Shown one piece after another: positions 1 to 64,000 of a stretch of DNA of 64,000 bases. How positions within the stretch are numbered: the stretch's first letter is position 1; every line of letters begins with the position of its first letter. Origin of the DNA: Planctomycetaceae bacterium (GTDB taxonomy: Bacteria > Planctomycetota > Planctomycetia > Planctomycetales > Planctomycetaceae); the NCBI GenBank assembly GCA_018699955.1, contig JABISG010000147.1, positions 96,544 through 160,543 of the forward strand, written 5' to 3'. Both the position numbers and the translations under genes were made by a program. The notes beneath the pieces are model-generated. The model made no database searches. It was not told where the DNA came from and worked only from the letters and a program-made list of their open reading frames with translations.

Positions 1-187
1 AAGAAGGCGCGCTGATTGCACCGGTTGGCGAGTGAGAATCCCTTGGGGTGCCGCGGGTGGCTTGTCCACCCGTGCCGAAACGTGGACGGCATACAATCTG
101 CTTCGGCGACGCATTCCATTTGAACACGGCAAAGACGTCCGCACTGGCGGACAAGCCGACCAGTGGCACCCGGCGCAGGTCCGGCTC

Positions 188-228
188 AAACCTGACGGCT
201 TGCGTGTTCCACTTTCTTACGACATCCA
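188..228. repeat. ~40-bp dispersed repeat, copy 1 (aacctgacggcttgcgtg...ctttctta), second copy at 1966-2004
   Basis: Direct comparison of the two segments: 18/18 identical core, about 85% identity over about 40 bp; the copies flank the 531-1949 gene. Confidence 0.5.
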
Positions 229-355
229 AAATGCCGCCAACTGCACTCAACACGCATCATCAGATTTTCACGATCAATCCACCGGACCAAACAAACGCAG
301 GCAGACGAAAACACCTCACCACACTCAACACCATGATCCAAAGTGAAACACTCTG

Positions 356-397
356 GAACAAAAACAAACAGATCACTTGACTCTCAAGACAGTCGCT
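356..397. repeat. 42-47-bp dispersed repeat, copy 1 (gaacaaaaacaaacagatcacttgactctcaagacagtcgct), second copy at 44817-44858
   Basis: About 42/47 identical positions with the segment at 44817-44858; contains a short inverted repeat cttga-N3-tcaag; intergenic in both places. Confidence 0.55.
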
Positions 398-530
398 TCC
401 GGGCTATACTCGCGGGTGGGGGAGCGTTGTCATAATGGTGACCGCTCCGAACCTGGAACCGATCCAGGCTCAAGCCATCTGGGAAATATCGGTCAGGGCC
501 ACTCTGTGTGATTTTTAGTAGAGGTAATCC

Positions 531-1949
531 ATGAGCATTCCAGTAGTGTGCAACGACTGCGGAGAATTCCAAAATGCCAGCAACGCTGGCTGGATTTGCG
601 GCAGATGGATTGTCGCAGCGGCGACCGTGTACTCCTTTCTGCTGGTGGGTTGCGAAAATTTTGACGGAAATAGTCAACCAGCCGGAGATTCCGAATCGCA
701 GGACAAGCAAGAGGTTTCCGACGCCTCCGTTGCAGACTCATCCGACGCAAATTCAGCGACAGATTCCAATACTCTGGGTCTGTCACCGGCACCGACCAAC
801 GGAGCAGCGGAACGCGATTCGGACAACGTCCCGTCCCAGCCGCTCTCTGAAGAGGAGGTCTTCCGCGCTGAAAATGAATCTATCAGCGGAGCGAAGTCCA
901 TCGTGGAGTCCTTGCTGGAGTCTGTAAACAAGGCGAAGTCTGCAAGTGAAATCAGAGAACAACTGAAATCGAGTATCGAGTCAATCAGCGAATTGTTGGC
1001 TACATTGGGTGAACTGAAGGATAGCGTGAACCCAATGGGTGATGCAGTAAACAATCCAAGTAGTTCGCTCATCCAGGCAGAGCCGAAACCAACCGGAGTC
1101 GCAAACGCATACACCATTCGAATTATTCAGGAAACAATGCGCGCACTTATTGGCCTAAAATCTATCCTTGCGAGCCTGGATAAATTTTATTATCGCGACG
1201 AGGACGTTGTGGTTCTGCGAGACGAACTTGAACAAATGAAACTCTTCATGGAGACTTTCAAATCACATGCGGATGTGCGGCTAACTCCGAGGTATTTAGG
1301 CTCCAAACGAAACATGCGGCGCAGGCTCGCGGACAGGCGTACGGAGAGTAGGGCGAAGTCAATAACTCTCCGAGCAGCCCGTCTCAAAGATTCATTGCCG
1401 ATTACAAAACATCCCCTGTTTGCTGGTGAATTGAAACCCGGATTACACGTTCGAGAATTGGACGGTGTCTTACGGGTGCGTGTTGTTGGAACGCCGCTGG
1501 CCGGACATCAGATCGTTGTCGTCCACGTCGCCGACGGCGTACTGCAACCAGAGGACGTCGCCCGTATGCCGAAGGGCAACCCAGATGCCGCCATCGCGGA
1601 ACTTCGGCAGTATGCATCGAAGACGAGAATCCAAAACGCTGGTATGACGGCTAAGTTTAAGAATGGGATGTTTACCGTCATCTTGACTCGAAATTCGTGT
1701 CGTCGATCCGGATGCTATGCAGTGACGGACGTCAAAAAGGGCGGTCTCAAAACCGGTACCGCAGTAACGTACCTTACGCCAGGCGAGTGGATCATCGACG
1801 GGACAGAAGAACTGGACTTGCCTCTACCTCGCCTCTTTGGAATGTCCATTCCAAAAAGATTTCCGGAGCAGTGCAAGTTGCACGTCTGGATCGCGTCAAG
1901 CAACGGAGATCTTCTGGACCATAACGTTGTCGATGTCGGAGGTAAGTAA
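531..1949 (+). CDS. hypothetical lipoprotein, possibly with a C-terminal Hsp20/alpha-crystallin-like beta-sandwich
   Basis: 472-aa ORF with GC-rich third codon positions and a GAGG RBS. N-terminal hydrophobic segment ends in the lipobox-like LLVGC. Ser/Asp/Glu-rich linker. The C-terminal ...GVLRVRVV...[14 protein letters not shown] weakly resembles terminal Hsp20 strands. Confidence 0.45.
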
Positions 1950-1965
1950 CGATAGGTCAGACAAT

Positions 1966-2004
1966 AACCTGACGGCTTGCGTGGTCAACTTTCTTATGCC
2001 ATCC
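1966..2004. repeat. ~40-bp dispersed repeat, copy 2 (see 188-228); its 5' part forms a gtcag-N8-ctgac hairpin
   Basis: Aligned by eye to 188-228. Lies 17 bp after the TAA stop of the upstream gene. Related gtcaggc-N4-gYctgac hairpins occur at 2165-2182 and 2278-2295. Confidence 0.5.
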
Positions 2005-2032
2005 GGACGCTCCCATTGGCCATCATTGCCTG

Positions 2033-2136
2033 GAGGTGGTTTCAAAACCCGGATTTTATCGTAGCCACGCTCGCCAGAGCGTGGATTCGTCGAGCGGTGC
2101 CACCGTCTGGCGACGGTGGCTACGGTTTTGAAACCA
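2033..2136. other. 104-nt nested inverted-repeat element: perfect 15-bp outer stem enclosing two perfect hairpins (7 bp and 9 bp); candidate structured RNA or MITE-like element
   Basis: 2033-2047 ggtggtttcaaaacc pairs perfectly with 2122-2136 ggttttgaaaccacc. Inner hairpins are 2063-2082 (ccacgct/agcgtgg) and 2097-2118 (gccaccgtc/gacggtggc). The element is non-coding. Confidence 0.45.
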
Positions 2137-2164
2137 CCAGCAATGCAGTCGCTCGTAGGATACA

Positions 2165-2200
2165 AGGTCAGGCTGAAGCCTGACGTCTTTCGGCGTTGTT
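2165..2200 (+). terminator. putative intrinsic terminator (gtcaggc-tgaa-gcctgac followed by a U-rich tract)
   Basis: 7-bp stem, 4-nt loop, then gtctttcggcgttgttatttg; lies in the 3' region of the 531-1949 gene. Confidence 0.35.
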
Positions 2201-2405
2201 ATTTGTCATGCGGCAAACACGCCGGCAGTGTTTGGAGCCGGGGCGTTCGGATGTGACAGCGAAGTGGCATGCGTTTGCCGTCAGGCTTTAGTCTGACCTG
2301 CCTTTACTGGACCGCCGTCGCGGTTTGAGTAGAATGTCCCTTGCGTCGCACATTGCGATGCGGCCGTGATTTCAGCGGCAACGTTTCATTTCCCCGCACG
2401 CGAGA

Positions 2406-3410
2406 ATGCCCATGTCGGTTGTAGCGGTTTGTCCCAAATGCGATGCGAAGTATACGCTGAAGGATGCGGCTGTGGGGCGGAAGATGAAATGCCGACAATG
2501 CGAGAAACCGTTCCGCGTGACAGCCGCCATCGACGAATTCGACACTGGATCGGACGACGAATTTGACCGACCGGCTCGATCCCGATCCAAGCAGAAACGG
2601 CAGAAGAAGGCACCCCTTGGCGAGGGGGAGGTTCGCGTCACCTGTGGCGATTGCTCGGCACGCTTTGAGGTGGCAATTCGCCAGAAAGCTTACGAAACAC
2701 GCTGTATCGTCTGCGATCAGCCGGTCCCTGTTCCCGGCCAAGGTGGAAGTGGAAAATCGTCTGCCAAGAAGTCCGGTAAACGAAAAAAGTCGCGGAAGAT
2801 GCCGAAATTCCTCATCCCGCTCGCCATCGGAGTGGCGGTCATCGGTGTTGTTGTTGGCTTGGCGTTTCTGCTGCCGAACACGGGTCCCGGTGAAAGTGGA
2901 ATCAAGGCGCCTGCTGCGTATGAGGTCTACGCAGATAACCGCGGGAATCAATTCCACGTGGAGTACCCGGACGGGTGGAAGATTGAGGCCGGGGCGCGGG
3001 GGACTTCCAATCCGTGGGCCAGGTTTAAGAAGGGATCGGCAACGATCCGCGTGAAGACGAGTATGGGGGCGAGCGCAATGGGAGACATCATGGGAATGGG
3101 CGGCGACGACGAAGACACGCCAGACGAATTGACGGCGGTCGCCCAGGTCCACACCTTCATGAAGAAGCAGTACGCCGATGAATACAGCGACTACGAGGAA
3201 CAACCAGCGAAAATGATAAAGACGGGCATGGGTGACGGACAACTTTCGGAGTTCACCGCAGCCGGCGGCTGGGGTTCAAAGACCAAGGGAGTCCGGCTGA
3301 CCTGTCTGGCGACCAATTATCAGTTCACTGTCCTGTGTGATTGCTCAGAGTCTGATTGGGCTGCTTGCAAGCCGATATTCGAACGGGTTGCCAAGAGCCT
3401 GTCGCACTGA
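2406..3410 (+). CDS. zinc-ribbon domain (MJ0042-type, two copies) single-pass membrane protein
   Basis: Two CxxC...CxxC ribbons (CPKCDAKY..CRQCEKPF and CGDCSARF..CIVCDQPV), a Lys-rich linker, one TM helix (IPLAIGVAVIGVVVGLAFLL), then a C-terminal extracytoplasmic domain. Confidence 0.6.
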   Translation: MPMSVVAVCPKCDAKYTLKDAAVGRKMKCRQCEKPFRVTAAIDEFDTGSDDEFDRPARSRSKQKRQKKAPLGEGEVRVTCGDCSARFEVAIRQKAYETRCIVCDQPVPVPGQGGSGKSSAKKSGKRKKSRKMPKFLIPLAIGVAVIGVVVGLAFLLPNTGPGESGIKAPAAYEVYADNRGNQFHVEYPDGWKIEAGARGTSNPWARFKKGSATIRVKTSMGASAMGDIMGMGGDDEDTPDELTAVAQVHTFMKKQYADEYSDYEEQPAKMIKTGMGDGQLSEFTAAGGWGSKTKGVRLTCLATNYQFTVLCDCSESDWAACKPIFERVAKSLSH

Positions 3411-3425
3411 GGTGCGTCAATCTGG

Positions 3426-4196
3426 GTGTCCCGGACCTACGTCACTTCGTTCCTGTTTCGGCAAGGCTTGACTCGCCCCAACCGCCACCCGGCGGAAGGT
3501 TGCAAGGATGCATTAAGAATGGCCGGTCCAAACTCGCAACTCTATCTTCAGTGTTGGCTTGCTGTGTCGATTGGCGCCTGGCTTTGGGTGACCGGATGCG
3601 GCCATTGGTTGTGTCGAGTGATTGCTCAAAGCAAAATGTCGACACAACCGAAACGGCGATTTCGACAATGGGTTGCTCGGTACCAGCGACTTCCTGAAAT
3701 TGCGATCTCAGGAATTCGGACTGCGCCGATTTGCTTCGTTCAGTTTCTCAGAAGACTCAACCGTACTTCACAGGCATTTCTGGCAGGTGTTGTTGTTTAT
3801 TGTTTGTACGATGTCCTGTTTTCCGAGTACTGGTACAACTCAGACGTCTATCTGGATGTGTTCTGGTGGGGAGCTGGACGCGTGGATGTCACAGGGTTCG
3901 CCCTTCAGGGACATCTCTGGTGCATTGGCTGGGGTTATGCACCGGAGATACTTCTCGCATGTGTGAGTGGCCTTGCAATAGGATATTTGAAACCGAAACG
4001 CCGGTTGAGAATCACGGCATCTTTTGCACTGGGGTTATTGTTGTGTTCGGTGCTTGGGGATTTGCTCTACATGCCTTTTGATTTTCAACCGCAATTGATT
4101 TTCTACCGAATCGTCTGGTGTCCGGTTCTCTTTGTCTTCGTGTACTCCGCTGCACTGCTGCAACGGATTTCCACGCGCCCATTTAGCCGCCGGTGA
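3426..4196 (+). CDS. hypothetical polytopic membrane protein (Trp/Cys-rich)
   Basis: ORF with several predicted TM segments and no recognisable domain; the true start is probably internal. Coding status is uncertain. Confidence 0.3.
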   Translation: MSRTYVTSFLFRQGLTRPNRHPAEGCKDALRMAGPNSQLYLQCWLAVSIGAWLWVTGCGHWLCRVIAQSKMSTQPKRRFRQWVARYQRLPEIAISGIRTAPICFVQFLRRLNRTSQAFLAGVVVYCLYDVLFSEYWYNSDVYLDVFWWGAGRVDVTGFALQGHLWCIGWGYAPEILLACVSGLAIGYLKPKRRLRITASFALGLLLCSVLGDLLYMPFDFQPQLIFYRIVWCPVLFVFVYSAALLQRISTRPFSRR

Positions 4197-4368
4197 ACAG
4201 ACCGGCGGACGGCGTGGGGTGTTCCTTCACGTTGCATCTGTTGATGGACGCTCGGTCGAGTATCCAGGTTGCAGGTGTGAGACGAGAAGACTACCATCAA
4301 CGCATCGATATGGAGTGATGTGATCGAACCCACCCTCATCGTCTGACCGAATTTGGAGCGACGAAACC

Positions 4369-5670
4369 ATGTTGAAAGTTCTCTTTGGGCGACCAGAACG
4401 GAATTGTGCTGGCGTTTCGCGACGAAACTTTCTGCAAGTCGGCTCGTTGGGTCTCGGGGGATTGACCTTGCCGGGTCTGCTGGCGACGCGGGGGGCGGCA
4501 GAGTCTCAGACCGTGAGCAAGGACACGTCGGTTGTGTGGCTGTGGCTCAATGGCGGGCCGACGCATATTGAAACATTCGATCCCAAGATGACCGCCCCGG
4601 CTGAATTCCGCAGCGTGACGGGTGAGGTTAAGACCGCTGTTCCGGGAGTGACACTGGGTGGCAACTTTTCCGGACTGGCAAGGCAGGCCGACAAGATGGC
4701 GTTCGTGCGGTCGTTTTCCGTTCCCAGCAGCAGCCACAACCGGGCTGCTTTTTGGGTGAATACCGGACATGCGCACGATGCGAAGCATCCATCTCTGGGG
4801 TCGATTGCATCTCGGGTGCGCGGCCCAAATCATACCGTCAGCGGCATGCCGACTTACATCAAGATGGGCCAGATTGGATTCAACACTGAGGTGCAGCGGA
4901 TTCCCGGACCCGCGTGGTTGGGTAAAGCCTACGCGCCGTTTGGTCCCAGTGGCCCGGCCCGCGAAAACATGAACCTCACCACGAAGGTGGCCCGATTAGA
5001 GGACCGCCGCTCGTTGCTGAAGAAACTGGATCAATTGCGACGGGAAACCGATGCCAGCGGGATCATGCAGGGAATTGACGGCCTCAATCAGCAAGCACTG
5101 AACCTGATTCTCGGCAAGGCAACGCAGGCCTTCGATTTGGCGAAAGAAAATCCGGCGGTCGTTGCCAAGTATGGCGACGGACTCGGCGCGTCGCTGTTGA
5201 CGGCGCGGAGACTGTGTGAGGCGGGTTGTGGTTTTGTCGCGGTCTCGCTGCAGGGGTGGGACATGCATGGAAACGTTCGAGGTGGAATGAACAAACGCGG
5301 CCCCCAGGTCGATCGAGCGGTCTCCGCGTTTGTGGAAGATATTTACCAACGGGGCCTGGATAGAAACATTCTGCTCGTCGTCTCGGGCGAGTTCGGACGC
5401 ACGCCGCGAATCAACAAACGGGCCGGCCGCGATCACTGGGGCCGGCTGAGCACGCTTGCATTGTCTGGCGGTGGCCTTGAAGTCGGCCAGATCATTGGCG
5501 AATCGTCACCTAAGGCCGAGTCTCCCAAGTCCGGCCTGGTGACGCCGCAGGATCTCATGGCCACCGTGTTTCATGTGCTCGGCATTGCCCCGGACACGCA
5601 TTTCGAAGATCCCAGCGGCCGGCCCACTCCGATGCTCGGCGGCGGCAAGCCGATCAACGGCCTCGTGTGA
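4369..5670 (+). CDS. DUF1501 domain protein (sulfatase-like; Tat signal)
   Basis: RRNFLQVGSLGLGG Tat-like N-terminus; WLWLNGGPTHIETFDPK and GRDHW motifs typical of DUF1501. Confidence 0.9.
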   Translation: MLKVLFGRPERNCAGVSRRNFLQVGSLGLGGLTLPGLLATRGAAESQTVSKDTSVVWLWLNGGPTHIETFDPKMTAPAEFRSVTGEVKTAVPGVTLGGNFSGLARQADKMAFVRSFSVPSSSHNRAAFWVNTGHAHDAKHPSLGSIASRVRGPNHTVSGMPTYIKMGQIGFNTEVQRIPGPAWLGKAYAPFGPSGPARENMNLTTKVARLEDRRSLLKKLDQLRRETDASGIMQGIDGLNQQALNLILGKATQAFDLAKENPAVVAKYGDGLGASLLTARRLCEAGCGFVAVSLQGWDMHGNVRGGMNKRGPQVDRAVSAFVEDIYQRGLDRNILLVVSGEFGRTPRINKRAGRDHWGRLSTLALSGGGLEVGQIIGESSPKAESPKSGLVTPQDLMATVFHVLGIAPDTHFEDPSGRPTPMLGGGKPINGLV

Positions 5671-5867
5671 GATTCTGCGCTTGGCTTGTGCTCATCCGGT
5701 TTCGATTGCCAAGGAGTAATCGAGCCGCGTGAATGCCGTTACGGCGGGTCTTGTTGTCGTCGCTAAGTTAGTTGGTGCGTTGAGTCGCTTCGTGGGGCGG
5801 TCTACAATGGACGAGACGGAGTCTGCGGGCATTTCTCCCATCCCACTTTGCTTGTATCGATACCCTT

Positions 5868-6950
5868 ATGCGATTTCATTCTCGCCGTCCATCGACGTCG
5901 CATTTTGCGAAGCGGGCACAGACGCGCATCCTGCGATTGATCGGGCTGCTGGTGCTGGTGATGATTGCCGTCAAAATGGCCGGCAGAGCGTCGTTTTGGG
6001 GGTGGATGTTTCCCGATCCAAACAACGGCGTCATCAGTCAGCCGGTGATGCCGCCGGAAACCGTCGACAAAAACAAGTATAAGGTGAAGTTGGACGCGGG
6101 GCCTAAGTTGGCGCAGGGGGAATTCATTGCCGCGGCGGACCCGGTTGCTCCGGATGTAGAAAAGGCGGCCGAGGAAGCGTCGGCCGATTCGTTGGAATTC
6201 GATCCTGAGTTGCTCGCGACGGTTGAAGACAACACGATGAGCATACGTCCGGTTGAAGCGGACGCGTATTACGCGGTGTTGGCCAAAGCTCGCGATCTGC
6301 CTGCTGAAACACTGGAGAAGCACGCCGATGCTGATATCTCTTTCGCCGTGCTGATGAACCAGTCGCCGCAGTTTCGTGGCAAGCCGATCACGATTCGTGG
6401 GGAGATTCGGCGGCTGCTACCGTTCACAGCGGGGAAGAACAAACATGAGATCAAAGATTTGTGGGAGGCGTGGTTATTCACCGAGGACTCGGGGCTTGAT
6501 CCGTATCGCATTGTCTGCACCGAGATTCCGCCGGGGATTCCTCGCGCGGAGGGTTTGAAGAAGGCAGTGCCGGTGCGCGTGACGGGGTTCTTTTTTAAGA
6601 TCGAGGGCTACGAAGGACGAGGCGGATTGCACACGGCTCCGTTGCTGTTGGCAAGAACTTTACGATGGTTGCCACCGCCGCCGGTTCGCCAGAATGATAA
6701 CGGACTGGGGCCGTGGATTGTGGGATTGGTTTGTCTGACGGCCGTTGGGTTGGCGTTCACTTTCTGGCGAATTTCAGCCAGCGACCGTTCCTCGCAGACG
6801 CGGAATTTTCACCGCTACAACGAGCCACGGCCCGAAGCGCTCGACGCGTTGAAGTTGCTGGAAACCAACGACGAGGCTGATATGTTTCGCAGTTTGAAAG
6901 AGGATGACGGGCAGTCGCCGCCCACCAAACCGGCCGACGCCGGCGCGTGA
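5868..6950 (+). CDS. hypothetical membrane-anchored protein
   Basis: 360-aa ORF with an N-terminal TM (ILRLIGLLVLVMIAV) and a second TM near the C-terminus; no recognisable domain. Confidence 0.4.
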   Translation: MRFHSRRPSTSHFAKRAQTRILRLIGLLVLVMIAVKMAGRASFWGWMFPDPNNGVISQPVMPPETVDKNKYKVKLDAGPKLAQGEFIAAADPVAPDVEKAAEEASADSLEFDPELLATVEDNTMSIRPVEADAYYAVLAKARDLPAETLEKHADADISFAVLMNQSPQFRGKPITIRGEIRRLLPFTAGKNKHEIKDLWEAWLFTEDSGLDPYRIVCTEIPPGIPRAEGLKKAVPVRVTGFFFKIEGYEGRGGLHTAPLLLARTLRWLPPPPVRQNDNGLGPWIVGLVCLTAVGLAFTFWRISASDRSSQTRNFHRYNEPRPEALDALKLLETNDEADMFRSLKEDDGQSPPTKPADAGA

Positions 6951-6964
6951 TTGTCGATGCGCAT

Positions 6965-8023
6965 TCATGCTGACTCATTTTCCGATTCCGGCGGCTTCGT
7001 CTCGTTGGCAGACAGTCGGTTCTTTCCAGTCGCCATGAAGCAAATGAAACCGGCAGCGGCCACTAGTAGAGTGATCAGGCGGAAAAGCAGGGTGGCCAAT
7101 AGTCCGCCCGCTTTTGCCAATTCCTTGTGGTCGGTTCGGTTCTCGGCCTCGCCGTAGAAATACGAGATCGCACCTTCCAGCACGCCGACACCTCCCGGCA
7201 GCGGAACGAACGATGCACCGACCTCGGCCGCGGGAACGATGAGCAGGTGGGTCGTGTAGTCGGGCGCGACTTCCTCCAGCCGTAACGCGCGCGAAGCGAA
7301 ATAGAACGACGAAAGAATTCCCATGTGGCCGAACAGACTCATCGCCACAGCCAGCACCACCACCCTGCGTTTCGATTGATAGAGAACGATTGCCTGGATC
7401 AGGTCGCCGATAGCGCGTCCGACAAACTTCAAGTGGACCAGGCGATTCAACCAACGAGAGCGCGGCGTCGCCGGATGCAGCATGATGAGCAGTCCAACCG
7501 TTCCGACGGTCGCGCCGGTCCACAAGAAGCCGGCGATTGATGCCAGGACATTGTTCTCCCGCAAGCCGGGTAGGGCGAGCGATGCGATTGCACCCACGAT
7601 GAACAACGCCAGCAATCCCAGAATGCGATCGATAACAACCGTGGCAATGGCAACCAACCGGCGCGATTGCTGTTCGCGCGCAATCAACGCAGCTTTGAAG
7701 AGATCGCCGCCCACTTGGCCGGGAGCGACATAATTCAGCAGCAGACCCCAAAAGCCAATTCGGAAGGCATCGCGCAAGCGAAATTCAAATCCCTGCGCCC
7801 AGACCAGCAGATACCAACGAACAAACGTCAGAAAAACCGAGGCGGCAATCAACGCCGCAGCAATGCAGCAATCGATCCATCGAAATTGTCGATCTGCGAC
7901 CTCGCTGAGGCTGTCGAGATTCAGGTAGATATTTTGGTAAAACAGGTAGCCAAGGATGGCCAGGGCGATGACCCACTTCAGCAAACCCATATAGGGTTTC
8001 AGCCGCTGGAGAAGATCACGCAT
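6965..8023 (-). CDS. flippase-like / lysylphosphatidylglycerol-synthase TM-region family (UPF0104) integral membrane protein
   Basis: Polytopic protein. The motif NYVAPGQVGGDLFKAALIAREQ matches the PF03706-type P-x-G-G signature. ATG at 8021-8023 chosen (MRDLLQRLKPY...); the track ORF extends to 8155. Confidence 0.6.
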   Translation of the reverse strand: MRDLLQRLKPYMGLLKWVIALAILGYLFYQNIYLNLDSLSEVADRQFRWIDCCIAAALIAASVFLTFVRWYLLVWAQGFEFRLRDAFRIGFWGLLLNYVAPGQVGGDLFKAALIAREQQSRRLVAIATVVIDRILGLLALFIVGAIASLALPGLRENNVLASIAGFLWTGATVGTVGLLIMLHPATPRSRWLNRLVHLKFVGRAIGDLIQAIVLYQSKRRVVVLAVAMSLFGHMGILSSFYFASRALRLEEVAPDYTTHLLIVPAAEVGASFVPLPGGVGVLEGAISYFYGEAENRTDHKELAKAGGLLATLLFRLITLLVAAAGFICFMATGKNRLSANETKPPESENESA

Positions 8024-8485
8024 GTGGGGGACGATCCAGGCGAAAAAAAATGAATATTTGAGGCATTGCGAAATGCAAAAACCTGCGACTGGAATTTGCT
8101 GTCGAGCGTGACCGGTTCTATGCACGCGCTCGATGTGCAGGCAATGCCCGAGCACGTCGCAAACTACAGAACTCAGTCTGCTTACGCAACGGCGCCTGCC
8201 GCGCGTTGGATTGCTCTGGTTGTTTGGATATTAGAATTCGATTGAAATATGGGTAATCGTCAGCTACCGGTGTGTCGAATTCTGTCCAGTGTTTTGCCAC
8301 CGGATGCACTGGAAATCACAGCGAATTCAAGCCGATACGCCTTGCGGATTCTCGTGTTGCCCATTATCGTTTCTCGGCCGTGAGTCCATGAGTGGACGCG
8401 GCCTCAACCCTGCAGCTTAAACGCGGAATGGATTTCGTGGCTGGGTTGATCCAACGAATGGACCAAAATCAAAGGAAGCTCAAGG

Positions 8486-8818
8486 ATGAGCCGATTGAAA
8501 CTCTACTGGCCCGAAGCGCGCGGACAGTTTGATGCAGTCATCCTGTCGATGGTGTCGGCCGATCGGGCGGGCGAACCGACGGTGATTCCGTTTGCCCAGC
8601 ATCAGCGAAAAGCGACGGGGCATTCGCGTTCAACCGACGTGGTTGACCGAGCGCATACGATTCATACCAACGGTCGCTGCCCTGCCTGTCTTCATCCGGT
8701 CGTCGAACCAATCGAACTCAACGATGCGCTCGTGGGGCGTGGCAACCTGCCCATACCGGGAACTGCGACTCTCGTCGGCTTCCGCTGCGATCGCTGTGAA
8801 TGCGAATGGCAGGCGTGA
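8486..8818 (+). CDS. small hypothetical protein with CxxC...CxxC (possible zinc ribbon)
   Basis: 110-aa ORF with CPAC...CDRC; RBS aaggaag upstream. Confidence 0.3.
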   Translation: MSRLKLYWPEARGQFDAVILSMVSADRAGEPTVIPFAQHQRKATGHSRSTDVVDRAHTIHTNGRCPACLHPVVEPIELNDALVGRGNLPIPGTATLVGFRCDRCECEWQA

Positions 8819-8884
8819 TCGCGCTTTTGCGTCAAAACTATGAAACGCGTGGGGCGTTGCCGCGCCGATAAACTTGCGGTCGCG

Positions 8885-9622
8885 TCATTTCTTCCGCGGT
8901 GCGGTGCGGCCTTCTTCGGCGAGCGATTCGAAGTAGCGGCGCACGAGATCATCGTACTTGGGTAGATACTTATCCTCGTACACATTGAGCAGTTTCTGCC
9001 GCAGCGTGGGCGGGAGGTGTCCCCAAACATCGCGGACCATTCTCCCCGATGAGAGCGGCGCGAGCTGACGGTTTTCGGCATCGCGAGCCTTGTCGGTCGA
9101 TTCCGGCGACTTGTCTTTTCGCGTTTTGCCATTATCCCCCGGCTGGGTCTCCGCTGGTTCGGGCGGTTTGGAACCCTTCTGCTTCGGATCGCCGTCTTGT
9201 GGTTTGGGCGACTTGCCGCCCGACGGACTCGACTGCGCCTGTTGCTTGACCGCTTCAATCAACTGCTCCAGGTTCTTGACGACGTCCTGCTGCAACTCAC
9301 GTGTTTTCAGTCCGGCATCTTTGCCGTCGATTCGCTTTTGCGCTTCCCGCATTGCCCGAATCGCTTGCTCCAACGGATTTTCCTGCGGACGGTCTTTCGT
9401 TGTACCGCCGCCGGTCAGTTTCTTAAACAACTCCTCGTCGGTGGCGCTGCCGGTTTTGTTCTTGTCTTGAGTTTGAGACTCGGACGTTTCTCCCTTGGCT
9501 TTGTTTGCGGGTTCTTGACCGTTTGCTGATGCGAGTCCCGTCAATACGAACACACAACATAGAATGCCAGTGGCACCCAATGCACCGATCAAGTTTCGAT
9601 TCGGCTTCGCAGTTTGAAGCAT
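8885..9622 (-). CDS. secreted low-complexity (Lys/Glu/Asp/Pro/Gln-rich) protein, last gene of the DUF4175-like operon
   Basis: ATG at 9620-9622 with an AGGAA RBS, 13 bp after the upstream stop. Signal-like N-terminus (ALGATGILCCVFVLTGLASA) followed by a charged repetitive region. Confidence 0.5.
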   Translation of the reverse strand: MLQTAKPNRNLIGALGATGILCCVFVLTGLASANGQEPANKAKGETSESQTQDKNKTGSATDEELFKKLTGGGTTKDRPQENPLEQAIRAMREAQKRIDGKDAGLKTRELQQDVVKNLEQLIEAVKQQAQSSPSGGKSPKPQDGDPKQKGSKPPEPAETQPGDNGKTRKDKSPESTDKARDAENRQLAPLSSGRMVRDVWGHLPPTLRQKLLNVYEDKYLPKYDDLVRRYFESLAEEGRTAPRKK

Positions 9623-9635
9623 GTCAGTGTTCCTG

Positions 9636-12600
9636 TTAAAAGCCGCCGCCGCCTGGCTTGGCGGGGGTCTCGTCGAGTTCAATTGCCTCATTGATGATTT
9701 GCATGAGATTCCGCGCCAAATCGGCCAAGCGTCCCTGGTCGCTTGCAATCGCCTCGAGTTCCCGCTGCTGTTCGTCCGATAGCCGACCGTTCTTGCGTCG
9801 TTGTGCATCAATTTCAGCGGTTCGCCGCAGCAGACCTTCTTGAATTGTCTTTAACATCTTGAGTTCGGCCAGTTTCGGGACGGCGCCCGTGGCGCCGGGG
9901 GGCTGCTGCTCTGCACCCGTTCCACCTGCCGGCGGAGATTGCCCGGAACTTTGCTCCGGTTTCAGCGCATCGACCAGTTCGACAAAACGCCGCTTGGCCG
10001 CTTCTTCTGCTGCGATGGTGATCTGATCGGTTTGCCGTTTGTCGAGACGATCCGCCGTGATCTTCATGTCTCGCGATGCACCTTCCAGCGCGAGAACAAA
10101 GACCTCGACTGACGCCATCTCCTCGATGAGTTCAGCGGTGTCGCGGCGCAGGTTGTCCTGTGTTTCTCGCAATCGCTTCAGCGAACTCAATTGGCCGCGA
10201 CTCCAACTGCCGCGTTTCTTGTGAGCGGCGTCGAGCCGCAGTGTTTCATCAATTACCGCTTGCTGCATGACGATCATCAGTTTGAGTTTATCGCCCATTT
10301 TCTCCATGAGTTCGCGGGCGAGCCGTTCTTCAGCTTCGCGGCGCGCTTGCGCCAATTCGCGTTGGGACTGTTCGAGGTCGTCGAGCGATTCTTGTTGCTC
10401 ACGCGCTGCATCGGCCGGTTCATCGCTGCCCAATCGTTCTTCGGTCTGACGCAATCGTTCGGCTGCGCGTCCGGCCGATGATCCTGCTTTGCGCGCCTGC
10501 AACCTGCGCAGTCGCCGAGAAAGGCGGGCGACCTCTTCCCGGATTTCCTGCTGCTGCTTGCGCAGTTGCTGCAATTCCTGCTCACGTTGTTTTCGGTCGG
10601 TAATTTGCTCTGCGTCTCGTGTTTTCTTGTGCAACTCGTCCTGTCGCTTTCTCAATTCGAGCAGTTCCTCTTCGGCCTGCTTCAATTGCTTGACGAGCAC
10701 TTCCGAGTCGGGGTTTCCGCGATCCGAGAGAATGTTACGCAGTTCCTCCAGATCGTCGGCAATCTGCTGCTGTGCTTCAGCAGCAATTCCCACCTGGTTT
10801 CGTTTGAGGGCGTCGGCGGTCTGCCGCATCTTGCTGCCGGTGGCGTTTTCCTCGATGTGTTGCTGGGCATCCTGTAGTGTTCCGTTTGGAGACGCCTTCG
10901 ATTTATCGTCGGATTGCGCTTTCAATGTCTCGCGAAACTCATCGAGGCGGTCGGCTTGCCTTCGCTGCCGCTGTGAAACTTTAGCCAGATCGGCTTCTTC
11001 CTGCGGCTTCAATTGTTCCAGGCCACTTCGTCCTAGAGTCTTGCGGCCGATTTCGGTGGCGTCCTGCTGAACGCGTTGCTGTCCGGCAATGAGTTCACCG
11101 AGTTCCTTGAGCAAATCGTTCCGGATACGCCACTGCAACAACTTCCCGCGCATCACGGCGAGCGATTCGAGAACTGCGTCCTGGTTTTCCTTCGCCCGTT
11201 CGAGGGCCGCTGACTCTTCGCCGTCGGTCGTTGCTTCTGTACTTCTTTCCGTAGCGGAGTCCGTCGGTTCGGCCTTTTCGTCTTCGGTATTAGTGGGAGA
11301 CGTGTCGCCTGCCGCTTCTTCCTCGGCACGAAGTCCGATGGCCGAATTGGCCGCCTTTCGTGCGCGCGTGAGTTCCTGCTCGATTACAGGCAGCAGGTTC
11401 TGCCGCATCGCGGCAACCTCGTCGGCAATTTGTTGCAGCCGTGCGGTCATCTCCGGCGCATCGATCTTGTTCAGCTTGAGATCGGCAATTGAGTCGCGCG
11501 CTTTCGACTCGAATCCATCGACGGGATTCAGCAGTCGTGCAGAGATCTGCCGTTGGTCGAGTTCAATTCGTTTGAGCAAATCGACATCGGAAGCGCGTAA
11601 CGCGCCAACCGTGTTGAGCTGGGTTTCCAGTTCACCAACCTGTTCGCGGGCCAGCAACTGCGCTTTGACCAGTCGCTCCAATTCTTCGAGTAGCTCGGAC
11701 TGCCGACCTGCCAATTCGGCCTTCTTTTCTTCCGCCGTGATAATTGTCAACGTGCGGGAAATGCTGCGGCCGACGTGTTCGTTGCCGAGATCGTAATCGT
11801 CGTTTGCCGTGGCGTAGAATACGATCCGCATGCCGGGACTGAGCATCAATTCGGACAACAACCAGGTCTCTTCGATTGTCAGCTCAAGCGGACGTTCGGT
11901 CTCCACCTCGCCGTCGCGGAGCAGTCGTGGTTCGATGGAATCGTCCTGTGAGTTGCCCAGCTTGTAATGCAAACGGACGCTCTTCAGTCCCAGGTCGTCA
12001 CGGACCTGAAATCTCAGCGAGACATCGGCGACTGCGGTGACATAAAGATCGACGGCCGGTTGTTCGATTTGAATCTCCGGCGGCATGTCGGCGACGGCGC
12101 GGACTTCGTAGCGTGGGGCTTCCGGGTTCTCGAAGCCTTGTGAATCCTTCAGGTCGAACCAGTAGGAATAGACACCGGGATCGGTGATGGTAAACCGGGT
12201 TTTCAGGCGTCGTCCGTCTTTGGCAAGTTCAATCGGCTGCGGTTTTCTGCCGCGCACCTGCAACGAAGCCGACTTCAGCCGCTTGTTGACACGGGCGTTG
12301 ACTTCCACTTCGGTGCCGACCAATCCCTGCAAGTGTCCCACGCCGTCCGCCAAACGCTCGACCGGTTGGCCACTGTATTTGGGAGGCGTTAGCGTGACCT
12401 GCAAATCTTCAATCAGCGGAGGAGGGACGACTTCCAATTTGAATAACGGCTTGTCCCAATCATCGCCGCCGACGGCGCGAAACCAGACCGGTCCGCGCGT
12501 GGCGACCAGCGTCGCCACGCCGACTTCTCGCGGGTTCCCGTCGGCGTCGCGGCGCGTTGCCAATCGCAGGACTTCGTGAACGGATTCGTCGTCCGAGTAA

Positions 12601-13331
12601 CGGTACTCCATGCGAACATCATCCGGCAGGTCCCCAGTGCCGTTCTCTGCGGCGTTCTCCACATAGACAGTCAGTGCGTCGCCGCGTGCCAGGCGCAATG
12701 GGGTTGTCGGGTCGTATTCGAGCGGTCGGAAATCGGCATCCAACAGTCGCAAATCGGTCGTTCGCGGCCAGGCGATGTCGGCAAACGGAAAGACCAGACG
12801 GTTCATCGCGATGCCGGCGTTCACTTGGTTGAAGCCGACAAGCAGTGCCGAAGTCAGGCAGACGGCCACAGCGATTGCAACGAGACGCCGGACGTTGCTC
12901 GTTTCAATCACGTCAGAAAGATTCAGCCGACCCGCTTGCCGTGTCGTTTGCTGAATCACGCGACGCTGCAGTTGGGTTGAGCCGACGGCCGGATCGATTC
13001 CCTTTTCCAGAAATTCCACCGTACTGGCCAGACTGTCGTTGAAACCGGGGAACCGTTTCTCGATACGCAATGCCAGATCGACGTCGGATGGTTGATGCCG
13101 CAACGGCCCGATCAGACGTCGCCATCCAACCCATCCCGCGGCGGTGAGAATCGTCAGACCCAATATCAATCGCACGCCGGAGTCGTCGAGGTGAATGGCC
13201 CAATCGGTCATTCCCACCAGCATGGCCGCACCAAAGACGACGGCGATCAGCCAACTCAATCCGTACAGCCACACCACCTGACGAATCCGCCGGCGTAAGC
13301 GCGACAATCGTTGATCGAGCGGTTCAGACAT
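9636..13331 (-). CDS. large membrane protein: two N-terminal TM helices, beta-rich middle region, ~600-aa coiled-coil (DUF4175-like, of the type found in BatA/MoxR neighbourhoods)
   Basis: 1231 aa from ATG (MSEPLDQRLSRL...). TMs are WLYGLSWLIAVVFGAAML and LILGLTILTAAGWVGW. Long E/R/Q/L-rich heptad region. Operon partner of the VWA protein. Confidence 0.65.
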   Translation of the reverse strand: MSEPLDQRLSRLRRRIRQVVWLYGLSWLIAVVFGAAMLVGMTDWAIHLDDSGVRLILGLTILTAAGWVGWRRLIGPLRHQPSDVDLALRIEKRFPGFNDSLASTVEFLEKGIDPAVGSTQLQRRVIQQTTRQAGRLNLSDVIETSNVRRLVAIAVAVCLTSALLVGFNQVNAGIAMNRLVFPFADIAWPRTTDLRLLDADFRPLEYDPTTPLRLARGDALTVYVENAAENGTGDLPDDVRMEYRYSDDESVHEVLRLATRRDADGNPREVGVATLVATRGPVWFRAVGGDDWDKPLFKLEVVPPPLIEDLQVTLTPPKYSGQPVERLADGVGHLQGLVGTEVEVNARVNKRLKSASLQVRGRKPQPIELAKDGRRLKTRFTITDPGVYSYWFDLKDSQGFENPEAPRYEVRAVADMPPEIQIEQPAVDLYVTAVADVSLRFQVRDDLGLKSVRLHYKLGNSQDDSIEPRLLRDGEVETERPLELTIEETWLLSELMLSPGMRIVFYATANDDYDLGNEHVGRSISRTLTIITAEEKKAELAGRQSELLEELERLVKAQLLAREQVGELETQLNTVGALRASDVDLLKRIELDQRQISARLLNPVDGFESKARDSIADLKLNKIDAPEMTARLQQIADEVAAMRQNLLPVIEQELTRARKAANSAIGLRAEEEAAGDTSPTNTEDEKAEPTDSATERSTEATTDGEESAALERAKENQDAVLESLAVMRGKLLQWRIRNDLLKELGELIAGQQRVQQDATEIGRKTLGRSGLEQLKPQEEADLAKVSQRQRRQADRLDEFRETLKAQSDDKSKASPNGTLQDAQQHIEENATGSKMRQTADALKRNQVGIAAEAQQQIADDLEELRNILSDRGNPDSEVLVKQLKQAEEELLELRKRQDELHKKTRDAEQITDRKQREQELQQLRKQQQEIREEVARLSRRLRRLQARKAGSSAGRAAERLRQTEERLGSDEPADAAREQQESLDDLEQSQRELAQARREAEERLARELMEKMGDKLKLMIVMQQAVIDETLRLDAAHKKRGSWSRGQLSSLKRLRETQDNLRRDTAELIEEMASVEVFVLALEGASRDMKITADRLDKRQTDQITIAAEEAAKRRFVELVDALKPEQSSGQSPPAGGTGAEQQPPGATGAVPKLAELKMLKTIQEGLLRRTAEIDAQRRKNGRLSDEQQRELEAIASDQGRLADLARNLMQIINEAIELDETPAKPGGGGF

Positions 13332-13371
13332 TGGTTTGACTCGTTGACAAAACTTTCCGTTACAAGCTAAA

Positions 13372-13857
13372 TCACATTGGACGTTCAAGTTCCGTTTCAT
13401 CCATGCCCAGTGTCATGTCAAAAGTTACCACTGTAATCGGATCGTCGGACTCTTCTGTGATATCGGGAATATTCACCGCAACACGGAGTCGGCGACTTCC
13501 AGGAAACTCAAATTTGATTGAATCCACACGATGTCCAACCGTCGCAAACAGCCAGGCATAAACAGCCGATTCGTCGGGAGAAAAACTGGTAACTGGTGGT
13601 GAGATTGATTTCGTTCCATTTTCCAATTCTGCATCCGTTATCGGGATTCCCCAAATTCGAAACGTGGCATCAGAACCCCCGATGAATTCAGAGTCTTCGA
13701 AATCAATCCAATCGGAACCATGTTCAATGGCAAGTTTTTGCGCACCATCCTCGTCAAAAAACATGTGAGCTGGCGATTTGTGAAGTGCGTGGCATTCAGC
13801 AGGCAAACCGGGATGATTAATGCACATGTGTGCCGGTTTATGTCTTGGTTCGGTCAT
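13372..13857 (-). CDS. hypothetical acidic cytoplasmic protein encoded in a low-GC insert
   Basis: 161 aa from ATG 13855-13857 (MTEPRHKPAHMCINHP...). No TM, pI acidic. GC is about 48% in 13332-13970 versus about 60% in the flanks. Confidence 0.4.
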   Translation of the reverse strand: MTEPRHKPAHMCINHPGLPAECHALHKSPAHMFFDEDGAQKLAIEHGSDWIDFEDSEFIGGSDATFRIWGIPITDAELENGTKSISPPVTSFSPDESAVYAWLFATVGHRVDSIKFEFPGSRRLRVAVNIPDITEESDDPITVVTFDMTLGMDETELERPM

Positions 13858-13971
13858 TTGAATCGCCAATTCAAAGGAACATCACAAGTTGTAGTGACGC
13901 AAAAACAAACAAAACGTTCCAACTTTCGCTCTTGTCTCTCGTCTCTAGACTCTCGACCCGCAACTCCTCCA

Positions 13972-16401
13972 TCATATCAGCCGAAACCGCTTCCGCAAAA
14001 GCCATTCTGTGCCCAGCAGGAAAGTGAACAACGCCAGACCGGGGACGAGAGTTTGCCATAAGCTCCAGAGGGAGATTGGATCGAGCGATTCCAGCGGGAC
14101 GGCACGGCCGGGGGGGATGTCGTCGGCCAATTTGTGTGCATCGACGGGTGTGTAGAATTTGCCGTGCGTTTTGTCGGCGGTCTGCAGCAATTCCGCTTTG
14201 TCGAGACTGCGCCGTTGAAACTCGCTGAGCGGTGCCTCGACCGAGAAATTGTACGATGGCGGCGCTTCGTCGAAGGCGGGGGCGACGATCCACGCATGAT
14301 ACGAACCTTCCGGTGCGCGAACGAATTGCCCTTCAAATAATGCCGGCGTTTGTGGTAGTCGCGTTAATTTGATTGTCCGCTGCACGTCGCCGCGGCGTTC
14401 GAGCATCACTGTCACTCCGTCGTCCTCTGTCGGCGCCAATCGCTCGTCGAAAAACTTGACCCGCAGGTTCACCGTGTCGCCGCGCTTGTAATATTTCTTA
14501 TCGGAAAACAAATCGGCAGTGCGGTCGCGGCCGATGAGTTTCGAGCGACTGAGATACCGCAACGCCTGCACCCAATAGCGTCCGTAGTAATAATCGCCGA
14601 CGCGAAAACGCCATCGCCACAATTCGTCGGTGGCGTGAAACAGAACGGTGCCCGCACCCACCCGGTGTTTGACGATGACCGGTAACCGGCCGGTTGCGCC
14701 GCTGCGGGTGGGATGTTGTGCGAAGACCTGTGCGCCTTCGGCCAGTTCCCGCGCCTCGAACAGCCAATACAATTCGGGAAACTCGTTCCAGATTTCCATG
14801 CTGTCCGATTCGGATTCGGCGAAGCGGAAAATGGTCGTCGATTTGCGCCCGGCCAAAGTCAGTTCCGGCCGGAATCCCTCAACAATCGGAATCTCGTCCG
14901 GCGGTGCCTGTGCCGATTCGAGTTTCACGGGCAATAACGCTTCTAACGGAGTGCCACGAAATGCCATCGGCATCGACGATTGTCCGGCGATGATCACCAA
15001 TCCGCCCCCGGCATTCCGCACGAATTCATTCAGGTTGTCATACACGCCGTAACTCAGAAAGCTGGGATTGAGGTCGCCAAGGATGACGACGTCGTAGTCG
15101 AGCATTTCTTCGCGTTTGACGGGGAAGTGGTCGAGTGCGGTTTCATCTTCCTGCGCATATTCGACGTCGGCTTCCTGCAAGACGGTATGCAATTCCACCG
15201 TCTTGTCGCGTTCCAGTAATTGTTTGAGGTAGCGGAATTCATACCGTGGTCCGGAGTCGGCCAGCAACACGCGGATTCGATCTTCGCGGACGCTGACGTG
15301 CCGCGTCTCGACGTTGTCGGTCACATTCGATTCGTTCGGCAACGGTTTGGCTTCCAGCTTGTAATCGAACTCGCCTTTGGTGGGCGGCGTGTAGGGCAAT
15401 TCCACTCGCACCGCCTGTCCGTCCTCACCAGCCGATAACTTCTTCGTGGCCAGGACCACGCCGGTTCGGTCATCGATGAGACGAATCGTTACCGTTTCGC
15501 CCTTGAATTCGTACGCTTTGATGTTGGCCGAGAAGATGACCGGGTCGCCGACGAAGGCGACTTCATCGACCAGCGTGTCGTACAGTTGCAGATCGCGCGA
15601 CGGTTCTTCGCTGCCGATACCCACCACGAAAATCGGCACGAGACTGCTGCGTGCCAAATCGGTCACGCCGGTCAACTTGTCGGCATCGTTGGTGCTGGTG
15701 ATTCCGTCGGTTAGCAGGACAATGGCCGAGGGCGGATTGCCGCGCAGGTCGTCGAGAACTTTTCGTACTGCCGGTCCGGGGCGTGTTTCATCGCCGGTGG
15801 CTTCCAGCCGCGTGAGCAGTTCGGAAATCTCGTCGATTCCATCGTCATTCAAGTAATCGCCTTGACCCATCACGCGGGCGGTATCTGAGAATCGATAGAC
15901 TCGCAATTTGTGTTCGCTGGCCAAATTGCGGAGCAGGCGGCCGTTGTTGCGTGTGAGGGCGGCCTTGGCCAGATTGATCCGCTGCGGTTCTTTGAGCCGC
16001 ACCTCCTTAAGTAACGCCGCAACTCCGGCGGCGAGACTGCGGTTGGGATACCGATCTTCCAGGCTCATGCTGGCCGAATCATCGACCATCACCACAATCA
16101 CCGGCAGGCCCGTTCGATCGACGGTGAGTGTTAACTCGGCGAGAAACAGCAGCACGACGGCAATTGTCGAAAGTCGTAGCGCGACAAGCAGACCGCGCAT
16201 CGGCCGCGAGATGGAATTGGCGTCGCGGTGATAAATCCAAACCACATACGCAACGCCGAAAACAGCCAACAGCAGCACACCCCACAACGGTAGCCAATCC
16301 GGCCAGGGTGGCCGCACCGTAAGATTCCACGCCGTCCCCTGACCGGGACCGGCGGCAGGTATGTCGAGATACCATTCCAGAAATCGTTTCATCGCCTGCA
16401 T
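13972..16401 (-). CDS. BatA-like protein: aerotolerance-regulator N-terminal TM domain, von Willebrand factor A domain and C-terminal class-I glutamine-amidotransferase-like domain
   Basis: Two N-terminal TMs. VWA MIDAS start is VIVVMVDDSASMS. The C-terminal VLLADSGPRYEF...VVILGD...LVIIAG region looks GATase1/ThuA-like. Confidence 0.8.
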   Translation of the reverse strand: MQAMKRFLEWYLDIPAAGPGQGTAWNLTVRPPWPDWLPLWGVLLLAVFGVAYVVWIYHRDANSISRPMRGLLVALRLSTIAVVLLFLAELTLTVDRTGLPVIVVMVDDSASMSLEDRYPNRSLAAGVAALLKEVRLKEPQRINLAKAALTRNNGRLLRNLASEHKLRVYRFSDTARVMGQGDYLNDDGIDEISELLTRLEATGDETRPGPAVRKVLDDLRGNPPSAIVLLTDGITSTNDADKLTGVTDLARSSLVPIFVVGIGSEEPSRDLQLYDTLVDEVAFVGDPVIFSANIKAYEFKGETVTIRLIDDRTGVVLATKKLSAGEDGQAVRVELPYTPPTKGEFDYKLEAKPLPNESNVTDNVETRHVSVREDRIRVLLADSGPRYEFRYLKQLLERDKTVELHTVLQEADVEYAQEDETALDHFPVKREEMLDYDVVILGDLNPSFLSYGVYDNLNEFVRNAGGGLVIIAGQSSMPMAFRGTPLEALLPVKLESAQAPPDEIPIVEGFRPELTLAGRKSTTIFRFAESESDSMEIWNEFPELYWLFEARELAEGAQVFAQHPTRSGATGRLPVIVKHRVGAGTVLFHATDELWRWRFRVGDYYYGRYWVQALRYLSRSKLIGRDRTADLFSDKKYYKRGDTVNLRVKFFDERLAPTEDDGVTVMLERRGDVQRTIKLTRLPQTPALFEGQFVRAPEGSYHAWIVAPAFDEAPPSYNFSVEAPLSEFQRRSLDKAELLQTADKTHGKFYTPVDAHKLADDIPPGRAVPLESLDPISLWSLWQTLVPGLALFTFLLGTEWLLRKRFRLI

Positions 16402-16542
16402 GGCCGCCCATTATACGCAGCAACGGTTCATCTGTCGCGGGCTGGTTTTGCATAACTCTTGATGACGAATGAACAAATCGATATGATTTGACGAGAGCCG
16501 TATGGTCGGCATCGTCCGTCTCACGACAGGGGACACTGCGGA

Positions 16543-17154
16543 ATGGATCGACGAATTGCCCGTTTTCTAACCGCTTTTCTGCTGTTCATGGCGGCGATAT
16601 TTGTTGGCGGTGCGCCCAGCGAAGCCGTTGAGCCGACGATTGGTGCGGAAACATCGACCGCTGCGATGCTCAATTCCGGACCGGGTCAGGGGGAATACGT
16701 CCCTACCTTCTACTCCCGTGCGGTCACCGGCCCGTTGATGAATAAGTCGGTTTGTTACGTCTGCCGTAACGGACAGCGGCCGGTGGTGGCGGTTTACGTT
16801 CGCAGCTTCGAGCCAAAATTGAAGTCGCTACTGCGAAATATCGACCGCGTTGTTGATCTCAATCGTGTGACCGGTTTACGAAGTTTCAGCGTGAAATTGG
16901 GCGAAGACCCGTTCCGAAACATTTCGGCCGTGCAGACATTTTCGTTCAACAACAAAATCGCGATGCCGTTCACCGTTGCCTCGGAAGCGGTCTCGGTGCC
17001 AAGTTGCCAAAACATCCACACCGATGCCGCCATCACGGTGGTTTTCTATCGCCGGCGCCGCGTCGAAAGAACATTCGCCTTCCGCGCGGGCGAGATGACA
17101 ACCGATGAAGTCCGCACCGTCATTCAAGGCGTGAAAGATTTCGCTGCCAAATAA
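16543..17154 (+). CDS. secreted hypothetical protein
   Basis: Signal peptide FLTAFLLFMAAIFVGGAPSEA; 203 aa; no known domain. Confidence 0.5.
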   Translation: MDRRIARFLTAFLLFMAAIFVGGAPSEAVEPTIGAETSTAAMLNSGPGQGEYVPTFYSRAVTGPLMNKSVCYVCRNGQRPVVAVYVRSFEPKLKSLLRNIDRVVDLNRVTGLRSFSVKLGEDPFRNISAVQTFSFNNKIAMPFTVASEAVSVPSCQNIHTDAAITVVFYRRRRVERTFAFRAGEMTTDEVRTVIQGVKDFAAK

Positions 17155-17160
17155 GGCGAG

Positions 17161-17192
17161 CCGGGGGTGTTAACCCCCTGGTTGTTTTGTAT
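17161..17192 (+). terminator. intrinsic terminator of the 16543-17154 gene
   Basis: gggggt-gtta-accccc hairpin followed by tggttgttttgt, immediately after the TAA stop. Confidence 0.55.
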
Positions 17193-17224
17193 CGGTCGAG
17201 CGTTCGCGAGTCATCGAACACTTC

Positions 17225-17252
17225 AGCCGGCATAAAGCCGGCTGCTCGCTTG
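17225..17252. repeat. hairpin repeat AGCCGGCATAAAGCCGGCYGCTCGCTTG, copy 1 (second copy at 38722-38749)
   Basis: 28-bp match to 38722-38749 with one Y difference. The palindromic gccggc-ataaa-gccggc stem-loop sits between convergent genes in both places. Confidence 0.55.
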
Positions 17253-17256
17253 TGGG

Positions 17257-18399
17257 TTACTGAAACCCAACGTTTCCGTCCGGTTCAATCACGGGGCGTC
17301 GGCGCCACGTTCGCAGCGGATTGTTCTTGAACGCTTTCTCGTTCAGTTCGATGCCCATGCCCGGCACTTCGGGAATCTCGACATAGCCGTCTGCCAGCTT
17401 CAGTGGTTGATTGATCAGATCGCGATTGCCTCCTTCGCTGTCGATGCGATATTCGAGAATCAGGAAGTTCGGGGTCGATGCGGCAAACTGCACGCCGACG
17501 GCTGTCGAGATCGGTCCCAGTGGACTATGCGGGGCGACGGTGAGATAGTTGGCTTCGCCCATTGCTGCGATCTTCTTGCCTTCCATCAGCCCGCCGCACA
17601 ACAGCAGGTCCGGTTGCAGAATGTCGGCGGCACCTGCGGCGATCAGGTCGCGGAATTCAAATTTCGTGTAGAGCATTTCACCGGTGGCAATCGGGATGCG
17701 AATCTTCTGCCGCAGTTCTCCCATGGCCGCAATGTTTTCCGGCCGTAGCGGTTCCTCGAAGAACAACGGCCGAAAGGGCCGCACGACTTCCGAGAGTTCC
17801 AACGCCCGAAACGGTTCGAACATGGCCGCGTGCGGATCGAGGGCGATTTCGATGTCGTCACCCACAGCGCGACGAACCGCTTCCATTCGCTCGCGCGTTT
17901 GCTTGAGAACCTCGTTCCAGGAAAGCAGTTCCATTTGCGGCGGCTGGGGTTGCATTTTGACAGCCGTCATCCCGAATTGCTGCACCGCTCGTTTCGCGTC
18001 GTCGGCTACTTCGCGCGGCGTGTCTCCATGAATGCCCAGATACACGCGCACGCGGTCGCGGCAGCGTCCGCCGAGTAATTGGTAGACCGGAACGCCGTGC
18101 GCTTTCCCCTTCACGTCCCACAGGGCGGTTTCAATTCCGCTGATGGCGGCGTTGATCATCGATCCGCCGGGAAATCGCGAGCCGTTGTACATCAGCTGCC
18201 ACAAATGCTCGATCCGCGTGGGATCCTGCCCAATCAGCCATTCCTTGTAGTAGTCGATAATTGGCCCGATCGCGTGGTCTGGACCAACGCGGTACGCCTC
18301 GCCCACGCCATGCAAATGTTCGTCGGTCAGCACTTTGACGAACACGTGATTGCCATCACCCATATTGACGCCGAACGTCTGGATGTCGATGATTTTCAT
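17257..18399 (-). CDS. enolase-superfamily (mandelate racemase/muconate lactonizing enzyme family) sugar-acid dehydratase, galactonate or mannonate dehydratase-like
   Basis: MKIIDIQTF...GVGEAY N-terminal capping domain; metal-binding barrel residues (IALDPHAA, FFEEP, IATGE). ATG at 18397-18399. Confidence 0.85.
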   Translation of the reverse strand: MKIIDIQTFGVNMGDGNHVFVKVLTDEHLHGVGEAYRVGPDHAIGPIIDYYKEWLIGQDPTRIEHLWQLMYNGSRFPGGSMINAAISGIETALWDVKGKAHGVPVYQLLGGRCRDRVRVYLGIHGDTPREVADDAKRAVQQFGMTAVKMQPQPPQMELLSWNEVLKQTRERMEAVRRAVGDDIEIALDPHAAMFEPFRALELSEVVRPFRPLFFEEPLRPENIAAMGELRQKIRIPIATGEMLYTKFEFRDLIAAGAADILQPDLLLCGGLMEGKKIAAMGEANYLTVAPHSPLGPISTAVGVQFAASTPNFLILEYRIDSEGGNRDLINQPLKLADGYVEIPEVPGMGIELNEKAFKNNPLRTWRRRPVIEPDGNVGFQ

Positions 18400-18594
18400 T
18401 GTGTGTGATTCCCAACCAGTTGCGGTATCTGAAGCGATTAAGAGTATACGGTGGCTATGAGTAGATTTGTATGAAGGCCAAGTCGAAACAGGATTTGTCC
18501 GTGGCGGCCGATTCGCAATTCTTCCGCGAACTCCGTATGCTGGGGCAACGAAACTTGGCCCATTTTGACCAATACCAGAAACAAGAATCCTGCC

Positions 18595-19149
18595 ATGCCT
18601 AAAGTGCTCCTCGTCATTGGTGATGCCACCGAAGTTCTCGACACGATGTATCCCTACTTCCGGCTGCCCGAGGACGGCTTTGAAGTCGTTGTCGCCGCCC
18701 CGGAACAAAAGCTGTATCACATGGTGCTGCACGAGCAGCCGCCCGGTTGGGACATCACGCAGGAAACCGCCGGCTACCATTTGCAGTCCGACATCGCCTT
18801 CCGCGACATTAAGCCGGAAGAGTACGCCGGCCTCTTCGTTTCCGGCGGACGGGCACCGGAGTACTTGCGGTACGATGAAGATTTGCTCAACGTCACGCGG
18901 CATTTCTTCGAGGCGAACAAACCGGTCGCCTCGGTCTGTCACGGCATCGAAATCCTCGCCGCCGCCGATTGCATTCAAGGCCGAACTGTGACAACCGTCG
19001 CCAAGTGTGCGCTCGATGCCACACAGGTCGGCGCGAAATACGTCGATCAGCCCACAGTCGTCGATGGCAACCTCGTCACCGCCCGCGTCTGGATGGACAA
19101 CACGCCGTTCTTGAAAGCGTTTATCGAGATGCTGAAGACTTCGCAGTGA
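18595..19149 (+). CDS. DJ-1/PfpI family protein (class I glutamine amidotransferase-like)
   Basis: MPKVLLVIGD...VCHGIEILAAAD with the nucleophile-elbow Cys-His; 184 aa from ATG 18595. Confidence 0.85.
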   Translation: MPKVLLVIGDATEVLDTMYPYFRLPEDGFEVVVAAPEQKLYHMVLHEQPPGWDITQETAGYHLQSDIAFRDIKPEEYAGLFVSGGRAPEYLRYDEDLLNVTRHFFEANKPVASVCHGIEILAAADCIQGRTVTTVAKCALDATQVGAKYVDQPTVVDGNLVTARVWMDNTPFLKAFIEMLKTSQ

Positions 19150-19209
19150 CTTTGCGAATCTTTGCGACTTAGCGCCTTTGCGTCAAATCATTACACCTTC
19201 CGGAAACTG

Positions 19210-20472
19210 ATGATGCACCGAATTCTTTTCGCCGCTTTGGCAGTCAGTTCATTAGCTGTGTCGGCGACTGCCGGCGATTGGCCGCAGATTCTTGGGCCAA
19301 CCCGTAACGGCATAGCGGTGGATGAAAAACTCGCGGACAAATGGCCCGCCGATGGACCAAAGACGGTTTGGCAGCGCAAGGTCGGCACCGGGTTTTCCGG
19401 TATTGTTGTGTCGGATGGCATCGCCGTGCTGTTTCATCGTGTCGGCAATAATGAGACTGCTGAAGCAATGAACGCGGCGACCGGCAAACGGTTGTGGAAG
19501 ACAGAGTTTCCGACGGATTACATTCCGTCGTACACCAGCGACGACGGACCGCGGGCGACGCCGTTGATTCACAAGGGCCGCGTTTATCTCTATGGCGTCA
19601 AAGGGGGGCTGTACTGCGTTGATTTGAAATCGGGCAGGAAGCTGTGGCAGCGCGACACGTATGAGGACTACAGTTCCAAGAAGGCGACTCGGGGTGAGCC
19701 GGCGACCGGATATTTCGGGATTGGTACCACGCCCATCGTTGAAGGGAACAAGCTGATCGTCAACATTGGCGGGAACACGAAAGAGGCGGGCATAGTCGCT
19801 TTCTCGCTTGAAAACGGCCGCACCGTGTGGAAATCAACGACCGAACGGGCCAGTTATTCCTCGCCTACATCCGCCACCATCGACGGCACACGCCACGTCA
19901 TCTTCGCGGCCCGATTGAATGTGGTCTCGATCGACCCAGCCAACGGCAAAACACGGTTCCGCATCCCGTTCGGCATGCCAGGACCCAATGTGACGGCGGC
20001 AGTACCGCTGGTGCTGGGCAACCGGTTGTTTGTGTCGGCCAGTTACAACTTTGGCGCGCTGTACGCGGCTTTGTCGAAGAACGACGGTAAGACTCTGTGG
20101 TCGAGCGATGAGATCATGTCGAGCCAATACACCACCTGCATTCCCGACGGAAACGTTCTTTACGGAATCCACGGTCGATTCGACCAGGGGGCTTCCGATC
20201 TGCGTTGCTTCAATCCCGCGACGAAGAAAATCGCCTGGGAAAAAACCGGTTTCGGTTACGCGACGTTGATCGAGGCCGACGGCAAATTGATCGCGTTGAA
20301 AGCCGACGGTGAACTAGTCCTCATCGAAACAACGTCGAAACAGTACCGCGAACTGGCCCGTGCTAATGTGCTGGACAAGACAACCCGCGCCATCCCGGCC
20401 ATCGCCAACGGCCGATTGTATGTTCGCGATTCGGATACGCTGAAATGCCTCAATCTCGGTCGGACTCGTTAG
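19210..20472 (+). CDS. PQQ-like/BamB-like beta-propeller repeat protein with signal peptide
   Basis: Signal peptide MMHRILFAALAVSSLAVSATA; repeated G-x-VY/LY..DG..L.A.D..TG..W motifs. Confidence 0.75.
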   Translation: MMHRILFAALAVSSLAVSATAGDWPQILGPTRNGIAVDEKLADKWPADGPKTVWQRKVGTGFSGIVVSDGIAVLFHRVGNNETAEAMNAATGKRLWKTEFPTDYIPSYTSDDGPRATPLIHKGRVYLYGVKGGLYCVDLKSGRKLWQRDTYEDYSSKKATRGEPATGYFGIGTTPIVEGNKLIVNIGGNTKEAGIVAFSLENGRTVWKSTTERASYSSPTSATIDGTRHVIFAARLNVVSIDPANGKTRFRIPFGMPGPNVTAAVPLVLGNRLFVSASYNFGALYAALSKNDGKTLWSSDEIMSSQYTTCIPDGNVLYGIHGRFDQGASDLRCFNPATKKIAWEKTGFGYATLIEADGKLIALKADGELVLIETTSKQYRELARANVLDKTTRAIPAIANGRLYVRDSDTLKCLNLGRTR

Positions 20473-20497
20473 GTTCAAGAAATCCTGGAGAAAACGG

Positions 20498-20899
20498 ATG
20501 TCTCCCATTCTCGTTGAAATCGCGCCGGGTGAGTTGATCGACCGGATGACGATTCTTGAAATCAAGTCCGAGCGCATTACCGATGCGGCGAAGCTGGCCA
20601 ACGTGCGGATTGAGTTGGAAACGCTGCAGCGGGCGCGCGACGCCGACGTGCCGGCATCGGATCAACTCGATCGATTGACCGCAGAATTGAAGGCGGTCAA
20701 CGAGGCATTGTGGGAGATCGAAGACGACATCCGCGATTGCGAACGCGCGCAGGACTTCGGTCCGCGATTCATCGAATTGGCCCGTTCGGTTTACGTCACC
20801 AACGATCAACGCGCGGCACTCAAACGCGAGATCAACGATTTACTCGGCTCGCGAATCGTCGAAGAAAAATCGTACGCGTCATATTCGCCGGAATCGTAA
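20498..20899 (+). CDS. DUF6165-like small protein
   Basis: N-terminus ILVEIAPGELIDRMTILEIKSERI matches the hallmark ...GEL.DK.TIL.IK... of that family. Confidence 0.5.
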   Translation: MSPILVEIAPGELIDRMTILEIKSERITDAAKLANVRIELETLQRARDADVPASDQLDRLTAELKAVNEALWEIEDDIRDCERAQDFGPRFIELARSVYVTNDQRAALKREINDLLGSRIVEEKSYASYSPES

Positions 20900-20916
20900 T
20901 CACCGTCGCTTGCGGT

Positions 20917-22692
20917 TTATTGCGCTGTGTTGTTGACGAGATCCTGGAGCGCTGTCGCAATATTTGCGAATGGCGTTTCCCAATCACCCGCTGTCGGTTG
21001 ACGGAACAGTCGCATCGACGGATACCAGGGGCTGTCTTCTCGGTCGAGCATCCAACGCCAGTCGGGCAGGAAGGGCAGGGCTACCCACACCGGCACGCCG
21101 AGCGCGCCGGCGAGATGCGGAATCGCCGTATCGGAGGTTACGACGAGATCGAGGTTCTTCATCAGCGCTGCCGTGTCCATGAACGCACCGGTCGTACCGT
21201 CGAAGTCGTCTCCCGGTTGGACGACGTCGAATTCCACCTCGGAAATCTGCTCGCAGCCTTCCCCCTTTTGCAGGCTGACGAGTTTGACGCCGAGAATGGC
21301 GGCCAGTGGAGCGAAGGTTGCCAGTTGCGGCGAACGTTCGCTGTCGCGGGGGTAATCGCGATTTCCCTGCCAGCAAATGCCGACGGTGAAGCCGTCGATG
21401 TTTGCTCGCCATTTCTGCCAACGCGCGACGAGTTTCTCGTCGGCTGTGAGGTACGGAACGTCAGCAGGAATCGTCTCGGTTGTTGTCTCCAGAATTCGTG
21501 GCAGCGACAACAGCGGCGCTTCGATGTCAAAGTCGGGTAATTCGTCGTCTTTGACGATCAACTGATCGATGCCACCGCAACCATCCAACAGCTTTGCCAA
21601 GGGACGCGGGCAGTGCAAAATCACCCGGCCGGCAGTTTGTTGAATTAGAGGGGCATACCGAATGAATTGAATCGTATCGCCCAGGCCCTGTTCGGCGGCA
21701 AGCAGAATCGTGCGGCCATCCAGCGGTGAACCATCCCACCGCGGTTTGCCGTAGGTGACGGGGGGAACGTCGAGCGTGTCGCCGCGACGGTCGTATCCCG
21801 GCCATCCAGCGGCCAAGTCGCCTTGCAACAGCAGTGTTGTTCCCAAATTGAATTCGGCCAATGGGAAATCGGGCAGTAGGACGAGGGCCTGTCGAAAACT
21901 GTCGCACGCCTCATCGAGACGGCTCAGCGACTTGAGCGCCGTTCCCAGATTGTTGTGTCCTTCGGCGTAGTCGGGGTAGAGTTCCAATGCACGCTCAGAT
22001 GCGGCGACTGCTTCATCCAGCCGGCCCTGTCGTTCGTAGATGTAGCCGAGATTGTTGTGGATCTCGTGGTAATCGGGTTTTGCGATCAGCACCTTTTGAA
22101 ACTGCTCGATCGCTTCGTCTAATCGATCCTGCCGCACCAGCACAAACCCCAGACGGACCTGTAAGTCGGGATTATCCGGTTCATCGGCAGAGAGTTGACG
22201 ATAACAGGCTTCGGCCGCCTCCCATTTCTGCTGACGTCCCAACGCCTCCGCCAAGGCGACTCGCATTTGTTTGTCGCCAGGGGCGAGTTCCAATCCCTTC
22301 TCGTAACATTTCTCGGCGTCGGCCGGCAGTCGGCGTTCGTCCATCACCGCGCCCAGATTAAAAAACGCCTGGCTGTATTCCGGATTCGCCTTGATCGCTG
22401 CCTGAAACGCCCGCATGGCCGGTTCCCATTCACCGAGCGCCTTGTAGGCCACGCCAAGATTGTTGTGTGCATCGGGAACATCGGGACGGGCAACGGTCAC
22501 TTTCTGCAGAAGATTGGCGGCGTCGCGAAAGCGGCTCTGCTGCAACAGCGCTGTCCCCAGCAGGTACTGTATGTCGAGATTGTGCGGGTCGGCTGCCAGC
22601 GCATCGCGATAGAGTGCTTCGGCCGCCGGCAAATCGTTCGCCTGATGTCGGTTCATCGCCTGTTGAAACAGGGCCTGCTGATCTTCAGCCAA
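20917..22692 (-). CDS. TPR-repeat protein fused to a glycosyltransferase family 9 (ADP-heptose:LPS heptosyltransferase-like) domain
   Basis: Eight or more TPR units (AxxxYxxAL..P....A..NLG), then a C-terminal GDTIQFIRYAPLI...TSDTAIPHLAGALGVPVWVAL region typical of GT9. Confidence 0.85.
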   Translation of the reverse strand: MAEDQQALFQQAMNRHQANDLPAAEALYRDALAADPHNLDIQYLLGTALLQQSRFRDAANLLQKVTVARPDVPDAHNNLGVAYKALGEWEPAMRAFQAAIKANPEYSQAFFNLGAVMDERRLPADAEKCYEKGLELAPGDKQMRVALAEALGRQQKWEAAEACYRQLSADEPDNPDLQVRLGFVLVRQDRLDEAIEQFQKVLIAKPDYHEIHNNLGYIYERQGRLDEAVAASERALELYPDYAEGHNNLGTALKSLSRLDEACDSFRQALVLLPDFPLAEFNLGTTLLLQGDLAAGWPGYDRRGDTLDVPPVTYGKPRWDGSPLDGRTILLAAEQGLGDTIQFIRYAPLIQQTAGRVILHCPRPLAKLLDGCGGIDQLIVKDDELPDFDIEAPLLSLPRILETTTETIPADVPYLTADEKLVARWQKWRANIDGFTVGICWQGNRDYPRDSERSPQLATFAPLAAILGVKLVSLQKGEGCEQISEVEFDVVQPGDDFDGTTGAFMDTAALMKNLDLVVTSDTAIPHLAGALGVPVWVALPFLPDWRWMLDREDSPWYPSMRLFRQPTAGDWETPFANIATALQDLVNNTAQ

Positions 22693-22825
22693 TTGTTTTT
22701 CTCTCCTCGATCATCCAAACTGTGAATCGTGATTCTCGCGAGTTGGTCGAGTCACCGCCAGTGCAGCCACCTGCTTGCGGTTTAGCGGACCCATAATTCA
22801 CTATGACCATCGGGATAGACAACCC

Positions 22826-23662
22826 ATGTCGGCACTCATTTCCTGCCTCACAAACAGTTACGGCCGCTTCGGCGCACAAGCCGGCATCGAGCAAATGGCC
22901 GCCGCCGGAATTCATCACGTGGAATTACCGATCCGCACGGCAGGGGTCGATTCCCCGTTCGGCGATCAGCCATTCGTCACAACAGCGGCAACGTTGGACG
23001 ATTTGAAAGACGCCGATCAGCTGTTGCAGCGGCACGGCGTGTCGGCTTCCAGTTGCAACGTCTCCAGCGGCAATCCGCTCGATCCGGAAGTCGTCGCGAT
23101 TACCCAACGGAAGCTCGATCTGGCCAAGCATTTCGGTGTGTCGTTGGTTGTCGGCGGTGCAGGTGAAGCCTCGTCGCCCGAAGAACTCGAAACACTGCAT
23201 GGCAATCTGCGAGAAATCGGCGACCATGCCGGTCGGTTGGGAATCACCTACTGTTTTGAGACGCATCCGGGTATTTGCCAGCATCATCGGGGCATGCTCG
23301 ACACCATGCAGGCCCTCGATCACCCGCACCTGAAATTGAATTTCGACACCGCCAACATCTTGTACTACAACGAGAACGTCGTGAGTGAGACCGCGCTCGC
23401 CAAGGTCTGCCATCACGTGCGGCACATCCATTTGAAAGATTCGCAGGGTGATTTCGGCAAATGGTACTTCCCGGCATTAGGACGCGGCGGCGCGGTCGAT
23501 TTTGTTCGCGTATTGCAATTGATGACAACCTGCGGCTTTACCGGTCCTTACAGTCTGGAAATTGAAGGCATCGCCGGCGAAGGCGATTTGCCGCTCGAAG
23601 CTTATCAACAACGCATCGTCGAAAGCGTCGAGCACCTTCGCACCTGTGGCTACTTTGATTGA
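22826..23662 (+). CDS. sugar phosphate isomerase/epimerase (xylose-isomerase-like TIM barrel)
   Basis: ATG 22826 (MSALISCLTNSYGRF...); motifs HHVEL, CFETHP, HIHLKD. Confidence 0.8.
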   Translation: MSALISCLTNSYGRFGAQAGIEQMAAAGIHHVELPIRTAGVDSPFGDQPFVTTAATLDDLKDADQLLQRHGVSASSCNVSSGNPLDPEVVAITQRKLDLAKHFGVSLVVGGAGEASSPEELETLHGNLREIGDHAGRLGITYCFETHPGICQHHRGMLDTMQALDHPHLKLNFDTANILYYNENVVSETALAKVCHHVRHIHLKDSQGDFGKWYFPALGRGGAVDFVRVLQLMTTCGFTGPYSLEIEGIAGEGDLPLEAYQQRIVESVEHLRTCGYFD

Positions 23663-23809
23663 GCCGGTTCAGACGCGAACCGAATCCAGCGACATCCAGC
23701 TGATCGATTGAACTCCTGCAATGCACGAACTTGCTTGCGACCGGCCCCGGTGGTACGCTCCGTGACATAGACAACCTATGACGACACAACATTGAGAAAG
23801 GCTTCTCGC

Positions 23810-25672
23810 ATGTCATTCCCCGTTCGGATTCTTGCCGCATCGTCCGCGATGTGGTGTCTGCTGTTCGCAGCACAGACATCGGTTTTGGCGCAAGCCGAGC
23901 CGGTCAATCACATCACCAACGGACCGGTTCTGGGCCGCCTGAGTTCCGATGGAATTGGCATCTGGTCGCGGACCGTGCGGTCGGGGCAGATTGCCGTCCG
24001 CTACGGAACCTCGCCCGACAGTTTGGACACGCTTTCGCCGCCGGTGAAAACGCGATACGAACACGACAACACCGGCTGGGTGCACATCACCGGGCTGAAG
24101 TCGAACACCAAATACTATTACGAGATGGTCATTCCCGAAGGGACCGGACACACCGGCCGTACCGGTTCGTTCCGCACATTGCCCGACGCCGAAGAATACG
24201 TCGATGCCGAACTCAATCCACGCGGACTGTTCAACTTCAGCTTCGAGTTCGCCTGCGGGAACAATCAGAACCCGGCCCACAGTTCCGGTCCAACACTGCC
24301 GACATTCAAGACGATGCTGGACAAAGTGAAGGACGACATCAATTTTGCCATCCTCAATGGCGATTGGATGTACGAAACCCAGCGGTCGTATCAGCCCAAT
24401 CAGTGGTTGTCGCAGGTGGAAAACACCGGCGGCGATTTGCCGAAAGTGGCGCAAATCGCGCCGAGCATTATCGGCGTGTGGCAGAACTACAAGCACTTTT
24501 ACAACCAGGCTCCCAACTTGGTGAAGTGGCATGCCCAGGTGCCCTCGTTCTTCACCTACGACGACCACGAGATGCTCAACGACATCTGGGGCGCGGGTTC
24601 GCCCGGCTTGCGCGATCGCCGTGCCGTCTTCCGAGACATCGGAGCGCAGGCGTGGTACGACTATCTCGGTTGGAGCAACCCCACGAAATTCAAACAGCCG
24701 GTTCACTTCGGCCGGGCAAGTTTGACCGGCGGCAGCGATGTGCTGTTCGATCCCTCGGCCGACTTCACGCGGATCAACATGAAATCCATGTCGAATCTGC
24801 ACGTGCATTGGGGAACGAAAACCGACGGCGTCAACGATAACGCCCTCGACGGTGTGGGCGGACGCAAGAACGCCGGCGTCTATCGCATCGAAAAAGTGAT
24901 CGATAAGAACCGGTTGAAAATCTGGCCGTCAGCGAAGGAAGACGGCGTCGAGTCGTACTCCATCGGCCGACGCTCCTATTACCGTCTGCGCGTCAGCAAC
25001 TGCGACTTTTTCGTCTGCGACACCCGTGGCCAACGGCAAATGCACGACACCCGCGACCCCTACAAGAAGGGCCTGTCGATGCTGGGTGACGTGCAACGGG
25101 AATGGCTCATCAACGGCATGAAGGAAAGCGACGCCGACTTTCTGTTCGTCGTCTCGTCGGTCAACTTCATGGTGCCGCACGTTGGCGGCGGAAAAGTCCG
25201 CGCGACAAACAAAGACGATGCCTGGACGGTCTTCTTTGACGAACGCGAAAAGCTGATCAACTTCTGGGACGAACTCGACAAACCGGTGATGGTTCTCACG
25301 GGCGATTTGCACAACAGCTTCGTCATCAAAATCACCGACAACGTCTGGGAGTGTGCTTCCGGCCCGCACAACTCGAACAATCACTGGGCCAGCGACGAAG
25401 GCGCACGCCCCGCAAACGGCAAATTCAAGTACGGCCCCCGCGAAGTCGATATCCGCTGGTCAACCTACTACCGCACCGACATCCCCCGCGACCAGCTCAG
25501 CCACCCGCACTACTGCGTCGTGCAAATCAACAACGTCTTCAACAACCCCAAACAACTCGGCGGCGAACGCTGGGTCGCCTTCCCCCGGCCACAAGTCATC
25601 TTCAAATACTTCGACGGCCGCACCGGAAAGTTTCAGTATGCCGAACCGGTGTTGGCGAAAGCGAAGAAGTGA
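23810..25672 (+). CDS. phoD: PhoD-like alkaline phosphatase / metallophosphatase with signal peptide
   Basis: Signal peptide, then FTYDDHEMLNDIWG and GDLHNSF metallophosphatase motifs. Confidence 0.8.
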   Translation: MSFPVRILAASSAMWCLLFAAQTSVLAQAEPVNHITNGPVLGRLSSDGIGIWSRTVRSGQIAVRYGTSPDSLDTLSPPVKTRYEHDNTGWVHITGLKSNTKYYYEMVIPEGTGHTGRTGSFRTLPDAEEYVDAELNPRGLFNFSFEFACGNNQNPAHSSGPTLPTFKTMLDKVKDDINFAILNGDWMYETQRSYQPNQWLSQVENTGGDLPKVAQIAPSIIGVWQNYKHFYNQAPNLVKWHAQVPSFFTYDDHEMLNDIWGAGSPGLRDRRAVFRDIGAQAWYDYLGWSNPTKFKQPVHFGRASLTGGSDVLFDPSADFTRINMKSMSNLHVHWGTKTDGVNDNALDGVGGRKNAGVYRIEKVIDKNRLKIWPSAKEDGVESYSIGRRSYYRLRVSNCDFFVCDTRGQRQMHDTRDPYKKGLSMLGDVQREWLINGMKESDADFLFVVSSVNFMVPHVGGGKVRATNKDDAWTVFFDEREKLINFWDELDKPVMVLTGDLHNSFVIKITDNVWECASGPHNSNNHWASDEGARPANGKFKYGPREVDIRWSTYYRTDIPRDQLSHPHYCVVQINNVFNNPKQLGGERWVAFPRPQVIFKYFDGRTGKFQYAEPVLAKAKK

Positions 25673-25682
25673 CGCAACGACC

Positions 25683-25716
25683 AGAAACCCGGTTTCTCCG
25701 AAGAAACCGGGTTTCT
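25683..25716. terminator. bidirectional terminator-like perfect hairpin (agaaacccggtttct-ccga-agaaaccgggtttct) between convergent phoD and the ALDH gene; repeat family also at 29994-30026
   Basis: 15-bp perfect stem; each arm is itself palindromic; lies between the stops of convergent genes. Confidence 0.55.
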
Positions 25717-25721
25717 GTCGA

Positions 25722-27245
25722 TCAGCTTCCCACATCAAACTCCACGCCCTGTGCCAACGGTAACGAGTCGCCCCAGTTGATGGTGCAGGTTTGGCGGCGC
25801 ATGTAGGCTTTCCAGGAGTCGGAGCCAGCTTCGCGGCCGCCGCCGGTTTCTTTTTCGCCGCCGAACGCTCCGCCTATCTCTGCACCGGACGTGCCGATGT
25901 TGACGTTGGCGATGCCGCAGTCGCTGCCGATGGGTGAGAGGAATCGTTCGGCCTCCTGCATGCGGTCGGTGAAGATGGCCGACGAAAGTCCTTGCGCGAC
26001 GCTGTTCTGGATCTCGATCGCTTCATCGAGTGTTTTGTAAGTCAGGACATAGAGAATCGGGGCGAAGGTTTCCGTGGCAACAATCGGCATGTCCGCCGTG
26101 GCGCGGACGATGGTTGGTTCGACAAAGTATCCCGGACGGTCGAGGCGGTTGCCGCCGCAGACGATTTCTCCGCCTTGATTGCGGATCGTTTCAACCGCCT
26201 GCATCATCGTTTCGGCAGCGCGCTCGTTGGCCAGTGGCCCCATTAACACGCCCTCTTCCCACGGTTTGCCGATGTTGACGCTCTTGTAAGCATTCGCCAA
26301 CCGTTCGACGAACGCATCGGCGTTGGACTCGTGCACGATCAACCGCCGTAGCGAAGTGCAGCGCTGGCCCGATGTGCCGACGGCAGCGAACAGGACTCCG
26401 CGCAATGCCAAATCGAGGTCGGCCGTTTCCGTCAGAATGATGGCGTTGTTGCCCCCCAATTCCAGCAGACATCGGCCGAGTCGCTGGGCAACAGCCGGGC
26501 TGATCGCGCGGCCCATGTCGCAACTGCCGGTCGCCGAGATCAACGGCAGTCGCTCATCGGCGGCCATCCATTGTCCGGTTTCAATTCCCGCGCCAACCGC
26601 CAATCCGCAGATCGGTGGGAGCTTCATCTCAGTCGAGACGCGATGAACGATGTGTTGAACGGCGATGGCGGTCAGCGGTGTTTGTGGTGAGGGTTTCCAA
26701 ATCGTTGCGTTCCCGCAGACGGCCGCGACGGCCGCATTCCATGCCCAGACGGCGACGGGGAAGTTGAACGCCGAGAGAATACCGACGACGCCGAGCGGAT
26801 GCCATTGTTCCATCATGCGATGCTGCGGCCGTTCGCTGGCGATGGTTAACCCGTACAACTGCCGCGACAGCCCGACGGAGAAATCGCACATGTCGATCAT
26901 CTCCTGGACTTCGCCTTCCCCCTCGCTTTGGATCTTGCCCATTTCGAGCGTGACCAGCAGACCGAGATCGCGCTTGTGTTCGCGCAGCGCCATTCCCAAC
27001 CGCCGCACGAATTCGCCACGAACGGGAGCCGGCGTCATCCGCCAATCGCGGAACGCCTGTTGGGCGGACTCCACTACGCGTTCGTAGTCATCGCGCGCAG
27101 CGGTCAACACGCGGGCAACCGGCTCGCCGGTCGCGGGGTTGAGGGAAACCAATTCCTCGCCGCCCGGTTGATCGATCCAGCCGTCGGCGTAGACCCCGCT
27201 GTTGACGTCGTTGATTCCCAGCCGCTGCAGCACGTCGTCGAACAT
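25722..27245 (-). CDS. ALDH7-family alpha-aminoadipic/L-piperideine-6-carboxylate semialdehyde dehydrogenase
   Basis: Near-colinear similarity to antiquitin (GVYxDGW...NPATGEP..., SLEMGKI, EGEVQE, ELGGNNA, GQRCT, EPTIV). ATG at 27243-27245. Confidence 0.9.
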   Translation of the reverse strand: MFDDVLQRLGINDVNSGVYADGWIDQPGGEELVSLNPATGEPVARVLTAARDDYERVVESAQQAFRDWRMTPAPVRGEFVRRLGMALREHKRDLGLLVTLEMGKIQSEGEGEVQEMIDMCDFSVGLSRQLYGLTIASERPQHRMMEQWHPLGVVGILSAFNFPVAVWAWNAAVAAVCGNATIWKPSPQTPLTAIAVQHIVHRVSTEMKLPPICGLAVGAGIETGQWMAADERLPLISATGSCDMGRAISPAVAQRLGRCLLELGGNNAIILTETADLDLALRGVLFAAVGTSGQRCTSLRRLIVHESNADAFVERLANAYKSVNIGKPWEEGVLMGPLANERAAETMMQAVETIRNQGGEIVCGGNRLDRPGYFVEPTIVRATADMPIVATETFAPILYVLTYKTLDEAIEIQNSVAQGLSSAIFTDRMQEAERFLSPIGSDCGIANVNIGTSGAEIGGAFGGEKETGGGREAGSDSWKAYMRRQTCTINWGDSLPLAQGVEFDVGS

Positions 27246-27288
27246 TGGTTTCCTCCTTGGTCCCATGCTCTGCGTGGTTACGAGAAAT

Positions 27289-28668
27289 CTAATTTTCCTG
27301 CGCCGCGACAAAGCTTGTTTGCTTCGCCACAAATTCCGACAACGCCTCATCCAAAATCGACACTGCCGTTTCTGCTTGCTCGCGGGTGATGACCAATGGT
27401 GGGCAGAAGCGGATGCTGTTCTTGCCGCAGCCTAATAGTAACAGGCCTTTGCGGAAACAGGATTGCACGATTTCGTTGCGTTCATCGACTGCGCGTTGCT
27501 TGGTCTCGCGGTCGGTTACCAGTTCGATACCGATCATCAAACCCTTGCCGCGGACGTCGCCGATGAGCGGGTGCTTCTGCTTCAAGTTGTCGAGCCGGCC
27601 GAGCAGGAAGTCGCCGACACGGGCAGCGTTCTCGATGAGTTCTTCTTCGAGTAACGCAATGGTTTCCAACGCGGCGGCACAACAAACCGGGTTGCCGCCG
27701 AAGGTGCTGGCGTGCGAACCGGGTGGCCAATCCATCACATCGGCTTTCGCGACAATCGCACCTAACGGCATGCCCGAGGCAAGTCCCTTGGCAGTACAGA
27801 GAATGTCCGGCTCGACGCCCCAGTGATCGATGGCGAACATTTTGCCGGTGCGTCCCATGCCGGCCTGCACTTCGTCGACGACGTACAAAATGCCGTGCTT
27901 TTCGGCGAGCGCTTTGAGTTGCTGGTGAAATTCGGGGGGCGGGACAATGTAACCGCCTTCACCCTGAATTGGCTCGACGACGATGGCAGCCACTTCGTCG
28001 GGCGAAAGGTTGCTGGTGAAGAGGCGGGATTCGATGAACTCGACGACAGCGCGGCCGCAATCGTCCTCTGCCGATCCGTCCGCGCGGCGGTAGGGATCGG
28101 GGTAGGGCACGTGGGTCACGCCGGGAACGAGTGGGCCGAATCCGCGACGCTGTATGGGTTTGCTCGCCGTCAGTGACAGCGCTCCCATTGTGCGACCGTG
28201 AAATGCGCCCAAAAAGGCGATCACCTGTTGCCGACCGGTGTGATGGCGTGCCAATTTGAAGGCCGCCTCGACCGCTTCGGCTCCGGAATTGGTGAAGAAG
28301 ACTTTCTTCGGCGAATCACCGGGCGCTACGTCGGCCAGTTTGTGGGCGAGGTTCGCTTGCGGCGCATAGAAAAAATCGGTGCCGGACATGTGAATGAGCT
28401 GTTCGGCCTGTTTCTGAATCGCTTTCACCACGCGCGGATGGCAGTGTCCGGTTGCGCAGACTGCAATGCCGGCGGTGAAGTCGAGAAACAGGTTGCCGTC
28501 CACGTCCTGGATAACCGCTCCTTCGCCGCGTTTGACCGCCAGCGGATAGTCGCGCGTGTACGACGGCGACGTATAGCGCTGATCGGTCTCGATCAACGCG
28601 CGGGCTTTGGGTCCCGGTAGTTCGGTACGGATATCGGGAACGTTGGCAAATTGACTCTGAGTCGGCAT
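27289..28668 (-). CDS. class-III (GabT-family) pyridoxal-phosphate aminotransferase; probable lysine-pathway aminotransferase
   Basis: GHCHP, VVEPIQGEGG, DEVQAGMGRTG, GDVRGKGLMIGIEL motifs; the PLP-binding lysine context TAKGLASG; 43 bp upstream of the ALDH7 gene. Confidence 0.9.
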   Translation of the reverse strand: MPTQSQFANVPDIRTELPGPKARALIETDQRYTSPSYTRDYPLAVKRGEGAVIQDVDGNLFLDFTAGIAVCATGHCHPRVVKAIQKQAEQLIHMSGTDFFYAPQANLAHKLADVAPGDSPKKVFFTNSGAEAVEAAFKLARHHTGRQQVIAFLGAFHGRTMGALSLTASKPIQRRGFGPLVPGVTHVPYPDPYRRADGSAEDDCGRAVVEFIESRLFTSNLSPDEVAAIVVEPIQGEGGYIVPPPEFHQQLKALAEKHGILYVVDEVQAGMGRTGKMFAIDHWGVEPDILCTAKGLASGMPLGAIVAKADVMDWPPGSHASTFGGNPVCCAAALETIALLEEELIENAARVGDFLLGRLDNLKQKHPLIGDVRGKGLMIGIELVTDRETKQRAVDERNEIVQSCFRKGLLLLGCGKNSIRFCPPLVITREQAETAVSILDEALSEFVAKQTSFVAAQEN

Positions 28669-28685
28669 GGCGGTTCCTCCATCTC

Positions 28686-28708
28686 GCTGCGATGCATTGC
28701 ATCGCAGC
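28686..28708. promoter_or_regulatory. perfect 23-bp palindrome GCTGCGATGCAT-TGCATCGCAGC in the divergent promoter region (candidate operator)
   Basis: 11-bp arms around a single central base with no mismatch; 18 bp upstream of the aminotransferase ATG and about 300 bp upstream of the DUF1338 gene. Confidence 0.45.
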
Positions 28709-29007
28709 TGGGGTGTACTCGTTCCAGTGGCCTGTACAGCAGGGGGATTCTCGCAGAAATCACGAGACGTGTCAGCGGCAACTGAATCGTAGGTGTGCCT
28801 CGGTTCCAGTCAAGGCGATACGTGCCTGTTTGTGTAGTTCCGGCGAGCAAGTGTCTGCGGTTCTGTTGGATTTGTAAGATGTTGCGTAGAATATCGAGTG
28901 ATTGATCCAGATCGGTCCAGACAGAACTTCGACGCGACACGTGGATATTTTCAGCGCCGGCGGTGGTGCTGTTGTTCGACGACACGAGAATTCGCTGGAG
29001 TGAAATC

Positions 29008-29982
29008 ATGTCAGGCAATGCGGGCAACCACAAAGAATCCGCGATGATGGGACCACATGGAGTCATCGCGACGGTTGATGATCGTGAGGGTTTTACGGCC
29101 GAAGTTTTCGATGTCCTCTGGTCTCGGTACCGTGAGCGCGTGATTTACGCGGCCGAGTACGAGCGGATTGTCCGCGAGGCCGGTGCGACTTTCGTGAACG
29201 ATCACATTGCGCTGCGAACGTTTGCCTGCCAACAACCGTTGACGGGGATCGCCTCTATTTCGCGCGTCTTCGAGGCGCTCGGTTATGCATCGGCCGCTTG
29301 CTACAACTTTCCGAACAAGCACCTGAGCGCCATTCACTTTGGGCATCCGAATCGCGAGTTTCCCAAGGTGTTTGTTTCTGAGTTGCGGACGTGGGAATTG
29401 AGTCCGTCGGCCCAGCAGATCATTCAGAAGATCGTCGGCAGCCATCGGCCCACGATCAACGTCGAGACACTCGCGGCCATTTCCAACCTGACCGATGGAG
29501 ATGCCGGAAATCGCCCGGTGTTGCTTGACGCCATCGTTGCCCGGTTTCACGAGTTACCTTGGGATGCCCCCGAGAAAGATGACGTGGCTGCCCTGAATGA
29601 CGAAAACCAATACGCGGCGTGGGTCGCCGTGCACGGGTACAACGTCAATCACTTCACGTCACTAATCAATTCGCACGGTGTCGAGTCACTCGACGACATT
29701 GAGAAAACGATCGACGCCCTGCGAAAAGCGGGAGTCCCGATGAAGGCGGAGATTGAAGGCGCACCGGGATCGAGGCTGCGACAGTCGGCAACCGAGGCGG
29801 CGGTTATCGATGTGGCTGTTCGTAAAAACGGGCAGGAAGCCGTCATGCCCTGGACCTATGCGTACATGGAACTGGCCGAACGCGGCGACGTCATCGATTC
29901 GGAAACGGGCAAGCCGACTCGGTTCGAGGGCTTTCTCGGCCCGCAGGCAACGCATCTTTTCGAGATGACGAAGGTGAAATAG
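29008..29982 (+). CDS. DUF1338 family protein (HglS/YdcJ-like 2-oxoadipate dioxygenase/decarboxylase)
   Basis: Motifs NDHIALRTF, GYNVNHFTSLIN and TRFEGFLGP parallel HGAIRVGT, CHINHLTPR and ARFGEIEQRG of YdcJ. Divergent from the lysine-catabolism genes. Confidence 0.6.
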   Translation: MSGNAGNHKESAMMGPHGVIATVDDREGFTAEVFDVLWSRYRERVIYAAEYERIVREAGATFVNDHIALRTFACQQPLTGIASISRVFEALGYASAACYNFPNKHLSAIHFGHPNREFPKVFVSELRTWELSPSAQQIIQKIVGSHRPTINVETLAAISNLTDGDAGNRPVLLDAIVARFHELPWDAPEKDDVAALNDENQYAAWVAVHGYNVNHFTSLINSHGVESLDDIEKTIDALRKAGVPMKAEIEGAPGSRLRQSATEAAVIDVAVRKNGQEAVMPWTYAYMELAERGDVIDSETGKPTRFEGFLGPQATHLFEMTKVK

Positions 29983-29993
29983 GAAGTGATCGA

Positions 29994-30026
29994 AGAAACC
30001 CGGTTTTTCCAAAAAACCGGGTTTCT
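29994..30026. terminator. terminator-like inverted repeat (agaaacccggttttt-cc-aaaaaaccgggtttct), same family as 25683-25716
   Basis: Lies 12 bp after the stop of the DUF1338 gene and is followed by T-rich sequence. Confidence 0.5.
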
Positions 30027-30306
30027 GGCGTTCTGGCGTTCTCACGTCGTTCGTTGTGTGAATCCCCCCAATTCGCCAATTTGATACTTGCGTTCCAGAC
30101 GCGATTATGCGCAGAATCGAAAAACTGCACCGGAATTCCGTGATCCGATCTTCCCCGGTTGCGTTCTGACATCGTTCCCACACAACCGTGTTGCATACTT
30201 GCAACGTGTTGATTCGGCGCATCAGGCCGGTTCGGCCGTTCTGAAGCGGACGGTCGGCGGGATTGTTGTCGCGATCGGATCAACCGACCGCCAGAAGGAG
30301 TGCGGG

Positions 30307-30951
30307 ATGCCTGAGTTTCTCGAAACGAGTTTTATGTGGCCCACTTTGCCGGCGACCCTGCTGGTGTTGGTGTGCTGCACCTATTGGCTGATGGTGATGT
30401 TGGGAGCGCTAACGGTTGACGCGCTTCATATCGATTTTCACGACATTCACTTCGACACCGACGTTGATGGGTCACTGCTCGATCTGGGCTTTGTCCCTTT
30501 CAGGTTTCTGAACCTTGGCCGCGTGCCGTTGATGTTTTGGCTGAGCGTTTTTGGGTTGTCGGCGTGGGTGGTCTCGCGGGTGATTTTGACCAATTTTGAA
30601 CATTTGGAACCGCATAGCGGATTTGATTTTACGAATGACTCGTTAGCAATCGTGCGGGATTTCGCCATAGCTGCTGCCATCACCAAAATTCTGACACAGC
30701 CGTTGTGTGGGAAGTTCGACGTTGTTGAGCCGATTGGCTCGAAAGACCTGTTGGGCAAAACCTGCCGCGTCACGACAAATGAAGTCACAGACAAGTACGG
30801 GGAAGCAAATTTCGCGACCGATGCCGCACCGCTGGTGCTGCATGTGCGAGCGGCTGAAGAAACACTGAGTAAAGGTGATTTCGCCAAAATCGTTGATTAC
30901 TCACCGGAAGAAAACATTTATTTCGTCAAACGAGCGGAACAAGAGGTGTAA
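30307..30951 (+). CDS. YqiJ/NfeD-like inner-membrane protein (flotillin-operon partner)
   Basis: AAGGAG RBS, ATG at 30307. Three TM helices, then a C-terminal beta-rich (OB-like) region. The stop lies 2 bp before the flotillin ATG. Confidence 0.6.
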   Translation: MPEFLETSFMWPTLPATLLVLVCCTYWLMVMLGALTVDALHIDFHDIHFDTDVDGSLLDLGFVPFRFLNLGRVPLMFWLSVFGLSAWVVSRVILTNFEHLEPHSGFDFTNDSLAIVRDFAIAAAITKILTQPLCGKFDVVEPIGSKDLLGKTCRVTTNEVTDKYGEANFATDAAPLVLHVRAAEETLSKGDFAKIVDYSPEENIYFVKRAEQEV

Positions 30952-30953
30952 CT

Positions 30954-33047
30954 ATGCCAGAAAACCTGAGCACAATCCTGGTCCCTGTTATTGTCACATT
31001 GGTCACTCTAATCGGACTTGCGACTCTCTTCTCGCGATTCTATCGCAAGCCAGGGCCGGAAGAGGCCATTGTGCGGACCGGTGTTCGCGGATTGAATGTC
31101 TGCACGGGCAATGGCATGGTTGTCATTCCGTTGATCCAGGAAGCCCACGTGATGGATATGTCGGTCAAGCGGATCGAGATTTCCCGCGAAGGTGAAGATG
31201 GGTTGATCTGCCAGGACAACATCCGGGCCGACATCAAGGTTGCGTTTTTCGTACGCGTCAACAACGCGACGGAAGATATTAAGGCGGTTGCCGAGATGCT
31301 CAACCCGCAGCGGGCCTCCGACATCAACCAGTTACGCGAATTGTTCGAGGCGAAGTTCTCAGAAGCATTGAAGACCGTCGGCAAGCAGTTCGACTTTGTT
31401 TCGCTGTACACCGACCGCGACAACTTCCGCGACAAGATCATCGCCGAGATCGGCACAGACCTGAACGGTTATCGGCTCGATAATTGTCACATCGATTATC
31501 TGGAGCAGACCCGACTCGAGATGCTCAATCCGCATAACATTCTCGACGCCGAGGGCATCAAGAAGATCACCGAATTGACCACGGTCGAGAACATGGCACG
31601 GAATCACTTCGAGGTTGAAGAAGCCAAGACGATTAAGAAACAGAACGTGGAGCGTGACGAGACGCTGTACGAACTTGAACGACAACGCGTCGAGGCCGAG
31701 CAGAAGCAACAGCGAGAGATCGCTGAAATCACTGCTCGCGAACATGCCGAGGCGGCGAAAGTGCAGGAAGAGCAGCGGCTGAAGGCCGAGGCTGCCCGCA
31801 TTGCATCGGAAGAAGAAATCAAAGTTCGAGACGAAAACAAACAGCGGCAGATCATTGTCGCCATGCGTAACAAAGAGCGGACCGACAAGGTCGAAATCGA
31901 ACGCGTGGAAAAAGACCGCCTGCTGGAAGCGACCGAGCGCGAACGAGTCGTCGGCTTGGCCGACATCGAAAAAGAGAAGGCCATCGAAATCGAGAAGCGG
32001 AATATTCAAGAGGTGATCCGCGAACGCGTCGCCGTCGAACGCAGCGTGGTCGAGGAACAGGAAAACATCAAGAATACCCAGGAATTCATGGGCGTCGATC
32101 GGCTGAAACGGGTGACGGTCACCACCGCCGAAGCGACCGCGCAGGAACAATTGGTCAAGCAAGTCAAAGCGGCAGAAGCCAGCAAACAGTCGGCGGAGTT
32201 CCAGGCCGAAGAGGTTGTGGTGGAAGCCGAAGGCCAGCGGGCTGCGGCCGAGAAGCAGATGCAGGCCACCAAAATGTTGGCCGAAGCGAAAACCGCCGAC
32301 CACGCGGCGATTGGCCTGGGCGATGCCGAAGTCATTTTGGCCAAGGCCGACGCCAAAGAGAAAGACGGAACGGCCGAAGCTGCCGTCATTCAGCGCAAAG
32401 CAGTTGCGACAGCGAAGGGCGAAGAGGCCAAAGCGGTCGCCGTCGAGAAGCTGGGAACCGCCGAAGCGACCGTCATGCAGCAGAAGTTCAGCTCCGAAGC
32501 GAACGGTATCGAAGAGAAGGCCAACGCCATGAAACTCTTCGACGAAGTCGGTAAGGAGCACGAAGAATTCAAGCTGCGGCTGAACAAAGATAAGGACATC
32601 GAGATCGCAGCCATCGTAGCGCAGGAACACATCGCCGAGGCACAGTCGAACATTGTCGGCGAAGCGCTCAAGTCGGCCCGGATCGACATTGTCGGCGGCG
32701 AGACGACGTTCTTCGACCAGATTGTCAGTGCGGTTAAGGGCGGCAAGGCGGTCGATCGGTTCGTCAACAACAGCGACGTTCTCACCGACGTGAAAGGGGC
32801 GTTTTTCAACGGCAAGCCCGAGAACTTCCGCGAGAGCCTGAAAGGATTCGTCTCGCAATTTGGAATGAATTTCGAGGATGTCAAGGATATGTCGGTTGCT
32901 GCACTGATCGGCAAGATGCTGTTACAAGCCGACGATGCCGAGTCGAAGAATTCACTGCAAGGGTTGTTGAAAACGATTCGTGGTGCCGGTCTGGCGGAGA
33001 AACGCGTCGCAATGCTCGGCGTCACCGCGAGTGCAGCGGCCGATTGA
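30954..33047 (+). CDS. flotillin-like SPFH/band-7 protein (YqiK/FloT-like) with extended Ala/Glu/Lys coiled-coil
   Basis: N-terminal TM, SPFH core (VVIPLIQEAHVMDMSVKRIEI...), then a ~400-aa EA-rich repeat region; 697 aa. Confidence 0.9.
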   Translation: MPENLSTILVPVIVTLVTLIGLATLFSRFYRKPGPEEAIVRTGVRGLNVCTGNGMVVIPLIQEAHVMDMSVKRIEISREGEDGLICQDNIRADIKVAFFVRVNNATEDIKAVAEMLNPQRASDINQLRELFEAKFSEALKTVGKQFDFVSLYTDRDNFRDKIIAEIGTDLNGYRLDNCHIDYLEQTRLEMLNPHNILDAEGIKKITELTTVENMARNHFEVEEAKTIKKQNVERDETLYELERQRVEAEQKQQREIAEITAREHAEAAKVQEEQRLKAEAARIASEEEIKVRDENKQRQIIVAMRNKERTDKVEIERVEKDRLLEATERERVVGLADIEKEKAIEIEKRNIQEVIRERVAVERSVVEEQENIKNTQEFMGVDRLKRVTVTTAEATAQEQLVKQVKAAEASKQSAEFQAEEVVVEAEGQRAAAEKQMQATKMLAEAKTADHAAIGLGDAEVILAKADAKEKDGTAEAAVIQRKAVATAKGEEAKAVAVEKLGTAEATVMQQKFSSEANGIEEKANAMKLFDEVGKEHEEFKLRLNKDKDIEIAAIVAQEHIAEAQSNIVGEALKSARIDIVGGETTFFDQIVSAVKGGKAVDRFVNNSDVLTDVKGAFFNGKPENFRESLKGFVSQFGMNFEDVKDMSVAALIGKMLLQADDAESKNSLQGLLKTIRGAGLAEKRVAMLGVTASAAAD

Positions 33048-33061
33048 ACGACTTCACTTTG

Positions 33062-33146
33062 CCCGCCGTGACCACACGGCGGGTCGGCCGGCAATGCGAC
33101 GTCAAAATGATGATCGCACGTCGGCCGCCGGTGTGTTCACCGGCGG
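33062..33146 (+). promoter_or_regulatory. two strong hairpins in the flotillin-to-giant-gene spacer (7-bp and 10-bp stems), possible attenuator or processing site
   Basis: cccgccg-tgaccaca-cggcggg (33062-33083) and gccgccggtg-tgt-caccggcggc (33123-33146), with no U tract; directly upstream of the giant ORF start. Confidence 0.35.
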
Positions 33147-33155
33147 CTAAATCCC

Positions 33156-36100
33156 TTGATGCTAAATCGAGTCGCGACTCCTATGGCTACCGTCGAACAA
33201 GAATCTGCCGCTCAAGCGGCCGAGCCGGAAATCGCGCTGGAAAGCAGCACTTACGAAATCATTCGTAACCGGCTTTCTGGCGAAGGGAAAGAACTGCGCA
33301 GCCGGCTGGAAACGCTGAACCACGCCCGCAAAGAGGTCTTCGGATCGATCGAAACGGTCTTATTGGGGACGGAGCGGGTCACGACGGGACACAATTGTGT
33401 TCCCCGCGACATGGTGGCCATCGGCAACAGGTTTCTGTTCGGCTACAACGTGCATTTCGGGCTGAAGACCGAGCGTGGAATATCCGACGTCTTTTCCGTG
33501 TATGAGTTCCGCGAAAAGGCGTTTCACGAGTTGCCGCTAGACCTCATCAAATGCGAGCAATTCGAACGGGACTTCCACGACGTTCACCGCTTCTACAAGG
33601 ATGCGGAGTTTGCAAAGTTCTTTCGTCGCGGGCCGCATCTGTTTATGGTCTTCCGTGTCGGCAAGGGCGTCGGCGACATCAAAGCTTTCAAGTGGCTGGT
33701 GCGCGGCGATTCGCTCGAATACCTCGACAACCGCAGCGATCACGAAGTGGCGTTTCCCGCGCAGCACGAATTCGAATGGAAACGAACGCATCGCGACCTG
33801 CATCAGCACGGTGAGCATCCCCACATTTCGATCGAAGACCGAGTGTTTGTTGAGACGGTCGGCGGTGACCTCACCATCAAAATTGAGGACAGTACCGAAA
33901 CGGGCGAGGGCATTTACTCGGAGCCGGTGGACAACCCCGATCAGACACTCGACGATGCGGAGATTCACTATTCCATCGTCGGCAACATTGTCCTGCTGAA
34001 GATTCGCCCCTATCAGGAAGAACAAACTCGCTACATCGTTTACAACGAGAAGATCCAGCGGGCGATGCGGCTCGACTCCATCGAACATGCCTGCGTGTTG
34101 CTGCCCGACGATCACGGGCTGATTTTCTCCAACGGGTATTATCTGCAGGATGGGCAGTCGAAGACTTTCGGCAGCGGCCTGAAGGACATGCTGTTCGAGC
34201 GGCGATTTGCCGCGCCGAACGGCGAGGATTATCTCTTCGTCTTCTATCACCGCCGCTCCGGTTCCTACGTGCTGCTGCCGTACAATCTCATCTCCCAGCA
34301 GGTCGATACGCCGATTGTCTGCCACGGCTATTCCTTCTTTGAAGGCGGCGAGATGATCTGCTTCAAGGGGCAGGACGAGCCGCAGAAGCACCACGCCATT
34401 CAGCTTTGGCAAACGCCCTACGTCGGCGAGAACTACAAACCGCCCACACAAACCGATTCGTTCTTGTACAAGATTGGCAACAAGGACATTGTTCGCGGCA
34501 TGTCCGAGTGCTACGAGGTGCTCAATCTCATCGAGAAAGAGGACACCTACGCCGGCTTGTACATTGATCTGGTCAAAGAAGCCGGCGACATCGTCGATTC
34601 CTATTTCTGGATCGGCAACGAAGAGGCCGGCAACCTGAAACAGACGCTGCTCGAAATCAAGCAGGCAGCGACAGCCGCCGTTGATGAATTCGAAAAGGTC
34701 GTCCGCGTCCGTCAGAACACGGCATCCGAGACCAACCGCGTCCAAAAGCACGCTCGCGAAACACTGGCGACCGTCAATCGTGGGCGGTTCGATGCGATCG
34801 ACGGTTTCGTCAAATCGTTGGCGGAACTGCGAACCTGTCGAGGCGAGATTATCTCGCTGAAGGAGTTGCGGTACGTCGATCTGGAACTGGTCGAATCGCT
34901 GGAGAACGAAGTTGCCGAAGAGTCTGACCGACTCGCGGGCCGTTGTGTCGAGTTTCTGCTGAAGCCGGATGCGTTAAAGCCGTATCAGCAGAAGGTTGAA
35001 GAAGAACAATCGAAGATCAGCGGCCTCACGAAGGTGACCGAAGCCCGCAAGATCGAAGAAGACATCGCCACGAGTGCGAACGAACTTGAAATGCTGATCG
35101 AGATTGTCAGCAACCTCAAGATCGACGACGCCACCCAGCGGACGGCGATCATTGACAACATTTCGACGATCTTCTCGACGGTTAACCAGGCACGCGCTGC
35201 TCTGAAGAAGAAGACGCGTGAGCTGCTGTCGGTCGAGGGGATCGCGGAATTCAACTCGCAGATGAAACTCCTGAACCAGGGGGTCGTCAATTATCTCGAC
35301 ATCTGCGACACGCCGGAGAAGTGTGACGAATTCCTGACGAAGATGATGGTGCAGATTGAGGAACTGGAAGGCCGGTTCGCCGAGTTCGACGAGTTCGTCA
35401 TTCAATTGACCGAAAAACGCGAAGAGGTCTACAACGCGTTCGAGACCAAAAAGCTGGCGTTGGTCGAAGCTCGCAACAAGCGAGCCAGCGCGCTGGCTGC
35501 CGCTGCTGACCGGATTCTGAACGGGATCAAGAACCGCGTCGAGAGTTTTGAAACGATCAACGAGATCAACGGCTACTTTGCCTCGGACTTGATGATCGAA
35601 AAGGTCCGTGACATCGTCGAGCAACTCGCCGACCTCGACGATTCGGTCAAAGTTGATGACATTCAAAGCCGCTTGAAGACGGTTCGTGAAGATGCCGTCA
35701 GGCAGTTGAAGGATCGGCAGGAGTTGTACGTTGATGGCGAAAACGTCATCAAGTTTGGCAGCCGCAAGTTTACGGTCAATGTGCAACCGCTCGATTTGAC
35801 GAGCGTCTTTCGCGACGAGGAGTTGTGTCTGCATCTGACGGGTACGAATTTCTTCGAGCCGATCGTCAGCGATCGGTTGACCGCGACGAAGGACGTGTGG
35901 AACCAGGACGTGGTCTCGGAAAACCGGGACGTCTACCGGGCCGAGTTTCTCGCGCACACGATGTACCTGGCGATCGAAAATCAAGCTTCTTCAGATGACG
36001 AAGCGGATGTACCAACAGCCGAGGAATCCCGTCAACTCGATGCCGAGCAACTGCAGGCCGCCGTGGCCCGGTTTATGGGACCGCGGTACAGCGAGGGTTA

Positions 36101-38702
36101 CGTCAAGGGTGTTCATGATCACGATGCCGCGCTGATACTTCGGGCGCTGCTCGACATGGGCGCTGGCATTGGTCTGTTGCGTTTTCACACACGGTCGCGT
36201 GCTTTGGCAAACGTCTTCTGGAATCGGTTTGCCAACGGCACCGAGAAGAAGCAGATGGCTGCCAAACTGAAGGGTTTCGGAGCGGTCATCGAGCTGTTTC
36301 CCGATGCCGAGGCGCAATCGGAGTATCAGTCGCGTTTGCGAGACATGCTCGGCGAATTTGTCGCGCACAGTGAATTGTTCCCCGAATCGCTGGTTGACGA
36401 GGCGGCCGAGTATCTGTTCTGCGAGTTGATTCGCGGGGATGGGTTTGTCGTCAGTCGAACTGCGGCCAATTTGTACCGGGACTTCAACGAACATCTGACG
36501 CGCAGTAAGTTCGGTGACCGGTTTGCACAAACGGTGAAGTCGGTGCAGCGCGATCCGGCCGGCTGTTTGCTGCTGTTACGCGACTGGGTCGAGGCTTTTC
36601 TGCAGATGCGCACGAACGGCGGCGAGTCGCTGACGCTGGAATCTGAGTACGTCGATGAAGTCGCTGCGCAACTCGTCGAGAAGAAGATCGACCCACAGAA
36701 GATTGTGGAAGCCGACGTACTCTGCGAGTTGGAGGGGATGGTTGGTTCGCATCCGCGTGTGGACGGGGCCAAATACCGGCTGCATTACAACGAGTTCATG
36801 ATACGGCTTGACCAATTCAAAAAGACGGTCGTTCCTCGTTTCATCGAATACGGCAAACTGAAGAAAACGCTTCTCGAAGAGGCCCGCGAAGAGATGCGGC
36901 TGGAAGAATTTCGGCCTCGCGTGTTGACGTCGTTCGTACGCAACAAGCTGCTCGATACGGTTTACCTGCCGTTGATTGGGGACAATCTGGCAAAGCAAAT
37001 GGGGGAAGCGGGGGAGCAGAAACGGACCGATCGGATGGGGTTGCTGCTGTTGGTGTCGCCACCTGGATACGGCAAGACGACGTTGATGGAGTACATTGCC
37101 AACCGTTTGGGTATCATCTTCATGAAGATTAACGGGCCGGCCTTGGGTCACGAAGTGACGTCGCTGGACCCGGAAGCTGCGCCGAATGCCGGTGCGCGTG
37201 AGGAAGTTGAGAAACTGAATCTGTCGTTGGAGATGGGCGACAACGTGATGATCTATCTGGACGACATCCAGCACACGAATCCGGAGTTTCTGCAAAAATT
37301 CATATCGCTGTGTGATGCCACGCGGAAGATCGAGGGCGTCTACAAGGGGAAGACCCGCACCTACGATCTGCGCGGCCGAAAAGTCGCAGTTGTAATGGCG
37401 GGCAACCCCTACACCGAGAGCGGCGAGAAGTTCCAAATTCCCGACATGCTGGCCAACCGGGCCGACGTTTACAACCTGGGCGAAGTGGTGGGCGACAACG
37501 CGCCGGCTTTCGAGATGAGCTACCTCGAAAACTGCATGACTTCCAACCCCGCGCTGAATCACCTGGCGACTCGCAGCCAGCAGGACGTGTATGCCGTCAT
37601 GAAGATGGCCGCGCTTGGAAACAAGGACGGCGTGGAGTTGGATGGCAACTACTCGTTGGAAGAGTTGAACGAGATGATTTCGGCGATGCAGAAACTGATG
37701 CGCGTCCGCGACGTCATTCTGCAGGTGAACCGGGCATATATCGAGTCGGCCGCCCAGTCGGACGATTACCGCACCGAGCCGCCGTTCAAGCTGCAGGGTT
37801 CGTATCGCAATATGAACCGGATTGCCGAGAAGGTGTATCCGATTATGAACGACGAGGAACTGCAGACGCTGATTGTCTCAAACTACGAGCAGGATTCGCA
37901 GACGCTGACTTCGGGAACCGAGGCGAACATGCTGAAGTTCAAGGAGATCATGGGCATTCTAAGCGACGAAGAAGCGAAACGCTGGGACGATATCCAGCGC
38001 ACCTTCCAACGCAACGTGCGGATGCGGGGGATGGGCGAGGACGACAAGATTGGCCAGGCGATTGTCGAGCTGAGCGCATTTGGCGACGGATTGAATTCGA
38101 TCCGCCAAGCGATGACCGAGGGGGTCTCGCAACTGGCGGCGAAAGATGAAGACGACAGCGAAGTCACCGCCCGCGTTGCAGAACTGATCGGACACGTTGG
38201 CGGATTACGCGAGGGCATTGCCACCGTGTCGGAAGCGCTATCGGACGGCTTGCAGCAAGTGGGAGAACTGGTTCAGCACACTGCCGAACAATCTGCCGCC
38301 CGCGAGCCAGCTCCGGCACCGGTTGCGTTCGATTCGTCGGTCTTCAAGGAGTTGGCCGAGGCGATTCGAACGCAGGCTGCTTCACAGCAGGTCGTTCCAG
38401 AGCGGGCCGAGTCGCCGCCCGATGAAGATGGCGAACCGTCGGTCATCAGCGAATCGATTGTCGGCGGTGGTCCGGGCAGCGAGCAGAAGATTACGGTGAT
38501 CAACAAGATCCCCAGGACGATGCTCAACGTGATGGAGCAGCAATTCAAGCTGATGCATGGCTGGATGGAGCCGCTGACACAGTTGACGCATTCGCAGAAT
38601 TCCGATCTGCAGGAACTCAAAGAGTTGGTCGAAGGCTGCATGCGGGACTACGAGCAACTGATGCGCGGCTTGGGAAAAGCACGTGGGCGATCCGATTCGT
38701 AG
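33156..38702 (+). CDS. giant (1848 aa) uncharacterised protein with a single AAA+ ATPase module of the MoxR/McrB/dynein-midasin (AAA_5-like) clade
   Basis: Walker A LLLLVSPPGYGKTTL, Walker B VMIYLDDIQH, sensor region RGRKVAVVMAGNPY...QIPDMLANRADVYNL at about residues 1285-1450; flanked by about 1250 aa N-terminal and about 350 aa C-terminal mainly helical sequence. The start may be ATG 33159 or 33183. Confidence 0.8.
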   Translation: MMLNRVATPMATVEQESAAQAAEPEIALESSTYEIIRNRLSGEGKELRSRLETLNHARKEVFGSIETVLLGTERVTTGHNCVPRDMVAIGNRFLFGYNVHFGLKTERGISDVFSVYEFREKAFHELPLDLIKCEQFERDFHDVHRFYKDAEFAKFFRRGPHLFMVFRVGKGVGDIKAFKWLVRGDSLEYLDNRSDHEVAFPAQHEFEWKRTHRDLHQHGEHPHISIEDRVFVETVGGDLTIKIEDSTETGEGIYSEPVDNPDQTLDDAEIHYSIVGNIVLLKIRPYQEEQTRYIVYNEKIQRAMRLDSIEHACVLLPDDHGLIFSNGYYLQDGQSKTFGSGLKDMLFERRFAAPNGEDYLFVFYHRRSGSYVLLPYNLISQQVDTPIVCHGYSFFEGGEMICFKGQDEPQKHHAIQLWQTPYVGENYKPPTQTDSFLYKIGNKDIVRGMSECYEVLNLIEKEDTYAGLYIDLVKEAGDIVDSYFWIGNEEAGNLKQTLLEIKQAATAAVDEFEKVVRVRQNTASETNRVQKHARETLATVNRGRFDAIDGFVKSLAELRTCRGEIISLKELRYVDLELVESLENEVAEESDRLAGRCVEFLLKPDALKPYQQKVEEEQSKISGLTKVTEARKIEEDIATSANELEMLIEIVSNLKIDDATQRTAIIDNISTIFSTVNQARAALKKKTRELLSVEGIAEFNSQMKLLNQGVVNYLDICDTPEKCDEFLTKMMVQIEELEGRFAEFDEFVIQLTEKREEVYNAFETKKLALVEARNKRASALAAAADRILNGIKNRVESFETINEINGYFASDLMIEKVRDIVEQLADLDDSVKVDDIQSRLKTVREDAVRQLKDRQELYVDGENVIKFGSRKFTVNVQPLDLTSVFRDEELCLHLTGTNFFEPIVSDRLTATKDVWNQDVVSENRDVYRAEFLAHTMYLAIENQASSDDEADVPTAEESRQLDAEQLQAAVARFMGPRYSEGYVKGVHDHDAALILRALLDMGAGIGLLRFHTRSRALANVFWNRFANGTEKKQMAAKLKGFGAVIELFPDAEAQSEYQSRLRDMLGEFVAHSELFPESLVDEAAEYLFCELIRGDGFVVSRTAANLYRDFNEHLTRSKFGDRFAQTVKSVQRDPAGCLLLLRDWVEAFLQMRTNGGESLTLESEYVDEVAAQLVEKKIDPQKIVEADVLCELEGMVGSHPRVDGAKYRLHYNEFMIRLDQFKKTVVPRFIEYGKLKKTLLEEAREEMRLEEFRPRVLTSFVRNKLLDTVYLPLIGDNLAKQMGEAGEQKRTDRMGLLLLVSPPGYGKTTLMEYIANRLGIIFMKINGPALGHEVTSLDPEAAPNAGAREEVEKLNLSLEMGDNVMIYLDDIQHTNPEFLQKFISLCDATRKIEGVYKGKTRTYDLRGRKVAVVMAGNPYTESGEKFQIPDMLANRADVYNLGEVVGDNAPAFEMSYLENCMTSNPALNHLATRSQQDVYAVMKMAALGNKDGVELDGNYSLEELNEMISAMQKLMRVRDVILQVNRAYIESAAQSDDYRTEPPFKLQGSYRNMNRIAEKVYPIMNDEELQTLIVSNYEQDSQTLTSGTEANMLKFKEIMGILSDEEAKRWDDIQRTFQRNVRMRGMGEDDKIGQAIVELSAFGDGLNSIRQAMTEGVSQLAAKDEDDSEVTARVAELIGHVGGLREGIATVSEALSDGLQQVGELVQHTAEQSAAREPAPAPVAFDSSVFKELAEAIRTQAASQQVVPERAESPPDEDGEPSVISESIVGGGPGSEQKITVINKIPRTMLNVMEQQFKLMHGWMEPLTQLTHSQNSDLQELKELVEGCMRDYEQLMRGLGKARGRSDS

Positions 38703-38721
38703 CGTTCGGGCGGATCGCAAC

Positions 38722-38801
38722 AGCCGGCATAAAGCCGGCCGCTCGCTTGCCGATCACATAAAGTCGGCCGTTCGCTTATGAAGCTGGCCGCTCGCTTGGC
38801 G
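38722..38801. repeat. hairpin repeat AGCCGGCATAAAGCCGGCCGCTCGCTTG (copy 2) followed by two degenerate tandem copies of the ...GGCCGYTCGCTT... unit
   Basis: Fills the 100-bp spacer between the convergent giant ORF and the STK gene; matches 17225-17252. Confidence 0.55.
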
Positions 38802-38802
38802 A

Positions 38803-41800
38803 TCAGTCGAAGAGTTCTTCGCTTGGCTTCTTCATTTCTGCTTTCCACTGCCGCAGCCGCAGGATGCAGATTGTGCCGCCCGCCAGTCCGCTGACGAGAT
38901 GTCGGCCATCGGGCGTGAAGGCGACGTCGCCGACGTGGCGAGGAGATGGCCCGAAGCGGAATTGTTGTTCCTCGATGCCGTAGTGCGTATCGTGAACGAA
39001 GTTGCTTCCGGTTCCAATCGAACGGACCCAGATCCTCCCCTGTGGCTGGCTGGCGACGCACGCCTCTTCCAACGCTCCCTGGAACGGCTCGTGACCGAGT
39101 CGTCCTGTTGTGAGATCCCAGATGCGCACTGCATCGTGTCCCCCACCTCGCACGGTGAAGAAGACTCGTGTTCCGTTGGCGGAAAATTGTACGTCGATCA
39201 ACCTGCAGTCATTGTCGGCGACGTTGATGGTTGTGGACCGCTTGCCTTTTTCGACGTCCCAGAGGATCACGCCGTCGATGTGTGCGGCAGTCGTGCCGAC
39301 GGCGAGAAGCTTACCGTTGGGGCTATAGGACAGACAGGTGATGTAGCCATCGTGTTCGTCGAGTGAGTTCACTTCTTTGTATGTTCTCGTATTCCAGACG
39401 CGAATCCCTTTGTCTGCGCCGGCCGATGCCAGGTGGATGCCATCGGGGTGGGCGGCCAGCGCAAATACAGGGTGCAAATGCTCGTGCATTTCGTGCAGTT
39501 TCTTGCCGGTGTTTGTGTCCCACAGACGAACCAGTTGATCCTGACTGGCCGTCGCCAATACATCCCCATTCTGCAAGAACTCAATGTCGTAAATTGCCTC
39601 GATGTGAGCGTCGATGCGACGCAATAGCTTGCCGGTTACGACATCCCACAAACCGACGGACCCATCGAGTCCGGCGGATGCGATTCGACGACCGTTGGGG
39701 CTGACAGCGAGTGACGTGATGATGCCGTGGTGTCCGTCCGCTGGAAACTGCTCCTGCCCCGTTTCGGCATTGAAAAATCTCACCGAACCATCCTGGAATC
39801 CCGCTGCAAGTGTTTCCCCATCGGGACTGATTTCGAGACAAAGTGCCCGTGGAAGGGGACTGCTGGCCTTCTCCCATTCGCGTTTCTCACCGGTCGCCGA
39901 GTCATAAATTGCCAGGCTGCCCTGTTGAAATACTGCCAGTTGTTTTCCGTCCCGGCTAATGGCCGGCGGTAGCCACCCGCCTCCCAACGGAATCGTTAGT
40001 CGGTAGGCTCCGCCACCTTGTTTCCAATCCCAGATCTCCAGATGATTGCCTGCACCACGATAAGCGAGCAGGCCGCCACGGGCCGAAAACGGTCTGCGGC
40101 CTCGCAGTTCAGTCGCGATCGCCTCACCAGTGTTGGTGTTCCAGAATGTGATCTCGCCGTCATTGTCCTGCGAGGCAGTCGCCAGCATGCTGCCGTCGGA
40201 GTTGAAGCCGATCTCGAATCGCTGATCGGGCCATTGCTGCAGCCGCTTGCCGGTAATCGAGTTGAATAAGTACGTTCCAATCGTATCACTGGACGCGATC
40301 GACTTGCCATCTGGGCTGAAGGCGACACCAACCACTTTCCCTTCATGCCTGGGCAACTCGGTGACAGATTTCCCGGTTTCAACATTCCAGATTCCCACCA
40401 GGAAATCGAGATAGGCAGCAGCCAGCAGACTTCCATCGGGACTGAACGACAGCGAATGACAGTTCCAGTGTTTGACGGGAATCGTGCGGACGTGAACTCC
40501 CGTGGCGACGTCCCATAGCCGGATGTGCTCATCGTAGCTACTGGATGCCAGGAGTTTGCCGTCGGGGCTGAAGGCAACCGAGCGGACGTCGCGCGAAGCA
40601 TGTGACAATCGATTGCCGCCCAGGACGGCCACCAGTTGCTCCGGGGCGTCGTCGATATCTCCGTTGCCGGCGATCAACCGCTGCTCGTCGGTCAGTGTTT
40701 GGCGGCTCAACCGATCAACCGGCCATTTGAACTGCCACATCAACCAAGCCGCTTCCAACGATTCCGGCGATCCCGGATGCTGTCGCCGAAATTCGACGAG
40801 TCGATTTTGTATGGCCGTCAACTGCTGCTCGTCGTCTTGTTTCACGTTGATCGACTGGAATTCCTTCACCAACTGTGTGAATTCTTCTTGTCTCACGGTT
40901 GCCAGCTTGGGCGACCATTTCGGCTGAAATGTGACGACGTCGCCTCTCTCAGGTGACAACGTTTCCTCGATGTCTTCGTAGCCTTTCCGCTTCAATAGCA
41001 GGGCTTGTTTCCCTGGATCGCCGGAGAGTTTGATGGCTCCCTGTTTGGGCAACGGAACCTTGTGACCATTCAATGTGATCGAACCGCCGGCCCGCATTTC
41101 TGGTGGCCAATCGACGATCAGCGTCGTCTTTCCCGTCCAGACCCAACCAATGTATCCTACGACCAGCAACAGAAACACTCCGACTCCGCCGAAGATGATC
41201 CAGCGTTGGGCCGCACCAGATTTGCGTCGGCCGCGAATTCGAGACGCAGACAAATTGGATTGACTCTCGTCGGCTTCTACCGGCACCATGGGAGCGGCGG
41301 TTGACGCGAAGGCCGTCGCTTCCGCAGCCGTCTGCGTCGATGGGTCATCGGTCTGCATGATCGAGGCTTCACTTCCCAGGTCTTGCAGGAAATGTTGCAA
41401 TTCCGAGCCGGCTGGTGAGGCTGGCGGTGCGGGAGTGACTGCCTCTGTCTGTTCGGCAATAGGGGCGATCGTCGGTGGGGGAGTCTTTTCGGTGGACTCG
41501 GCCGTCGCTGCTTTCGGCAAGATCTGAGCGAACGGCACGAGCGCCGCAACAACCTCGGCGGGGGTTTGGAATCGATTATCCGGATTGCGGGCAAGCATGC
41601 GTGCGACGATCGCGTCGATTTCCGGTGGCACATCACCGCGAACACTGCTGGCCGGCGGCGCATCCCGCTCGTTGCGCGCCAGCAGTTTTTCGATCAGCGT
41701 ATTGCCGGTGAATGGAACCTGGTTGGTCAAGAGGCGAAAGAACGTGCAACCCAGGCTGAAAATGTCGCTGCGGACGTCGGCCGTTTTGGAATCGCGTGCC

Positions 41801-42552
41801 TGTTCGGGGGCAATGTAATCGGGCGTCCCCATCAGCTGCCCGGTGTGCGTCAAGTCGGCTTCGGCCTCGGCATCGGTCATACGGGCAAGGCCCATGTCGA
41901 GCAGCTTGATCACCGGCTCGTTCGAGCTGGTGGCGTGTGTCACCAGCAGATTGCTCGGCTTGATATCGCGATGGACGAGCTTCCGCTCGAATGCGTGTTG
42001 CAGACCTTGTGCCGCCTGCATGATGTAGTGACAGGCTTCGCCAACCGGAAGCGCGCCGTCCCGTTTCACCAGCGAGCCGAGATCCTCGCCATCGACGTAT
42101 TCCATGACCAGAAAATATGTGCTGCCGGCATGATTGGCATCGTAGGCGGCAACGATATTCGGGTGATCGAGCGATGCAGCCGACTGAATTTCCCGGTAAA
42201 ACCGCGCGACCGATTCCTGGTCCTTCATCAGCTTTCGCGCCACCACCTTAATGGCAACCAGCCGGCCGAGCGGTTGCTGCTCCGCTTTGAAGACCGAACC
42301 CATGCCGCCGGCACCGATGCGTTCCAACAGCTTGTACCGGCCTAAGAAGAACGCATGGCGGCCGGCGAGCAACATCTCGGCCTGCCACTGCGTCAGAATT
42401 TGCTGCGCCACGAGCCGCCGCGCGAACTGCTTTGTGTCGCCATTCCCACTGTCGCGAGCGACCTCGTCACGAATCCGAGCCAAATCATCAGCTGCAAGCA
42501 GGCTGCTTTTCTCAAGCCCGTCGAGGAACTGATTCAGCGAAACCGCAGGCAT
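38803..42552 (-). CDS. Ser/Thr protein kinase with Pro/Ala-rich linker, one TM segment and C-terminal WD40 beta-propeller(s)
   Basis: Hanks motifs GAGGMGSVFKA, VAIK, HRDIKPSNLL, DFGLA, APE. TM is IIFGGVGVFLLLVVGYIGWVW. There are 14 or more WD-like repeats (WDVATG, WNVETG...). ATG at 42550-42552. Confidence 0.9.
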   Translation of the reverse strand: MPAVSLNQFLDGLEKSSLLAADDLARIRDEVARDSGNGDTKQFARRLVAQQILTQWQAEMLLAGRHAFFLGRYKLLERIGAGGMGSVFKAEQQPLGRLVAIKVVARKLMKDQESVARFYREIQSAASLDHPNIVAAYDANHAGSTYFLVMEYVDGEDLGSLVKRDGALPVGEACHYIMQAAQGLQHAFERKLVHRDIKPSNLLVTHATSSNEPVIKLLDMGLARMTDAEAEADLTHTGQLMGTPDYIAPEQARDSKTADVRSDIFSLGCTFFRLLTNQVPFTGNTLIEKLLARNERDAPPASSVRGDVPPEIDAIVARMLARNPDNRFQTPAEVVAALVPFAQILPKAATAESTEKTPPPTIAPIAEQTEAVTPAPPASPAGSELQHFLQDLGSEASIMQTDDPSTQTAAEATAFASTAAPMVPVEADESQSNLSASRIRGRRKSGAAQRWIIFGGVGVFLLLVVGYIGWVWTGKTTLIVDWPPEMRAGGSITLNGHKVPLPKQGAIKLSGDPGKQALLLKRKGYEDIEETLSPERGDVVTFQPKWSPKLATVRQEEFTQLVKEFQSINVKQDDEQQLTAIQNRLVEFRRQHPGSPESLEAAWLMWQFKWPVDRLSRQTLTDEQRLIAGNGDIDDAPEQLVAVLGGNRLSHASRDVRSVAFSPDGKLLASSSYDEHIRLWDVATGVHVRTIPVKHWNCHSLSFSPDGSLLAAAYLDFLVGIWNVETGKSVTELPRHEGKVVGVAFSPDGKSIASSDTIGTYLFNSITGKRLQQWPDQRFEIGFNSDGSMLATASQDNDGEITFWNTNTGEAIATELRGRRPFSARGGLLAYRGAGNHLEIWDWKQGGGAYRLTIPLGGGWLPPAISRDGKQLAVFQQGSLAIYDSATGEKREWEKASSPLPRALCLEISPDGETLAAGFQDGSVRFFNAETGQEQFPADGHHGIITSLAVSPNGRRIASAGLDGSVGLWDVVTGKLLRRIDAHIEAIYDIEFLQNGDVLATASQDQLVRLWDTNTGKKLHEMHEHLHPVFALAAHPDGIHLASAGADKGIRVWNTRTYKEVNSLDEHDGYITCLSYSPNGKLLAVGTTAAHIDGVILWDVEKGKRSTTINVADNDCRLIDVQFSANGTRVFFTVRGGGHDAVRIWDLTTGRLGHEPFQGALEEACVASQPQGRIWVRSIGTGSNFVHDTHYGIEEQQFRFGPSPRHVGDVAFTPDGRHLVSGLAGGTICILRLRQWKAEMKKPSEELFD

Positions 42553-42728
42553 AGGACACAAGTGGGAATTCGGGGTTGGTGCATATGGGGGAAAATACGC
42601 GGTTAGAGTGTAGTGGAAGAAGATTTACAAATCTATTGCGTTACACTATCGTCGCGATCGGCGAGCGTCTTCGACTGGGGAAGAGCATCCACTGGTCGAA
42701 GCGCTGACGGCGACATTTTGGCAGCAGT

Positions 42729-43289
42729 TTGTCGTCTCCCTTTTCCAACATTGCGTTTGATTCAATCTGTTGCGGAGTCCGACTCATCCCCTTCACGCCG
42801 TTCCATTTTGGTCCGGGAGTCCTCGTCAAAGCATGTAGCCCGCGAGGATTCTGGCTGACGTCGTTCGTCGTCGCCAACGTACTCATCGACGTCGAAGTGC
42901 TGTACTATCTCAGGAACTACGATCCACCGATTCACCGGCATCTGCACACCTATCTCGGCGGAACCGCAATGGGCTTGCTGGCCGGCCTGTTGATGTTTGG
43001 CGTTGTGCAGATCGCGGTTCGATGTCGGCCGGCAGGCTGGCGGTGGGTTCGGCAAATGGCATCCACGACAATCCGTCGCCAATTGTGCGAGTCGGTGATT
43101 GCCGGCGTAACCGGTGGCGTGACGCACATTTTTCTCGACAGTTTGATGCACGATGACATGCATCCGTTTTGGCCGTTCTTTGAGGGGAACACGTTGGCTG
43201 GTGTTGTCGGGGTCGGTGCATTGCACATCGGCCTCGGGCTGACCGGGTTCTTTGGTATCGTCATCTGGTTTTTGACGCCCGAAAAATAG
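42729..43289 (+). CDS. putative membrane-bound metal-dependent hydrolase (DUF4184/YdjM-like)
   Basis: IPFTPFHFGPG..., D.E and HRHLHTY motifs with 3-4 TM segments. No in-frame ATG lies near the N-terminus (TTG at 42729), so the start is uncertain. Confidence 0.4.
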   Translation: MSSPFSNIAFDSICCGVRLIPFTPFHFGPGVLVKACSPRGFWLTSFVVANVLIDVEVLYYLRNYDPPIHRHLHTYLGGTAMGLLAGLLMFGVVQIAVRCRPAGWRWVRQMASTTIRRQLCESVIAGVTGGVTHIFLDSLMHDDMHPFWPFFEGNTLAGVVGVGALHIGLGLTGFFGIVIWFLTPEK

Positions 43290-43330
43290 CAGCCGTTGCC
43301 AAAGAGCATCGACATGTCACGCTGGCCCGA

Positions 43331-44065
43331 TCAAATCGGTCGGCGCGCCAAACTGAAGGATTGGCCGGTGGGGCCGTTTTGTTCTTGCGCTGCGAGGAAC
43401 AACGCAAGCGGAACGACGTCTTCGGGCTGCTTGACCCATTCGCTGTTGATGGCCGGATGCGGCCGGTCGGCTTCGAAAATTTCCGACGTCAATTCGGTGT
43501 AGACCGGTCCGGGAATCAACTCGTTGACGGTGATGTTCTCCTCCCACACTTCCAACGCCAGACAGCGAGTGAACATCCAGACGGCCGCCTTGGCCGCATT
43601 GTAGGAACTGTTTTTCGCCCGGGCCTGATGCCCCATGCCGGAGCCGATGTTGATAATCGTCCCGCCGCCCGCGTTTCGTAAATGCGGCAGCACCGCCCGC
43701 GAACAGTAATACGTCCCCAGCAGATTGATCTCGATCACGTTCGCCCAGACGTCGGGATCGTCGTCGCCAACTTGTGTGCGCTCCAATCCGCCGCCCGCGT
43801 TGTTGACGACGATATCGATCCGCCCCAGTTGGGTTGCCGTCGCTTCAACCATCGCTTCAACTTGCACACGGTCGGCAATGTCGGCGGTCACGGCGATGCC
43901 GCGCCGTCCCAATTCCTGAATCTCTGCAGCGACCGCCGCGATTTCACCTTCCGATCGCGCGGTAACACAAACATCGGCCCCTTCGCGGGCGAAAGCCAAC
44001 GCAATCGCACGACCAATGCCACGCCCACCACCGGTAATTAGGGCGACTTTTCCTGCCAACGTCAT
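43331..44065 (-). CDS. SDR-family oxidoreductase (FabG-like 3-oxoacyl-ACP reductase family)
   Basis: TGGGRGIGRAIA Rossmann motif, NNAG, S...Y...K catalytic triad context (YNAAKAAV). Confidence 0.9.
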   Translation of the reverse strand: MTLAGKVALITGGGRGIGRAIALAFAREGADVCVTARSEGEIAAVAAEIQELGRRGIAVTADIADRVQVEAMVEATATQLGRIDIVVNNAGGGLERTQVGDDDPDVWANVIEINLLGTYYCSRAVLPHLRNAGGGTIINIGSGMGHQARAKNSSYNAAKAAVWMFTRCLALEVWEENITVNELIPGPVYTELTSEIFEADRPHPAINSEWVKQPEDVVPLALFLAAQEQNGPTGQSFSLARRPI

Positions 44066-44109
44066 CGGGGAACCTCAAACAAAGCGATTTGTGAAATACT
44101 GGAAACGAC

Positions 44110-44367
44110 TCAGAACAGCAGAATGATTCCCCAGATCAGCATGGCAAGACTTACCAAAACGCCAATGCCGCCGAAGATGAGATACGCCTTGAGAACGCCG
44201 GATTCTCCGATGAATTTGATGAGCAATCGTCCTCGCCAGCCGGTACCGATCGGCAGATTCTCCGTCCAGGCCGCCTAGGCGATTCCGCCAAAGACAAGCA
44301 GCATCAACAGACCAAATGGCAGTTGATAGGGATAATCCAGCATGGCCAGTGTGAGATGGTGGAGCAT
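44110..44367 (-). pseudogene. small two-TM membrane protein ORF interrupted by an in-frame TAG (44275-44277)
   Basis: The hydrophobic reading frame continues unbroken across the TAG (…LLMLLVFGGIA*AAWTENLPIGTGW…LAMLIWGIILLF*); the distal part has no start of its own. Confidence 0.25.
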
Positions 44368-44478
44368 CAGCTCGTCCGATTCTGTTTCAATAAGAAATGC
44401 GAAGCTCAGGCAGAACGAAATTCGACAGTCAGCAGACACAGCATGCCGCTCGCTGTGTGGCAATGCAAGCAAGGCGAG

Positions 44479-44799
44479 CCGAGGGTGTGAACCCTCGGGT
44501 TTTCCGAAGCACCAGCCGGTTCACACCGGCCGCTCGCCGCCCTAATGTTGTACGCGGGTCTCCCGATCCCGCACGCAGCTAGACCGCAGGTCTTCTGTGA
44601 GTTCGGTGAGACCTACGGTCGCGACCTTGGGTCTTTCCCGCGCAGGCGGGAATCCAGCGAGCCAGCAAAAAACGCAAAACTACCATCGACACACCCACGT
44701 CACCCCAACACGCGCCGCACGGTCGTCCGCGAACCGACTGGATTCCCGCCTGCGCGGGAATGACGATTACTGGTTCCCAAGCTCCAGCTTGGGAACCAG
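44479..44799. repeat. non-coding hairpin-rich cluster: terminator-like stem-loop with U tract (44479-44503), a pair of perfect 21-bp inverted repeats (44635-44655 / 44740-44760), and a perfect 14-bp-stem hairpin (44770-44799)
   Basis: All complementarities checked base by base; no credible ORF in this interval. Confidence 0.5.
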
Positions 44800-44816
44800 G
44801 AAAACGAGACCCTTTA

Positions 44817-44858
44817 GAACAAAAGCACACAGATCACTTGATTCTCAAGATAGTCGCT
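44817..44858. repeat. 42-47-bp dispersed repeat, copy 2 (see 356-397)
   Basis: Direct comparison with 356-397. Confidence 0.55.
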
Positions 44859-44864
44859 ACGTCA

Positions 44865-45269
44865 CTACAGGATTCCACCCATTGCGACATACGTGACAAA
44901 ACGCAGCGCCACTACGCACGCCAAGTGAAAAACGACAGCAGTCATGAGTGCAAGAAACCGTAGCGTTTTCGTAACTGTTGTTTGATCGCGGACCAGTGGC
45001 GCAAACGCAGGGACACAAAGACACAGCCCAAGAACAAATGACGTGAGGGTCAGGATTGCCGTGACAGTGTCATACGTCGCCAATGCCCCGGATTCGTAGA
45101 AATCGTAGTCGCCGACATGGCTGCCAAGAGCCAAGATGCTCACGACGCCCACAACGTACGGGACAATCAATCCGATGCCAGCGAAGTATTCGTTTCGCGT
45201 GACCCTTTTAGACGACAATGGTGGTGTTTCAACAGGTGGCTCGAAAGGAGTTTGCGACGGAGTTGCCAT
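44865..45269 (-). CDS. small hypothetical membrane protein
   Basis: 134 aa, Pro-rich N-terminus and three predicted TM helices. Confidence 0.4.
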   Translation of the reverse strand: MATPSQTPFEPPVETPPLSSKRVTRNEYFAGIGLIVPYVVGVVSILALGSHVGDYDFYESGALATYDTVTAILTLTSFVLGLCLCVPAFAPLVRDQTTVTKTLRFLALMTAVVFHLACVVALRFVTYVAMGGIL

Positions 45270-45990
45270 TTGCGTACTTCGCCCAACTGGGTTCTGGCTG
45301 GCTTGGTGAAACGGTGTCGCACGGAAAGATTATTGTCGAACACTCTCGAACATTATCGCAAGATTCGATCTGAGTTCCATCAGGTTTCCTGGATTATGAT
45401 CGAGTGGGCCGTTGACTCGCCAGCTTGCACGGTTGCCCAAGAAGCGAGCAAATGCGGGGTGGTTGGGCGGTTGGTGGCTCACACTTTGTGTGGGAATCGA
45501 GAATTGGGGAATGGCTGATTTCTGCGGGGATACCTTGGTTTTCTTCCGAAAAAACAGGCTCAACCAAGTTTGGCACACGAGTTGCGTTGTGTTCTCTCAA
45601 CTTGATTTACGAAGTACGCAGTCGTGGTTTGGAAACTGCGGCGGTACTGCCTTTGACGCAGCGCTCACGAAGAAGGCACGAAATTCTGATGATACCAGGG
45701 AACGGCAATCAGTTATGCTCAGCCTTCACACGTTTCGCCAATGCGCCTGCTTGGGATTGGACCCCGCGCGGATCGCGTCGAGTTTTCACAAACGCCAGTT
45801 GAACCGAACGGCCGACGGGCAATCTGCCGCGGCACGGAACACGGATCATTGGTCATGCCATCGCCCGCCCTGCCAGCGATGAGACCCACCGACTGTCGCC
45901 GGTCGCGTCTCTCCGGCTGAACCCAGGATGATTTTCCGATGACGGGAAACGTCCGCATTCTCTCCAATTAGCGATAAGGTTACGTACACC

Positions 45991-47373
45991 GTGGAAGTTC
46001 AGAACAAAGCCACCCGGATTCGTCTCTTCGATTTCAAGACCCCACAAATGCGAGCGTTCCATATGTCGTGGTTCGCGTTCTTTCTCTGCTTCTTTGCCTG
46101 GTTTGGCATCGCCCCGCTGATGTCAGTCGTCCGCCAGGAAATGTCGTTGACGCAATCACAGGTCGGCTGGTGCATTATTGGATCGGTCTCGATCACGGTG
46201 ATCGCCCGGCTGTTTATTGGTTGGCTGTGCGACCGGATTGGGCCGCGGCTGGCGTATACGTGGCTGCTGATTCTCGGTGCGTTGCCGGTGATGGGAATCG
46301 GTTTCGCGCAAAACTTTGAAACGTTTCTGCTGGCCCGCGTGTTGATCGGTGTCATCGGGGCATCGTTCGTCATCACGCAGTATCACACGTCGATTATGTT
46401 CGCCCCGAATTGCGTAGGAACGGCGAATGCCACGACGGCCGGCTGGGGCAACATGGGCGGTGGCGTGACGCAGGTGGCGATGCCCGTGCTGTTTGCCGTT
46501 CTCATTGGCACGTTCGGTTTGAGTGACTACTGGGGCTGGCGGACGGCAATGATCGTCGCCGGCGCGATCTGCATGCTGTCGGGGGTTGCGTACTTCTTTC
46601 TCACACAAGACACGGCAGAAGGTAACTACAAGCAGCTGCGGGCGGCGGGAAAGCTGCCAGATAAAAAAGCCGCGAAGGGGGCGTTTCTCGCGGCGTGCAA
46701 AGATCGCCGCGTGTGGGCGTTATTCGTCATCTACGCGGCTTGCTTCGGCATTGAACTGACAATCAACAACATTGCCGCCCTGTATTTTGTCGATCACTTT
46801 GAATTCTTCAAGCAGATGGACACGCTGGAAGCGGTGAAGCTGGCGGGCGTGTTTGCTGCCTTGTACGGCACGATGAATCTGTTTGCCAGAACGCTGGGCG
46901 GAGCAGTCGGCGATAAGTGTGGCGCACGTTGGGGGTTACAAGGCCGAGTGCGATGGCTGTTCATCGCGTTGTTTTGCGAGGGCGTGTCGTTGATGCTGTT
47001 CTCGCAGATGACCGTGCTCGCGCTGGCCGTTCCCGCTTTGATTGTGTTCGCAGCTTTCGTGCAGATGTCGAACGGGGCCACGTTTTCTGTCGTTCCGTTC
47101 GTCAACAAGAAGGCGCTCGGTTCCGTCGCGGGGATTGTGGGCGCCGGTGGAAATGCCGGTGCGGTGTTGGCGGGTTTTCTGTTCAAGACCGACGCGATTT
47201 CGTGGCCGACGGCGCTGTTCCTTCTGGGAGCCATTGTTACCTGCAGTTCGTTTCTGGCCTTCTCAGTGAACTTCAGCGAAGCCGCCGAAACGGAAGCGCG
47301 AACGGCGACCGAAGCGGCCGCGTCGCAGCGGCGCCGTACAGTCGAACTGGCCGGTGCGACATCCGGTTCCTGA
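45991..47373 (+). CDS. narK: MFS nitrate/nitrite transporter, NNP family (NarK/NrtP-like)
   Basis: NNP signatures GWGNMGGG and GxxxGxxNxG; twelve TM helices; GTG start at 45991 (ATG alternatives at 46048 and 46063). Confidence 0.9.
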   Translation: MEVQNKATRIRLFDFKTPQMRAFHMSWFAFFLCFFAWFGIAPLMSVVRQEMSLTQSQVGWCIIGSVSITVIARLFIGWLCDRIGPRLAYTWLLILGALPVMGIGFAQNFETFLLARVLIGVIGASFVITQYHTSIMFAPNCVGTANATTAGWGNMGGGVTQVAMPVLFAVLIGTFGLSDYWGWRTAMIVAGAICMLSGVAYFFLTQDTAEGNYKQLRAAGKLPDKKAAKGAFLAACKDRRVWALFVIYAACFGIELTINNIAALYFVDHFEFFKQMDTLEAVKLAGVFAALYGTMNLFARTLGGAVGDKCGARWGLQGRVRWLFIALFCEGVSLMLFSQMTVLALAVPALIVFAAFVQMSNGATFSVVPFVNKKALGSVAGIVGAGGNAGAVLAGFLFKTDAISWPTALFLLGAIVTCSSFLAFSVNFSEAAETEARTATEAAASQRRRTVELAGATSGS

Positions 47374-47431
47374 TCGATCGCATCTGCAGGAAAAACCATT
47401 AACAGTAGAATCTGATGACGATTGAACAATT

Positions 47432-50302
47432 ATGAGCAATCCGATTGAAGCCTGGAAATCTGAAAAACATCCATTCGATGTCTGGTCCGACGTCGAGAAA
47501 CATGCGGCGGCGAAGACGCCGATGAAGTCGATTGCTGCGCCCGATTTGGAGCGGATGAAGTGGCACGGGTTTTTGTATCGCAAGCGGGATGGGGCAGGGC
47601 GGTACATGAGCCGCATTCGCATCACCGCCGGCGAATTGACCGGGAAGCAGGCCCGCGAGATTGCGCACATTGCGTACGAATACGGTCACGGCATTGTCGA
47701 TGTGACGACCCGCGCCAACCTGCAGATTCAAGGGTTGGGAATCGAACATGTGCCGAAGGTTGTCGAACGGTTGGCGAATGTGGGGCTGTCGGCAAAACAG
47801 ACGGGACACGACAACATTCGCAATGTGTTTGCCCATCCCTTCAGCGGACTGATGCCGGGCGAATTGATCGACACGCGGCAGTTAAGCCACGACGTGACTG
47901 CGTTGTTCATCGACAGTCGGACGTATTCCGATTTGCCGCGGAAGATGAATATCTGCCTGAATGGCACCGACCAGCATTCCGCGCACTTCTGGACACAGGA
48001 CATTAGTTTTCTGGCGACCGAAGTCGATGGCGACGTGTTGTTTCACATGCTGATTGCCGGCACACAGGGACAGAACCCGCATCTCGCGTGGCATCTGCCG
48101 GTGTTGGTGCAGCCGGATCAGGTCGTTGAAGTCACACGGTCACTGCTCGACTTGTTCCGCGCGAAAGGGTCGCGCGAAAAACGTAACGTCACCCGATTTC
48201 GTTTCCTCGTCGAGAAGATCGGCGTGGGGGGCGTGCTCGATTGGCTGGAGGGGGATTTGCCGTTCCCACTGCAACCGTCTGTCGGCGAGCCGTCACCGGC
48301 GACCGGGCACGATGAACTTGTCGGCTGGTTTCGGCAGGCGGAGCCGAAACTGTGGACGATGGGACTTTCGGTTCCGCTGGGCCGCATGACGTGGCAGCAA
48401 CTCGAAGGCTTGGCGCTTTTGAGCGGCAAGTGGGGAGATGGCAATCTGCGGACAACGCACGAGCAGGGGATTGCCGTCGCAAATATTCCGCCTGGTTTTC
48501 GCGAAGCCGCCGCCACCGATGCAGCCGCTGCCGGATTGAGCGTTCATGCCGATCCATTTGAACTGAATACGATGGCCTGCACCGGCAGCCAGTTCTGTAA
48601 CATCGCCGTCACCGAAACCAAGGGGCAGATGTTCCAGCTGATTGAAAAGCTGCGGAAGCGGGCGCTGAAACTGCATGGCATACGTATCCACATGAGCGGT
48701 TGCCCGTCGAGTTGCGCGCAACACTTTACGGCCGACATCGGTTTGAAAGGTGTCCGCGTCCGCCGATTGATGGGGACGCGAGAAGGTTTCGATGTTTACC
48801 TGGGCGGCGGACTGGCGGGCCGCGTTCATATGGGGTTGCCGTTCCGGCTTGGTGTCGATGCCGATCAGCTACCGACGTTGGTGGAAGAGGTCGTTGGTGA
48901 ATTCTATCTGCGACACAAGGCGGGGCAGACCTTCAGCGCGTATTGGCGGGAAAAACTGCAGGCGGCTGAAGCCCGCAAAGTGATCGACGACGATTATCGT
49001 CTTCCCACCTGGTTGTGTGAGAGCTGCGATTACCAACACACGGGCGAAGATCCGCCCATTTATTGCCCGAGTTGTGCCGGCCTGCGTCGACACTTCGCAC
49101 GTCTGGAAGAAGGCGTTTCTCCCGACGCAGAAAAGGATGCCATAGTCGAAACCGTACCGACCCGCGACGACGGGTTTGTCTTCGCCGCAAAACACGATGC
49201 CTTATCCGCCGACGAAGGGCTGACAGTTGAAGTGGGCGGAAGCGAATACGCGTTGTTTCAGGTTGGCGACGACGTGAAGTGCATCGATTCCGCCTGTCCG
49301 CATGAAGGTGCTTCGCTTGCCGAGGGTGAAATGAAGGGCGGTGTCGTCACCTGTCCATGGCACGGCTGGAGATTCAACCCGTGTGACGGTTGCAGTCTCG
49401 ATTCCCCGGGGGACGACGTCGCAGCGTACAGGACGTTGGTTGAAGACGGAAACATTTTCATCGAGGTCGGTTCACCATCACAGGCAAGCAATTCCGGCGC
49501 ACCGAATTCAACGCAGGCGATCCTCGCGACTGCAGGCAAAGGAGCAGCGAAGAAGCCGCCGAGACCGGTGGAAGCGTTGTTGCCGGTGCTTGATGTCATC
49601 GACGAGTCGCCCAACGTTCGCACATTTCGGCTCGATAATTCCGTTGCCAGGATTCCGTTCGATTTGCCCGGTAAGTTTGCCAAGGTTTGCGTTCCCGCTG
49701 ACGATGGCGACGTTTGGCGGAGCTTTACAATCAGTTCTTCGCCCACAGTGACCGACCACATTGATCTGACGATTAAGCTGAACCCCGACGGCTGTGTGTC
49801 TCGGCATCTCTTTGAGAATGCTCAGCCCGGAAGCCATGTGAAAGTGAAGGGCGCACAGGGCGGGTTCTTCTTCGATGCGGAACGGCAAACCGAGCCGTTG
49901 GTGTTGATTTCCGCCGGCAGCGGGATCACACCGATGATGTCAATTGCCCGTTATCTCGATGCCGTCGGCAGTAACTTGGATTGCACATTTCTCTACGGAG
50001 CGCGGTCGTCGGGCGATGTCATCTTCCGCGATGAGTGTGAAGACATGGCGAAACGCCGACCGTCGTTTCGCTATCGTGTCACGCTTTCGCAGCCGAATGA
50101 TGACTGGAGCGGCGAATGCGGGCGGCTCGACTTTGACCGTGTTTCAAGATGGGTGGAGAACATTGGCGAGAGTTGCTACTTCCTCTGTGGACCAAACGAA
50201 TTCATGGACCAGCTGCGATCAGCGCTCGTCGATGCGGGTGTCGATTCGGATCATATTCACAGCGAAGAGTTTCACAGTTCACCAACACCGGTTGCGTTGT
50301 GA
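47432..50302 (+). CDS. nirA: multidomain nitrite reductase: siroheme/[4Fe-4S] ferredoxin-type nitrite reductase (NirA-like), rubredoxin-like zinc ribbon, Rieske [2Fe-2S] (NirD-like) and FNR-like FAD/NAD(P)-binding reductase
   Basis: NiR/SiR cluster motifs (CTGSQFC, SGCPSSC). CxxC...CPSC ribbon. Rieske CPHEG...CPWHGW. FNR motifs RSFTISS and ISAGSGITPM. 956 aa. Confidence 0.9.
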   Translation: MSNPIEAWKSEKHPFDVWSDVEKHAAAKTPMKSIAAPDLERMKWHGFLYRKRDGAGRYMSRIRITAGELTGKQAREIAHIAYEYGHGIVDVTTRANLQIQGLGIEHVPKVVERLANVGLSAKQTGHDNIRNVFAHPFSGLMPGELIDTRQLSHDVTALFIDSRTYSDLPRKMNICLNGTDQHSAHFWTQDISFLATEVDGDVLFHMLIAGTQGQNPHLAWHLPVLVQPDQVVEVTRSLLDLFRAKGSREKRNVTRFRFLVEKIGVGGVLDWLEGDLPFPLQPSVGEPSPATGHDELVGWFRQAEPKLWTMGLSVPLGRMTWQQLEGLALLSGKWGDGNLRTTHEQGIAVANIPPGFREAAATDAAAAGLSVHADPFELNTMACTGSQFCNIAVTETKGQMFQLIEKLRKRALKLHGIRIHMSGCPSSCAQHFTADIGLKGVRVRRLMGTREGFDVYLGGGLAGRVHMGLPFRLGVDADQLPTLVEEVVGEFYLRHKAGQTFSAYWREKLQAAEARKVIDDDYRLPTWLCESCDYQHTGEDPPIYCPSCAGLRRHFARLEEGVSPDAEKDAIVETVPTRDDGFVFAAKHDALSADEGLTVEVGGSEYALFQVGDDVKCIDSACPHEGASLAEGEMKGGVVTCPWHGWRFNPCDGCSLDSPGDDVAAYRTLVEDGNIFIEVGSPSQASNSGAPNSTQAILATAGKGAAKKPPRPVEALLPVLDVIDESPNVRTFRLDNSVARIPFDLPGKFAKVCVPADDGDVWRSFTISSSPTVTDHIDLTIKLNPDGCVSRHLFENAQPGSHVKVKGAQGGFFFDAERQTEPLVLISAGSGITPMMSIARYLDAVGSNLDCTFLYGARSSGDVIFRDECEDMAKRRPSFRYRVTLSQPNDDWSGECGRLDFDRVSRWVENIGESCYFLCGPNEFMDQLRSALVDAGVDSDHIHSEEFHSSPTPVAL

Positions 50303-50310
50303 GGTGGGCG

Positions 50311-52059
50311 ATGCAAGCTGTTGAACATGAAACGACTCAATCGACCAGGGCATCCGTCGTCGGGGAGCCATTGCTGCCGATTGTCGAAGTCCGTCGATGT
50401 GATGATGACGGGGGATCGCTCATCGCGTTGCTGCTCGCCGAACAGCAACAGTTGACCGCGGTCGAACAATTCAGCCGCGAACAGAAGATCGGCGACGTTC
50501 CAGCGCAGGCAAAGCATTACACAAAGCTGCTTCCGGCGACTGCTCCGGCTGAGGGGCAACAGTATGCTTTCGAGGTCGATCTCGATCGCTGTTCCGGTTG
50601 CATGGCCTGTGTTACTGCCTGTCATTCGTTGAACGGGTTGGACGAGGATGAGACGTGGCGCGACGTCGGTTTGATGATTGGCGGCACGTCTTCTAATCCA
50701 ATCAAGCAGCATGTGACGACGGCCTGTCATCATTGTCTCGAACCGGCCTGCATGATCGCTTGCCCCGTCGATGCTTACGAGAAGGATCCGGTCACCGGCA
50801 TCGTCAAGCATCTCGACGATCAATGCTTTGGCTGCCAATATTGCACGCTCGCCTGCCCGTATGATGTCCCCAAGTACCATCACAAAAAGGGCATCGTCCG
50901 CAAGTGTGACATGTGCAGTTCGCGTTTGGCTGTGGGTGAAGCACCGGCGTGCGTGCAGGCGTGTCCTCACGAAGCGATTGCGATCACGTTGGTTGAAACC
51001 CGTGACGTCAAAGAAAACGCCGAGGCCGACTACTTCCTGCCGGCGGCCCCCGAACCGCACCTCACGTTTCCGACCACTCATTACAAGACGTCGCGGGTGT
51101 TTCCCCGCAATACGCTGCCCGTTGATTACCACGCGACAAGCCCGCAGCATCCTCATTGGCCGCTGATTCTCATGCTGGTTCTTACGCAGTTATCGGTCGG
51201 CGCTTTTGTTGCGGGGCTTGTGTTGGATGAGGTTTTGAATTCCGCGCTGTTGGCTGCCTTTGCACCGTTGCATGCCACCACCGCGCTCATATTCGGGTTG
51301 CTGGCGCTCGGGGCCAGCACGCTGCATTTGGGGCGACCGCAATTCGCGTTTCGTGCCATCGTGGGATTACGGCATTCGTGGCTCAGCCGCGAGATATTGG
51401 CATTCGGACTGTTCGCGGGAGCTGCGATTGTTTTCTCTGCGTCATCATGGGTCGATTGGTCACCTGGGTGGTTGAACTATGGGCTGGGATGGTGCGTTGC
51501 CGTCACCGGAATTGGCGGCGTCTTCTGCTCGGTGATGCTCTATGCCTTCACGCGACGTGAATTCTGGAGCTTTCCACAAACGGCCACCAGGTTCGTGCTG
51601 ACGTCGGCCATGCTCGGCATTGCCGCGACATGGCTTTCTATTTTGTTGGTTGGTGTTGTCGGTGAGAGTCGTTCGGCCCACGAACTGGCCACCGTTGCCG
51701 GCGACAAGTTATCGCAATCGCTCATCGCTTTAGCAGCAGCCAAATTGCTGTTCGAGATGTCGTTGTTTCGACATCTCGCCGCACGTCGTGTGACGCCCTT
51801 GAAACGGTCCGCCTGGTTAATGTTGGGACGACTTTCAAATCACAGTTTGGCGCGATTTGCACTCGGACTGCTTGGCGGAATCTGTATGCCGCTGTTTCTG
51901 CTGAGCCGACATGCGGTCGGTGCCGATTCGGCCGGCGTGATTGAAGTGATCATTGTTGCAATGCTGTTTGCTGCCTGCCTGGTGGGCGAATTGCTCGAGC
52001 GCTACCTGTTTTTCGCCGCTTGTTCGGCCCCACGAATGCCGGGATTGCACAGTGGTTAG
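50311..52059 (+). CDS. 4Fe-4S ferredoxin (DmsB-like, four Cys clusters) fused to an NrfD/DmsC-like polytopic membrane anchor
   Basis: Four CxxCxxCxxxCP motifs at residues about 95-250, then eight or more TM helices. GAGGTG RBS, ATG at 50311, 8 bp after the nirA stop. Confidence 0.8.
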   Translation: MQAVEHETTQSTRASVVGEPLLPIVEVRRCDDDGGSLIALLLAEQQQLTAVEQFSREQKIGDVPAQAKHYTKLLPATAPAEGQQYAFEVDLDRCSGCMACVTACHSLNGLDEDETWRDVGLMIGGTSSNPIKQHVTTACHHCLEPACMIACPVDAYEKDPVTGIVKHLDDQCFGCQYCTLACPYDVPKYHHKKGIVRKCDMCSSRLAVGEAPACVQACPHEAIAITLVETRDVKENAEADYFLPAAPEPHLTFPTTHYKTSRVFPRNTLPVDYHATSPQHPHWPLILMLVLTQLSVGAFVAGLVLDEVLNSALLAAFAPLHATTALIFGLLALGASTLHLGRPQFAFRAIVGLRHSWLSREILAFGLFAGAAIVFSASSWVDWSPGWLNYGLGWCVAVTGIGGVFCSVMLYAFTRREFWSFPQTATRFVLTSAMLGIAATWLSILLVGVVGESRSAHELATVAGDKLSQSLIALAAAKLLFEMSLFRHLAARRVTPLKRSAWLMLGRLSNHSLARFALGLLGGICMPLFLLSRHAVGADSAGVIEVIIVAMLFAACLVGELLERYLFFAACSAPRMPGLHSG

Positions 52060-52083
52060 TCACACCTTGCCTCTCCTCAAATT

Positions 52084-54288
52084 ATGAACGACAACACCGC
52101 CACAATTCGTGAATTGCTGCATCAGCGGTCTGGGCCGCTTACTCGGGAATTGATGCTCGAGCCGGGCCGATTCGGTTTGGGCCAGGTTCCCGCGTCCGCC
52201 AAACCCGATGCGACGACGGGCATGGTGTGCGGATACTGTTCGACGGGTTGCAATCTCAACGTTCACCTCAAAGAGGGCGAAGCGGTCGGTCTCTCGCCGA
52301 CGACCGATTATCCCGTCAATCTGGGGATGGCCTGCCCAAAGGGGTGGGAAGCGCTCACCGTGCTTGACTCAGCTGACCGTGCCACAACGCCGTTGTTGAG
52401 AAACCCGGGCGGACGATTGGAACCAGTCGAATGGGAAACCGCGATGCGGACCTTCGTTGATCGCTTCAAGGGAATTCAAGAGAAGCATGGCAAGCATTCG
52501 GTTGCGTTTCTGGGGACGGGGCAAATCCCAACCGAAGAGATGGCGTTACTCGGCGCGTTGACGAAATTCGGCATGGGGATTCTGCACGGAGATGGCAACA
52601 CGCGGCAATGCATGGCGACATCGGTGGTCGCCTACAAGCAGGCCTTCGGTTTCGATGCGCCCCCTTACACTTATGCCGACTTTGAAGAGTCGGACGTTAT
52701 CGTCCTCGTCGGCAGCAACCTCTGCATTGCGCATCCCATTATGTGGGAACGTGTGATGCGAAACCCGCATCAGCCGGAAATCGTCGTCATCGATCCGCGC
52801 ATGACCGAGACGGCGATGAACGCCACCCAGCATCTGCCGCTTGCGCCGAAATCCGATCAATCACTGCTCTACGGCATCGCCCGCATACTTATCGAAAACG
52901 ACTGGATCGATCATCGATTTGTTGAAGCGGCGACCAACGAATTTGCCGAGTTCGTCGAATTCGTGGCGCCGTTCACCGACGATCGCGTTGCCAATGACAC
53001 GGGGCTGACGGCCGAACAACTCCACCGATTCGCCGAGACGATCCACGGCGGCAAACGCGTTTCCTTCTGGTGGACGATGGGGGTCAATCAAAGTTATCAA
53101 GGCGTTCGCACGGCGCAGGCGATTATCAACCTTGCGCTAATGACTGGCAACATCGGCCGGCCCGGCACCGGTGCGAATTCTATTACCGGTCAATGCAACG
53201 CGATGGGTTCGCGGCTTTTCAGCAACACGAGCAATCTGCTTGGAGGACATGACTTCACGAATGCCGAACATCGGAAAAAGATTGCCGGCATTCTCGACAT
53301 CGATGCCGAGGCGATCCCCACTGAAAACAGTTGGGCTTACAACGAAATTATTGAGGGGATTCTGCGAGGCAAGATCAAAGGGTTGTGGGTCATTTGCACG
53401 AACCCTGCGCATTCCTGGATCAATCAGAACCAATGTCGCGACATTCTCGACCGGCTCGACTTTCTCGTCGTGCAGGACATGTATGCTAATACCGAGACGG
53501 CAGAGATGGCCGACCTTGTTCTGCCGGCTGCCGGCTGGGGTGAAAAGGAAGGAACCTTCATCAATTCCGAACGCCGCATCGGTGTTCTCAAGAAGGTGGC
53601 CAAGGCTCCCGGTCAAGCGATTTCCGATTTCAACATCTTCAAACTCGTTGCGCACTACTGGGGCTGCGGCGAGATGTTCGAGCGTTGGCAGACGCCCGAA
53701 GACGTCTTCCAGATTCTCAAGCAATGCTCGGCGGGACAGCCGTGCGATATCACTGGGATCGAAGGCTATCGGCACATCGATCAAGGCGGCGGTATTCAAT
53801 GGCCGTTTGCGTCCGGCGATATCGAAGCGACGCGGGAACGGCGTCTATTCGAAGACGGGCAGTTCTTTCATCCCGACGGCAAAGCGAGATTCCTGTTCGA
53901 GGAACCTCGTCCGTTAAGCGAACCGCCCACCAAGCGCTTTCCGTTCATCCTGCTCACCGGACGGGGGACGGCTTCTCAGTGGCACACGCAGACCCGAACC
54001 GGGCAGTCGGCTGTACTGCGGAAGCTGTACCCGAAAAAGCTCATCGTCGAAATCAATCCGGCCGATGCCGAGCGCCTGCAGATTGGTCCGGGGGAGCGGG
54101 TGGTCGTGAAATCACAGCGCGGCCGCATCGAGGCACGCGCCTTTCTCACGCCGACCATTCAACGCGGCCAGGTTTTCGTGGCGATGCACGACCGCACGGT
54201 CAACCAGCTAACCGATGCGGTCTTCGACCCGTATTCCAGGCAGCCCTCGTACAAGGCGTGTGCCGTGCAAGTTATGCGGCATCCGTAA
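52084..54288 (+). CDS. nasA: assimilatory-type molybdopterin nitrate reductase catalytic subunit (NasA/NarB-like), no Tat signal
   Basis: N-terminal [13 protein letters not shown] [4Fe-4S] motif, MopB core and C-terminal molybdopterin dinucleotide-binding barrel; 734 aa. Confidence 0.9.
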
Positions 54289-54321
54289 ACGGGCATTGCC
54301 TGGTCTGTTAACTGCCGACGG

Positions 54322-55842
54322 TTAATACTGCAGCGTTGTCATCAGGTACAATTGTTTGGCGTCGTCTCGTGGCAGGTTCTGGTTCACGAAGGCACCGTAC
54401 CAAAACAATGAGTAACCCAGTTGCACGTTGAGGTTTTTGTTGACCTTGTATTTCGCGATCAGGTCGAGTTCTTCACCAATGTCGCGGCTGCCGCCGACGG
54501 CACCAAACGGAACGCGTGCAACGTTGTAGGCGGTGTCGCTCGTTTTCGCTCGATCAAAAAAGTGAAACGCGGCAACGAGTTTCAAGCGGTCCGTCGGTTT
54601 GACGTCGGCCTGAATGCTGTAATCGAGCAGGTTCTGCCCGCTGAGGTTGTCGATAATTCCCCAGTAAGAGTGTCCGAACGGATACAGCACGTCGAAGGTG
54701 TTGCTTTGGCCGTCGTTGGGGTCATCATCGCCCGACCCCCAATAGAAGAGTCCGCCGATACGTGGTTGCCAGGCGACGTTTTTCCAGCGATGACCGCCTT
54801 GCATCGTAAAGAACCCGGCGCTGACATCCGCCCCGGCATCGGAACCAAACTGATAGGCACCTTCCATGTCGAAGTCCCAGACGCGAGCAACGTTGCAGCA
54901 GCAATCGGTGATGGGAATCTCACCGCCATAACGCATCCCGATGGTGTGCCGACGACCGCCCACGGGGAGACGCGCCGCGCGGCTATCTTCTTTCCACAAC
55001 CAGTACAAATCGAGAGTGCGGTTTTCATAACCTTTGTAAGAGGTGTAAAGGCCGGTGAATTGGACATCGTGTCCTGGTCGGTCGCGTTCGTTGTCTTGAA
55101 GGGCAAGCGCGGTTTCACGTGTGGTGCTGTTGACCGGATTGGCTGTGAACAGATCGATGTCCCAGTCGCAAGTTGTCATATACAGGCGATGGCCCTGAAA
55201 GTTCCGCCGCGTGTTTGCCCAGTCGAGCGTAGAGACCAGGCGTTGTTTTCCGTACTGCAAGTCCTGGCGACCGTAACGATACCAACTGTCGGCTTCGCTC
55301 CAGAGGGGGACTCGAACTTCCGCGTAGGCGTTGAGCAGATCCCAACGGTTCTTGTCGATCGAAAGAGCTGGAAGTTCCTCGTCGAAAATCGATGCATCAA
55401 TTCCTTCGACATAGACGCGTGCCCAATCGCTCACGTTCAATTGGACGAAGTGCCGCCATCGCCAGAGATCGTACGTGCTGCGGCCCGGCCCTCCGGGACG
55501 AATGCGATCGTCTTCATCGATGTAACGGTATCGTAATTCGCCACCGGTCGAGAGCGTTACGCCGTCAGACAAACAGACGTCTCGCAGGTTGTGTAAAAGG
55601 AGTTCGTCACTGTTCAGCCAATGGTCGCATGATCCACCGCCGGTCTCGCAGAGGTAGTCGATGGGCTGAGTGTCGTTGCCGGAAAAAATGATCTCGGCTG
55701 CGGATTCGTCACTTGTGCTGCTGACATCGAGTGTCGGCTCATTCGTCGCCGACTCGTTCGTGTCGGTTTCTTCAGCTGCAGAGAGAAACGGCGTACAGCT
55801 GAGAATCAAAGCACAAAGGTGAACGCGTATGAAGAGTGGCAT
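54322..55842 (-). CDS. outer-membrane beta-barrel porin, alginate-export (AlgE-like) family candidate
   Basis: Signal peptide (MPLFIRVHLCALILSCTPFLSAAE), alternating amphipathic beta strands rich in Y/W/G, C-terminal ...TTLQY. ATG at 55840-55842. Confidence 0.65.
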   Translation of the reverse strand: MPLFIRVHLCALILSCTPFLSAAEETDTNESATNEPTLDVSSTSDESAAEIIFSGNDTQPIDYLCETGGGSCDHWLNSDELLLHNLRDVCLSDGVTLSTGGELRYRYIDEDDRIRPGGPGRSTYDLWRWRHFVQLNVSDWARVYVEGIDASIFDEELPALSIDKNRWDLLNAYAEVRVPLWSEADSWYRYGRQDLQYGKQRLVSTLDWANTRRNFQGHRLYMTTCDWDIDLFTANPVNSTTRETALALQDNERDRPGHDVQFTGLYTSYKGYENRTLDLYWLWKEDSRAARLPVGGRRHTIGMRYGGEIPITDCCCNVARVWDFDMEGAYQFGSDAGADVSAGFFTMQGGHRWKNVAWQPRIGGLFYWGSGDDDPNDGQSNTFDVLYPFGHSYWGIIDNLSGQNLLDYSIQADVKPTDRLKLVAAFHFFDRAKTSDTAYNVARVPFGAVGGSRDIGEELDLIAKYKVNKNLNVQLGYSLFWYGAFVNQNLPRDDAKQLYLMTTLQY

Positions 55843-56389
55843 AGCGACGTCCTCACGTGTGGGAGAGCTGGGTGGCGGGGGGATGGGAATGGTGGGGAGT
55901 GGACCGGATGTGATTCGATCCACAGCAGAAGAATCGGCTACTGCGAGAAAATGACTACAGAGAATCAACACAACCACGGCCGGTTGTCGGTTGATCGTTG
56001 AAAGCCAGCTAAAAAAACGCGATTGCCGATCCAACCGACACAAGTGCCAGCAAGATCACAAGCCGGTCAATGCGAACGGGCGAGCTGTGAAATGTGCGAT
56101 TTCGAGTGTTGCGCCGGCTGTGGATCGAACCGGAATCCGGCGTTTATGGGTAGTATTCCGACCCGGCATCCCTGTTGTCTCAGTGACGTAATTCTCTGCT
56201 GGTCCGATTGTGCAGATCACAACATTCTTGCGTCGTGAACACTCTGCCGCACGGACGGCGCCGCCGTACTCCCAGTAATATTCCTCCGCGCATGCTCCCA
56301 AAATGCAACTATGCTTTGGCTGTATTAGTACGGGAATCCACCGACAAAGGTTGACGGGGTAGTTTCCCTGCGCAAGCAAGGAGTTTTCG

Positions 56390-56842
56390 ATGAGCGGACT
56401 GAATTCACCTCTGACAATTGACGACCAATCCAATTCGTCCGAACCCACGCTGGTTCTGGATGGCAAGCAGGTCTTGCTGGCAGAGGACTGTGTCGATCAA
56501 GGGCGCCTCTATCTTAGGTTCCTCGAACGAGCGGGAACGGACGTCACGCTGGAGTGCAGCGGGCAGTCGGCGGTTGACGCGGTAGAAAAGTCACCGACGC
56601 GTTTTGATGCCGTCGTGATGGATTTCCAGATGCCGGAATTAGACGGGCTTGAAGCGACCGAGCGACTGCGAGCGCTGGGCTACACCGGGCCAATTATTGC
56701 AGTGACGGCGTTTTCATCGGAGGAGCTGAGATTGGCCTGGTTCAAGGCTGGCTGCGATGAATTCCTCGAAAAGCCGCTGACGAAAGCCACACTGATCAAG
56801 ACCGTCATGCAACATACGGCCACGGTGAGCGAAACGGTCTAA
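56390..56842 (+). CDS. response regulator, stand-alone receiver (CheY-like) domain
   Basis: Strong RBS AAGGAG. Receiver residues DD...D(54 equivalent, VVMDFQMP)...T...K. Confidence 0.85.
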   Translation: MSGLNSPLTIDDQSNSSEPTLVLDGKQVLLAEDCVDQGRLYLRFLERAGTDVTLECSGQSAVDAVEKSPTRFDAVVMDFQMPELDGLEATERLRALGYTGPIIAVTAFSSEELRLAWFKAGCDEFLEKPLTKATLIKTVMQHTATVSETV

Positions 56843-56851
56843 AGACGTGGC

Positions 56852-57571
56852 GTGAAAACCCTCCCACCCGTCCCCCCGGATACGGTCGCCAGGATGAGCG
56901 AGCAAGAAATGAACGCATCGAACGACGATCCCCACGTCGAGTTACCGCGTGATCGCCACAAAGTGTCTCAGATTGCCTTGGCAACTCTGACGGTGTTTTG
57001 GCTCGGTGCGGTCGTTTTCGGAATGGCCTGGATGTGGAAGTATGAGGCCACACCCGGAGAGGCAACCAAGTCTCTGGTGCATTGGCCTGTCGATAGTGGA
57101 ATTGAACGCAGCGCCGATCGCCCGACCGTCGTTCTGTTCGCCCACCCACGCTGCCCTTGCACTCGTGCAAGCATTCGTGAATTGGCCATTGTTAATGGCT
57201 CGTTGCCCCGGGCGCGTTGATGCGTGTGTGCTGTTCTTCAAGCCAACAGGCTTCTCCGCCGAATGGGACAGGACGGACCTGTGGTCTTCCGCCGAGGCAA
57301 TTCCCGACGTCAAGGTTTTCAGTGACGAGGACGGAAACGAAGCAAAGAGATTTCGCGCAACGACGTCTGGATATTCGTTGCTCTACAATCCGAGCGGCGA
57401 ATTGCTGTTCAGCGGTGGAATTACGGGATCGCGAGGTCATTCCGGTGACAATGCCGGGCGAACTGCGATCGAGTCGCTGGTGATGAACGGCGTGGCCGAC
57501 CAAGAACAGACCTTCGTCTTCGGCTGCCCATTACTGGGGCGAGACGATGCCTGCACTAAGGAGGGGCAATT

Positions 57572-57587
<16 letters not shown>
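56852..57587 (+). pseudogene. membrane-anchored thioredoxin-fold (TlpA/redoxin-like) protein interrupted by a frameshift in a C4G3 run near 57205
   Basis: Frame 1 (56852-57220) ends ...TVVLFAHPRCPCTRASIRELAIVNGSLP. Frame +1 (to 57587) continues GRVDACVLFFKP..., giving one continuous thioredoxin-like beta-alpha-beta domain only if one base is removed from ccccggg. Confidence 0.35.
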
Positions 57588-60181
<2,594 letters not shown>

Positions 60182-60193
60182 CGTTGTTCGCTT

Positions 60194-63100
60194 TCAGTTC
60201 TCTTCTGATTCCGCCGGCTGACTATCGGGGGCGGTCGGCGTCACTGGCTGCTCTTGTAGTCGGTAGATGCCGTCTCCGTCGATCCAGATGGTTAGTGGGC
60301 GTGTGAGGATGCCCAGATCCAGCGGCGCGCCGCGTTCGGGAAACAGCGGCCACAACTGCGTGCAGTTCCGGTGCAGTTCGAACGAATAGCCGTTGACGGA
60401 GACCGAATTGACCCCCGCCGGTCCGGATGTTCCCGTGATACCAACGCCTCGCCCGGCAATATCGATCGTAACCTTGCCGCCACCGTCGGCGGGCATCTGG
60501 CCGCCGCTTTGGGTGTTGTTGTTCTCGGTTTCAATCCCTTCGAAAACCATGGTGACTCCGTCGAAGGTAAAGGTCGGGTGGCCGTCCTGGGATTGAACGG
60601 TGAAATCGATTAATTCGTCGGCGTTGCTTTCACCGCTTGCGTTGCCGGTCTTGTTCCCGTTGTTCAGATAGGCCGACACACCGAGGCCGACGACGGAACC
60701 GATTGCCAGCACGACCAGCAGAATCGCCCAACCGGTGAAACTTCCATTGGAACCAGAATCCGCTTCCTTCCGCTTGAAGGCGTCTTTGACATCACTGCCG
60801 CTGAGTGCAACGAGCGCCCAAATGCCGATTGGGAAACCGATCACATTACCCGGCGTGACGATCATCGCCAGGACAGCGGCGAAGATTCCCAAACCCCGGG
60901 ATTCGCAACGCATGATTCTCAGACCGGAAAAAATCATTAACGCGCTGAACACGAAGATGGCAGCGGCGACGCTGCCGAACACGGTCGCCGACGGGCCGGG
61001 AGCCGGTTCAGCAAGTGACAGATACGACGACATGGCGATCAGAAAAGGCAGGACCAGCCAATTCGCAATTCCAGTGAACACCAGACCGATGCCCGGGCCG
61101 CGAAGTTGCCGGCATACGGCGTCGGCTTCATCTGTTCCATGTGGTGTCTCAGAGTCGGTCGGCTCGTGAAGAGGCCGACTTGCCTTCCTCCAGACGGCGC
61201 GACAGATTAAGACATCGACCAGGATCGCCATCGGTAATGCAACGAGCATCGGCAGCATGACGTTCACGCCGGCATGGCTGCCCTCTATCCCCATAACGTC
61301 CTGGATCGTGCTGATCCCAATGGAAACCAACGCGGCCACGACGAAGCAGATCAACACATCGAGAAGCAATAGCGGAAACAACAACGCGTCGCCGACAGCC
61401 AGCGGAAGTCCGACCAACCGGTTCTGCGAGTGCCGGATGTCGCTGATTGCAATGGTTCCCAGAATTGTTGTGCCGAATGGTGCCGCCAGACCCAGTGGTA
61501 GGGCGGTGCAGATCAGCACCCATTGCCACCATTCCGGTCCCGGTGAAGGAGTTTGTCTGTCGATGACAGTGGCAGGCGGAGGCGTGGTTGTAGAAACGGA
61601 GCTGCCGACCGGGCGACTTGTGGTCTCGGTGATCGAACTGCCGCTCATTGTCGATGAGTTGACCTGACGAACAGTTTGTAAATAGACAGACCCGAATGCA
61701 ACGATGAAGAACAACGGTGCCCAGGCCGCTCCCCAAATCGCTTTGCGGGAAAAACGAGGTGGGACCGATTCCCAGGTGGAACTGCTGACAGGAGCCGGCC
61801 CGGCGCCGGCTGGCAGTGCCGCCGTCGGGGCATTTCCTTTTCCTGCTACCGCTTCCATGGTACTCGACTGCGGAACGCGTGTGGGCGATTGCGGCAACTG
61901 GCCGTGACCGGCAAATGCGTCCTGCACGTCTGGTTTCGACAGCACAATTAACGCCCAGATTCCAAACGGCAGGCTGATCAGAAAACCCAGCGTGCAAGGC
62001 AGCACGGCAATGACGGCCGCAATCACTGCGATTCGATGAGATTGCAAATCGAACATCCGCACCGCTCCGGCAATCAGCATCGTTCCCATCGCCAGACTGC
62101 AAGCGACGACCAGAAGTTCCGTCGGTCCCGGAATACCCATTCCTTTTCCGTTGGACAGCAACGTAATTACGACGGGAATCAGAACAATTGACAGCGTTGC
62201 CAGGAGATTGACAATTCCTGCAACCAGCAACCCGATTGCGGGAACCTTGAGTCGCCCGCGGACTAACGCATTATCTGCAGTGGAGATGGACTGCGCAGCC
62301 GGAGGCAAGATGCCGGCGGTTGTCAGAATGGATTCGACCTCCTTCTTCACGTCGCTGGCGTGCTGATAACGGCGTTCGGGTTCCGACTCCAGCGACCGCA
62401 GTACCACTTCATCCAGCCGAACATCGACCTGCACTTTTTTCGACGGTGGCTGGAATCGGCCGATGGGCAACTCGCCGGTCAGCATCTCGTAAAACACCAC
62501 GCCCAGCGAGTAGATATCGGCCCGGTGATCGACGTCATGCGATCCGCGCATCTGCTCTGGTGCCATGTACTGCAGTGTTCCCATCACCTGATTGGTGCCG
62601 GTCAAAGTGAATGGCTTCTCACCCGGTGAATTCTCAGCATCAACGCCCAGCAGTTTTGCCAGTCCGAAGTCTGCGATCTTGACCCGTCCCCGTTTGTCGA
62701 TGAGAACATTTTCCGGCTTAATATCCCGGTGAACGACACCTTCTTCGTGCGCGAATTGCAGGGCGTCACAAATCTGGGGGACAATCGCCAATGCCTCCTT
62801 CGGCTGCAACCCGCCGGCCTCAATCGTCTGCCGCAGGTTGGCTCCATCGACGTACTCCATGACGAAGTAGTACAGTCCGTCGGCCTCGCCGAAATCGTAC
62901 ACAGCCACAATGCATGTATGGTTGAGCATGGCCAGAGCGCGGGCTTCGCGCATGAAGCGTTCGGCGAAGGCGGGATCTTTCCCGATCTCCGGCGGCAGGA
63001 TTTTCAGCGCGACGAGACGGTCGAGACTTGGCTGCCGCGCTTTGTAGACGGCACCCATTCCCCCTTTACCCAGCAGTTCGATGATTTCGAGTTGCGGGAA

Positions 63101-63289
63101 ATGTTCAGCCAGTTTTTCCACCGACGGTGCGACAAACCCCGAGCCGATCACGGTCGGATCGCCCGGCTCCCCCGCAGACTGTTCGCGGCTCTCGAACCCC
63201 AGTTGCATCAAACACTTCGGGCAGACGCCCTCGGGGGCATCGGCGGGAAGTTCGGCATCGCATTGGGGGCATTGTCGGATTTCGGTCAT
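60194..63289 (-). CDS. Ser/Thr protein kinase with N-terminal zinc ribbon, large polytopic membrane domain with internal repeats, and C-terminal extracytoplasmic domain
   Basis: CPQCDAELP...CPKC ribbon. Hanks motifs GKGGMGAVYKA, HRDIKPENVL, DFGLA, APE. Ten or more TM helices with the duplicated module ...P(F/I)GIWAL..LS..DV.DAF. Confidence 0.9.
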   Translation of the reverse strand: MTEIRQCPQCDAELPADAPEGVCPKCLMQLGFESREQSAGEPGDPTVIGSGFVAPSVEKLAEHFPQLEIIELLGKGGMGAVYKARQPSLDRLVALKILPPEIGKDPAFAERFMREARALAMLNHTCIVAVYDFGEADGLYYFVMEYVDGANLRQTIEAGGLQPKEALAIVPQICDALQFAHEEGVVHRDIKPENVLIDKRGRVKIADFGLAKLLGVDAENSPGEKPFTLTGTNQVMGTLQYMAPEQMRGSHDVDHRADIYSLGVVFYEMLTGELPIGRFQPPSKKVQVDVRLDEVVLRSLESEPERRYQHASDVKKEVESILTTAGILPPAAQSISTADNALVRGRLKVPAIGLLVAGIVNLLATLSIVLIPVVITLLSNGKGMGIPGPTELLVVACSLAMGTMLIAGAVRMFDLQSHRIAVIAAVIAVLPCTLGFLISLPFGIWALIVLSKPDVQDAFAGHGQLPQSPTRVPQSSTMEAVAGKGNAPTAALPAGAGPAPVSSSTWESVPPRFSRKAIWGAAWAPLFFIVAFGSVYLQTVRQVNSSTMSGSSITETTSRPVGSSVSTTTPPPATVIDRQTPSPGPEWWQWVLICTALPLGLAAPFGTTILGTIAISDIRHSQNRLVGLPLAVGDALLFPLLLLDVLICFVVAALVSIGISTIQDVMGIEGSHAGVNVMLPMLVALPMAILVDVLICRAVWRKASRPLHEPTDSETPHGTDEADAVCRQLRGPGIGLVFTGIANWLVLPFLIAMSSYLSLAEPAPGPSATVFGSVAAAIFVFSALMIFSGLRIMRCESRGLGIFAAVLAMIVTPGNVIGFPIGIWALVALSGSDVKDAFKRKEADSGSNGSFTGWAILLVVLAIGSVVGLGVSAYLNNGNKTGNASGESNADELIDFTVQSQDGHPTFTFDGVTMVFEGIETENNNTQSGGQMPADGGGKVTIDIAGRGVGITGTSGPAGVNSVSVNGYSFELHRNCTQLWPLFPERGAPLDLGILTRPLTIWIDGDGIYRLQEQPVTPTAPDSQPAESEEN

Positions 63290-63424
63290 GTTCGGGTCAC
63301 CGCAGAGGGATTGTTGAAGTCACCCATTACTAACCCAAATCGACGTAAAGGTTACACCTGCGGTGCGATGAAGGTGAGGAAAAGGGGGGAATTATCGGAA
63401 ATCGCCATCGAATCACTCCCAGCA

Positions 63425-64000
63425 TCACGAAGCGAGCGTGTTGAACAGTTCTCGTAACTCCTCATCGACGTCTTCCGCAGCGACGACCGTTTGTTGGATT
63501 TCATCCCGTAAGATTGCTCGATATCGTTTTCGCATGCGATGAATTGCCACCTTGACCGCGCCTTCGCTCATATTGAGTTGCTCACCCAGTTCACGATAGG
63601 GAACGGCCGATTTGTCTCCGCCGACGAATGTCTTCAGACACTGAAACAGTTCAGTCTTTCCGGTGTTCTCAAACTCCGCACGGAGCTTGGTCAACGCCCG
63701 TTCGAGCAACGTCAATGCCCATTGCCGTTCGTAGATTTTTTCTGGTGTCGCGTCGTGCGACGGCTCGAGCTGGTAACGGTTTTCTCCATCATCAAAGTCG
63801 AGCGAAATCACTGGACGTCCGCCGCCCCGCTTTTGCGTGTTTCCTTTTCGCCATTCGTTGGTCAGGAAGTTCTTCAACGAAGCCAGCAGAAATGATCGAA
63901 AGCGGCCACGCTCGCGGTCGGCGACTTGCAACGTTCCTTTATCCAGAATTTCAACGAAGAACTCTTGAGTGAGATCTTGAGCGTCATTCTTCGATTGTCC
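63425..64000 (-). CDS. ECF-type sigma-70 family RNA polymerase sigma factor (5' end outside window)
   Basis: Region 2 (FFVEILDKG..., FRSFLLASLKNFLTNEWRK) and region 4 HTH (YRELGEQLNMSEGAVKVAIHRMRKRYR). The frame stays open to the window edge. Confidence 0.8.
   Translation of the reverse strand, partial: GQSKNDAQDLTQEFFVEILDKGTLQVADRERGRFRSFLLASLKNFLTNEWRKGNTQKRGGGRPVISLDFDDGENRYQLEPSHDATPEKIYERQWALTLLERALTKLRAEFENTGKTELFQCLKTFVGGDKSAVPYRELGEQLNMSEGAVKVAIHRMRKRYRAILRDEIQQTVVAAEDVDEELRELFNTLAS

Follow-up and report, generated by a model that had tools for sequence, protein, structure and literature searches.

The stem-loop at positions 2033-2140 of the window (the whole 64-kb stretch of DNA analysed here) is probably one fixed copy, with degenerate ends, of a composite mobile element that is non-autonomous and in which a shell of terminal inverted repeats (TIRs) encloses a REP doublet. 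The initial annotation of this DNA had put forward a small structured RNA, a protein-binding cruciform site or a miniature inverted-repeat mobile element as possible identities, and its interpretation is partly supported overall: the mobile element agrees with the extra copies that we found elsewhere, their unrelated flanks, their sharp termini and a filled/empty site with TA duplication.

The structure is a nested palindrome that occupies 2035-2138 of the window, 2 nt away from where it had initially been placed, and consists of a 15-bp outer stem enclosing an 8-bp and a 9-bp hairpin, all of them perfect. The arms of the outer stem (GGTGGTTTCAAAACC at 2035-2049 and GGTTTTGAAACCACC at 2124-2138) are 100% complementary over the 15 bp, hairpin 1 pairs 2065-2072 with 2077-2084 over 8 bp (CCACGCTC-GCCA-GAGCGTGG), and hairpin 2 pairs 2099-2107 with 2112-2120 over 9 bp, again with 100% complementarity; the two hairpins are in addition 84% complementary to each other over 25 nt. 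The stem-loop first described, with its perfect 15-bp closing stem and perfect 9-bp hairpin, is therefore real, while the hairpin given as 7 bp has 8. RNA folding of 2033-2136 gave an MFE of -58 kcal/mol (z = -6.4), with none of 200 shuffles equally stable, and folding of 2027-2146 with DNA parameters gave -38.1 kcal/mol (z = -7.4). The DNA-parameter centroid is exactly the three-helix arrangement of the initial annotation, and the RNA-parameter MFE is a single long imperfect hairpin, at -63.8 versus -56.3 kcal/mol for the three-helix fold. Each 12-nt arm is itself near-palindromic (GGTTT-NN-AAACC), and the whole is a palindrome of palindromes. With an 11-nt seed, seven pairs of inverted repeats were detected across the 64 kb of the window, the element being the sole perfect one with widely spaced arms, and arm and hairpin searches of the window found no further copy above chance, which leaves it as single copy. 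It starts 83 nt past the stop codon (1949) of a 472-aa ORF (531-1949) and ends ~265 nt ahead of the start of a zinc-ribbon ORF (2406/2412, running to 3410), close to the ~270 nt originally given, and the nearby gtcag..ctgac hairpins and dispersed-repeat copy reported with it are also genuine.

Read as a composite element, the window copy begins with a left TIR, or shell arm, GAGGTGGTTTCAAAACC (2033-2049, plus strand), which fits the consensus GARSYGGTTTCAAAACC of 69 genome matches. An 11-nt linker CGGATTTTATC (2050-2060, plus strand) leads from this arm to the cargo, the opposite side having no linker. The cargo consists of REP unit 1, GTAGCCACGCTCGCCAGAGCGTGG (2061-2084, plus strand), with a GTAG tag and the 8-bp hairpin with its GCCA loop, a 15-nt spacer (2085-2099) of a kind that is not conserved among metagenome doublets, and REP unit 2 (2100-2123, minus strand), which is inverted, reads GTAGCCACCGTCGCCAGACGGTGG on the minus strand and shows compensatory GC-to-CG changes relative to unit 1. 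The right TIR, GGTTTTGAAACCACCAG (2124-2140, minus strand), has 1 mismatch, at 2139, to the subfamily consensus ...CCACCTS; this last-but-one base of the right arm is the lone terminal mismatch between the 17-nt arms (2033-2049/2124-2140). The flanking dinucleotides are TG on the left (2031-2032) and CA on the right (2141-2142), both of them degenerate relative to the family consensus TA, which is the presumed target-site duplication. The closest copies (L008, L116 and L143) have TA where the window has TG at 2031-2032, and TA then G on the right. The interior of the window copy is intact, and the copy departs from its nearest relatives at precisely those places on which a TA-duplicating mechanism would depend, namely the two TAs and 2139. 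The composite build (a REP doublet nested in a TIR shell) and the degenerate ends of the window copy are features that go beyond the initial annotation.

An exact-match scan for GGTTTCAAAACC-N50-80-GGTTTTGAAACC, run over one genome per species (species representatives), matched the shell, TA followed by GARSYGGTTTCAAAACC, at 69 loci, where ~0.1 would be expected by chance according to our rough estimate. The matches are mostly in Planctomycetota, with others in Desulfobacterales, Gemmatimonadales, a Sandaracinaceae MAG and, less cleanly, Acidobacteriota, in which the termini are poorly conserved; many of the source genomes are MAGs, and the phylum of some copies could be a binning error. Several genomes carry multiple copies of the shell, up to 5 each (e.g., 5 in CAVXNL01 and 5 in JBGQHN01). 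The 8 nt outside the searched 12-mers are conserved as yTAGARSY on both sides although the scan did not demand them, and over the 69 copies conservation falls to background composition from -9 outward, with T at -7 in 45/69 and A at -6 in 54/69. TA is present at the left in 40/68 copies and at the right in 36/68. The left and right arms agree beyond what the marginals predict at -1 to -3 alone, as a result of subfamily variation in the TIRs, and show no agreement past -8. Three matches (L044, L074 and L075) are without the conserved flanks and look like chance matches. The elements are 108-115 nt long and wholly palindromic in sequence, with no coding capacity. When stop-to-stop frames of 150 or more codons stand in for genes as a rough proxy, 52/70 copies are not spanned by a frame and 18/70 are, the latter plausibly as a high-GC artefact, and divergent flanking frames are rare (4/39). 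Stop-codon targeting was considered and is not claimed: in 13/68 elements a frame of 150 codons or more ends at the terminal TAG, which makes 9.6% of the TAG ends frame-closing versus 6.2% of all TAGs in the same loci (p = 0.08).

A search for additional copies and target-site duplications, which the initial annotation had proposed, turned up both, as related copies elsewhere and as a TA duplication at an orthologous site. The copies at L008, L116 and L143 are 92-95% identical to window positions 2029-2138 over the arms, linker, REP units and spacer. The flanks of the window, L008, L116/L217 and L143 copies are unrelated, with similarity ending at the TA. The L116 copy sits just downstream of a gene for a 408-aa PQQ beta-propeller protein, and a filled/empty pair of sites was sought via orthologues of this flanking gene; the loci already collected gave no empty site. 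The filled site was found on ten contigs (L217-L226) from a related population with an identical PQQ protein, where the order is TGA, 17 nt, TA, the 109-nt element, TA and GTGGGAG.... At the empty site, in L209, L210 and L211, which encode a 94%-identical orthologue, TGA and 17 nt are followed by one TA and then by CCCGAGAATCGG..., with the alignment resuming; these three loci retain the downstream methyltransferase and peptidase genes. Filled and empty sites thus differ by the 109-nt composite and one TA; because the sequences beside the junction are diverged, the placement was made by equal distances from the stop codon and resumption of the alignment rather than by identical flanks. Because the filled site reads TA-element-TA and the empty site has a single TA, insertion involves the composite as a whole and duplicates the TA. 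L209 and L001 are from the same MAG (GCA_018703065.1), and L001 matches the window at 99.95%, while L210 and L211 represent two sister MAGs of the window organism with a single TA at the site. Downstream of the PQQ orthologues at 86% and 81% identity the element is absent.

The 472-aa protein next to the window copy is encoded on nine public contigs, seven of which (L001-L007, comprising marine metagenome contigs and the MAGs GCA_018703065.1 and GCA_018664515.1) were read. All seven are 100% identical to the window over the parts of 1900-2450 that they cover and, being identical over the element, carry no covariation information. L007 ends at window position 2140, and L005 departs from the window inside the right arm, reading GGTTTTGAAAC up to the break and TGCTTCTAC after it and then unrelated DNA, so that it has a different but well-formed right end; L002 and L003 part from the window sequence upstream of position 338. 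These breaks hint that the element is repeated and that its neighbourhood has been rearranged between strains. Since the flanks are TG and CA, the base at 2139 has changed and the copy is identical in seven contigs, we regard the window copy as old and fixed, and it is end-degenerate. It is probably immobile, its flanking TAs and one terminal base having mutated.

The interior of the window copy is built in the manner of GTAG-tagged REPs and their doublets (REPINs). A GTAG stands at the end of a short palindrome at 2061-2084 and again, on the minus strand, at 2100-2123, and interiors of the window type are composed of GTAGCCACGYTCGCCAGARCGTGG, a spacer and the reverse complement ending in CTAC. 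GTAG REPs, in Planctomycetes too, and their link to the RAYT tyrosine transposase have been described (PMC3733652). The exact 24-mer of unit 1 was found at at least 120 metagenome loci, nearly all of which, among the matches listed, are without GGTTTCAAAACC arms, and the REP family is abundant mostly on its own in planctomycete-type metagenomes. We counted 87 inverted REP doublets among the metagenome matches listed, with unconserved spacers of 4-62 nt, and singlets were present too; outside the doublets nothing is conserved in these matches other than a weak pyrimidine preference just ahead of GTAG. A census of the matches listed gave 38 variants in 221 units, and the unit-2 variant of the window is the fourth commonest among them, with 13 occurrences. 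In the 38 distinct units, 94% of stem cells are paired versus 80.6% in shuffles, 5/8 pairs are altered on both sides, and the covariation score of 0.415 (0.154 when shuffled) was reached in 0/500 shuffles and collapsed in slid controls. Judged from these alignments, the REP hairpin is maintained by compensatory substitutions. The window units are themselves an example, with unit 2 (CCACCGTC/GACGGTGG) differing from unit 1 (CCACGCTC/GAGCGTGG) by a compensated GC/CG swap that keeps the local hairpins perfect and weakens the pairing between units (for unit 2, 100% in its local hairpin and 84% with unit 1). RAYT-type tyrosine transposases presumably generated the REP family.

This anatomy raises the alternative that a REPIN moved by a RAYT (a Y1/HUH tyrosine transposase) inserted into the centre of a pre-existing palindrome of GGTTTCAAAACC arms, these arms being a palindromic target or a hairpin of the host and not ends recognised by a transposase, which we consider improbable. 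Like a REPIN, the interior does have a GTAG tag, a hairpin and two inverted units (PMC3733652), and the cargo abuts one arm with an 8-13-nt linker to the other, as a one-sided insertion might leave it. Against this, the unit that distinguishes filled from empty sites is the whole composite, arms included, with TA on both sides, and the 92-95% identity of the closest copies takes in the arms and linker. The fetched loci contain no empty shells (arms without cargo), no RAYT flanked by REP was found in the metagenome loci examined, and a Pfam scan of 20 smaller window ORFs found no transposase or RAYT domain. Y1 transposases are not known to make target duplications, which also counts against a REPIN inserted into older arms, nor have REPINs been reported to do so. 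The composite element that we favour resembles GTAG REPs and REPINs (Bertels & Rainey, PMC3116915; Di Nocera et al., PMC3733652) in its 5' GTAG with a GC-rich hairpin, its inverted units with a variable spacer, the compensatory changes in the hairpin and the abundance of the family in planctomycete-type DNA. Unlike REPINs, the window doublet lies inside a TA-flanked TIR shell and moved with that shell, and it is the one REP doublet in the 64-kb window, again with no RAYT in the window ORFs scanned or in the metagenome loci.

In the mechanism that we propose for the composite, the outer 17-nt TIRs make up the shell and would act as the transposase recognition site, and the element inserts at TA, preferring YTAR/CTAG, and duplicates it. 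The transposase would be supplied in trans and would behave as IS630/Tc1-mariner-type DDE transposases do, the family being a provisional assignment. The cargo is an inverted, REPIN-like doublet of the GTAG-tagged REP hairpin, and any effect on neighbouring genes (e.g., a 3' hairpin on the upstream transcript) would be incidental. Some IS5-family subgroups also produce 2-bp TA duplications, and IS5/IS427-type elements are another option for the mobilising family. Because neither the 1.4 Mb of fetched loci nor the viral contigs and plasmids that we searched yielded an autonomous element (a transposase gene between matching TIRs), we infer the transposase family from the TA duplication alone. 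Nothing relevant emerged when we scanned for TIRs paired at 0.2-4 kb, or for TA-flanked 18-nt inverted repeats of any sequence at spacings of 0.7-1.9 kb. Viral contigs gave two chance matches, in what reads as phage structural-protein coding sequence, and when the joined arms were compared with plasmids by BLAST, all matches were chance ones. In L053, L031 and L071, the ORFs that lie between adjacent arms were considered as candidates and are ordinary genes, not transposases.

TA target duplication together with TIRs of ~17-24 bp is a hallmark of IS630/Tc1-mariner elements, and TA duplication by an IS630-family transposase has been documented in the biochemistry of ISY100 (PMC2170065). Like the MITEs mobilised by such transposases (model ISY100, PMC2170065), the present element is ~109 nt long, non-coding, multi-copy and bounded by 17-19-nt TIRs, and it is flanked by TA with a single TA at the empty orthologous site. 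It differs from those MITEs in that no cognate full-length IS was found, in that its interior is a REP doublet and not the remnant of a transposase gene, and in that one TIR shell is combined, across several phyla, with many palindromic interiors that are unrelated to each other. A further comparison is with fold-back MITEs such as the Correia/NEMIS elements of Neisseria, which are ~100-150 nt long, have TIRs, TA duplication and long hairpins, and lie beside genes. The family described here is unlike the Correia elements, which are confined to one genus, since its shell sequence is unrelated to theirs, occurs in several phyla and holds lineage-specific interiors. Correia/NEMIS elements have likewise been listed as MITEs (PMC3733652).

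A functional structured RNA (a small RNA, or a 3'-UTR or 5'-leader element) acting on the lipoprotein or the zinc-ribbon gene would account for the very stable fold, and a hairpin 83 nt downstream of a gene could protect its transcript, yet we think this reading very unlikely. The nearest Rfam match, below threshold, is Acido-Lenti-1 (RF01687), a weak likeness at E = 0.028, in which a hairpin is followed by GGCUA(C) and which hairpin 1 of the window resembles on the minus strand. The window element scores 20.3 bits where a gathering score of 37 is required and is therefore not a member of that family; the bona fide match in L030 (48.3 bits) is a hairpin plus GGCTAC that equals a GTAG REP on the other strand. 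Rfam returned nothing at gathering threshold for the whole window, nor above threshold at a permissive E-value for 1850-2450. The element is upstream of none of the zinc-ribbon orthologues at 82%, 68%, 56% and 53% identity, in all of which upstream similarity to the window begins no earlier than ~2342-2400 (at ~2342 in the 82%-identical relative). A promoter-like site at 2308-2335 lies within or beside this conserved upstream stretch, and the element is located upstream of the conserved promoter region of this next gene. The sequence from 1950 to ~2300 is lineage-specific and made of palindromic repeats, namely the dispersed repeat at 1955-2010, the element, and two GGTCAGGCTGAAGCCTGACG hairpins in inverted orientation at 2165-2299. 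Copies are also found in unrelated gene contexts and arrangements and are polymorphic in presence and absence, there is no U-tract past the stem, and the 17-nt arms are conserved across phyla in sequence and not merely in pairing, which fits protein/DNA recognition better than RNA pairing. The small structured RNA first suggested finds no support in the Rfam scans and is contradicted by the missing synteny, the varied gene contexts, the conservation of the arms as sequence and the presence/absence differences. The hairpin might stabilise the upstream transcript.

A host protein-binding cruciform, nucleoid-organising site or terminator kept for that role is, in our view, marginally less probable again: enterobacterial REPs bind gyrase and IHF and stabilise mRNA, and near-palindromic 12-nt arms in a palindrome of palindromes would suit such a site, but conservation of the locus does not extend to relatives, a T run of the terminator type is missing, and the termini, kept in family copies elsewhere, are decaying in the window, which fits a dead transposon end better and speaks against the cruciform of the initial annotation. 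An intrinsic terminator was rejected specifically, the stem being followed by ACCAGCAATGCAG with no T run and the terminator scan being empty at the element; without a T run after the stem, the element does not qualify as a canonical terminator. We likewise rejected an integron attC site: the ends, ...TTTCAAAACC and GGTTTTGAAA..., fit neither R'' (RYYYAAC) nor R' (GTTRRRY), and the arms are conserved over 17 nt, far past 7 nt.

Beyond the window copy, the shell and its cargo occur in more than one combination. The GGTTTCAAAACC shell has at least 7 unrelated palindromic interiors among the 69 copies, and the REP doublet GTAGCCACG occurs naked or within two other TA-flanked inverted-repeat shells. 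One of these, TA followed by GCCCGGATTATTCAT..., is 132 nt long and has 7 occurrences with the GTAGCCACG doublet among the matches listed; the other, TA followed by GTGCTTTGTCA..., is ~127-135 nt long and encloses different palindromic cargos at L148 and L186. Within the GGTTTCAAAACC shell, families A, B, C and F of the interior share an asymmetric layout, in which one arm is followed by an 8-13-nt linker and the cargo, and the other arm has no linker. The possibility that the 11-nt linker is a target duplication made by the cargo was set aside, its resemblance to the opposite arm being present only in some copies. We tentatively suggest, while leaning slightly against it as a general rule, that the TA-inserting miniature transposons of Planctomycetota and neighbouring phyla are modular, cross-phylum TIR shells repeatedly carrying lineage-specific REP/REPIN doublets. 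If so, two selfish-DNA systems would be nested, one moved by a DDE transposase and the other linked to a tyrosine transposase, and REP doublets would hitch-hike on shells between loci and perhaps between genomes. Alternatively, shells may recruit doublets since a strong fold-back brings both of their ends together.

MITEs and REP/REPINs are both known kinds of element, and the TIR family, its spread and the recurrent nesting were not found described. A sequence-string search of open-access text with the arm and hairpin strings returned only unrelated primers, and the open-access literature, searched by string and topic, held no description of the TIR family, its cross-phylum spread or REP-doublet nesting. 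For the locus itself, the consequence is the loss of a candidate regulatory RNA, the stem-loop being most probably decaying selfish DNA in a palindrome-rich intergenic region. The elements also break metagenome assemblies, with two of the seven contigs of the window locus ending at the element (L007) or diverging within it (L005), and they are markers of rearrangement and insertion polymorphism at the strain level in uncultured marine Planctomycetes. More broadly, one 17-nt transposon end is common to several phyla, with its interiors swapped for local REP-type palindromes. If upheld, this would offer a system in which to study how REP/REPIN families spread, how MITEs gain fold-back interiors and whether two transposition machineries cooperate.

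The 472-aa lipoprotein-like gene (531-1949) is located at a strain-variable junction, as the gene upstream of it differs among closely related assemblies of this locus. In the comparison with window positions 1-530, the upstream gene is a same-strand ORF of 746 aa in contig L001 and a protein kinase encoded on the other strand in contigs L002 and L003. The gene is bracketed in the window by two direct copies (178-235 and 1955-2010) of a repeat of approximately 55 nt, each consisting of a hairpin, GGTC.G...CTGAC, followed by GGCTTGCGTG.TC.ACTTTCTTA.G.CATCC. Only the downstream copy is present in L002 and L003, both of which depart from the window upstream of position 338.

Two further contigs of the locus change or stop at the shell element (2033-2140). 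L005 tracks the window through the element and switches inside the right arm (L005 1630-1660, corresponding to window 2134) to an alternative right end that is itself well formed (GGTTTTGAAACTGCTTCTAC), with unrelated DNA beyond it; this reflects either recombination with a second element copy or an assembly chimera at the repeat. The end of contig L007 corresponds to window 2140. Within the element, the 10-11-nt linker that joins the left arm to the palindromic cargo reads GGATTTTATC, GGTTTTCATC, GGTTCTTGAG or GGATTTTGAT in the window (2050-2060) and in the copies at L116, L008, L070 and L024, and is similar to the opposite arm over that arm's first 10 nt (GGTTTTGAAA). The cargo thus looks as if it had been flanked by a short duplication; the linkers of the copies at L036, L048 and L039 do not resemble the opposite arm.

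Between the element and the zinc-ribbon ORF (2406/2412-3410) lie two 21-nt hairpin units in inverted orientation, AGGTCAGGCTGAAGCCTGACG and CGTCAGGCTTTAGTCTGACCT, 93 nt apart (2165-2299). Acidobacterial copies of the shell (L011, L045, L050, L067) have units similar to these (GTCCGGCTGAAGCCGGAC) as their cargo. A TACTGGA motif (2306-2312) starts a few bases past the end of the pair and was also read in the L199 upstream sequence; BLAST conservation with zinc-ribbon orthologues starts only at ~2342.

Other TA-flanked inverted-repeat shells were found. One, of 132 nt, reads TA|GCCCGGATTATTCAT... (L082, L113, L114, L124, L144, L147, L157) and another, of ~127-135 nt, reads TA|GTGCTTTGTCA... (L148, L163, L170, L175, L186); both types hold the same GTAGCCACG REP doublet, and the latter has other palindromes as its interior in L148 and L186. 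In L071 (1955-3024), two GGTTTCAAAACC shell elements (1955-2056 and 2922-3024) lie on either side of a 228-aa lipoprotein-like ORF (2143-2829), resembling a composite arrangement. A distinct palindromic repeat (GGGTGCCACTGCTGGCTAGCCCAGCAGTGCC) occurs at ~3735-3775 in L213-L216, directly past the stop codon of the orthologue of the PQQ beta-propeller gene, and a 130-nt shell element in L032 (1309-1438) has a related unit as its cargo.

Elsewhere in the window, a further REPIN-like doublet (44631-44764; arms GTCTTTCCCGCGCAGGCGGGAATCCAG, 96% complementary, 80-nt spacer), of a type found again in L054 and L161, is followed by a 17-bp hairpin (44767-44802; TTACTGGTTCCCAAGCT/AGCTTGGGAACCAGGAA) that recurs at L143 3773-3804. 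Two perfect 15-16-bp palindromic hairpins built on AGAAACCCGGTTTCT (25682-25717 and 29994-30026) stand at the ends of genes, in one case where two ORFs converge, and look like bidirectional terminator-type structures.

The Rfam family Acido-Lenti-1 gave a match of 48.3 bits at L030 6111-6156. Its layout, a hairpin and then GGCUAC, equals that of a GTAG-tagged REP on the opposite strand (compare window 2053-2084, minus strand), and the family may therefore be a description of REP-type repeats rather than of an sRNA.

Follow-up and report, generated by a model that had tools for sequence, protein, structure and literature searches.

A conserved YqiJ-flotillin-ATPase gene module in a planctomycete genome and its possible role in flotillin remodelling

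Introduction

Why should a flotillin gene pair be followed by the gene of a giant AAA+ ATPase? The question is raised by a planctomycete locus within a 64-kb stretch of DNA (the window), for which an earlier note had proposed an undescribed membrane-microdomain machine. The operon had in fact been described already. Ravi et al. 2024 (mSystems, PMC11237479) reported operons encoding a YqiJ/YuaF protein, a band-7/flotillin protein and a protein with beta-propeller, coiled-coil and AAA+ regions, with or without CesT/Tir-PspA, the short form being their 'abbreviated operon', and favoured a chaperone-like role in membrane protein complex assembly. Their paper names no AAA+ clade and no Pfam family, and synteny is not quantified in it. 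Here we describe the window locus, the classification of its ATPase and the conservation of its gene order, and weigh the functions that these suggest.

Results and Discussion

Organization of the locus

Three ORFs were confirmed between positions 30307 and 38702, all on the + strand, encoding a YqiJ/NfeD-like protein, a flotillin-like protein and the giant ATPase (Table 1). The YqiJ-like stop and the flotillin start are separated by 2 nt, in agreement with the co-directional, tightly spaced arrangement first noted. The YqiJ-like gene has AGGAG 8 nt 5' of its ATG at 30307 and is called identically, at 214 aa, in two public MAG assemblies; the GenBank annotation of the flotillin is a 685-aa version of the 697-aa ORF found here. 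The giant ORF opens upstream at TTG 33156 (1848 aa) and its stop ends at 38702. The start kept in relatives and annotated in the MAGs is ATG 33183 (1839 aa), so the spacer measures 135 nt and not the 108 nt of the earlier note. A gene with Pkinase and WD40 domains is convergent with the unit, as had been observed, but adjoins the three-gene set only in close relatives and was therefore placed outside the unit. The flanking genes within the window are metabolic. Scanning the window for Rfam families and tRNA genes gave no matches.

Table 1. Features of the locus, in window coordinates
Feature	Position	Strand	Basis or details
YqiJ/NfeD-like inner-membrane protein	30307..30951	+	ORF, 214 aa, ATG start, stop at 30951
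YqiK-type flotillin	30954..33047	+	ORF, 697 aa
Structured intergenic spacer, three stem-loops	33048..33182	+	Folding
Stem-loop 1	~33061-33084	+	Spacer folding
Stem-loop 2	~33086-33126	+	Spacer folding
Stem-loop 3	~33124-33147	+	Spacer folding
Giant soluble DUF3686-family ATPase	33183..38702	+	1839 aa from conserved ATG
N-terminal beta-propeller, Pfam DUF3686 core	33351..34445	+	AF2 model, Foldseek
Helical rod or bundle, including second helical domain	34446..36920	+	
DUF7902 in helical region	34968-35222	+	Pfam, E 4e-29
Small beta domain in helical region	35736-35870	+	
MoxR-class AAA+ module	36921..37955	+	
Walker A SPPGYGKTT (aa 1301-1309)	37056-37082	+	Motif position
Conserved segment at pore-loop position, GHEVTSLDPEAAPNAG	37146-37193	+	Conservation
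Walker B IYLDD (aa 1366-1370)	37245-37274	+	Motif position
Pre-sensor-1 hairpin	37323-37376	+	
Sensor-1 (N1417)	37389-37418	+	Motif position
Arg-finger region (candidate R1435)	37440-37478	+	Motif position
Conserved segment EPPFKLQGSYRNMN	37776-37820	+	Conservation
Lineage-specific C-terminal tail: long helices, disordered linker, terminal helix	37956..38699	+	
Convergent Pkinase + WD40 Ser/Thr kinase gene	38803-42561	-	Domain matches

A YqiJ-like protein and a YqiK-type flotillin

The first gene product is not matched by Pfam NfeD and scores under the cut-off of Pfam YqiJ_N (E 7e-4, 20.2 bits, cut-off 23). Its family profile nevertheless aligns with E. coli YqiJ (hhalign 96.5%, E 9e-10), which would fit the YqiJ/NfeD-type identity first suggested for it, and it matches the YuaF soluble domain 2k14 weakly (E 0.16). 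Hydropathy marks aa 12-40 and aa 75-94 as hydrophobic, and the protein has an acidic loop followed by a C-terminal soluble domain.

Pfam Band_7 does not match the window flotillin and matches only 4 of 38 members of its family; the identification as an SPFH/flotillin, which was correct, is based on the alignment of the family profile with residues 19-422 of E. coli YqiK (hhalign 100%, E 1.3e-42, 32% identity over 398 columns). NCBIfam FloT is also matched (E 1.6e-5), the PGAP name is 'flotillin family protein', and the profile has a weak match to the QmcA cage chain 8z5g (E 3.6e-4). By sequence, the protein carries an SPFH domain behind an N-terminal membrane anchor (aa 2-30 by hydropathy), followed by a long helical stretch rich in Glu and Ala and by a C-terminal region specific to the clade (aa ~440-697). 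This last part does not align with YqiK: it is conserved among giant-linked flotillins and absent from E. coli YqiK, which itself has no giant partner.

The giant protein carries a MoxR-class AAA+ module

By hydropathy the two smaller proteins have membrane anchors; the giant has no hydrophobic or transmembrane segment and is soluble. It is a member of a family curated in Pfam and is annotated as a matter of routine. Since Pfam finds both DUF3686 (E 6e-192, aa 46-484) and DUF7902 in it, the AAA+ domain is, contrary to the earlier note, not its only recognisable module. In the AF2 model of the giant (pLDDT 83.5), the N-terminal part is predicted to form a propeller of ~27 strands, probably seven-bladed (pLDDT mostly 85-95), with Foldseek matches to propellers of the Kelch, WD40, prolyl-oligopeptidase, clathrin-terminal-domain and YncE types (E about 1e-5). 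The helical rod is spectrin-like. Neither the whole-family profile of the giant nor its N-terminal 1,246 aa matched any PDB entry.

The AAA+ module is matched by the AAA_5 profile, has its best structural match, over the alpha/beta core and lid, in MoxR proteins, and shows a beta-hairpin at the pre-sensor-1 position. It is a MoxR-class module (AAA_5 / clade 7), and the Walker A, Walker B and sensor/Arg-finger motifs reported for it were located at aa 1301-1435. The nucleotide-binding motifs are intact: both Walker motifs, sensor-1, the Arg residue and the pore-loop-position segment are invariant. Across the family the AAA core is 73% identical, against 28-43% in the rest of the giant. The C-terminal tail is missing from the ~1620-1660-aa forms of Bacteroidota, Verrucomicrobiota and Clostridia, and tblastn coverage of the giant stops near aa 1653 in most loci among the best 80 of at least 579 matches. 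A classical-clade assignment (p97/VAT/Vps4) was also considered and rejected, as the combination of a best whole-domain match to that clade with a two-Arg second region of homology was not found.

PGAP calls the giant a 'DNA repair ATPase' and Pfam describes DUF3686 as 'ATPase involved in DNA repair', which would make it a repair enzyme that merely adjoins membrane-protein genes. A weak RuvB_N match around Walker A and a LexA/CI-like HTH-S24 regulator upstream in Flavobacteriia would fit such a role. However, the RuvB and RFC matches span the P-loop only, the giant has no DNA-binding, nuclease or helicase domain, its constant partners are membrane proteins, and we found no paper in support of the name. 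We regard a function in DNA repair as extremely improbable, and the widespread name, given without visible support, probably misleads annotation.

Physical clustering of the three genes

Gene neighborhoods were surveyed in the best 80 of at least 579 matches to the giant, a sample biased to top matches, in which 70 loci had at least 2.4 kb of sequence upstream of the giant gene. Among these best 80 of at least 579, 67 of the 70 loci, from about seven phyla, have a flotillin homologue as the immediate same-strand neighbor upstream of the giant gene, at less than 400 nt in 45 of the 67; a YqiJ-like homologue precedes the flotillin in 47/66 loci, and identities to the window copies co-vary between flotillin and giant (r = 0.68, n = 67 loci). 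The three loci lacking an upstream flotillin in this sample (L016, L023 and L044) carry unrelated inserted genes and look rearranged rather than supplied with another partner. The flotillin is upstream of the giant, on the same strand, in all six distant loci as well (37-42% identity; Pseudomonas pQBR103, Streptomyces, Deinococcus, Vibrio, Proteus and Nonomuraea). A blastn search with the Proteus ATPase segment found no match in 5,426 E. coli genomes. The linkage of the three genes is not due to chance. The earlier note had seen in them a tight unit and had left to a neighborhood survey whether homologues of the giant follow flotillin and NfeD genes; the counts above bear the unit out.

In Bacteroidota, PspA and CesT/Tir genes are joined to the operon (15 and 14 loci, respectively, among the best 80 of at least 579), and the pQBR103 operon is headed by PspA, the same three genes being joined to PspA and a CesT/Tir-like partner. 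No PspA or CesT/Tir homologue was found anywhere in the 64-kb window, which makes the locus an instance of the 'abbreviated' form. Its gene order, and the propeller and coiled coil that precede the AAA+ module, match the operon definition of PMC11237479. In Dokdonia sp. Hel_I_63 the order HTH(-), CesT_Tir_1, PspA, 238-aa protein (YqiJ-like), Band_7 and DUF3686 giant reproduces the row of Table S3 of that paper for Dokdonia donghaensis (DSW-1), a different strain. The window giant and the published Dokdonia example belong to one ATPase family, and the view that such a giant stands outside any described flotillin module has to be abandoned with the claim of an undescribed machine: what we describe is an ordinary example, annotated before, of a computationally described system. 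Our literature searches found no experimental work on DUF3686 (PF12458), DUF7902 or the 'DNA repair ATPase' with flotillin, nor any linking a MoxR ATPase, or YqiK + YqiJ with an ATPase, to flotillin.

The patchy cross-phylum distribution, with the module also on megaplasmids, could suggest anti-phage defence or abortive infection, in which the giant ATPase would sense infection and the flotillin/YqiJ pair would act as membrane effector. DNA methyltransferase or STAND-like genes are occasional neighbors, and PspA, to which the operon is linked, is a 'phage shock' protein. Nevertheless, no PADLOC model matches any of the three proteins (E <= 0.01), tblastn against 50,697 phage records gave no homologues, and nuclease, toxin and pore domains are absent from the three proteins. 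Metabolic genes flank the unit in the window, none of the recurrent neighbors is a defence gene, and the 40-70% identity across phyla is unlike that of fast-evolving defence genes. We consider defence, which the earlier note had offered as an alternative, improbable.

A structured spacer precedes the ATPase gene

The spacer between flotillin and giant folds at -67.6 kcal/mol (z-score -5.8), and 0 of 200 dinucleotide shuffles were as stable. Strong hairpins had been noted before the giant gene; the fold has three stem-loops, none with a T-tract on its 3' side. The structure is kept in relatives at 95% and 91%, where the spacer is nearly identical, and not in a relative at 75%, where the spacer is unrelated and unstructured. 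In other loci, 15 of 25 flotillin-to-giant spacers reach z <= -3 (dinucleotide shuffles). No Rfam family matches the spacer, and a single similar copy of hairpin 3 occurs within the window, so that this hairpin is not a REP-like repeated element there. The structured spacer probably reduces expression of the ATPase relative to the flotillin.

Possible function of the module

ATP-driven remodelling of flotillin assemblies, put forward in the earlier note, is retained as the most economical hypothesis given the conserved linkage, with a mechanism that we infer. From gene order and domain content, we see a roughly even chance that the locus belongs to a three-gene envelope module, conserved and horizontally mobile, whose ATPase remodels a flotillin scaffold in membrane stress. 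The flotillin, via its N-terminal hairpin and YqiJ-like partner, would oligomerise into an SPFH cage or patch at the inner membrane, on the side of the cytoplasm. Ring formation by the AAA+ module would make the ATPase an oligomer too, probably a hexamer, which would reach the flotillin assembly with propeller-tipped arms, for which the clade-specific flotillin C-terminal region may be the docking site. ATP hydrolysis would then assemble, disassemble or reshape the scaffold within a membrane-stress response, much as CbbQ and NorQ-type MoxR ATPases remodel one dedicated partner complex.

That the DUF3686 giant is a dedicated, ATP-driven motor for flotillin cage assembly or disassembly, docking by its propeller arms on the flotillin C-terminus, is a more tentative proposal, to which we give somewhat less than an even chance. 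If true, the giant would be the first nucleotide-powered flotillin remodeller known, with a Vps4-like role for SPFH. Several features count against flotillin remodelling: the VWA/MIDAS partner is missing (no VWA domain was found in the three proteins or among recurrent neighbors), the Walker B reads DD instead of DE, and threading AAA+ unfoldases have an aromatic-hydrophobic motif that is not present in the segment at the pore-loop position.

Synteny alone would fit the flotillin as substrate or as mere platform. In the second case, which is possible but doubtful, the flotillin/YqiJ assembly would only recruit the ATPase to microdomains and the clients would be third parties, for example polymers of PspA (bacterial ESCRT-III), with the ATPase as Vps4 analogue, or membrane protein complexes under assembly as Ravi et al. 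proposed. The PspA and CesT/Tir genes of the Bacteroidota operons, the PspA gene at the head of the pQBR103 operon and the chaperone-like assembly role favoured in PMC11237479 are consistent with a platform, and the propeller and rod could bind non-flotillin clients. HflK/C-FtsH, an SPFH cage hosting an AAA+ machine (PMC13220708), is a precedent.

With a large MoxR-like ATPase nearly always at its side, this flotillin clade gives genetics and biochemistry a concrete way into the assembly, turnover and functional coupling of bacterial SPFH scaffolds, and into the energising of PspA-type membrane repair in bacteria without Vps4. Manipulable carriers are P. fluorescens SBW25 pQBR103, Proteus mirabilis, Vibrio campbellii, Streptomyces and Flavobacteriia.

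Comparison with known systems

The operons of PMC11237479 have the same three genes, order and domain architectures as the window. Nothing in the window corresponds to CesT/Tir, PspA, phospholipase D or the HTH-protease regulator, and the planctomycete ATPase has an extra C-terminal tail of ~200 aa. E. coli yqiJK and B. subtilis yuaFG resemble the window in gene pair, order and tight coupling, and E. coli YqiK and YqiJ share with the window proteins profile-level homology (100% and 96.5%) and an N-terminal membrane anchor. In contrast to the window, E. coli K-12 has no third gene, yqiK being followed by sib/ibs loci, and the window flotillin is ~150 aa longer than YqiK, its added C-terminal region not being alignable.

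The MoxR family (CbbQ, NorQ, RavA; relatives McrB and midasin) has an AAA+ core and lid like those of the giant's module. MoxR proteins are ~270-500 aa long and usually have a VWA/MIDAS partner, whereas the module of the giant lies ~1,250 residues into a propeller-rod protein, at a sequence identity of only about 14%, in an operon without such a partner and with a DD Walker B. HflK/C-FtsH and Vps4-ESCRT-III also couple an AAA+ ring to a membrane scaffold, cage or polymer, and resemble the proposed module in their way of working only.

Organization of the locus

The window is an ordinary stretch of planctomycete chromosome (GC ~57%) in which the three co-directional, linked ORFs reported in the earlier note were recovered (see table). 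The same gene order, with a 100% identical flotillin, is found in two Planctomycetaceae MAG assemblies (GCA_018703065.1 and GCA_018664515.1). The 2-nt gap between the first two genes was confirmed, and the giant ORF is indeed open from 33156, but translation is annotated from the ATG at 33183, a start that is also conserved, so that the protein has 1839 aa and not 1848, and the spacer that precedes it measures 135 nt instead of 108 bp. A WD40 Ser/Thr kinase had been proposed as the convergent downstream neighbor, and the gene there does encode a Pkinase and WD40 protein; this arrangement is found in close relatives only.

Features of the window and their coordinates
Feature	Position	Strand	Remarks
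DUF4175 protein (1254 aa) and VWA-domain protein (809 aa)	9636-16401	-	tandem; unrelated to the three-gene unit
YqiJ/NfeD-like gene, 214 aa	30307-30951	+	ATG start; AGGAG 8 nt upstream
Flotillin gene, 697 aa	30954-33047	+	start 2 nt past preceding stop
ORF, 499 aa	31359-32858	-	antisense, inside flotillin gene
ORF, 234 aa	32390-33094	-	antisense, inside flotillin gene
Giant ORF	33156-38702	+	conserved and annotated start ATG 33183 (1839 aa)
Pkinase and WD40 protein gene	38803-42561	-	downstream, convergent with giant gene; very large Ser/Thr kinase
NIR_SIR fusion gene, 956 aa	47432-50302	+	nitrite/sulfite reductase, rubredoxin-like, Rieske and FAD/NAD-binding domains
Ser/Thr kinase gene	60194-63289	-	very large

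The two antisense ORFs were rejected as genes: they arise from the Glu/Ala-rich sequence that encodes the coiled coil, an artefact that recurs in several loci. Elsewhere in the window, one of the two very large kinases bears ~14 WD40 repeats. The NIR_SIR fusion gene, preceded by an MFS transporter gene and followed by Fe-S/DmsC and molybdopterin oxidoreductase genes, is probably part of an assimilatory nitrate/nitrite cluster. The DUF4175 and VWA tandem resembles Bat/aerotolerance-type operons, which usually include a MoxR ATPase.

The first two genes resemble yqiJ and yqiK

Even at E = 10, the Pfam Band_7 model failed to detect the 697-aa protein, and it picked up only 4 of 38 members of that protein's family; YqiJ_N scored 20.2 bits on the 214-aa protein, under the cut-off of 23. 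Family alignments of both proteins were built from related loci and compared with the E. coli K-12 proteins (NC_000913.3). The flotillin profile aligned with residues 19-422 of YqiK (probability 100%, E 1.3e-42, 32% identity) and the small-protein profile with YqiJ (probability 96.5%, E 9e-10), in line with the identities first given to these proteins. Weaker matches were obtained with NCBIfam FloT (E 1.6e-5) and QmcA (8z5g, E 3.6e-4) for the flotillin and with the YuaF soluble domain (2k14, E 0.16) for its partner. On these profile comparisons, the first two genes appear to be a divergent yqiJ-yqiK-type pair. Hydropathy analysis found no hydrophobic segment in the giant; the YqiJ-like protein has at least two, and the flotillin has a single anchor at its N-terminus.

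The C-terminal ~250 residues of the flotillin (aa ~440-697) are well conserved within the clade of giant-linked flotillins, with H536, E537, E538, G581, G582 and F586 invariant. The C-terminus of YqiK, an E. coli flotillin unaccompanied by a giant, cannot be aligned to this region. The region is a candidate docking site for the ATPase.

The giant protein is a DUF3686 ATPase with a MoxR-class module

The AAA+ domain had been taken for the sole recognizable module of the giant. Pfam searches proved otherwise. Besides AAA models, the protein matched DUF3686 at aa 46-484 (E 6e-192), a family described as "ATPase involved in DNA repair," and DUF7902 (E 4e-29). At 90% identity the family splits into more than 5,142 clusters, and it is carried by at least 579 GTDB species genomes; its N-terminal 700 aa are matched by 1,004 clusters at 50% identity, and full-length members range from 1,550 to 2,036 aa. 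PGAP names it "DNA repair ATPase." That name is the sole basis for a function in DNA repair, which we regard as very improbable, and in our judgement the name is unsupported. One cluster representative labelled eukaryotic (EukProt g33011.t1, 1711 aa) is 68% identical to the planctomycete giant and most likely reflects bacterial contamination of that data set.

The giant was modelled with AlphaFold2 in two pieces from a 49-sequence alignment. Residues 10-1150 (pLDDT 83.5) were predicted to form, in order, an N-terminal helix, a beta-rich domain of ~27 strands, a stretch of long helices (~420 residues), a small beta domain and a second helical domain. When the AAA segment was scanned alone, AAA_5 scored 24.4 bits (cut-off 22) over profile positions 2-127 of 139, and a precomputed AAA_5 match is present in many family members; PF00004 covered profile positions 1-69 only. 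In the model, residues 1391-1404, at the pre-sensor-1 position, also form a beta-hairpin. The MoxR/AAA_5-type class proposed earlier thus stands for the AAA+ module, on predicted-structure evidence. The VAT/p97 relationship suggested by sequence-only PDB matches was misleading, since these covered the Walker A region alone.

The earlier note had placed Walker A, Walker B, sensor-1 and the Arg motif correctly. Identity in the AAA core averages 73% among 16 diverse members; the propeller and rod reach 28-43%. No variation was seen in Walker A, the DD Walker B, N1417, R1435 or the loop GH-V-SLDP. That the core is so much better conserved than the rest and keeps its motifs argues for an active motor. 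The final ~200 residues are restricted to the long planctomycete and desulfobacterial forms.

The three genes are linked across bacterial phyla

To explore the gene neighborhood, peptide patterns conserved in a diverse alignment were used to search one genome per GTDB species, and the best 80 of at least 579 hits were retained as loci; these come from Planctomycetota, Bacteroidota, Verrucomicrobiota, Desulfobacterota, Kiritimatiellota, Clostridia and Fibrobacterota. Farther relatives were sought by tblastn in plasmid records. Homologues of the flotillin and YqiJ-like genes were located by blastp and tblastn, and scoring was confined to the 70 loci, six from the plasmid search among them, in which the sequence before the giant gene extends 2.4 kb or more. 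Among these loci, drawn from the best 80 of at least 579 and the plasmid search, a flotillin homologue (31-71% identity) lies upstream on the same strand in 67 of 70, with a gap under 400 nt in 45 of the 67. A recognizable YqiJ-like gene precedes the flotillin in 47 of 66 loci of this sample; its low conservation (20-38% identity) limits detection. The three exceptions have unrelated genes inserted and look rearranged. In the six distant loci (Pseudomonas fluorescens SBW25 pQBR103, Streptomyces, Deinococcus, Vibrio campbellii, Proteus mirabilis and Nonomuraea), whose giants are 37-42% identical to the window copy, the flotillin gene is immediately upstream in all six. Far from never occurring with flotillin, homologues of the giant are thus regularly found beside it, and a functional linkage of the three genes is strongly supported.

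The wider gaps are caused by inserted small genes, for example nuclease-like DUF559 (PF04480) or PDDEXK_3 (PF13366) genes at several Bacteroidota and Verrucomicrobiota loci (L019, L028, L029, L033, L040, L065 and L078), probably selfish insertions using this intergenic site. Two metagenomic cluster representatives, P0372 (1798 aa; flotillin aa 191-600, then giant aa 232-1464) and P0376 (557 aa), are apparent fusions of the flotillin C-terminal part with the DUF3686 protein. Because both partners are truncated at the junction, they may be deletion fusions or assembly artefacts instead of true Rosetta-stone fusions.

The strong hairpins noticed before the giant gene were also recovered. The 135-nt spacer folds into three stem-loops (-67.6 kcal/mol, z = -5.8, a stability that none of 200 dinucleotide shuffles attained) and matches no Rfam family. 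The hairpins are kept in the 95% and 91% relatives; in the 75% relative the spacer is unrelated and unstructured (z = +0.64). In other phyla, 15 of 25 flotillin-giant spacers (40-400 nt) are structured (z <= -3 against dinucleotide shuffles). Such spacers might plausibly keep expression of the flotillin high relative to that of the ATPase, by causing partial termination or by protecting the 3' end of the upstream transcript.

A possible role in remodelling flotillin assemblies

We favor, at about an even chance, a model where the ATPase remodels a flotillin/YqiJ-like assembly in envelope stress. The two membrane-anchored proteins would form an SPFH assembly on the cytoplasmic side of the inner membrane; the soluble third would oligomerize by its AAA+ ring, touch this assembly via propeller-tipped arms and spend ATP to assemble, disassemble or reshape it under envelope stress. 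The model draws on the three-gene order fixed across phyla, on the topology of the proteins, on a MoxR-class module that follows a propeller and helical rod and is intact and under strong constraint, and on the recurrent joining of the operon to PspA systems. MoxR ATPases such as CbbQ, NorQ and RavA typically remodel one dedicated partner complex; such a mode of action suits an obligate partner gene better than a general unfoldase does. However, MoxR enzymes usually have a VWA/MIDAS adaptor, which the three-gene module lacks, and the DD Walker B and the lack of an aromatic pore-loop motif in the giant also count against remodelling. A more tentative possibility is that the flotillin is merely a platform from which the ATPase works on PspA or other clients. 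The defence system offered as an alternative in the earlier note is improbable, as PADLOC and phage searches were negative, the flanking genes are metabolic and the three proteins evolve slowly.

Relationship to described PspA operons

Neighbor clustering of the Bacteroidota loci gave a common order: a divergent HTH and S24 regulator, CesT_Tir_1 (PF22550), PspA (PF04012), YqiJ-like, flotillin and giant. In Flavobacteriia (L093:1797-2552, minus strand, and neighbor cluster C4), the S24 peptidase-like (LexA/CI-type) regulator hints that a self-cleaving repressor controls the operon; the "DNA repair" name may have arisen from this regulator. On pQBR103 (85112-97641 of the record), the three-gene module, PQBR_RS00460-00470, extends a PspA - rhomboid - DUF2491 - DUF350 - DUF1190 - glutathionylspermidine-synthase operon, merging two PspA neighborhood classes of Ravi et al.; this well-studied megaplasmid in P. 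fluorescens SBW25 offers a tractable experimental host.

Literature searches found no experimental study of any module member. The present analysis ties the module ATPase to DUF3686/DUF7902, assigns it to the MoxR class, quantifies the synteny and adds the clade-specific flotillin C-terminus and the recurrent structured spacer, besides questioning the database name. The locus itself is unsurprising; the system provides a testable route into flotillin scaffold remodelling.

The module had been thought undescribed. Operons joining CesT/Tir-PspA with three further genes were, however, reported by Ravi et al. (2024, mSystems 9:e00847-23, PMC11237479; preprint 2020), with the gene order of Dokdonia donghaensis given in Table S3. 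The Dokdonia sp. Hel_I_63 locus has this same order, and its ATPase is a DUF3686 protein. As no PspA or CesT/Tir homologue is present in the 64-kb window, its locus is an abbreviated form of the operon, an ordinary new member of a computationally described (2020/2024) and routinely annotated module.

Follow-up and report, generated by a model that had tools for sequence, protein, structure and literature searches.

The described systems closest to the locus considered here differ in how electrons reach a siroheme/[4Fe-4S] centre. In ferredoxin-dependent nitrite reductase (Fd-NiR, NirA, EC 1.7.7.1; for example, spinach 2AKJ, tobacco Nii3 3B0G and cyanobacterial NirA), the protein ends after a catalytic module that consists of two NIR_SIR_ferr/NIR_SIR repeats with a CX5C...CX3C cysteine pattern and an Arg/Arg/Lys/Asn site, and free ferredoxin is needed. 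In the NirBD, NasB-NasG and NasDE enzymes (EC 1.7.1.4), which include a Rieske-fold partner, electrons pass from NAD(P)H to a flavin, then to a small Fe-S carrier and on to [4Fe-4S]-siroheme; NirB itself begins with a glutathione-reductase-fold Pyr_redox_2 flavin module and has a BFD-type [2Fe-2S] domain. The same logic recurs in the fused NirB+NirD proteins of Gimesia and eukaryotes, and in common proteins of ~1000 aa that combine Pyr_redox_2 and BFD with a full NirA module. Dedicated flavoproteins also feed the siroheme/[4Fe-4S] hemoproteins of two sulfite reductases, E. coli CysJ/CysI and F420-dependent Fsr, and a general analogy is offered by the P450RhF-type 'self-sufficient' P450s and P450-BM3, in which a tether joins a catalytic haemoprotein to an NAD(P)H reductase of its own.

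We analysed a stretch of 64,000 nt from Planctomycetaceae bacterium (GCA_018699955.1 JABISG010000147.1:96544-160543; hereafter the window), in which a sequence-only reading had proposed that a single 956-aa polypeptide joins a NirA-type nitrite reductase to a CxxC...CxxC ribbon, a Rieske centre and a ferredoxin-NAD(P) reductase (FNR)-like domain. Indeed, the ORF (47432..50302, + strand) runs uninterrupted from an ATG at 47432 to a TGA at 50300-50302, and its 956-aa product is identical to GenBank MBT4864651.1. Pfam, NCBIfam and motif positions all reproduce the proposed order of NirA, rubredoxin-like ribbon (Rbx), Rieske and FNR; every motif quoted beforehand was located in the protein, and the Pfam families NIR_SIR_ferr, NIR_SIR, Rieske, FAD_binding_6 and NAD_binding_1 each score above the gathering score. 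Relative to canonical NirA, with which it shares the catalytic module and a role in nas operons, the protein has 436 extra residues comprising Rbx, Rieske and FNR.

This architecture is confirmed as real, far beyond what chance would produce, and it is not rare. Over 120 protein clusters with identities of 59-73% have it in full length, and all 16 metal ligands together with the FAD and NAD motifs, whose absence on alignment would have spoken against a reductase domain, are invariant in 119 homologues. The same fusion was sought in other Planctomycetota and found in cultured members, being collinear in the isolates Maioricimonas rarisocia and Thalassoroseus pseudoceratinae, and it is also present on complete, long-read Vicinamibacterales (Acidobacteriota) chromosomes. 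An assembly error or frameshift that artificially joined separate genes is therefore extremely improbable, and we reject it: identical protein accessions come from several metagenome-assembled genomes (MAGs), the collinear full-length clusters include isolates and complete chromosomes, and the boundaries of the Rieske+FNR segment are in frame relative to a near relative that does not have it (L084). Frameshifts do occur at some long-read MAG loci (L083, L021, L031, L056 and L078), where they act in the opposite direction and split the gene. Similarly, of the apparent stand-alone Rieske-FNR proteins of ~500 aa, the one checked (P0129, L083) proved to be the full fusion broken by a frameshift in a long-read assembly and no separate gene, and we accept none of them as an architecture of its own.

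The NirA-type siroheme/[4Fe-4S] module (aa 1-520; 47432..48991, +) is delimited by Pfam, NCBIfam, PDB alignment and Foldseek. NIR_SIR_ferr (112 bits) and NIR_SIR (124 bits) each match two stretches, the best at aa 49-116 and 127-276, and Foldseek gives TM scores of 0.81-0.85 against 3B0G (tobacco), 2AKJ (spinach) and 1ZJ8. The cluster/siroheme cysteines, C383-x5-C389 and C424-x3-C428 (48578..48715, +), lie in the motifs CTGSQFC (383-389) and CPSSC (424-428) and are invariant in 119 sequences. Likewise, the anion- and siroheme-binding residues R94, R130, K171 and N173 align with R109, R179, K224 and N226 of plant nitrite reductase and are invariant in the 119 homologues, as is His126, which occupies the position of tobacco Met175. 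The module is predicted to bind siroheme and to reduce nitrite to ammonium with six electrons, a prediction that the operon context supports.

The naming of such proteins is less straightforward. GenBank calls MBT4864651.1 a "precorrin-3B synthase", one homologue is named 'sulfite reductase [ferredoxin]' by NCBI, and the M. tuberculosis 'NirA' proved to be a sulfite reductase. Moreover, the CobG model TIGR02435 scores 237.7, barely over its cutoff of 234.8, and the NirA equivalog cutoffs are missed (NF007125, 347 bits against 594; NF007126, 338 bits against 523). These two NirA models are nevertheless the best-scoring families for the module, far ahead of CobG at 238 and of the sulfite reductase models at 146 or less, a pattern that points to a divergent subfamily. 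The closest solved relatives are the tobacco and spinach Fd-NiRs (E about 1e-74, about 31% identity), with weaker matches to M. tuberculosis SirA (1e-46) and E. coli SiRHP (1e-19); a NarK transporter and a NasA-type nitrate reductase accompany the gene in two phyla; and inspection of the large ORFs of the window revealed no cob or cys genes. We therefore consider it very improbable that the module is a sulfite reductase or a CobG precorrin-3B synthase and, given the relative scores and the gene context, reject both readings. The fusion is judged not to be a CobG member, the "precorrin-3B synthase" label is almost certainly wrong, and the nitrite reductase assignment of the sequence-only reading is upheld by the PDB ranking, the retained anion-site residues and the operon.

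Beyond the catalytic module lie three further domains. The rubredoxin-like ribbon (aa 527-557; 49010..49102, +) has the pattern W-x-C529-x2-C532 ... EDPP-x2-C545-P-x-C548 ... RR-x-F-x-R, with the motifs CESC (529-532) and CPSC (545-548). Its match to PF21349 RUBY_RBDX (aa 527-555, 24.8 bits) falls just short of the cutoff of 26.5, which the ribbon of a homologue, P0241, clears with 27.0 bits. The four cysteines are invariant in 119 homologues, and the ribbon is kept even in the shortest natural variants.

The Rieske [2Fe-2S] domain (aa 581-680; 49172..49471, +) matches PF00355 over aa 584-660 with 59.7 bits and is modelled by AF2 with pLDDT above 90. Its ligands C622, H624, C641 and H644, in the motifs CPHEG (622-626) and CPWHGW (641-646), are invariant in the same 119 homologues. 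The domain had been described as NirD-like; the Rieske centre stands, but the NirD resemblance does not, since it scores below threshold for the NirD small-subunit model TIGR02378 (39.4 against 74.65) and for Rieske_2 (24.5 against 27). The nearest solved structures are oxygenase Rieske ferredoxins (CarAc, T4moC), and from these comparisons the domain is assigned to the true cluster-binding Rieske ferredoxin type rather than to NirD.

The C-terminal FNR-type reductase (FAD_binding_6 at aa about 713-813 and NAD_binding_1 at aa about 822-947; 49568..50272, +) is identified by Pfam (FAD_binding_6, aa 720-813, 53.7 bits; NAD_binding_1, aa 825-928, 59 bits), by NCBIfam and by Foldseek, which returns TM 0.86 to the flavohaemoglobin FAD/NAD domain. 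It includes RSFTISS (763-769), GSGITPM (829-835), CGP (919-921) and a C-terminal aromatic residue, F947. FNR/PDR-type reductases such as Hcr, GbcB, BenC and MmoC share FAD_binding_6, NAD_binding_1 and the RxFT, GxGxxP and CGP motifs. However, these reductases have a plant-type Fer2 [2Fe-2S] domain, which a Pfam/NCBIfam profile search did not find in the fusion; here a Rieske domain stands N-terminal to the flavin domain instead. Consistent with this, the alignments to the best-matching NCBIfam models, GbcB and Hcr, end at profile positions 253/362 and 240/333.

Nor does the fusion belong with NirB: Pfam detected neither Pyr_redox_2 nor Fer2_BFD in the protein, and the NirB model TIGR02374 matches the siroheme part only (52.7 bits against a cutoff of 578). 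Where NirB has an N-terminal glutathione-reductase-fold module, the fusion has a C-terminal domain of the unrelated FNR fold, together with Rieske and rubredoxin-like elements, so that its likeness to NirBD, with which it shares its place in the operon's function, is one of convergence and not of family membership. CysJ/CysI and Fsr differ in their diflavin CPR-like protein or F420H2 oxidase, in substrate and in the absence of Rieske and rubredoxin elements. In the AF2 model the domains are well folded, with a pTM of only 0.63, and are separated by two disordered linkers, one between Rieske and FNR (aa 684-707; 49481..49552, +) and a shorter one at aa 565-574 (49124-49153, +), both with pLDDT below 50 and both falling in length-variable, gap-rich alignment columns.

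The gene order around the fusion is almost always NarK, fusion, DmsB/DmsC-like Fe-S membrane protein and NasA-type nitrate reductase, and about 65 of 80 related loci, from two phyla, keep this operon with NarK and a NasA-type enzyme. In the window, a NarK-family nitrate/nitrite MFS transporter (45991..47373, +; TIGR00886, 287 bits; 66/80 loci) lies 58 nt upstream of the fusion. A protein that unites a DmsB-like 4Fe-4S part with a DmsC-like membrane anchor (50311..52059, +; 65/80 loci) starts 8 nt past the fusion stop; it has about eight hydrophobic segments and no Tat motif. It is followed by a NasA/NasC-type molybdopterin nitrate reductase (52084..54288, +; 67/80 loci), which is without a Tat motif and was assigned to the cytoplasm. 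An Rfam scan of the whole window returned zero matches, and a promoter and terminator scan of 44000-56500 gave nothing beyond shuffled expectation.

Taken together, we favour, with some confidence, the reading that the fusion is the assimilatory nitrite reductase of this narK-nirA-dmsBC-like-nasA operon, equipped with a tethered NAD(P)H donor chain, and that it probably takes electrons directly from NAD(P)H. In the sequence of events that we propose, NAD(P)H would reduce the FAD of the C-terminal FNR-type domain, single electrons would pass from FAD to a low-potential-type Rieske [2Fe-2S] cluster and then, probably, to an Fe(Cys)4 centre in the rubredoxin-like ribbon packed beside the catalytic module, and from there to the [4Fe-4S]-siroheme core at aa 1-520, where nitrite would be reduced to ammonium. 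The two flexible linkers would permit the necessary domain movement. The NAD(P)H dependence, the cofactor occupancy and the order of transfer in this scheme are deduced from domain content and conserved ligands. With such a chain the enzyme would not need to depend on free ferredoxin.

Natural variants bear on this reading in several ways. In two loci (L001 and L040), a 726-aa NirA-Rbx-Rieske gene and a separate 242-aa FNR gene, with an overlap of 4 nt, stand at the same operon position, a Rosetta-stone case that supports the NAD(P)H wire. Other operons that are otherwise identical encode shortened enzymes, either NirA-Rbx-Rieske, as in L030 and L043, or NirA-Rbx without Rieske. For example, L084, which is about 85% identical in DNA across the operon, is without exactly the 1,116 nt of an in-frame Rieske+FNR cassette (49180..50295, +, delimited by blastn break points). 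Overall, no FNR is found nearby in about 40% of related loci (34 loci), six of which are also missing Rieske. The Rieske+FNR segment therefore behaves as an optional cassette, missing in many close relatives. Across this family, an FNR is always accompanied by Rieske and a single indel takes out both, as would fit FNR-to-Rieske coupling. At the same time, loci without FNR or Rieske imply that the NirA-Rbx core must have another donor there and that the cassette is dispensable; where present, it would give an NAD(P)H link to a NirA-Rbx core that otherwise depends on ferredoxin or another donor.

These shorter enzymes also lend something to a quite improbable alternative, in which the protein would be a ferredoxin-dependent NirA of the usual kind and the ribbon a structural Zn finger, and Rieske and FNR would serve cluster repair, protection against NO or O2, or redox sensing. 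The ribbon could be purely structural and Zn-binding, which would count against the wire, and in the 956-aa protein it falls under the Pfam threshold. Redox potentials add to the case: rubredoxin-type centres typically lie at about 0 mV and Rieske ferredoxins at about -150 mV, both much more positive than the nitrite reductase [4Fe-4S]/siroheme at about -300 mV or lower, so that the final transfer would be uphill unless tuned. However, 119 sequences show no change in any ligand of Rbx, Rieske, FAD or NAD, sensor or output domains are absent, and NAD(P)H-flavin reductases of two unrelated folds have each been joined to NirA in independent events. In fact, other lineages combine NirA and Rbx and/or Rieske with an unrelated rubredoxin-reductase-type flavoprotein (P0254, P0252 and P0244), and in P0266 NirA is fused to Rbx and FNR without Rieske. 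From these architectures, an NAD(P)H-linked NirA fusion appears to be a convergent design of independent lineages, although a search with P0254 found its NirA-Rieske-Rbx-rubredoxin-reductase design to be rare (two clusters), so the argument from convergence rests on few sequences.

A weightier alternative, which we still consider unlikely, is that Rieske and FNR are the main or an additional NAD(P)H entry for the neighbouring nitrate reductase, through FNR, Rieske, the DmsB-like protein and Mo-bisMGD, much as in the Paracoccus NasB-NasG-NasC chain, with the NirA fusion merely reflecting one complex. NADH-dependent reduction of both nitrite and nitrate in Paracoccus needs the Rieske protein NasG, which feeds NasC (PMC5424462), a precedent open to either reading. 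The order Rieske, FNR, Fer4-DmsC, molybdenum nitrate reductase is conserved, and in Gimesia aquarii a free FNR, 48% identical, lies directly upstream of the DmsBC-like and nitrate reductase genes, with a NirB+NirD fusion on its other side; because the NirBD-type enzyme has its own flavin domain, this FNR may also serve nitrate reductase. Against this, Fer4-DmsC and nitrate reductase persist in the 34 loci without FNR and the six without Rieske, the nitrate reductase already owns a dedicated Fe-S protein and membrane anchor as partner, and the covalent tether joins the module to NirA and not to nitrate reductase. Retention of the nitrate reductase genes in clusters without Rieske and FNR indicates that nitrate reductase does not need the cassette, which makes the cis partner NirA the most parsimonious electron recipient.

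The preferred reading, a NirA core fed by its own tethered chain, can be extended to the operon as a whole, tentatively and with the combined proposal more doubtful than favoured. The four adjacent products may form one membrane-tethered nitrate-to-ammonium machine with two inlets, in which quinol would supply the DmsC-like anchor, the DmsB-like Fe-S protein and the cytoplasmic NasA-type reductase, while NAD(P)H would supply the NirA core through FNR, Rieske and Rbx. The cassette would then be a plug-in, repeatedly gained and lost, that switches the donor regime and differs even at about 85% DNA identity, within a system transferred between Planctomycetota and Vicinamibacterales.

A full-text search of open-access papers found no description of the NirA-Rbx-Rieske-FNR architecture. 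For Planctomycetes only NirB-type NAD(P)H nitrite reductase is discussed (PMC6400420), and nothing beyond plain NirA or a NirA-rhodanese fusion is mentioned in the Nitrospina genome paper and an archaeal fusion survey. The design is uncharacterised and often mislabelled, and it varies a familiar theme; since siroheme nitrite reductases that depend on NAD(P)H have been described before, no principle is overturned. If the family is NAD(P)H-linked, the consequences would nonetheless be broad. Oceans and soils harbour Planctomycetota and Vicinamibacterales in abundance, and how these bacteria assimilate nitrate is generally deduced from KEGG-style calls of the kind "nirA = ferredoxin-dependent". 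In both groups, models of nitrite assimilation would then misstate its reductant cost and its regulation, and many database entries, among them "precorrin-3B synthase", "sulfite reductase [ferredoxin]" and the generic "Rieske domain protein", would be in error. In addition, the family provides a natural series for the accretion of electron-chain domains (core, +Rbx, +Rieske, +FNR and the split-gene form), and a single-polypeptide catalyst of NAD(P)H:nitrite-to-ammonium reduction would serve biocatalysis and biosensing.

Next to the operon on the opposite strand, an Alginate_exp-family outer-membrane beta-barrel (54322..56043, -) is encoded; it is present in 32 of the 80 loci and recurs beside related nas clusters, that of L001 included.

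The 956-aa fusion is encoded by a single uninterrupted ORF on the + strand (47432-50302), running from ATG 47432 to TGA 50300-50302. Every motif named in the sequence-only reading was found in its place, and the layout it proposed, a NirA-type enzyme followed by a ribbon, a Rieske centre and an FNR-like reductase, was borne out by Pfam. Matches above gathering thresholds comprised two stretches each for NIR_SIR_ferr and NIR_SIR, Rieske (aa 584-660), FAD_binding_6 (aa 720-813) and NAD_binding_1 (aa 825-928); the CxxC-x12-CxxC ribbon (aa 527-555) scored just under threshold as a rubrerythrin-type rubredoxin domain (24.8 versus 26.5 bits). The AF2 model (pLDDT 86.9, pTM 0.63) predicted well-folded domains and two disordered linkers between them, at aa 565-574 and 684-707.

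This fusion is genuine. A homologue search of 5.8 billion proteins revealed at least 120 clusters with 59-73% identity, nearly all of 940-1020 aa and with the same domain set, and holders include the isolates Maioricimonas rarisocia and Thalassoroseus pseudoceratinae. The identical protein has four GenBank accessions (MBT4864651.1 and others), all MAG-derived and assigned to a Planctomycetaceae bacterium. A locus scan using one genome per GTDB species yielded 80 loci, with the full-length fusion present in Planctomycetaceae, Pirellulales and Isosphaeraceae and, unexpectedly, in many Vicinamibacterales (Acidobacteriota), including complete chromosomes of 5-7.8 Mb. The same architecture therefore recurs in other Planctomycetota, and the possibility raised earlier of an artefactual join is countered by the clusters, isolates and complete chromosomes alike. 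A neighbour-joining tree built on the NirA part placed the acidobacterial sequences in one clade nested inside planctomycete diversity, indicating a single inter-phylum transfer.

Judged from its sequence, the fusion belongs, as a divergent member, to the NirA branch of siroheme enzymes in the NiR/SiR superfamily, much as first proposed for its siroheme/[4Fe-4S] core. The highest NCBIfam scores, 347 bits for ferredoxin-nitrite reductase and 338 bits for "NirA family", stayed under the respective equivalog cutoffs, and the cutoff of the CobG model TIGR02435 was exceeded by only 3 bits (237.7 versus 234.8), which explains the mixed GenBank/JGI names: MBT4864651.1 is deposited as 'precorrin-3B synthase', and relatives as 'sulfite reductase [ferredoxin]', ferredoxin-nitrite reductase or merely 'Rieske 2Fe-2S domain-containing protein'. 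The nearest solved structures were tobacco and spinach Fd-NiR (E about 1e-74), followed by M. tuberculosis NirA/SirA (1e-46) and E. coli SiRHP (1e-19), and the AF2 model superposed on NiR structures with a TM of 0.81-0.85. In the HMMER alignment R94, R130, K171 and N173 corresponded to the NiR anion-site residues R109, R179, K224 and N226 (spinach numbering). H126 (window 47807-47809) paired with tobacco Met175, a column in which the M175E mutant chain 3B0J carries 'e'. These anion-site residues, H126 and the cluster cysteines C383, C389, C424 and C428 were invariant across 119 homologues. His126 lies within the motif QTGHDNxRN, and the tobacco Met175 position adjoins the substrate pocket; together with N390 and I391, which stand where tobacco NiR has G447 and Q448, it marks an active-site departure from plant and cyanobacterial NirA.

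The fusion gene is the second of four close-set + strand genes. It is preceded by a NarK-family transporter (45991-47373; 58-nt gap) and followed after 8 nt by a DmsB-like Fe-S protein fused to a DmsC-like membrane anchor (50311-52059) and, 24 nt further, by a NasA/NasC-type molybdopterin nitrate reductase without a Tat signal (52084-54288). A convergent Alginate_exp-family porin gene lies downstream (54322-56043, - strand). When these window proteins were run by tblastn against the 80 loci, many of them cut by contig ends, NarK was matched in 66 loci, the Fe-S/anchor protein in 65 loci, the nitrate reductase in 67 loci and the porin in 32 loci. A look through the large ORFs of the window turned up no cobalamin genes and none for sulfate assimilation. 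This gene content marks the set as a nitrate-assimilation (nas) operon, with the fusion gene as its predicted nitrite reductase. The Fe-S/anchor protein combines a multi-[4Fe-4S] DmsB-like part with a DmsC/NrfD-like membrane part of about 8 hydrophobic segments, and its pairing with a Tat-less (cytoplasmic) NasA-type enzyme in 65-67 of the 80 loci, across two phyla, points to an assimilatory nitrate reductase that would be anchored in the membrane and possibly linked to quinol. To our knowledge such a pairing has not been described.

The full fusion was found in about 40 of the 80 loci. Two further loci (L001 and L040) carry a split form in the same operon slot, namely a 726-aa NirA-Rbx-Rieske gene and a separate gene for a 242-aa FNR that share a 4-nt overlap. 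About 29 loci from both phyla encode NirA-Rbx-Rieske proteins of 690-765 aa and lack an FNR within 9 kb, and six (L063, L072, L073, L077, L079, L084) have just NirA-Rbx, at about 570-590 aa. The different forms are scattered across the NirA tree, so the modules have been repeatedly lost or gained. Most clearly, L084 is 82-85% identical to the window in DNA across the whole operon, yet lacks exactly nt 49180-50295 (boundary at L084 4267-4268): an in-frame, 1,116-nt cassette coding for Rieske and FNR, with the GC content of its surroundings (56.5%), in clean presence/absence polymorphism. Within the family FNR never occurs without Rieske, and the ribbon is kept in all forms. In the one case examined, a stand-alone "Rieske-FNR" protein proved to be a frameshift artefact. 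One Vicinamibacteraceae MAG (CAZMWA01) holds two paralogous nas clusters, L014 and L054, one with the full fusion and the other with an FNR-less NirA-Rbx-Rieske protein.

The accessory redox domains have strictly conserved ligands and motifs. Invariant across 119 sequences were the ribbon cysteines C529, C532, C545 and C548, the Rieske ligands C622, H624, C641 and H644, the flavin motif F765, T766 and S769, and the nucleotide motif G829-S-G-x-T-P834 with CGP 919-921 and C-terminal F947; the FAD/NAD motifs thus withstood closer alignment. The Rieske domain had first been called NirD-like, but NirD models scored under threshold, and its nearest relatives were Rieske ferredoxins of the oxygenase type: CarAc, naphthalene dioxygenase ferredoxin and T4moC. 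Extra disulfide cysteines mark high-potential Rieske proteins; the CPHEG...CPWHGW loops have none, indicating the low-potential type. The FNR part is similar to the reductase domains of Hcr, GbcB and flavohaemoglobin but lacks their plant-type Fer2 domain.

The most economical reading, supported by these comparisons, is that the fusion would be an NAD(P)H-linked assimilatory nitrite reductase, because the accessory ligands are invariant, a split-gene form exists, FNR strictly accompanies Rieske, the module is tethered in cis to NirA, and nitrate-reductase genes persist in clusters without the cassette. Other lineages also fuse NirA to flavoproteins: P0254, P0252 and P0244 join NirA with Rbx and/or Rieske to an unrelated rubredoxin-reductase-type flavoprotein, and P0266 joins NirA, Rbx and FNR without Rieske. 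A precedent is the Rieske protein NasG of Paracoccus: NADH-dependent reduction of both nitrite and nitrate requires it (PMC5424462). Electrons would pass from NAD(P)H to FAD in the FNR domain, then to the Rieske [2Fe-2S], on (via an Fe-rubredoxin-like ribbon) to the [4Fe-4S]-siroheme and finally to nitrite. We consider such a cis wire somewhat probable. Against it, many relatives do without the cassette, which means that the NirA core has to take electrons from some other donor; Rbx and Rieske centres typically have potentials ill suited to reducing the NiR cluster; and the ribbon may bind Zn. Rieske and FNR might instead act mainly or jointly in nitrate reduction. Indeed, the Gimesia aquarii operon (L082, CP037422.1, 3572-12763) has the same skeleton with another nitrite reductase, a 991-aa NirB+NirD fusion that already includes a flavin domain. 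After it come a free 256-aa FNR (48% identical to the window fusion's FNR domain) and then the DmsBC-like and nitrate-reductase genes, an order suggesting a possible role of FNR, sole or additional, in the nitrate-reductase branch. Clusters lacking the cassette still keep those genes. We regard a main or joint role in nitrate reduction as rather unlikely.

Read as an NAD(P)H-linked enzyme, the fusion would act like NirBD/NasBG (EC 1.7.1.4), yet it falls outside that family, since it has neither Pyr_redox_2 nor BFD and its NirD match is below threshold. Its FNR-fold reductase is tethered at the C terminus, and the resemblance to NirB is convergent. The proposed likeness to P450-BM3 can be accepted as a kinship in concept with P450RhF/BM3-type fusions. 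The fusion embodies no new principle: Nitrospirota and Gemmataceae commonly carry ~1000-aa proteins that join Pyr_redox_2 and BFD domains to a full NirA module, so NAD(P)H-linked enzymes built on this module are in principle nothing new. We found no description of the NirA-Rbx-Rieske-FNR architecture in the part of the literature covered, open-access full text. Widespread, uncharacterised and often mis-annotated, this architecture documents the gain and loss of modules with unusual clarity.

Several features of the surroundings deserve mention. The Alginate_exp-family (AlgE-like, anion-selective) outer-membrane beta-barrel recurs beside nas operons of this kind in both Planctomycetota and Vicinamibacterales (also L001 2224-3702), and could be a nitrate/nitrite porin. 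Upstream of narK, about 1.9 kb (44066-45990) holds short ORFs only; the two scanned gave no Pfam match and the region no Rfam match. Related loci instead have a NarX/NarL-like pair (PilJ-HisKA and response regulator) near narK, and 44066-45990 may be a regulatory region. The nas cluster is flanked by large Ser/Thr-kinase proteins (38803-42561 and 60194-63289, both - strand), one with a long WD40 array, and by a 1,848-aa DUF3686/AAA ATPase (33156-38702, + strand); such large kinases are in keeping with a planctomycete genome.

Follow-up and report, generated by a model that had tools for sequence, protein, structure and literature searches.

How is a nitrate reductase of the assimilatory type supplied with electrons when the gene next to it encodes a membrane anchor? 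The question is raised by two adjacent genes in a window of 64,000 nucleotides from a Planctomycetaceae bacterium (contig JABISG010000147.1 of assembly GCA_018699955.1), the whole stretch of DNA that was analysed. A preliminary description made from the letters of this DNA proposed that a four-cluster ferredoxin, fused to a polytopic quinol-interacting anchor, feeds a cytoplasm-facing catalytic subunit. Both genes sit where that description had placed them, and they close a tight operon with the order narK-nirA-(dmsBC fusion)-mopB, with intergenic gaps of 58, 8 and 24 nt. The genes of the operon and its convergent neighbour are as follows.

45991 to 47373, plus strand: narK-like MFS nitrate/nitrite transporter, the operon's first gene (MFS_1, E 1e-32)
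47432 to 50302, plus strand: nirA, encoding a 956-aa fusion (NIR_SIR, NIR_SIR_ferr, Rieske, FAD_binding_6, NAD_binding_1)
50311 to 52059, plus strand: fused beta-gamma subunit gene, 582 aa, DmsB-like four-cluster FeS protein plus DmsC-type eight-helix anchor (profile, homologue and model matches)
52084 to 54288, plus strand: Mo-bisPGD catalytic subunit (MopB) of a Nas-type nitrate reductase, 734 aa (domain matches, active site and tree)
54322 to 56043, minus strand: Alginate_exp-family outer-membrane beta-barrel (PF13372, E 4e-78)

The narK-like product matches the NarK family model TIGR00886 with an E-value of 2e-85 and 287 bits, under the cutoff of 311.7. NirA joins a sirohaem/[4Fe-4S] nitrite reductase core to a rubredoxin-like knuckle, a Rieske/NirD-like domain and an FNR-like FAD/NAD(P)H module; it matches ferredoxin-nitrite reductase NF007125 (E 1.5e-103) and would consume nitrite in the cytoplasm. 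As a counterpoint to a quinol route, its own Rieske and FNR modules could in principle feed the FeS domain encoded downstream. The beta-barrel is a possible anion porin whose membership of the nitrate system is unproven; 17 of 80 related loci have a similar porin in their flanks.

The reading frame of the fusion is listed as 50149 to 52059, and its best start is the ATG at 50311, which is preceded by a purine-rich GGTGG stretch and lies 8 nt behind the nirA stop codon. The suggestion that the gene is translationally coupled to nirA can be checked in part: the gap is 8 nt, and the two frames do not overlap. Conservation of the product among homologues starts at about residue 36, counted from this ATG. 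Four features can be recognised within it.

50416 to 50490, plus strand: conserved N-terminal helix pair 'LLxEQxxLTAVERFS', residues 36-60, before cluster I (conserved across 89 homologues)
50560 to 50997, plus strand: four-[4Fe-4S] domain, residues 84-229 (36% identity to E. coli DmsB over 154 residues)
51151 to 52056, plus strand: DmsC-type anchor domain, residues 281-582, eight TM helices (hydropathy, AF2 helices 283-569, hhalign to E. coli DmsC)
51316 to 51393, plus strand: putative quinol-site loop between TM2 and TM3 (S336, H339, S356, S359, E361; gap-free hhalign register)

The product matches both Fer4_11 (E 8e-22) and, above cutoff, DmsC (PF04976, E 1.6e-10), and its alignment by hhalign covers residues 6-283 of the 287 of E. 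coli DmsC with 97.7% probability. Against the DmsB model TIGR02951 it reaches an E-value of 9e-37 and 126.6 bits, short of the equivalog cutoff of 214.1. The AF2 model has a pLDDT of 90 and a pTM of 0.87, and its two halves match PsrB (2vpw_B, TM 0.76) and PsrC (2vpw_C, TM 0.65), respectively; the fold of the FeS half also matches ArrB and FdnH, and that of the anchor half ActC. The protein is colinear with separate, adjacent dmsB and dmsC genes, with 31-35% identity. The FeS domain holds four groups of cysteines (C94/97/100/104, C139/142/147/151, C172/175/178/182 and C199/202/214/218), and all 16 are invariant or at least 90% conserved in a diverse set of 89 homologues with 40-59% identity to the query. 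Pfam, hhalign and fold matches thus confirm the proposed ferredoxin-anchor protein and define it as a DmsB-DmsC fusion. The N-terminal helices (37-46 and 50-60) are modelled with moderate pLDDT (57-69), and possibly contact MopB.

The catalytic subunit matches Molybdop_Fe4S4 (PF04879, E 2e-11), Molybdopterin (PF00384, E 1e-62) and Molydop_binding (PF01568, E 4e-29), all above cutoff. Its features are listed below.

52111 to 52224, plus strand: clade-specific N-terminal extension, residues 10-47, 'LLHQRDGPLTRELLLxPGGFGLGxVPAxxKPDATT' (conserved in 51 fusion-linked MopBs)
52228 to 52335, plus strand: FS0 [4Fe-4S] motif C49-x2-C52-x3-C56...C84-P-K86-G (sequence reading; Molybdop_Fe4S4)
52609 to 52614, plus strand: Mo ligand Cys176 and Met177 (alignment to D. 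desulfuricans NapA, 2NAP)
53077 to 53079 and 53212 to 53214, plus strand: active-site M332 and R377 (alignment to 2NAP)

The NasA/NarB-type cluster motif is present as described, C49-G-Y-C52-S-T-G-C56, with C84 as the fourth cysteine. C176, M177, M332 and R377 align with Cys140, Met141, Met308 and Arg354 of NapA; the residue after the Mo ligand is thus Met, where formate dehydrogenases have His. A phylogeny had been proposed as the check on the Nas-like assignment. In a rough NJ tree of 18 sequences (300 bootstraps), whose few references include neither B. subtilis NasC nor a cyanobacterial NarB, the MopBs linked to a fusion form a single clade (97%) and are sister to a soluble Cetobacterium MopB (100%). 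They group with proteobacterial NasA in 63% of replicates, and with NapA or Fdh in 0 of 300 each. Together with the Nap/Nas-type Cys-Met...Met...Arg active site, this bears out a Nas-like catalytic subunit. Identity is 33-45% to Nas-type enzymes, 26% to E. coli FdhF and 21% to DmsA, the outgroup of the tree. The protein scores under the NCBIfam equivalog cutoffs (NasA_Halo NF041323, 449.6 bits vs 1000; NasC NF047855, 445 vs 1100), and its best NCBIfam score, also under cutoff, is to the broad Fdh-alpha model TIGR01591 (496.7 bits). The NasA proteins of Ralstonia and Sinorhizobium lack the N-terminal extension, as does the Cetobacterium sister protein; the extension is a candidate docking arm or remnant leader, and not a Tat signal.

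The pairing of the two genes is strict. The fusion gene is directly followed by the MopB gene in all 72 related loci with enough downstream DNA, and therefore the concern that the anchor gene might belong to an unrelated adjacent operon is removed. Carriers are found in the Planctomycetota, Vicinamibacterales and Sorangium, among them the cultured Symmachiella dynata, Alienimonas chondri and Sorangium cellulosum, and the pairing is kept across three phyla and in members at only 42-43% identity; in some relatives the two frames overlap by 8 nt. This strict pairing, together with the adjacent or overlapping frames, suggests that the subunits may form one physical complex. Among the 56 loci with enough upstream DNA, 48 have a sirohaem nitrite reductase gene of NirB or NirA type directly upstream, NirB being the commonest partner (37 loci), and eight are without an adjacent nitrite reductase. 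A NarK homologue lies in the flanks of 37 of 80 related loci; at the Sorangium loci, none was found within 8 kb.

Several lines of evidence bear on the electron donor and on the side of the membrane at which it is used. In the alignment to E. coli DmsC, S336, H339, S356, S359 and E361 correspond to S62, H65, S82, S85 and E87, respectively. The roles of the DmsC quinol-site residues, including mutational evidence for H65 and E87, have been described (PMC8076601). All 89 homologues have H339, S356 and E361; S359 is kept in 88 of them and S336 in 54. Since the equivalents of DmsC H65, S82 and E87 are invariant, we infer that quinol is the electron donor of the pair; DmsC-type anchors carry no cofactor, and this reading is therefore to be drawn only from the conserved residues. 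The loops of the anchor carry 13.3 K+R per sequence on the FeS side vs 1.7 on the opposite side, a bias present in all 89 homologues and reversed in E. coli DmsC (4 vs 8). By the positive-inside rule and a single-chain model, this suggests that the FeS domain, the quinol-site loop and both termini of the anchor lie on the cytoplasmic side. A regex and hydrophobicity test, which flagged the positive controls E. coli NapA and DmsA, found Tat-like signals in 0 of 51 MopB and 0 of 89 fusion homologues. The preliminary description's claim that the catalytic subunit has no Tat signal therefore holds, and its cytoplasm-facing orientation is supported by the charge bias, the missing signals and the context of narK and a cytoplasmic nitrite reductase.

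The locus shares features with several known systems. Like the soluble NasA, NasC and NarB enzymes, the catalytic subunit is a Mo-bisPGD protein that lacks a Tat signal and is predicted to be cytoplasmic; a [4Fe-4S] cluster lies at its N-terminus, and Cys serves as the Mo ligand. As with these enzymes, its gene stands together with genes for a nitrate transporter and a sirohaem nitrite reductase, and the protein groups with Nas. The known Nas enzymes receive electrons from ferredoxin, flavodoxin or NADH by way of NasB, NasG or C-terminal domains; here, in contrast, the constant partner is membrane-integral, and the catalytic subunit has the 38-aa extension and is only 32-36% identical to proteobacterial NasA. 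The closest MopB found outside the family (45-46% identity) is the sister group, the Cetobacterium/Clostridium-type soluble nitrate reductase. That enzyme, however, is paired with a dicluster ferredoxin-like protein of 135 aa and with an FAD-dependent oxidoreductase, and has neither an anchor nor the N-terminal extension.

NarGHI, which is used for assimilation in mycobacteria, resembles the predicted complex in oxidising quinol and reducing nitrate, in being membrane-bound on the cytoplasmic side and in having a beta subunit with four clusters. However, NarI is a dihaem cytochrome b with P-side, electrogenic quinol oxidation, whereas the DmsC-type anchor is haem-free with a putative N-side site, and NarG, whose ligand is Asp, falls in another MopB clade. 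Membership of NarGHI is rejected on the anchor, the Cys176 ligand and the narH model (45 bits vs a cutoff of 524); that of NapA on the missing Tat signal, the tree and the NapA models (320-336 bits vs cutoffs of 904-931). The NarGHI catalytic subunit carries a non-functional remnant leader (PMC10609526).

The pair has the 16-Cys four-cluster protein and the haem-free NrfD/DmsC-type eight-TM anchor with putative quinol site that are features of the alpha-beta-gamma complex iron-sulfur molybdoenzymes (CISM). Its beta and gamma modules are homologous to, and colinear with, those of the E. coli DMSO and selenate reductases DmsABC and YnfFGH, with the same quinol-site residues; in contrast to these, the modules are fused, the gene order is (BC)-A instead of A-B-C, the Tat leader is missing, the orientation appears inverted and the catalytic subunit is of Nas type. 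Membership of DmsABC is likewise rejected (21% DmsA identity, no Tat signal, inverted charge bias, DmsB cutoff missed). No NrfD-like complex other than the sulfite:quinone oxidoreductase SoeABC has so far been proposed to face the cytoplasm; SoeABC would have an inverted anchor and an N-side quinone site, and its SoeC has the His65/Glu87 pair (PMC8076601). The features behind that proposal, no export signals on the peripheral subunits and an inverted anchor (PMC8076601), are also found in the fusion-MopB pair. Soe is set apart by description, as it oxidises sulfite and reduces quinone (reverse electron flow), has three separate subunits and is of another catalytic type.

Taken together, the two genes probably encode a quinol:nitrate oxidoreductase that is bound to the membrane, faces the cytoplasm and carries out the first step of nitrate assimilation. 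Nitrate would be imported by NarK, and menaquinol would be oxidised at a cytoplasmic-face site formed from TM1-4 of the DmsC-type domain (H339, S356, E361). The DmsB-like domain, to which the anchor is covalently joined, would then relay the electrons through its four [4Fe-4S] clusters to FS0 (C49/52/56/84), and from there to the Mo-bisPGD centre (Cys176), where nitrate would be reduced to nitrite in the cytoplasm. The sirohaem nitrite reductase of the operon would carry the nitrite on to ammonium. Release of the quinol protons and uptake of those used in nitrate reduction would both occur on the same (N) side, so that the nitrate step would be electroneutral, unlike that of NarGHI. By drawing on the quinone pool, the enzyme would leave upstream dehydrogenases to conserve energy that soluble NADH- or ferredoxin-dependent Nas enzymes would waste.

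Quinol-linked molybdoenzymes are typically respiratory; because of this, of the eight loci without an adjacent nitrite reductase and of Sorangium without a nearby narK, a purely assimilatory role is not certain. The same complex might mainly be a dissimilatory or redox-balancing electron sink, oxidising quinol under oxygen limitation with assimilation as a secondary role, and passing nitrate via nitrite to ammonium through NirB or NirA, perhaps with ion translocation through the NrfD-like domain. Such a role is compatible with assimilation. NirB, the commonest partner, also serves fermentative nitrite ammonification in enterobacteria, and respiratory CISM enzymes have this architecture. Certain Acidobacteria whose only such genes are 'nasA', perhaps of another enzyme type, have been reported to reduce nitrate to nitrite (PMC5900883), and ion pathways have been proposed in NrfD-like subunits (PMC8076601). 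However, an N-side quinol site alone gives no charge separation, narK with a sirohaem nitrite reductase is the classic assimilation set, and carriers are mostly aerobic heterotrophs; we regard a mainly dissimilatory role as rather unlikely. It is less likely still that the DmsC-type domain is only a membrane tether, with ferredoxin, or NAD(P)H via the Rieske and FNR-like modules of the adjacent NirA, feeding the four-cluster domain. In classical Nas systems (Paracoccus NasBGC; NasG/NasB), NADH-derived electrons are common to the nitrite and nitrate reductases. Furthermore, quinone binding is not universal among NrfD-like subunits, being absent in at least ActF (PMC8076601). A passive tether would hardly explain three invariant residues in 89 diverged sequences, the full-length conservation of a costly eight-helix domain, or a pairing that persists with NirA fusion, NirB or neither as neighbour.

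Two further readings concern location and substrate. The characterised DmsC, NrfD and PsrC complexes are all P-side, with the exception of the hypothesised SoeABC (PMC8076601), and the MopB extension has the length of a Tat leader, with a decayed 'TRELLL' motif. Nevertheless, export by an unrecognised route to a periplasmic position like that of DmsABC or Nap, with NarK importing nitrite, is very improbable given that 51 MopBs and 89 fusions showed neither a twin-arginine motif nor a hydrophobic h-region, that every sequence has the positive-inside bias and that MopB never groups with NapA. That MopB is no nitrate reductase, with a misleading operon neighbourhood around a formate or other oxyanion oxidoreductase, is hardly credible: the TIGR01591 score favours it, but the Met after the Mo ligand, the equivalents of NapA Met308 and Arg354, the lower identity to FdhF than to Nas-type enzymes and a nitrate/nitrite gene context kept in three phyla all argue against it.

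The favoured quinol:nitrate oxidoreductase has no counterpart in the literature searched, where no earlier description of a Nas-type MopB with a DmsBC fusion was found. No member of the Nas/Nap/Aio/Fdh clade was associated with canonical four-cluster and anchor subunits (Wells et al., 2020), and nitrate reductases are missing from a catalogue of NrfD-like complexes published in 2021. The electron supply, described beforehand as unusual, is therefore so in the published record but not in nature: one scan finds the fusion-type family, common but generically annotated, in at least 588 species. The findings suggest that, in this bacterium and in these carriers, the electrons for nitrate reduction come from the quinone pool of the membrane, and not from ferredoxin or NADH. 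Tentatively, a Nas-type subunit on an inverted, cytoplasm-facing DmsBC may possibly add a fourth bioenergetic class, so far uncharacterised, to the prokaryotic nitrate reductases known as Nar, Nap and soluble Nas. If so, in the Planctomycetota, Acidobacteriota and Myxococcota, phyla that abound in soil and water, many genes counted as 'nasA' in genomes and metagenomes would have a product linked to quinol. Dissimilatory or redox-balancing nitrate reduction could be a further function of this enzyme, which might also move ions through its NrfD-like domain.

Nitrate reductases are conventionally divided into the Nar and Nap enzymes, which are quinol-fed, membrane-bound or periplasmic, and respiratory, and the Nas and NarB enzymes, which are soluble, assimilatory and fed by ferredoxin, flavodoxin or NADH. 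A Nas-type catalytic subunit is encoded here beside a four-cluster ferredoxin joined to a membrane anchor, in a run of four plus-strand genes separated by successive gaps of 58, 8 and 24 nt and assigned by Pfam and NCBIfam:

45991-47373, plus strand, NarK-like MFS transporter
47432-50302, plus strand, nitrite reductase (nirA), 956 aa
50311-52059, plus strand, FeS-anchor fusion protein, 582 aa
52084-54288, plus strand, molybdopterin oxidoreductase (MopB), 734 aa

An in-frame ATG at 50149 was dropped as the start of the fusion gene, because a start there would share 154 nt with nirA and because homologues are conserved only from residue 36 of the product starting at 50311. The pairing of a Nas-type MopB with an FeS-anchor fusion, noted in the preliminary description, is confirmed.

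Residues 84-229 of the fusion protein share 36% identity with E. coli DmsB and contain four groups of four cysteines, all of them either invariant or conserved to 90% or more among 89 aligned homologues (40-59% identity to the query). Residues 281-582 match DmsC in Pfam and, as a profile, cover residues 6-283 of the 287 in E. coli DmsC with 97.7% probability (hhalign). The AlphaFold2 model built from the 89-homologue alignment (pLDDT 90, pTM 0.87) has eight long helices within residues 283-569, and its two halves resemble PsrB (TM 0.76) and PsrC (TM 0.65) of the Thermus polysulfide reductase; ActC of alternative complex III was also matched. Among plasmid sequences, the closest relatives are dmsB and dmsC as ordinary neighbouring genes, which match colinearly at 31-35% identity, and no fused form was found among these matches. 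Therefore, from the DmsB and DmsC matches, the model halves and the colinear unfused genes, the 582-aa protein is a dmsB-dmsC gene fusion. Before the first cluster, residues 36-60 (50416-50490, plus strand) form a conserved helix pair, 'LLxEQxxLTAVERFS', modelled with moderate confidence, which may become ordered only within the complex.

The quinol site of E. coli DmsC includes S62, H65, S82 and E87, and replacement of H65 blocks quinol oxidation (PMC8076601). In a gap-free hhalign register these residues correspond to S336, H339, S356 and E361 of the fusion protein. H339, S356 and E361 are each present in 89/89 homologues, S359 in 88/89 and S336 in 54/89. Mainly from this conservation, we infer that the anchor would still oxidise quinol.

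The best solved relative of MopB is the monomeric NapA of Desulfovibrio desulfuricans (E 9e-105). C176, M177, M332 and R377 of MopB align with the Mo ligand Cys140 and with Met141, Met308 and Arg354 of that enzyme, and the post-ligand histidine typical of formate dehydrogenases is missing. Identity is 45-46% to the MopB of Cetobacterium, 32-36% to proteobacterial and Gram-positive Nas-type enzymes, 30-32% to NapA and 26% to E. coli FdhF. In a rough neighbour-joining (NJ) tree (18 sequences, 687 columns, 300 bootstraps; Pantoea NasA was left out as a reference because no intact reading frame was found for it), the fusion-linked MopBs are monophyletic (97%) and sister to the Cetobacterium enzyme (100%); MopB groups with proteobacterial NasA in 63% of replicates and with NapA or Fdh in 0%. 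No curated NCBIfam equivalog cutoff is reached by MopB, which is a distinct Nas-type lineage. The Cetobacterium enzyme, the closest MopB found outside the fusion-linked family, is encoded on C. somerae plasmid p1 (L082 6980-10738), where the next genes encode a 135-aa 4Fe-4S dicluster protein and an FAD-dependent oxidoreductase. Such an arrangement suggests that the lineage underwent a swap, in one direction or the other, between a soluble donor module linked to NAD(P)H and the DmsBC fusion. Residues 10-47 of MopB (52111-52224, plus strand) form a clade-specific, strongly conserved 38-residue N-terminal extension, 'LLHQRDGPLTRELLLxPGGFGLGxVPAxxKPDATT', which neither the soluble NasA references nor the Cetobacterium sister has. 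The extension is as long as a Tat leader, and its 'TRELLL' resembles an S/T-R-R-x-F-L-K motif that has decayed; the extension may be what remains of a leader or, by analogy with NarG (PMC10609526), an arm for docking a chaperone or the beta subunit.

The fusion is widespread. A HMMER search of the whole library recovered about 900 clusters (50% identity) at E <1e-30, and for most of the top 150 the alignment spans almost the full query (about residues 36-578); when a single genome was scanned for each species, relatives were confirmed in no fewer than 588 species representatives (588/599 matched places). The best 80 loci lie in Planctomycetota (Planctomycetaceae, Pirellulales, Phycisphaera), Vicinamibacterales (Acidobacteriota) and Sorangium (Myxococcota). 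A Nas-type MopB gene, 64-78% identical, lies directly 3' of the fusion gene in all 72 of these loci whose downstream DNA extends for at least 1.5 kb, which speaks against the possibility, raised earlier, that the FeS-anchor gene belongs to an unrelated adjacent operon. Directly 5' is a sirohaem nitrite reductase gene in 48 of the 56 with at least 4.5 kb upstream (NirB-type in 37, NirA-type in 11), and NarK is found in the flanks of 37/80. Further out, a member at 42% identity keeps the fusion-MopB pairing with an 8-nt overlap of the reading frames; at 43% identity, the gene after another fusion runs into the end of its contig and lacks a Pfam record. The family carries generic or misleading public labels, such as 'Anaerobic dimethyl sulfoxide reductase chain B' or 'DmsC/YnfH family ... 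anchor subunit'.

An eight-helix anchor puts the N-terminal FeS domain on the same side of the membrane as loops 2-3, 4-5 and 6-7 and the C-terminus. Lysine and arginine in the internal loops average 13.3 on this side and 1.7 on the opposite side across the 89 fusion homologues (19.2 and 1.7 when segments adjacent to TM1 and TM8 are included), and the FeS side is the richer in 89/89; in E. coli DmsC the counts are 4 on the periplasmic, DmsB side and 8 on the other. By the positive-inside rule, this excess would place the FeS domain and the quinol-site loop in the cytoplasm, and with them the catalytic subunit, the anchor being inverted relative to DmsC. A test for a twin-arginine and h-region, which detected the E. 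coli NapA and DmsA leaders as controls, flagged none of 51 MopB homologues and none of the 89 fusion homologues; together with the tree, this leaves no sign of the cryptic Tat signal and periplasmic affiliation considered at the outset. An inverted, cytoplasm-facing anchor has been proposed for a single NrfD-like complex, the sulfite:quinone oxidoreductase SoeABC (PMC8076601).

The active-site residues, the NJ tree, the orientation signal and the conserved context support the overall interpretation of the preliminary description, and the system is probably a cytoplasm-facing quinol:nitrate oxidoreductase for assimilation. The two products would form an alpha-(beta-gamma) complex at the cytoplasmic face, with quinol oxidised at a site on the cytoplasmic (N) side of the anchor. 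Since DmsC-type sites use menaquinol, and the carriers in Planctomycetota, Acidobacteriota and Myxococcota are menaquinone organisms, menaquinol is the expected species. Electrons would pass from the four clusters to FS0, the N-terminal [4Fe-4S] cluster of MopB, and on to Mo; nitrate imported by NarK would be reduced to nitrite at MopB, and nitrite to ammonium by NirA or NirB. Because protons would be released and taken up on the same side, the quinol:nitrate step should be electroneutral. The suggested advantage over soluble Nas is that reducing equivalents would go through energy-conserving dehydrogenases first, and electrons for assimilation would first cross the proton-pumping part of the respiratory chain.

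Other readings are less likely. The complex could be mainly dissimilatory or redox-balancing, a role compatible with assimilation. Some Acidobacteria with only 'nasA' genes are reported to convert nitrate to nitrite (PMC5900883), a phenotype that would be explained if their enzymes are of the quinol-linked type; no usable report of Sorangium growth with nitrate as sole nitrogen source was found in the full-text literature. We consider a mainly dissimilatory role unlikely. In the nirA product itself, residues 1-520 form a ferredoxin-type NirA sirohaem core, 527-555 a rubredoxin-like Cys knuckle, 584-680 a Rieske/NirD-like domain and 720-950 an FNR-like FAD/NAD(P)H module, so arranged that the protein seems to be a self-sufficient NAD(P)H nitrite reductase; loci of Vicinamibacterales and Pirellulales show the same architecture, with the Rieske part in 13/14 NirA loci and the FNR part in 9/14. 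Soluble donors such as the Rieske and FNR modules might feed MopB, leaving the anchor as a mere tether, which is improbable beside an invariant quinol-site histidine. A periplasmic orientation would agree with DmsC and with a leader-like extension on MopB, and is very improbable given the charge distribution and the Tat results. Least credible is a MopB substrate other than nitrate, as the active site aligns with that of NapA.

The flanks are unrelated to the operon, with an SDR gene (minus strand) and then 1.9 kb upstream, and two-component genes and the following gene downstream:

54322-56043, minus strand, Alginate_exp outer-membrane beta-barrel, convergent to the operon (PF13372, E 4e-78)

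Of the best 80 related loci, 17 have a similar porin within 8 kb, some in Acidobacteriota, and the beta-barrel is a candidate outer-membrane channel for nitrate or nitrite. No NarJ/TorD-type chaperone and no additional redox partner were found among the flanking reading frames, whose products are an SDR, a response regulator, a hybrid histidine kinase and Ser/Thr kinases. Large eukaryote-like Ser/Thr protein kinases are encoded at 38803-42561 and 60194-63289 (both minus strand), one with a long WD40 array fused to it; neither seems connected with the operon. The interval 44066-45990, about 1.9 kb 5' of narK, contains no Pfam-positive reading frame and nothing above an Rfam gathering score (top match Acido-Lenti-1, 22 bits against 37); it may hold regulatory elements of the operon. 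Promoter and terminator matches between 44 and 57 kb were no more numerous than in shuffled sequence.

In the phylogeny of Wells et al. (2020), Nas/Nap/Aio/Fdh-clade enzymes never occur with canonical four-cluster and anchor subunits (PMC7331816), and a 2021 catalogue of NrfD-like complexes is without a nitrate reductase (PMC8076601). Full-text literature searches found no description of a DmsBC-type partner of a Nas enzyme, nor any match to exact phrases such as 'membrane-bound assimilatory nitrate'; subscription-only papers lay outside their coverage, and an earlier description is possible. The system resembles complex iron-sulfur molybdoenzymes in architecture, here with a Nas-type head. 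It is similar to DmsABC in its beta and gamma modules, to SoeABC in orientation, and to NarGHI in location and chemistry, but the anchor lacks haem and has its putative site on the N side; by their defining features it belongs to none of DmsABC, NarGHI and NapA, and it fits Nas at the level of the catalytic subunit only.

The MopB-fusion system occurs commonly in nature and is apparently uncharacterised. With a quinol-oxidising anchor as its fixed partner, a Nas-type enzyme would break the rule drawn from that phylogeny, and the complex would be only the second cytoplasm-facing NrfD-like complex proposed, after SoeABC. Its two genes offer a compact system for the study of inverted NrfD-type anchors, and the module affects how 'nasA' counts in nitrogen-cycle surveys are to be read.
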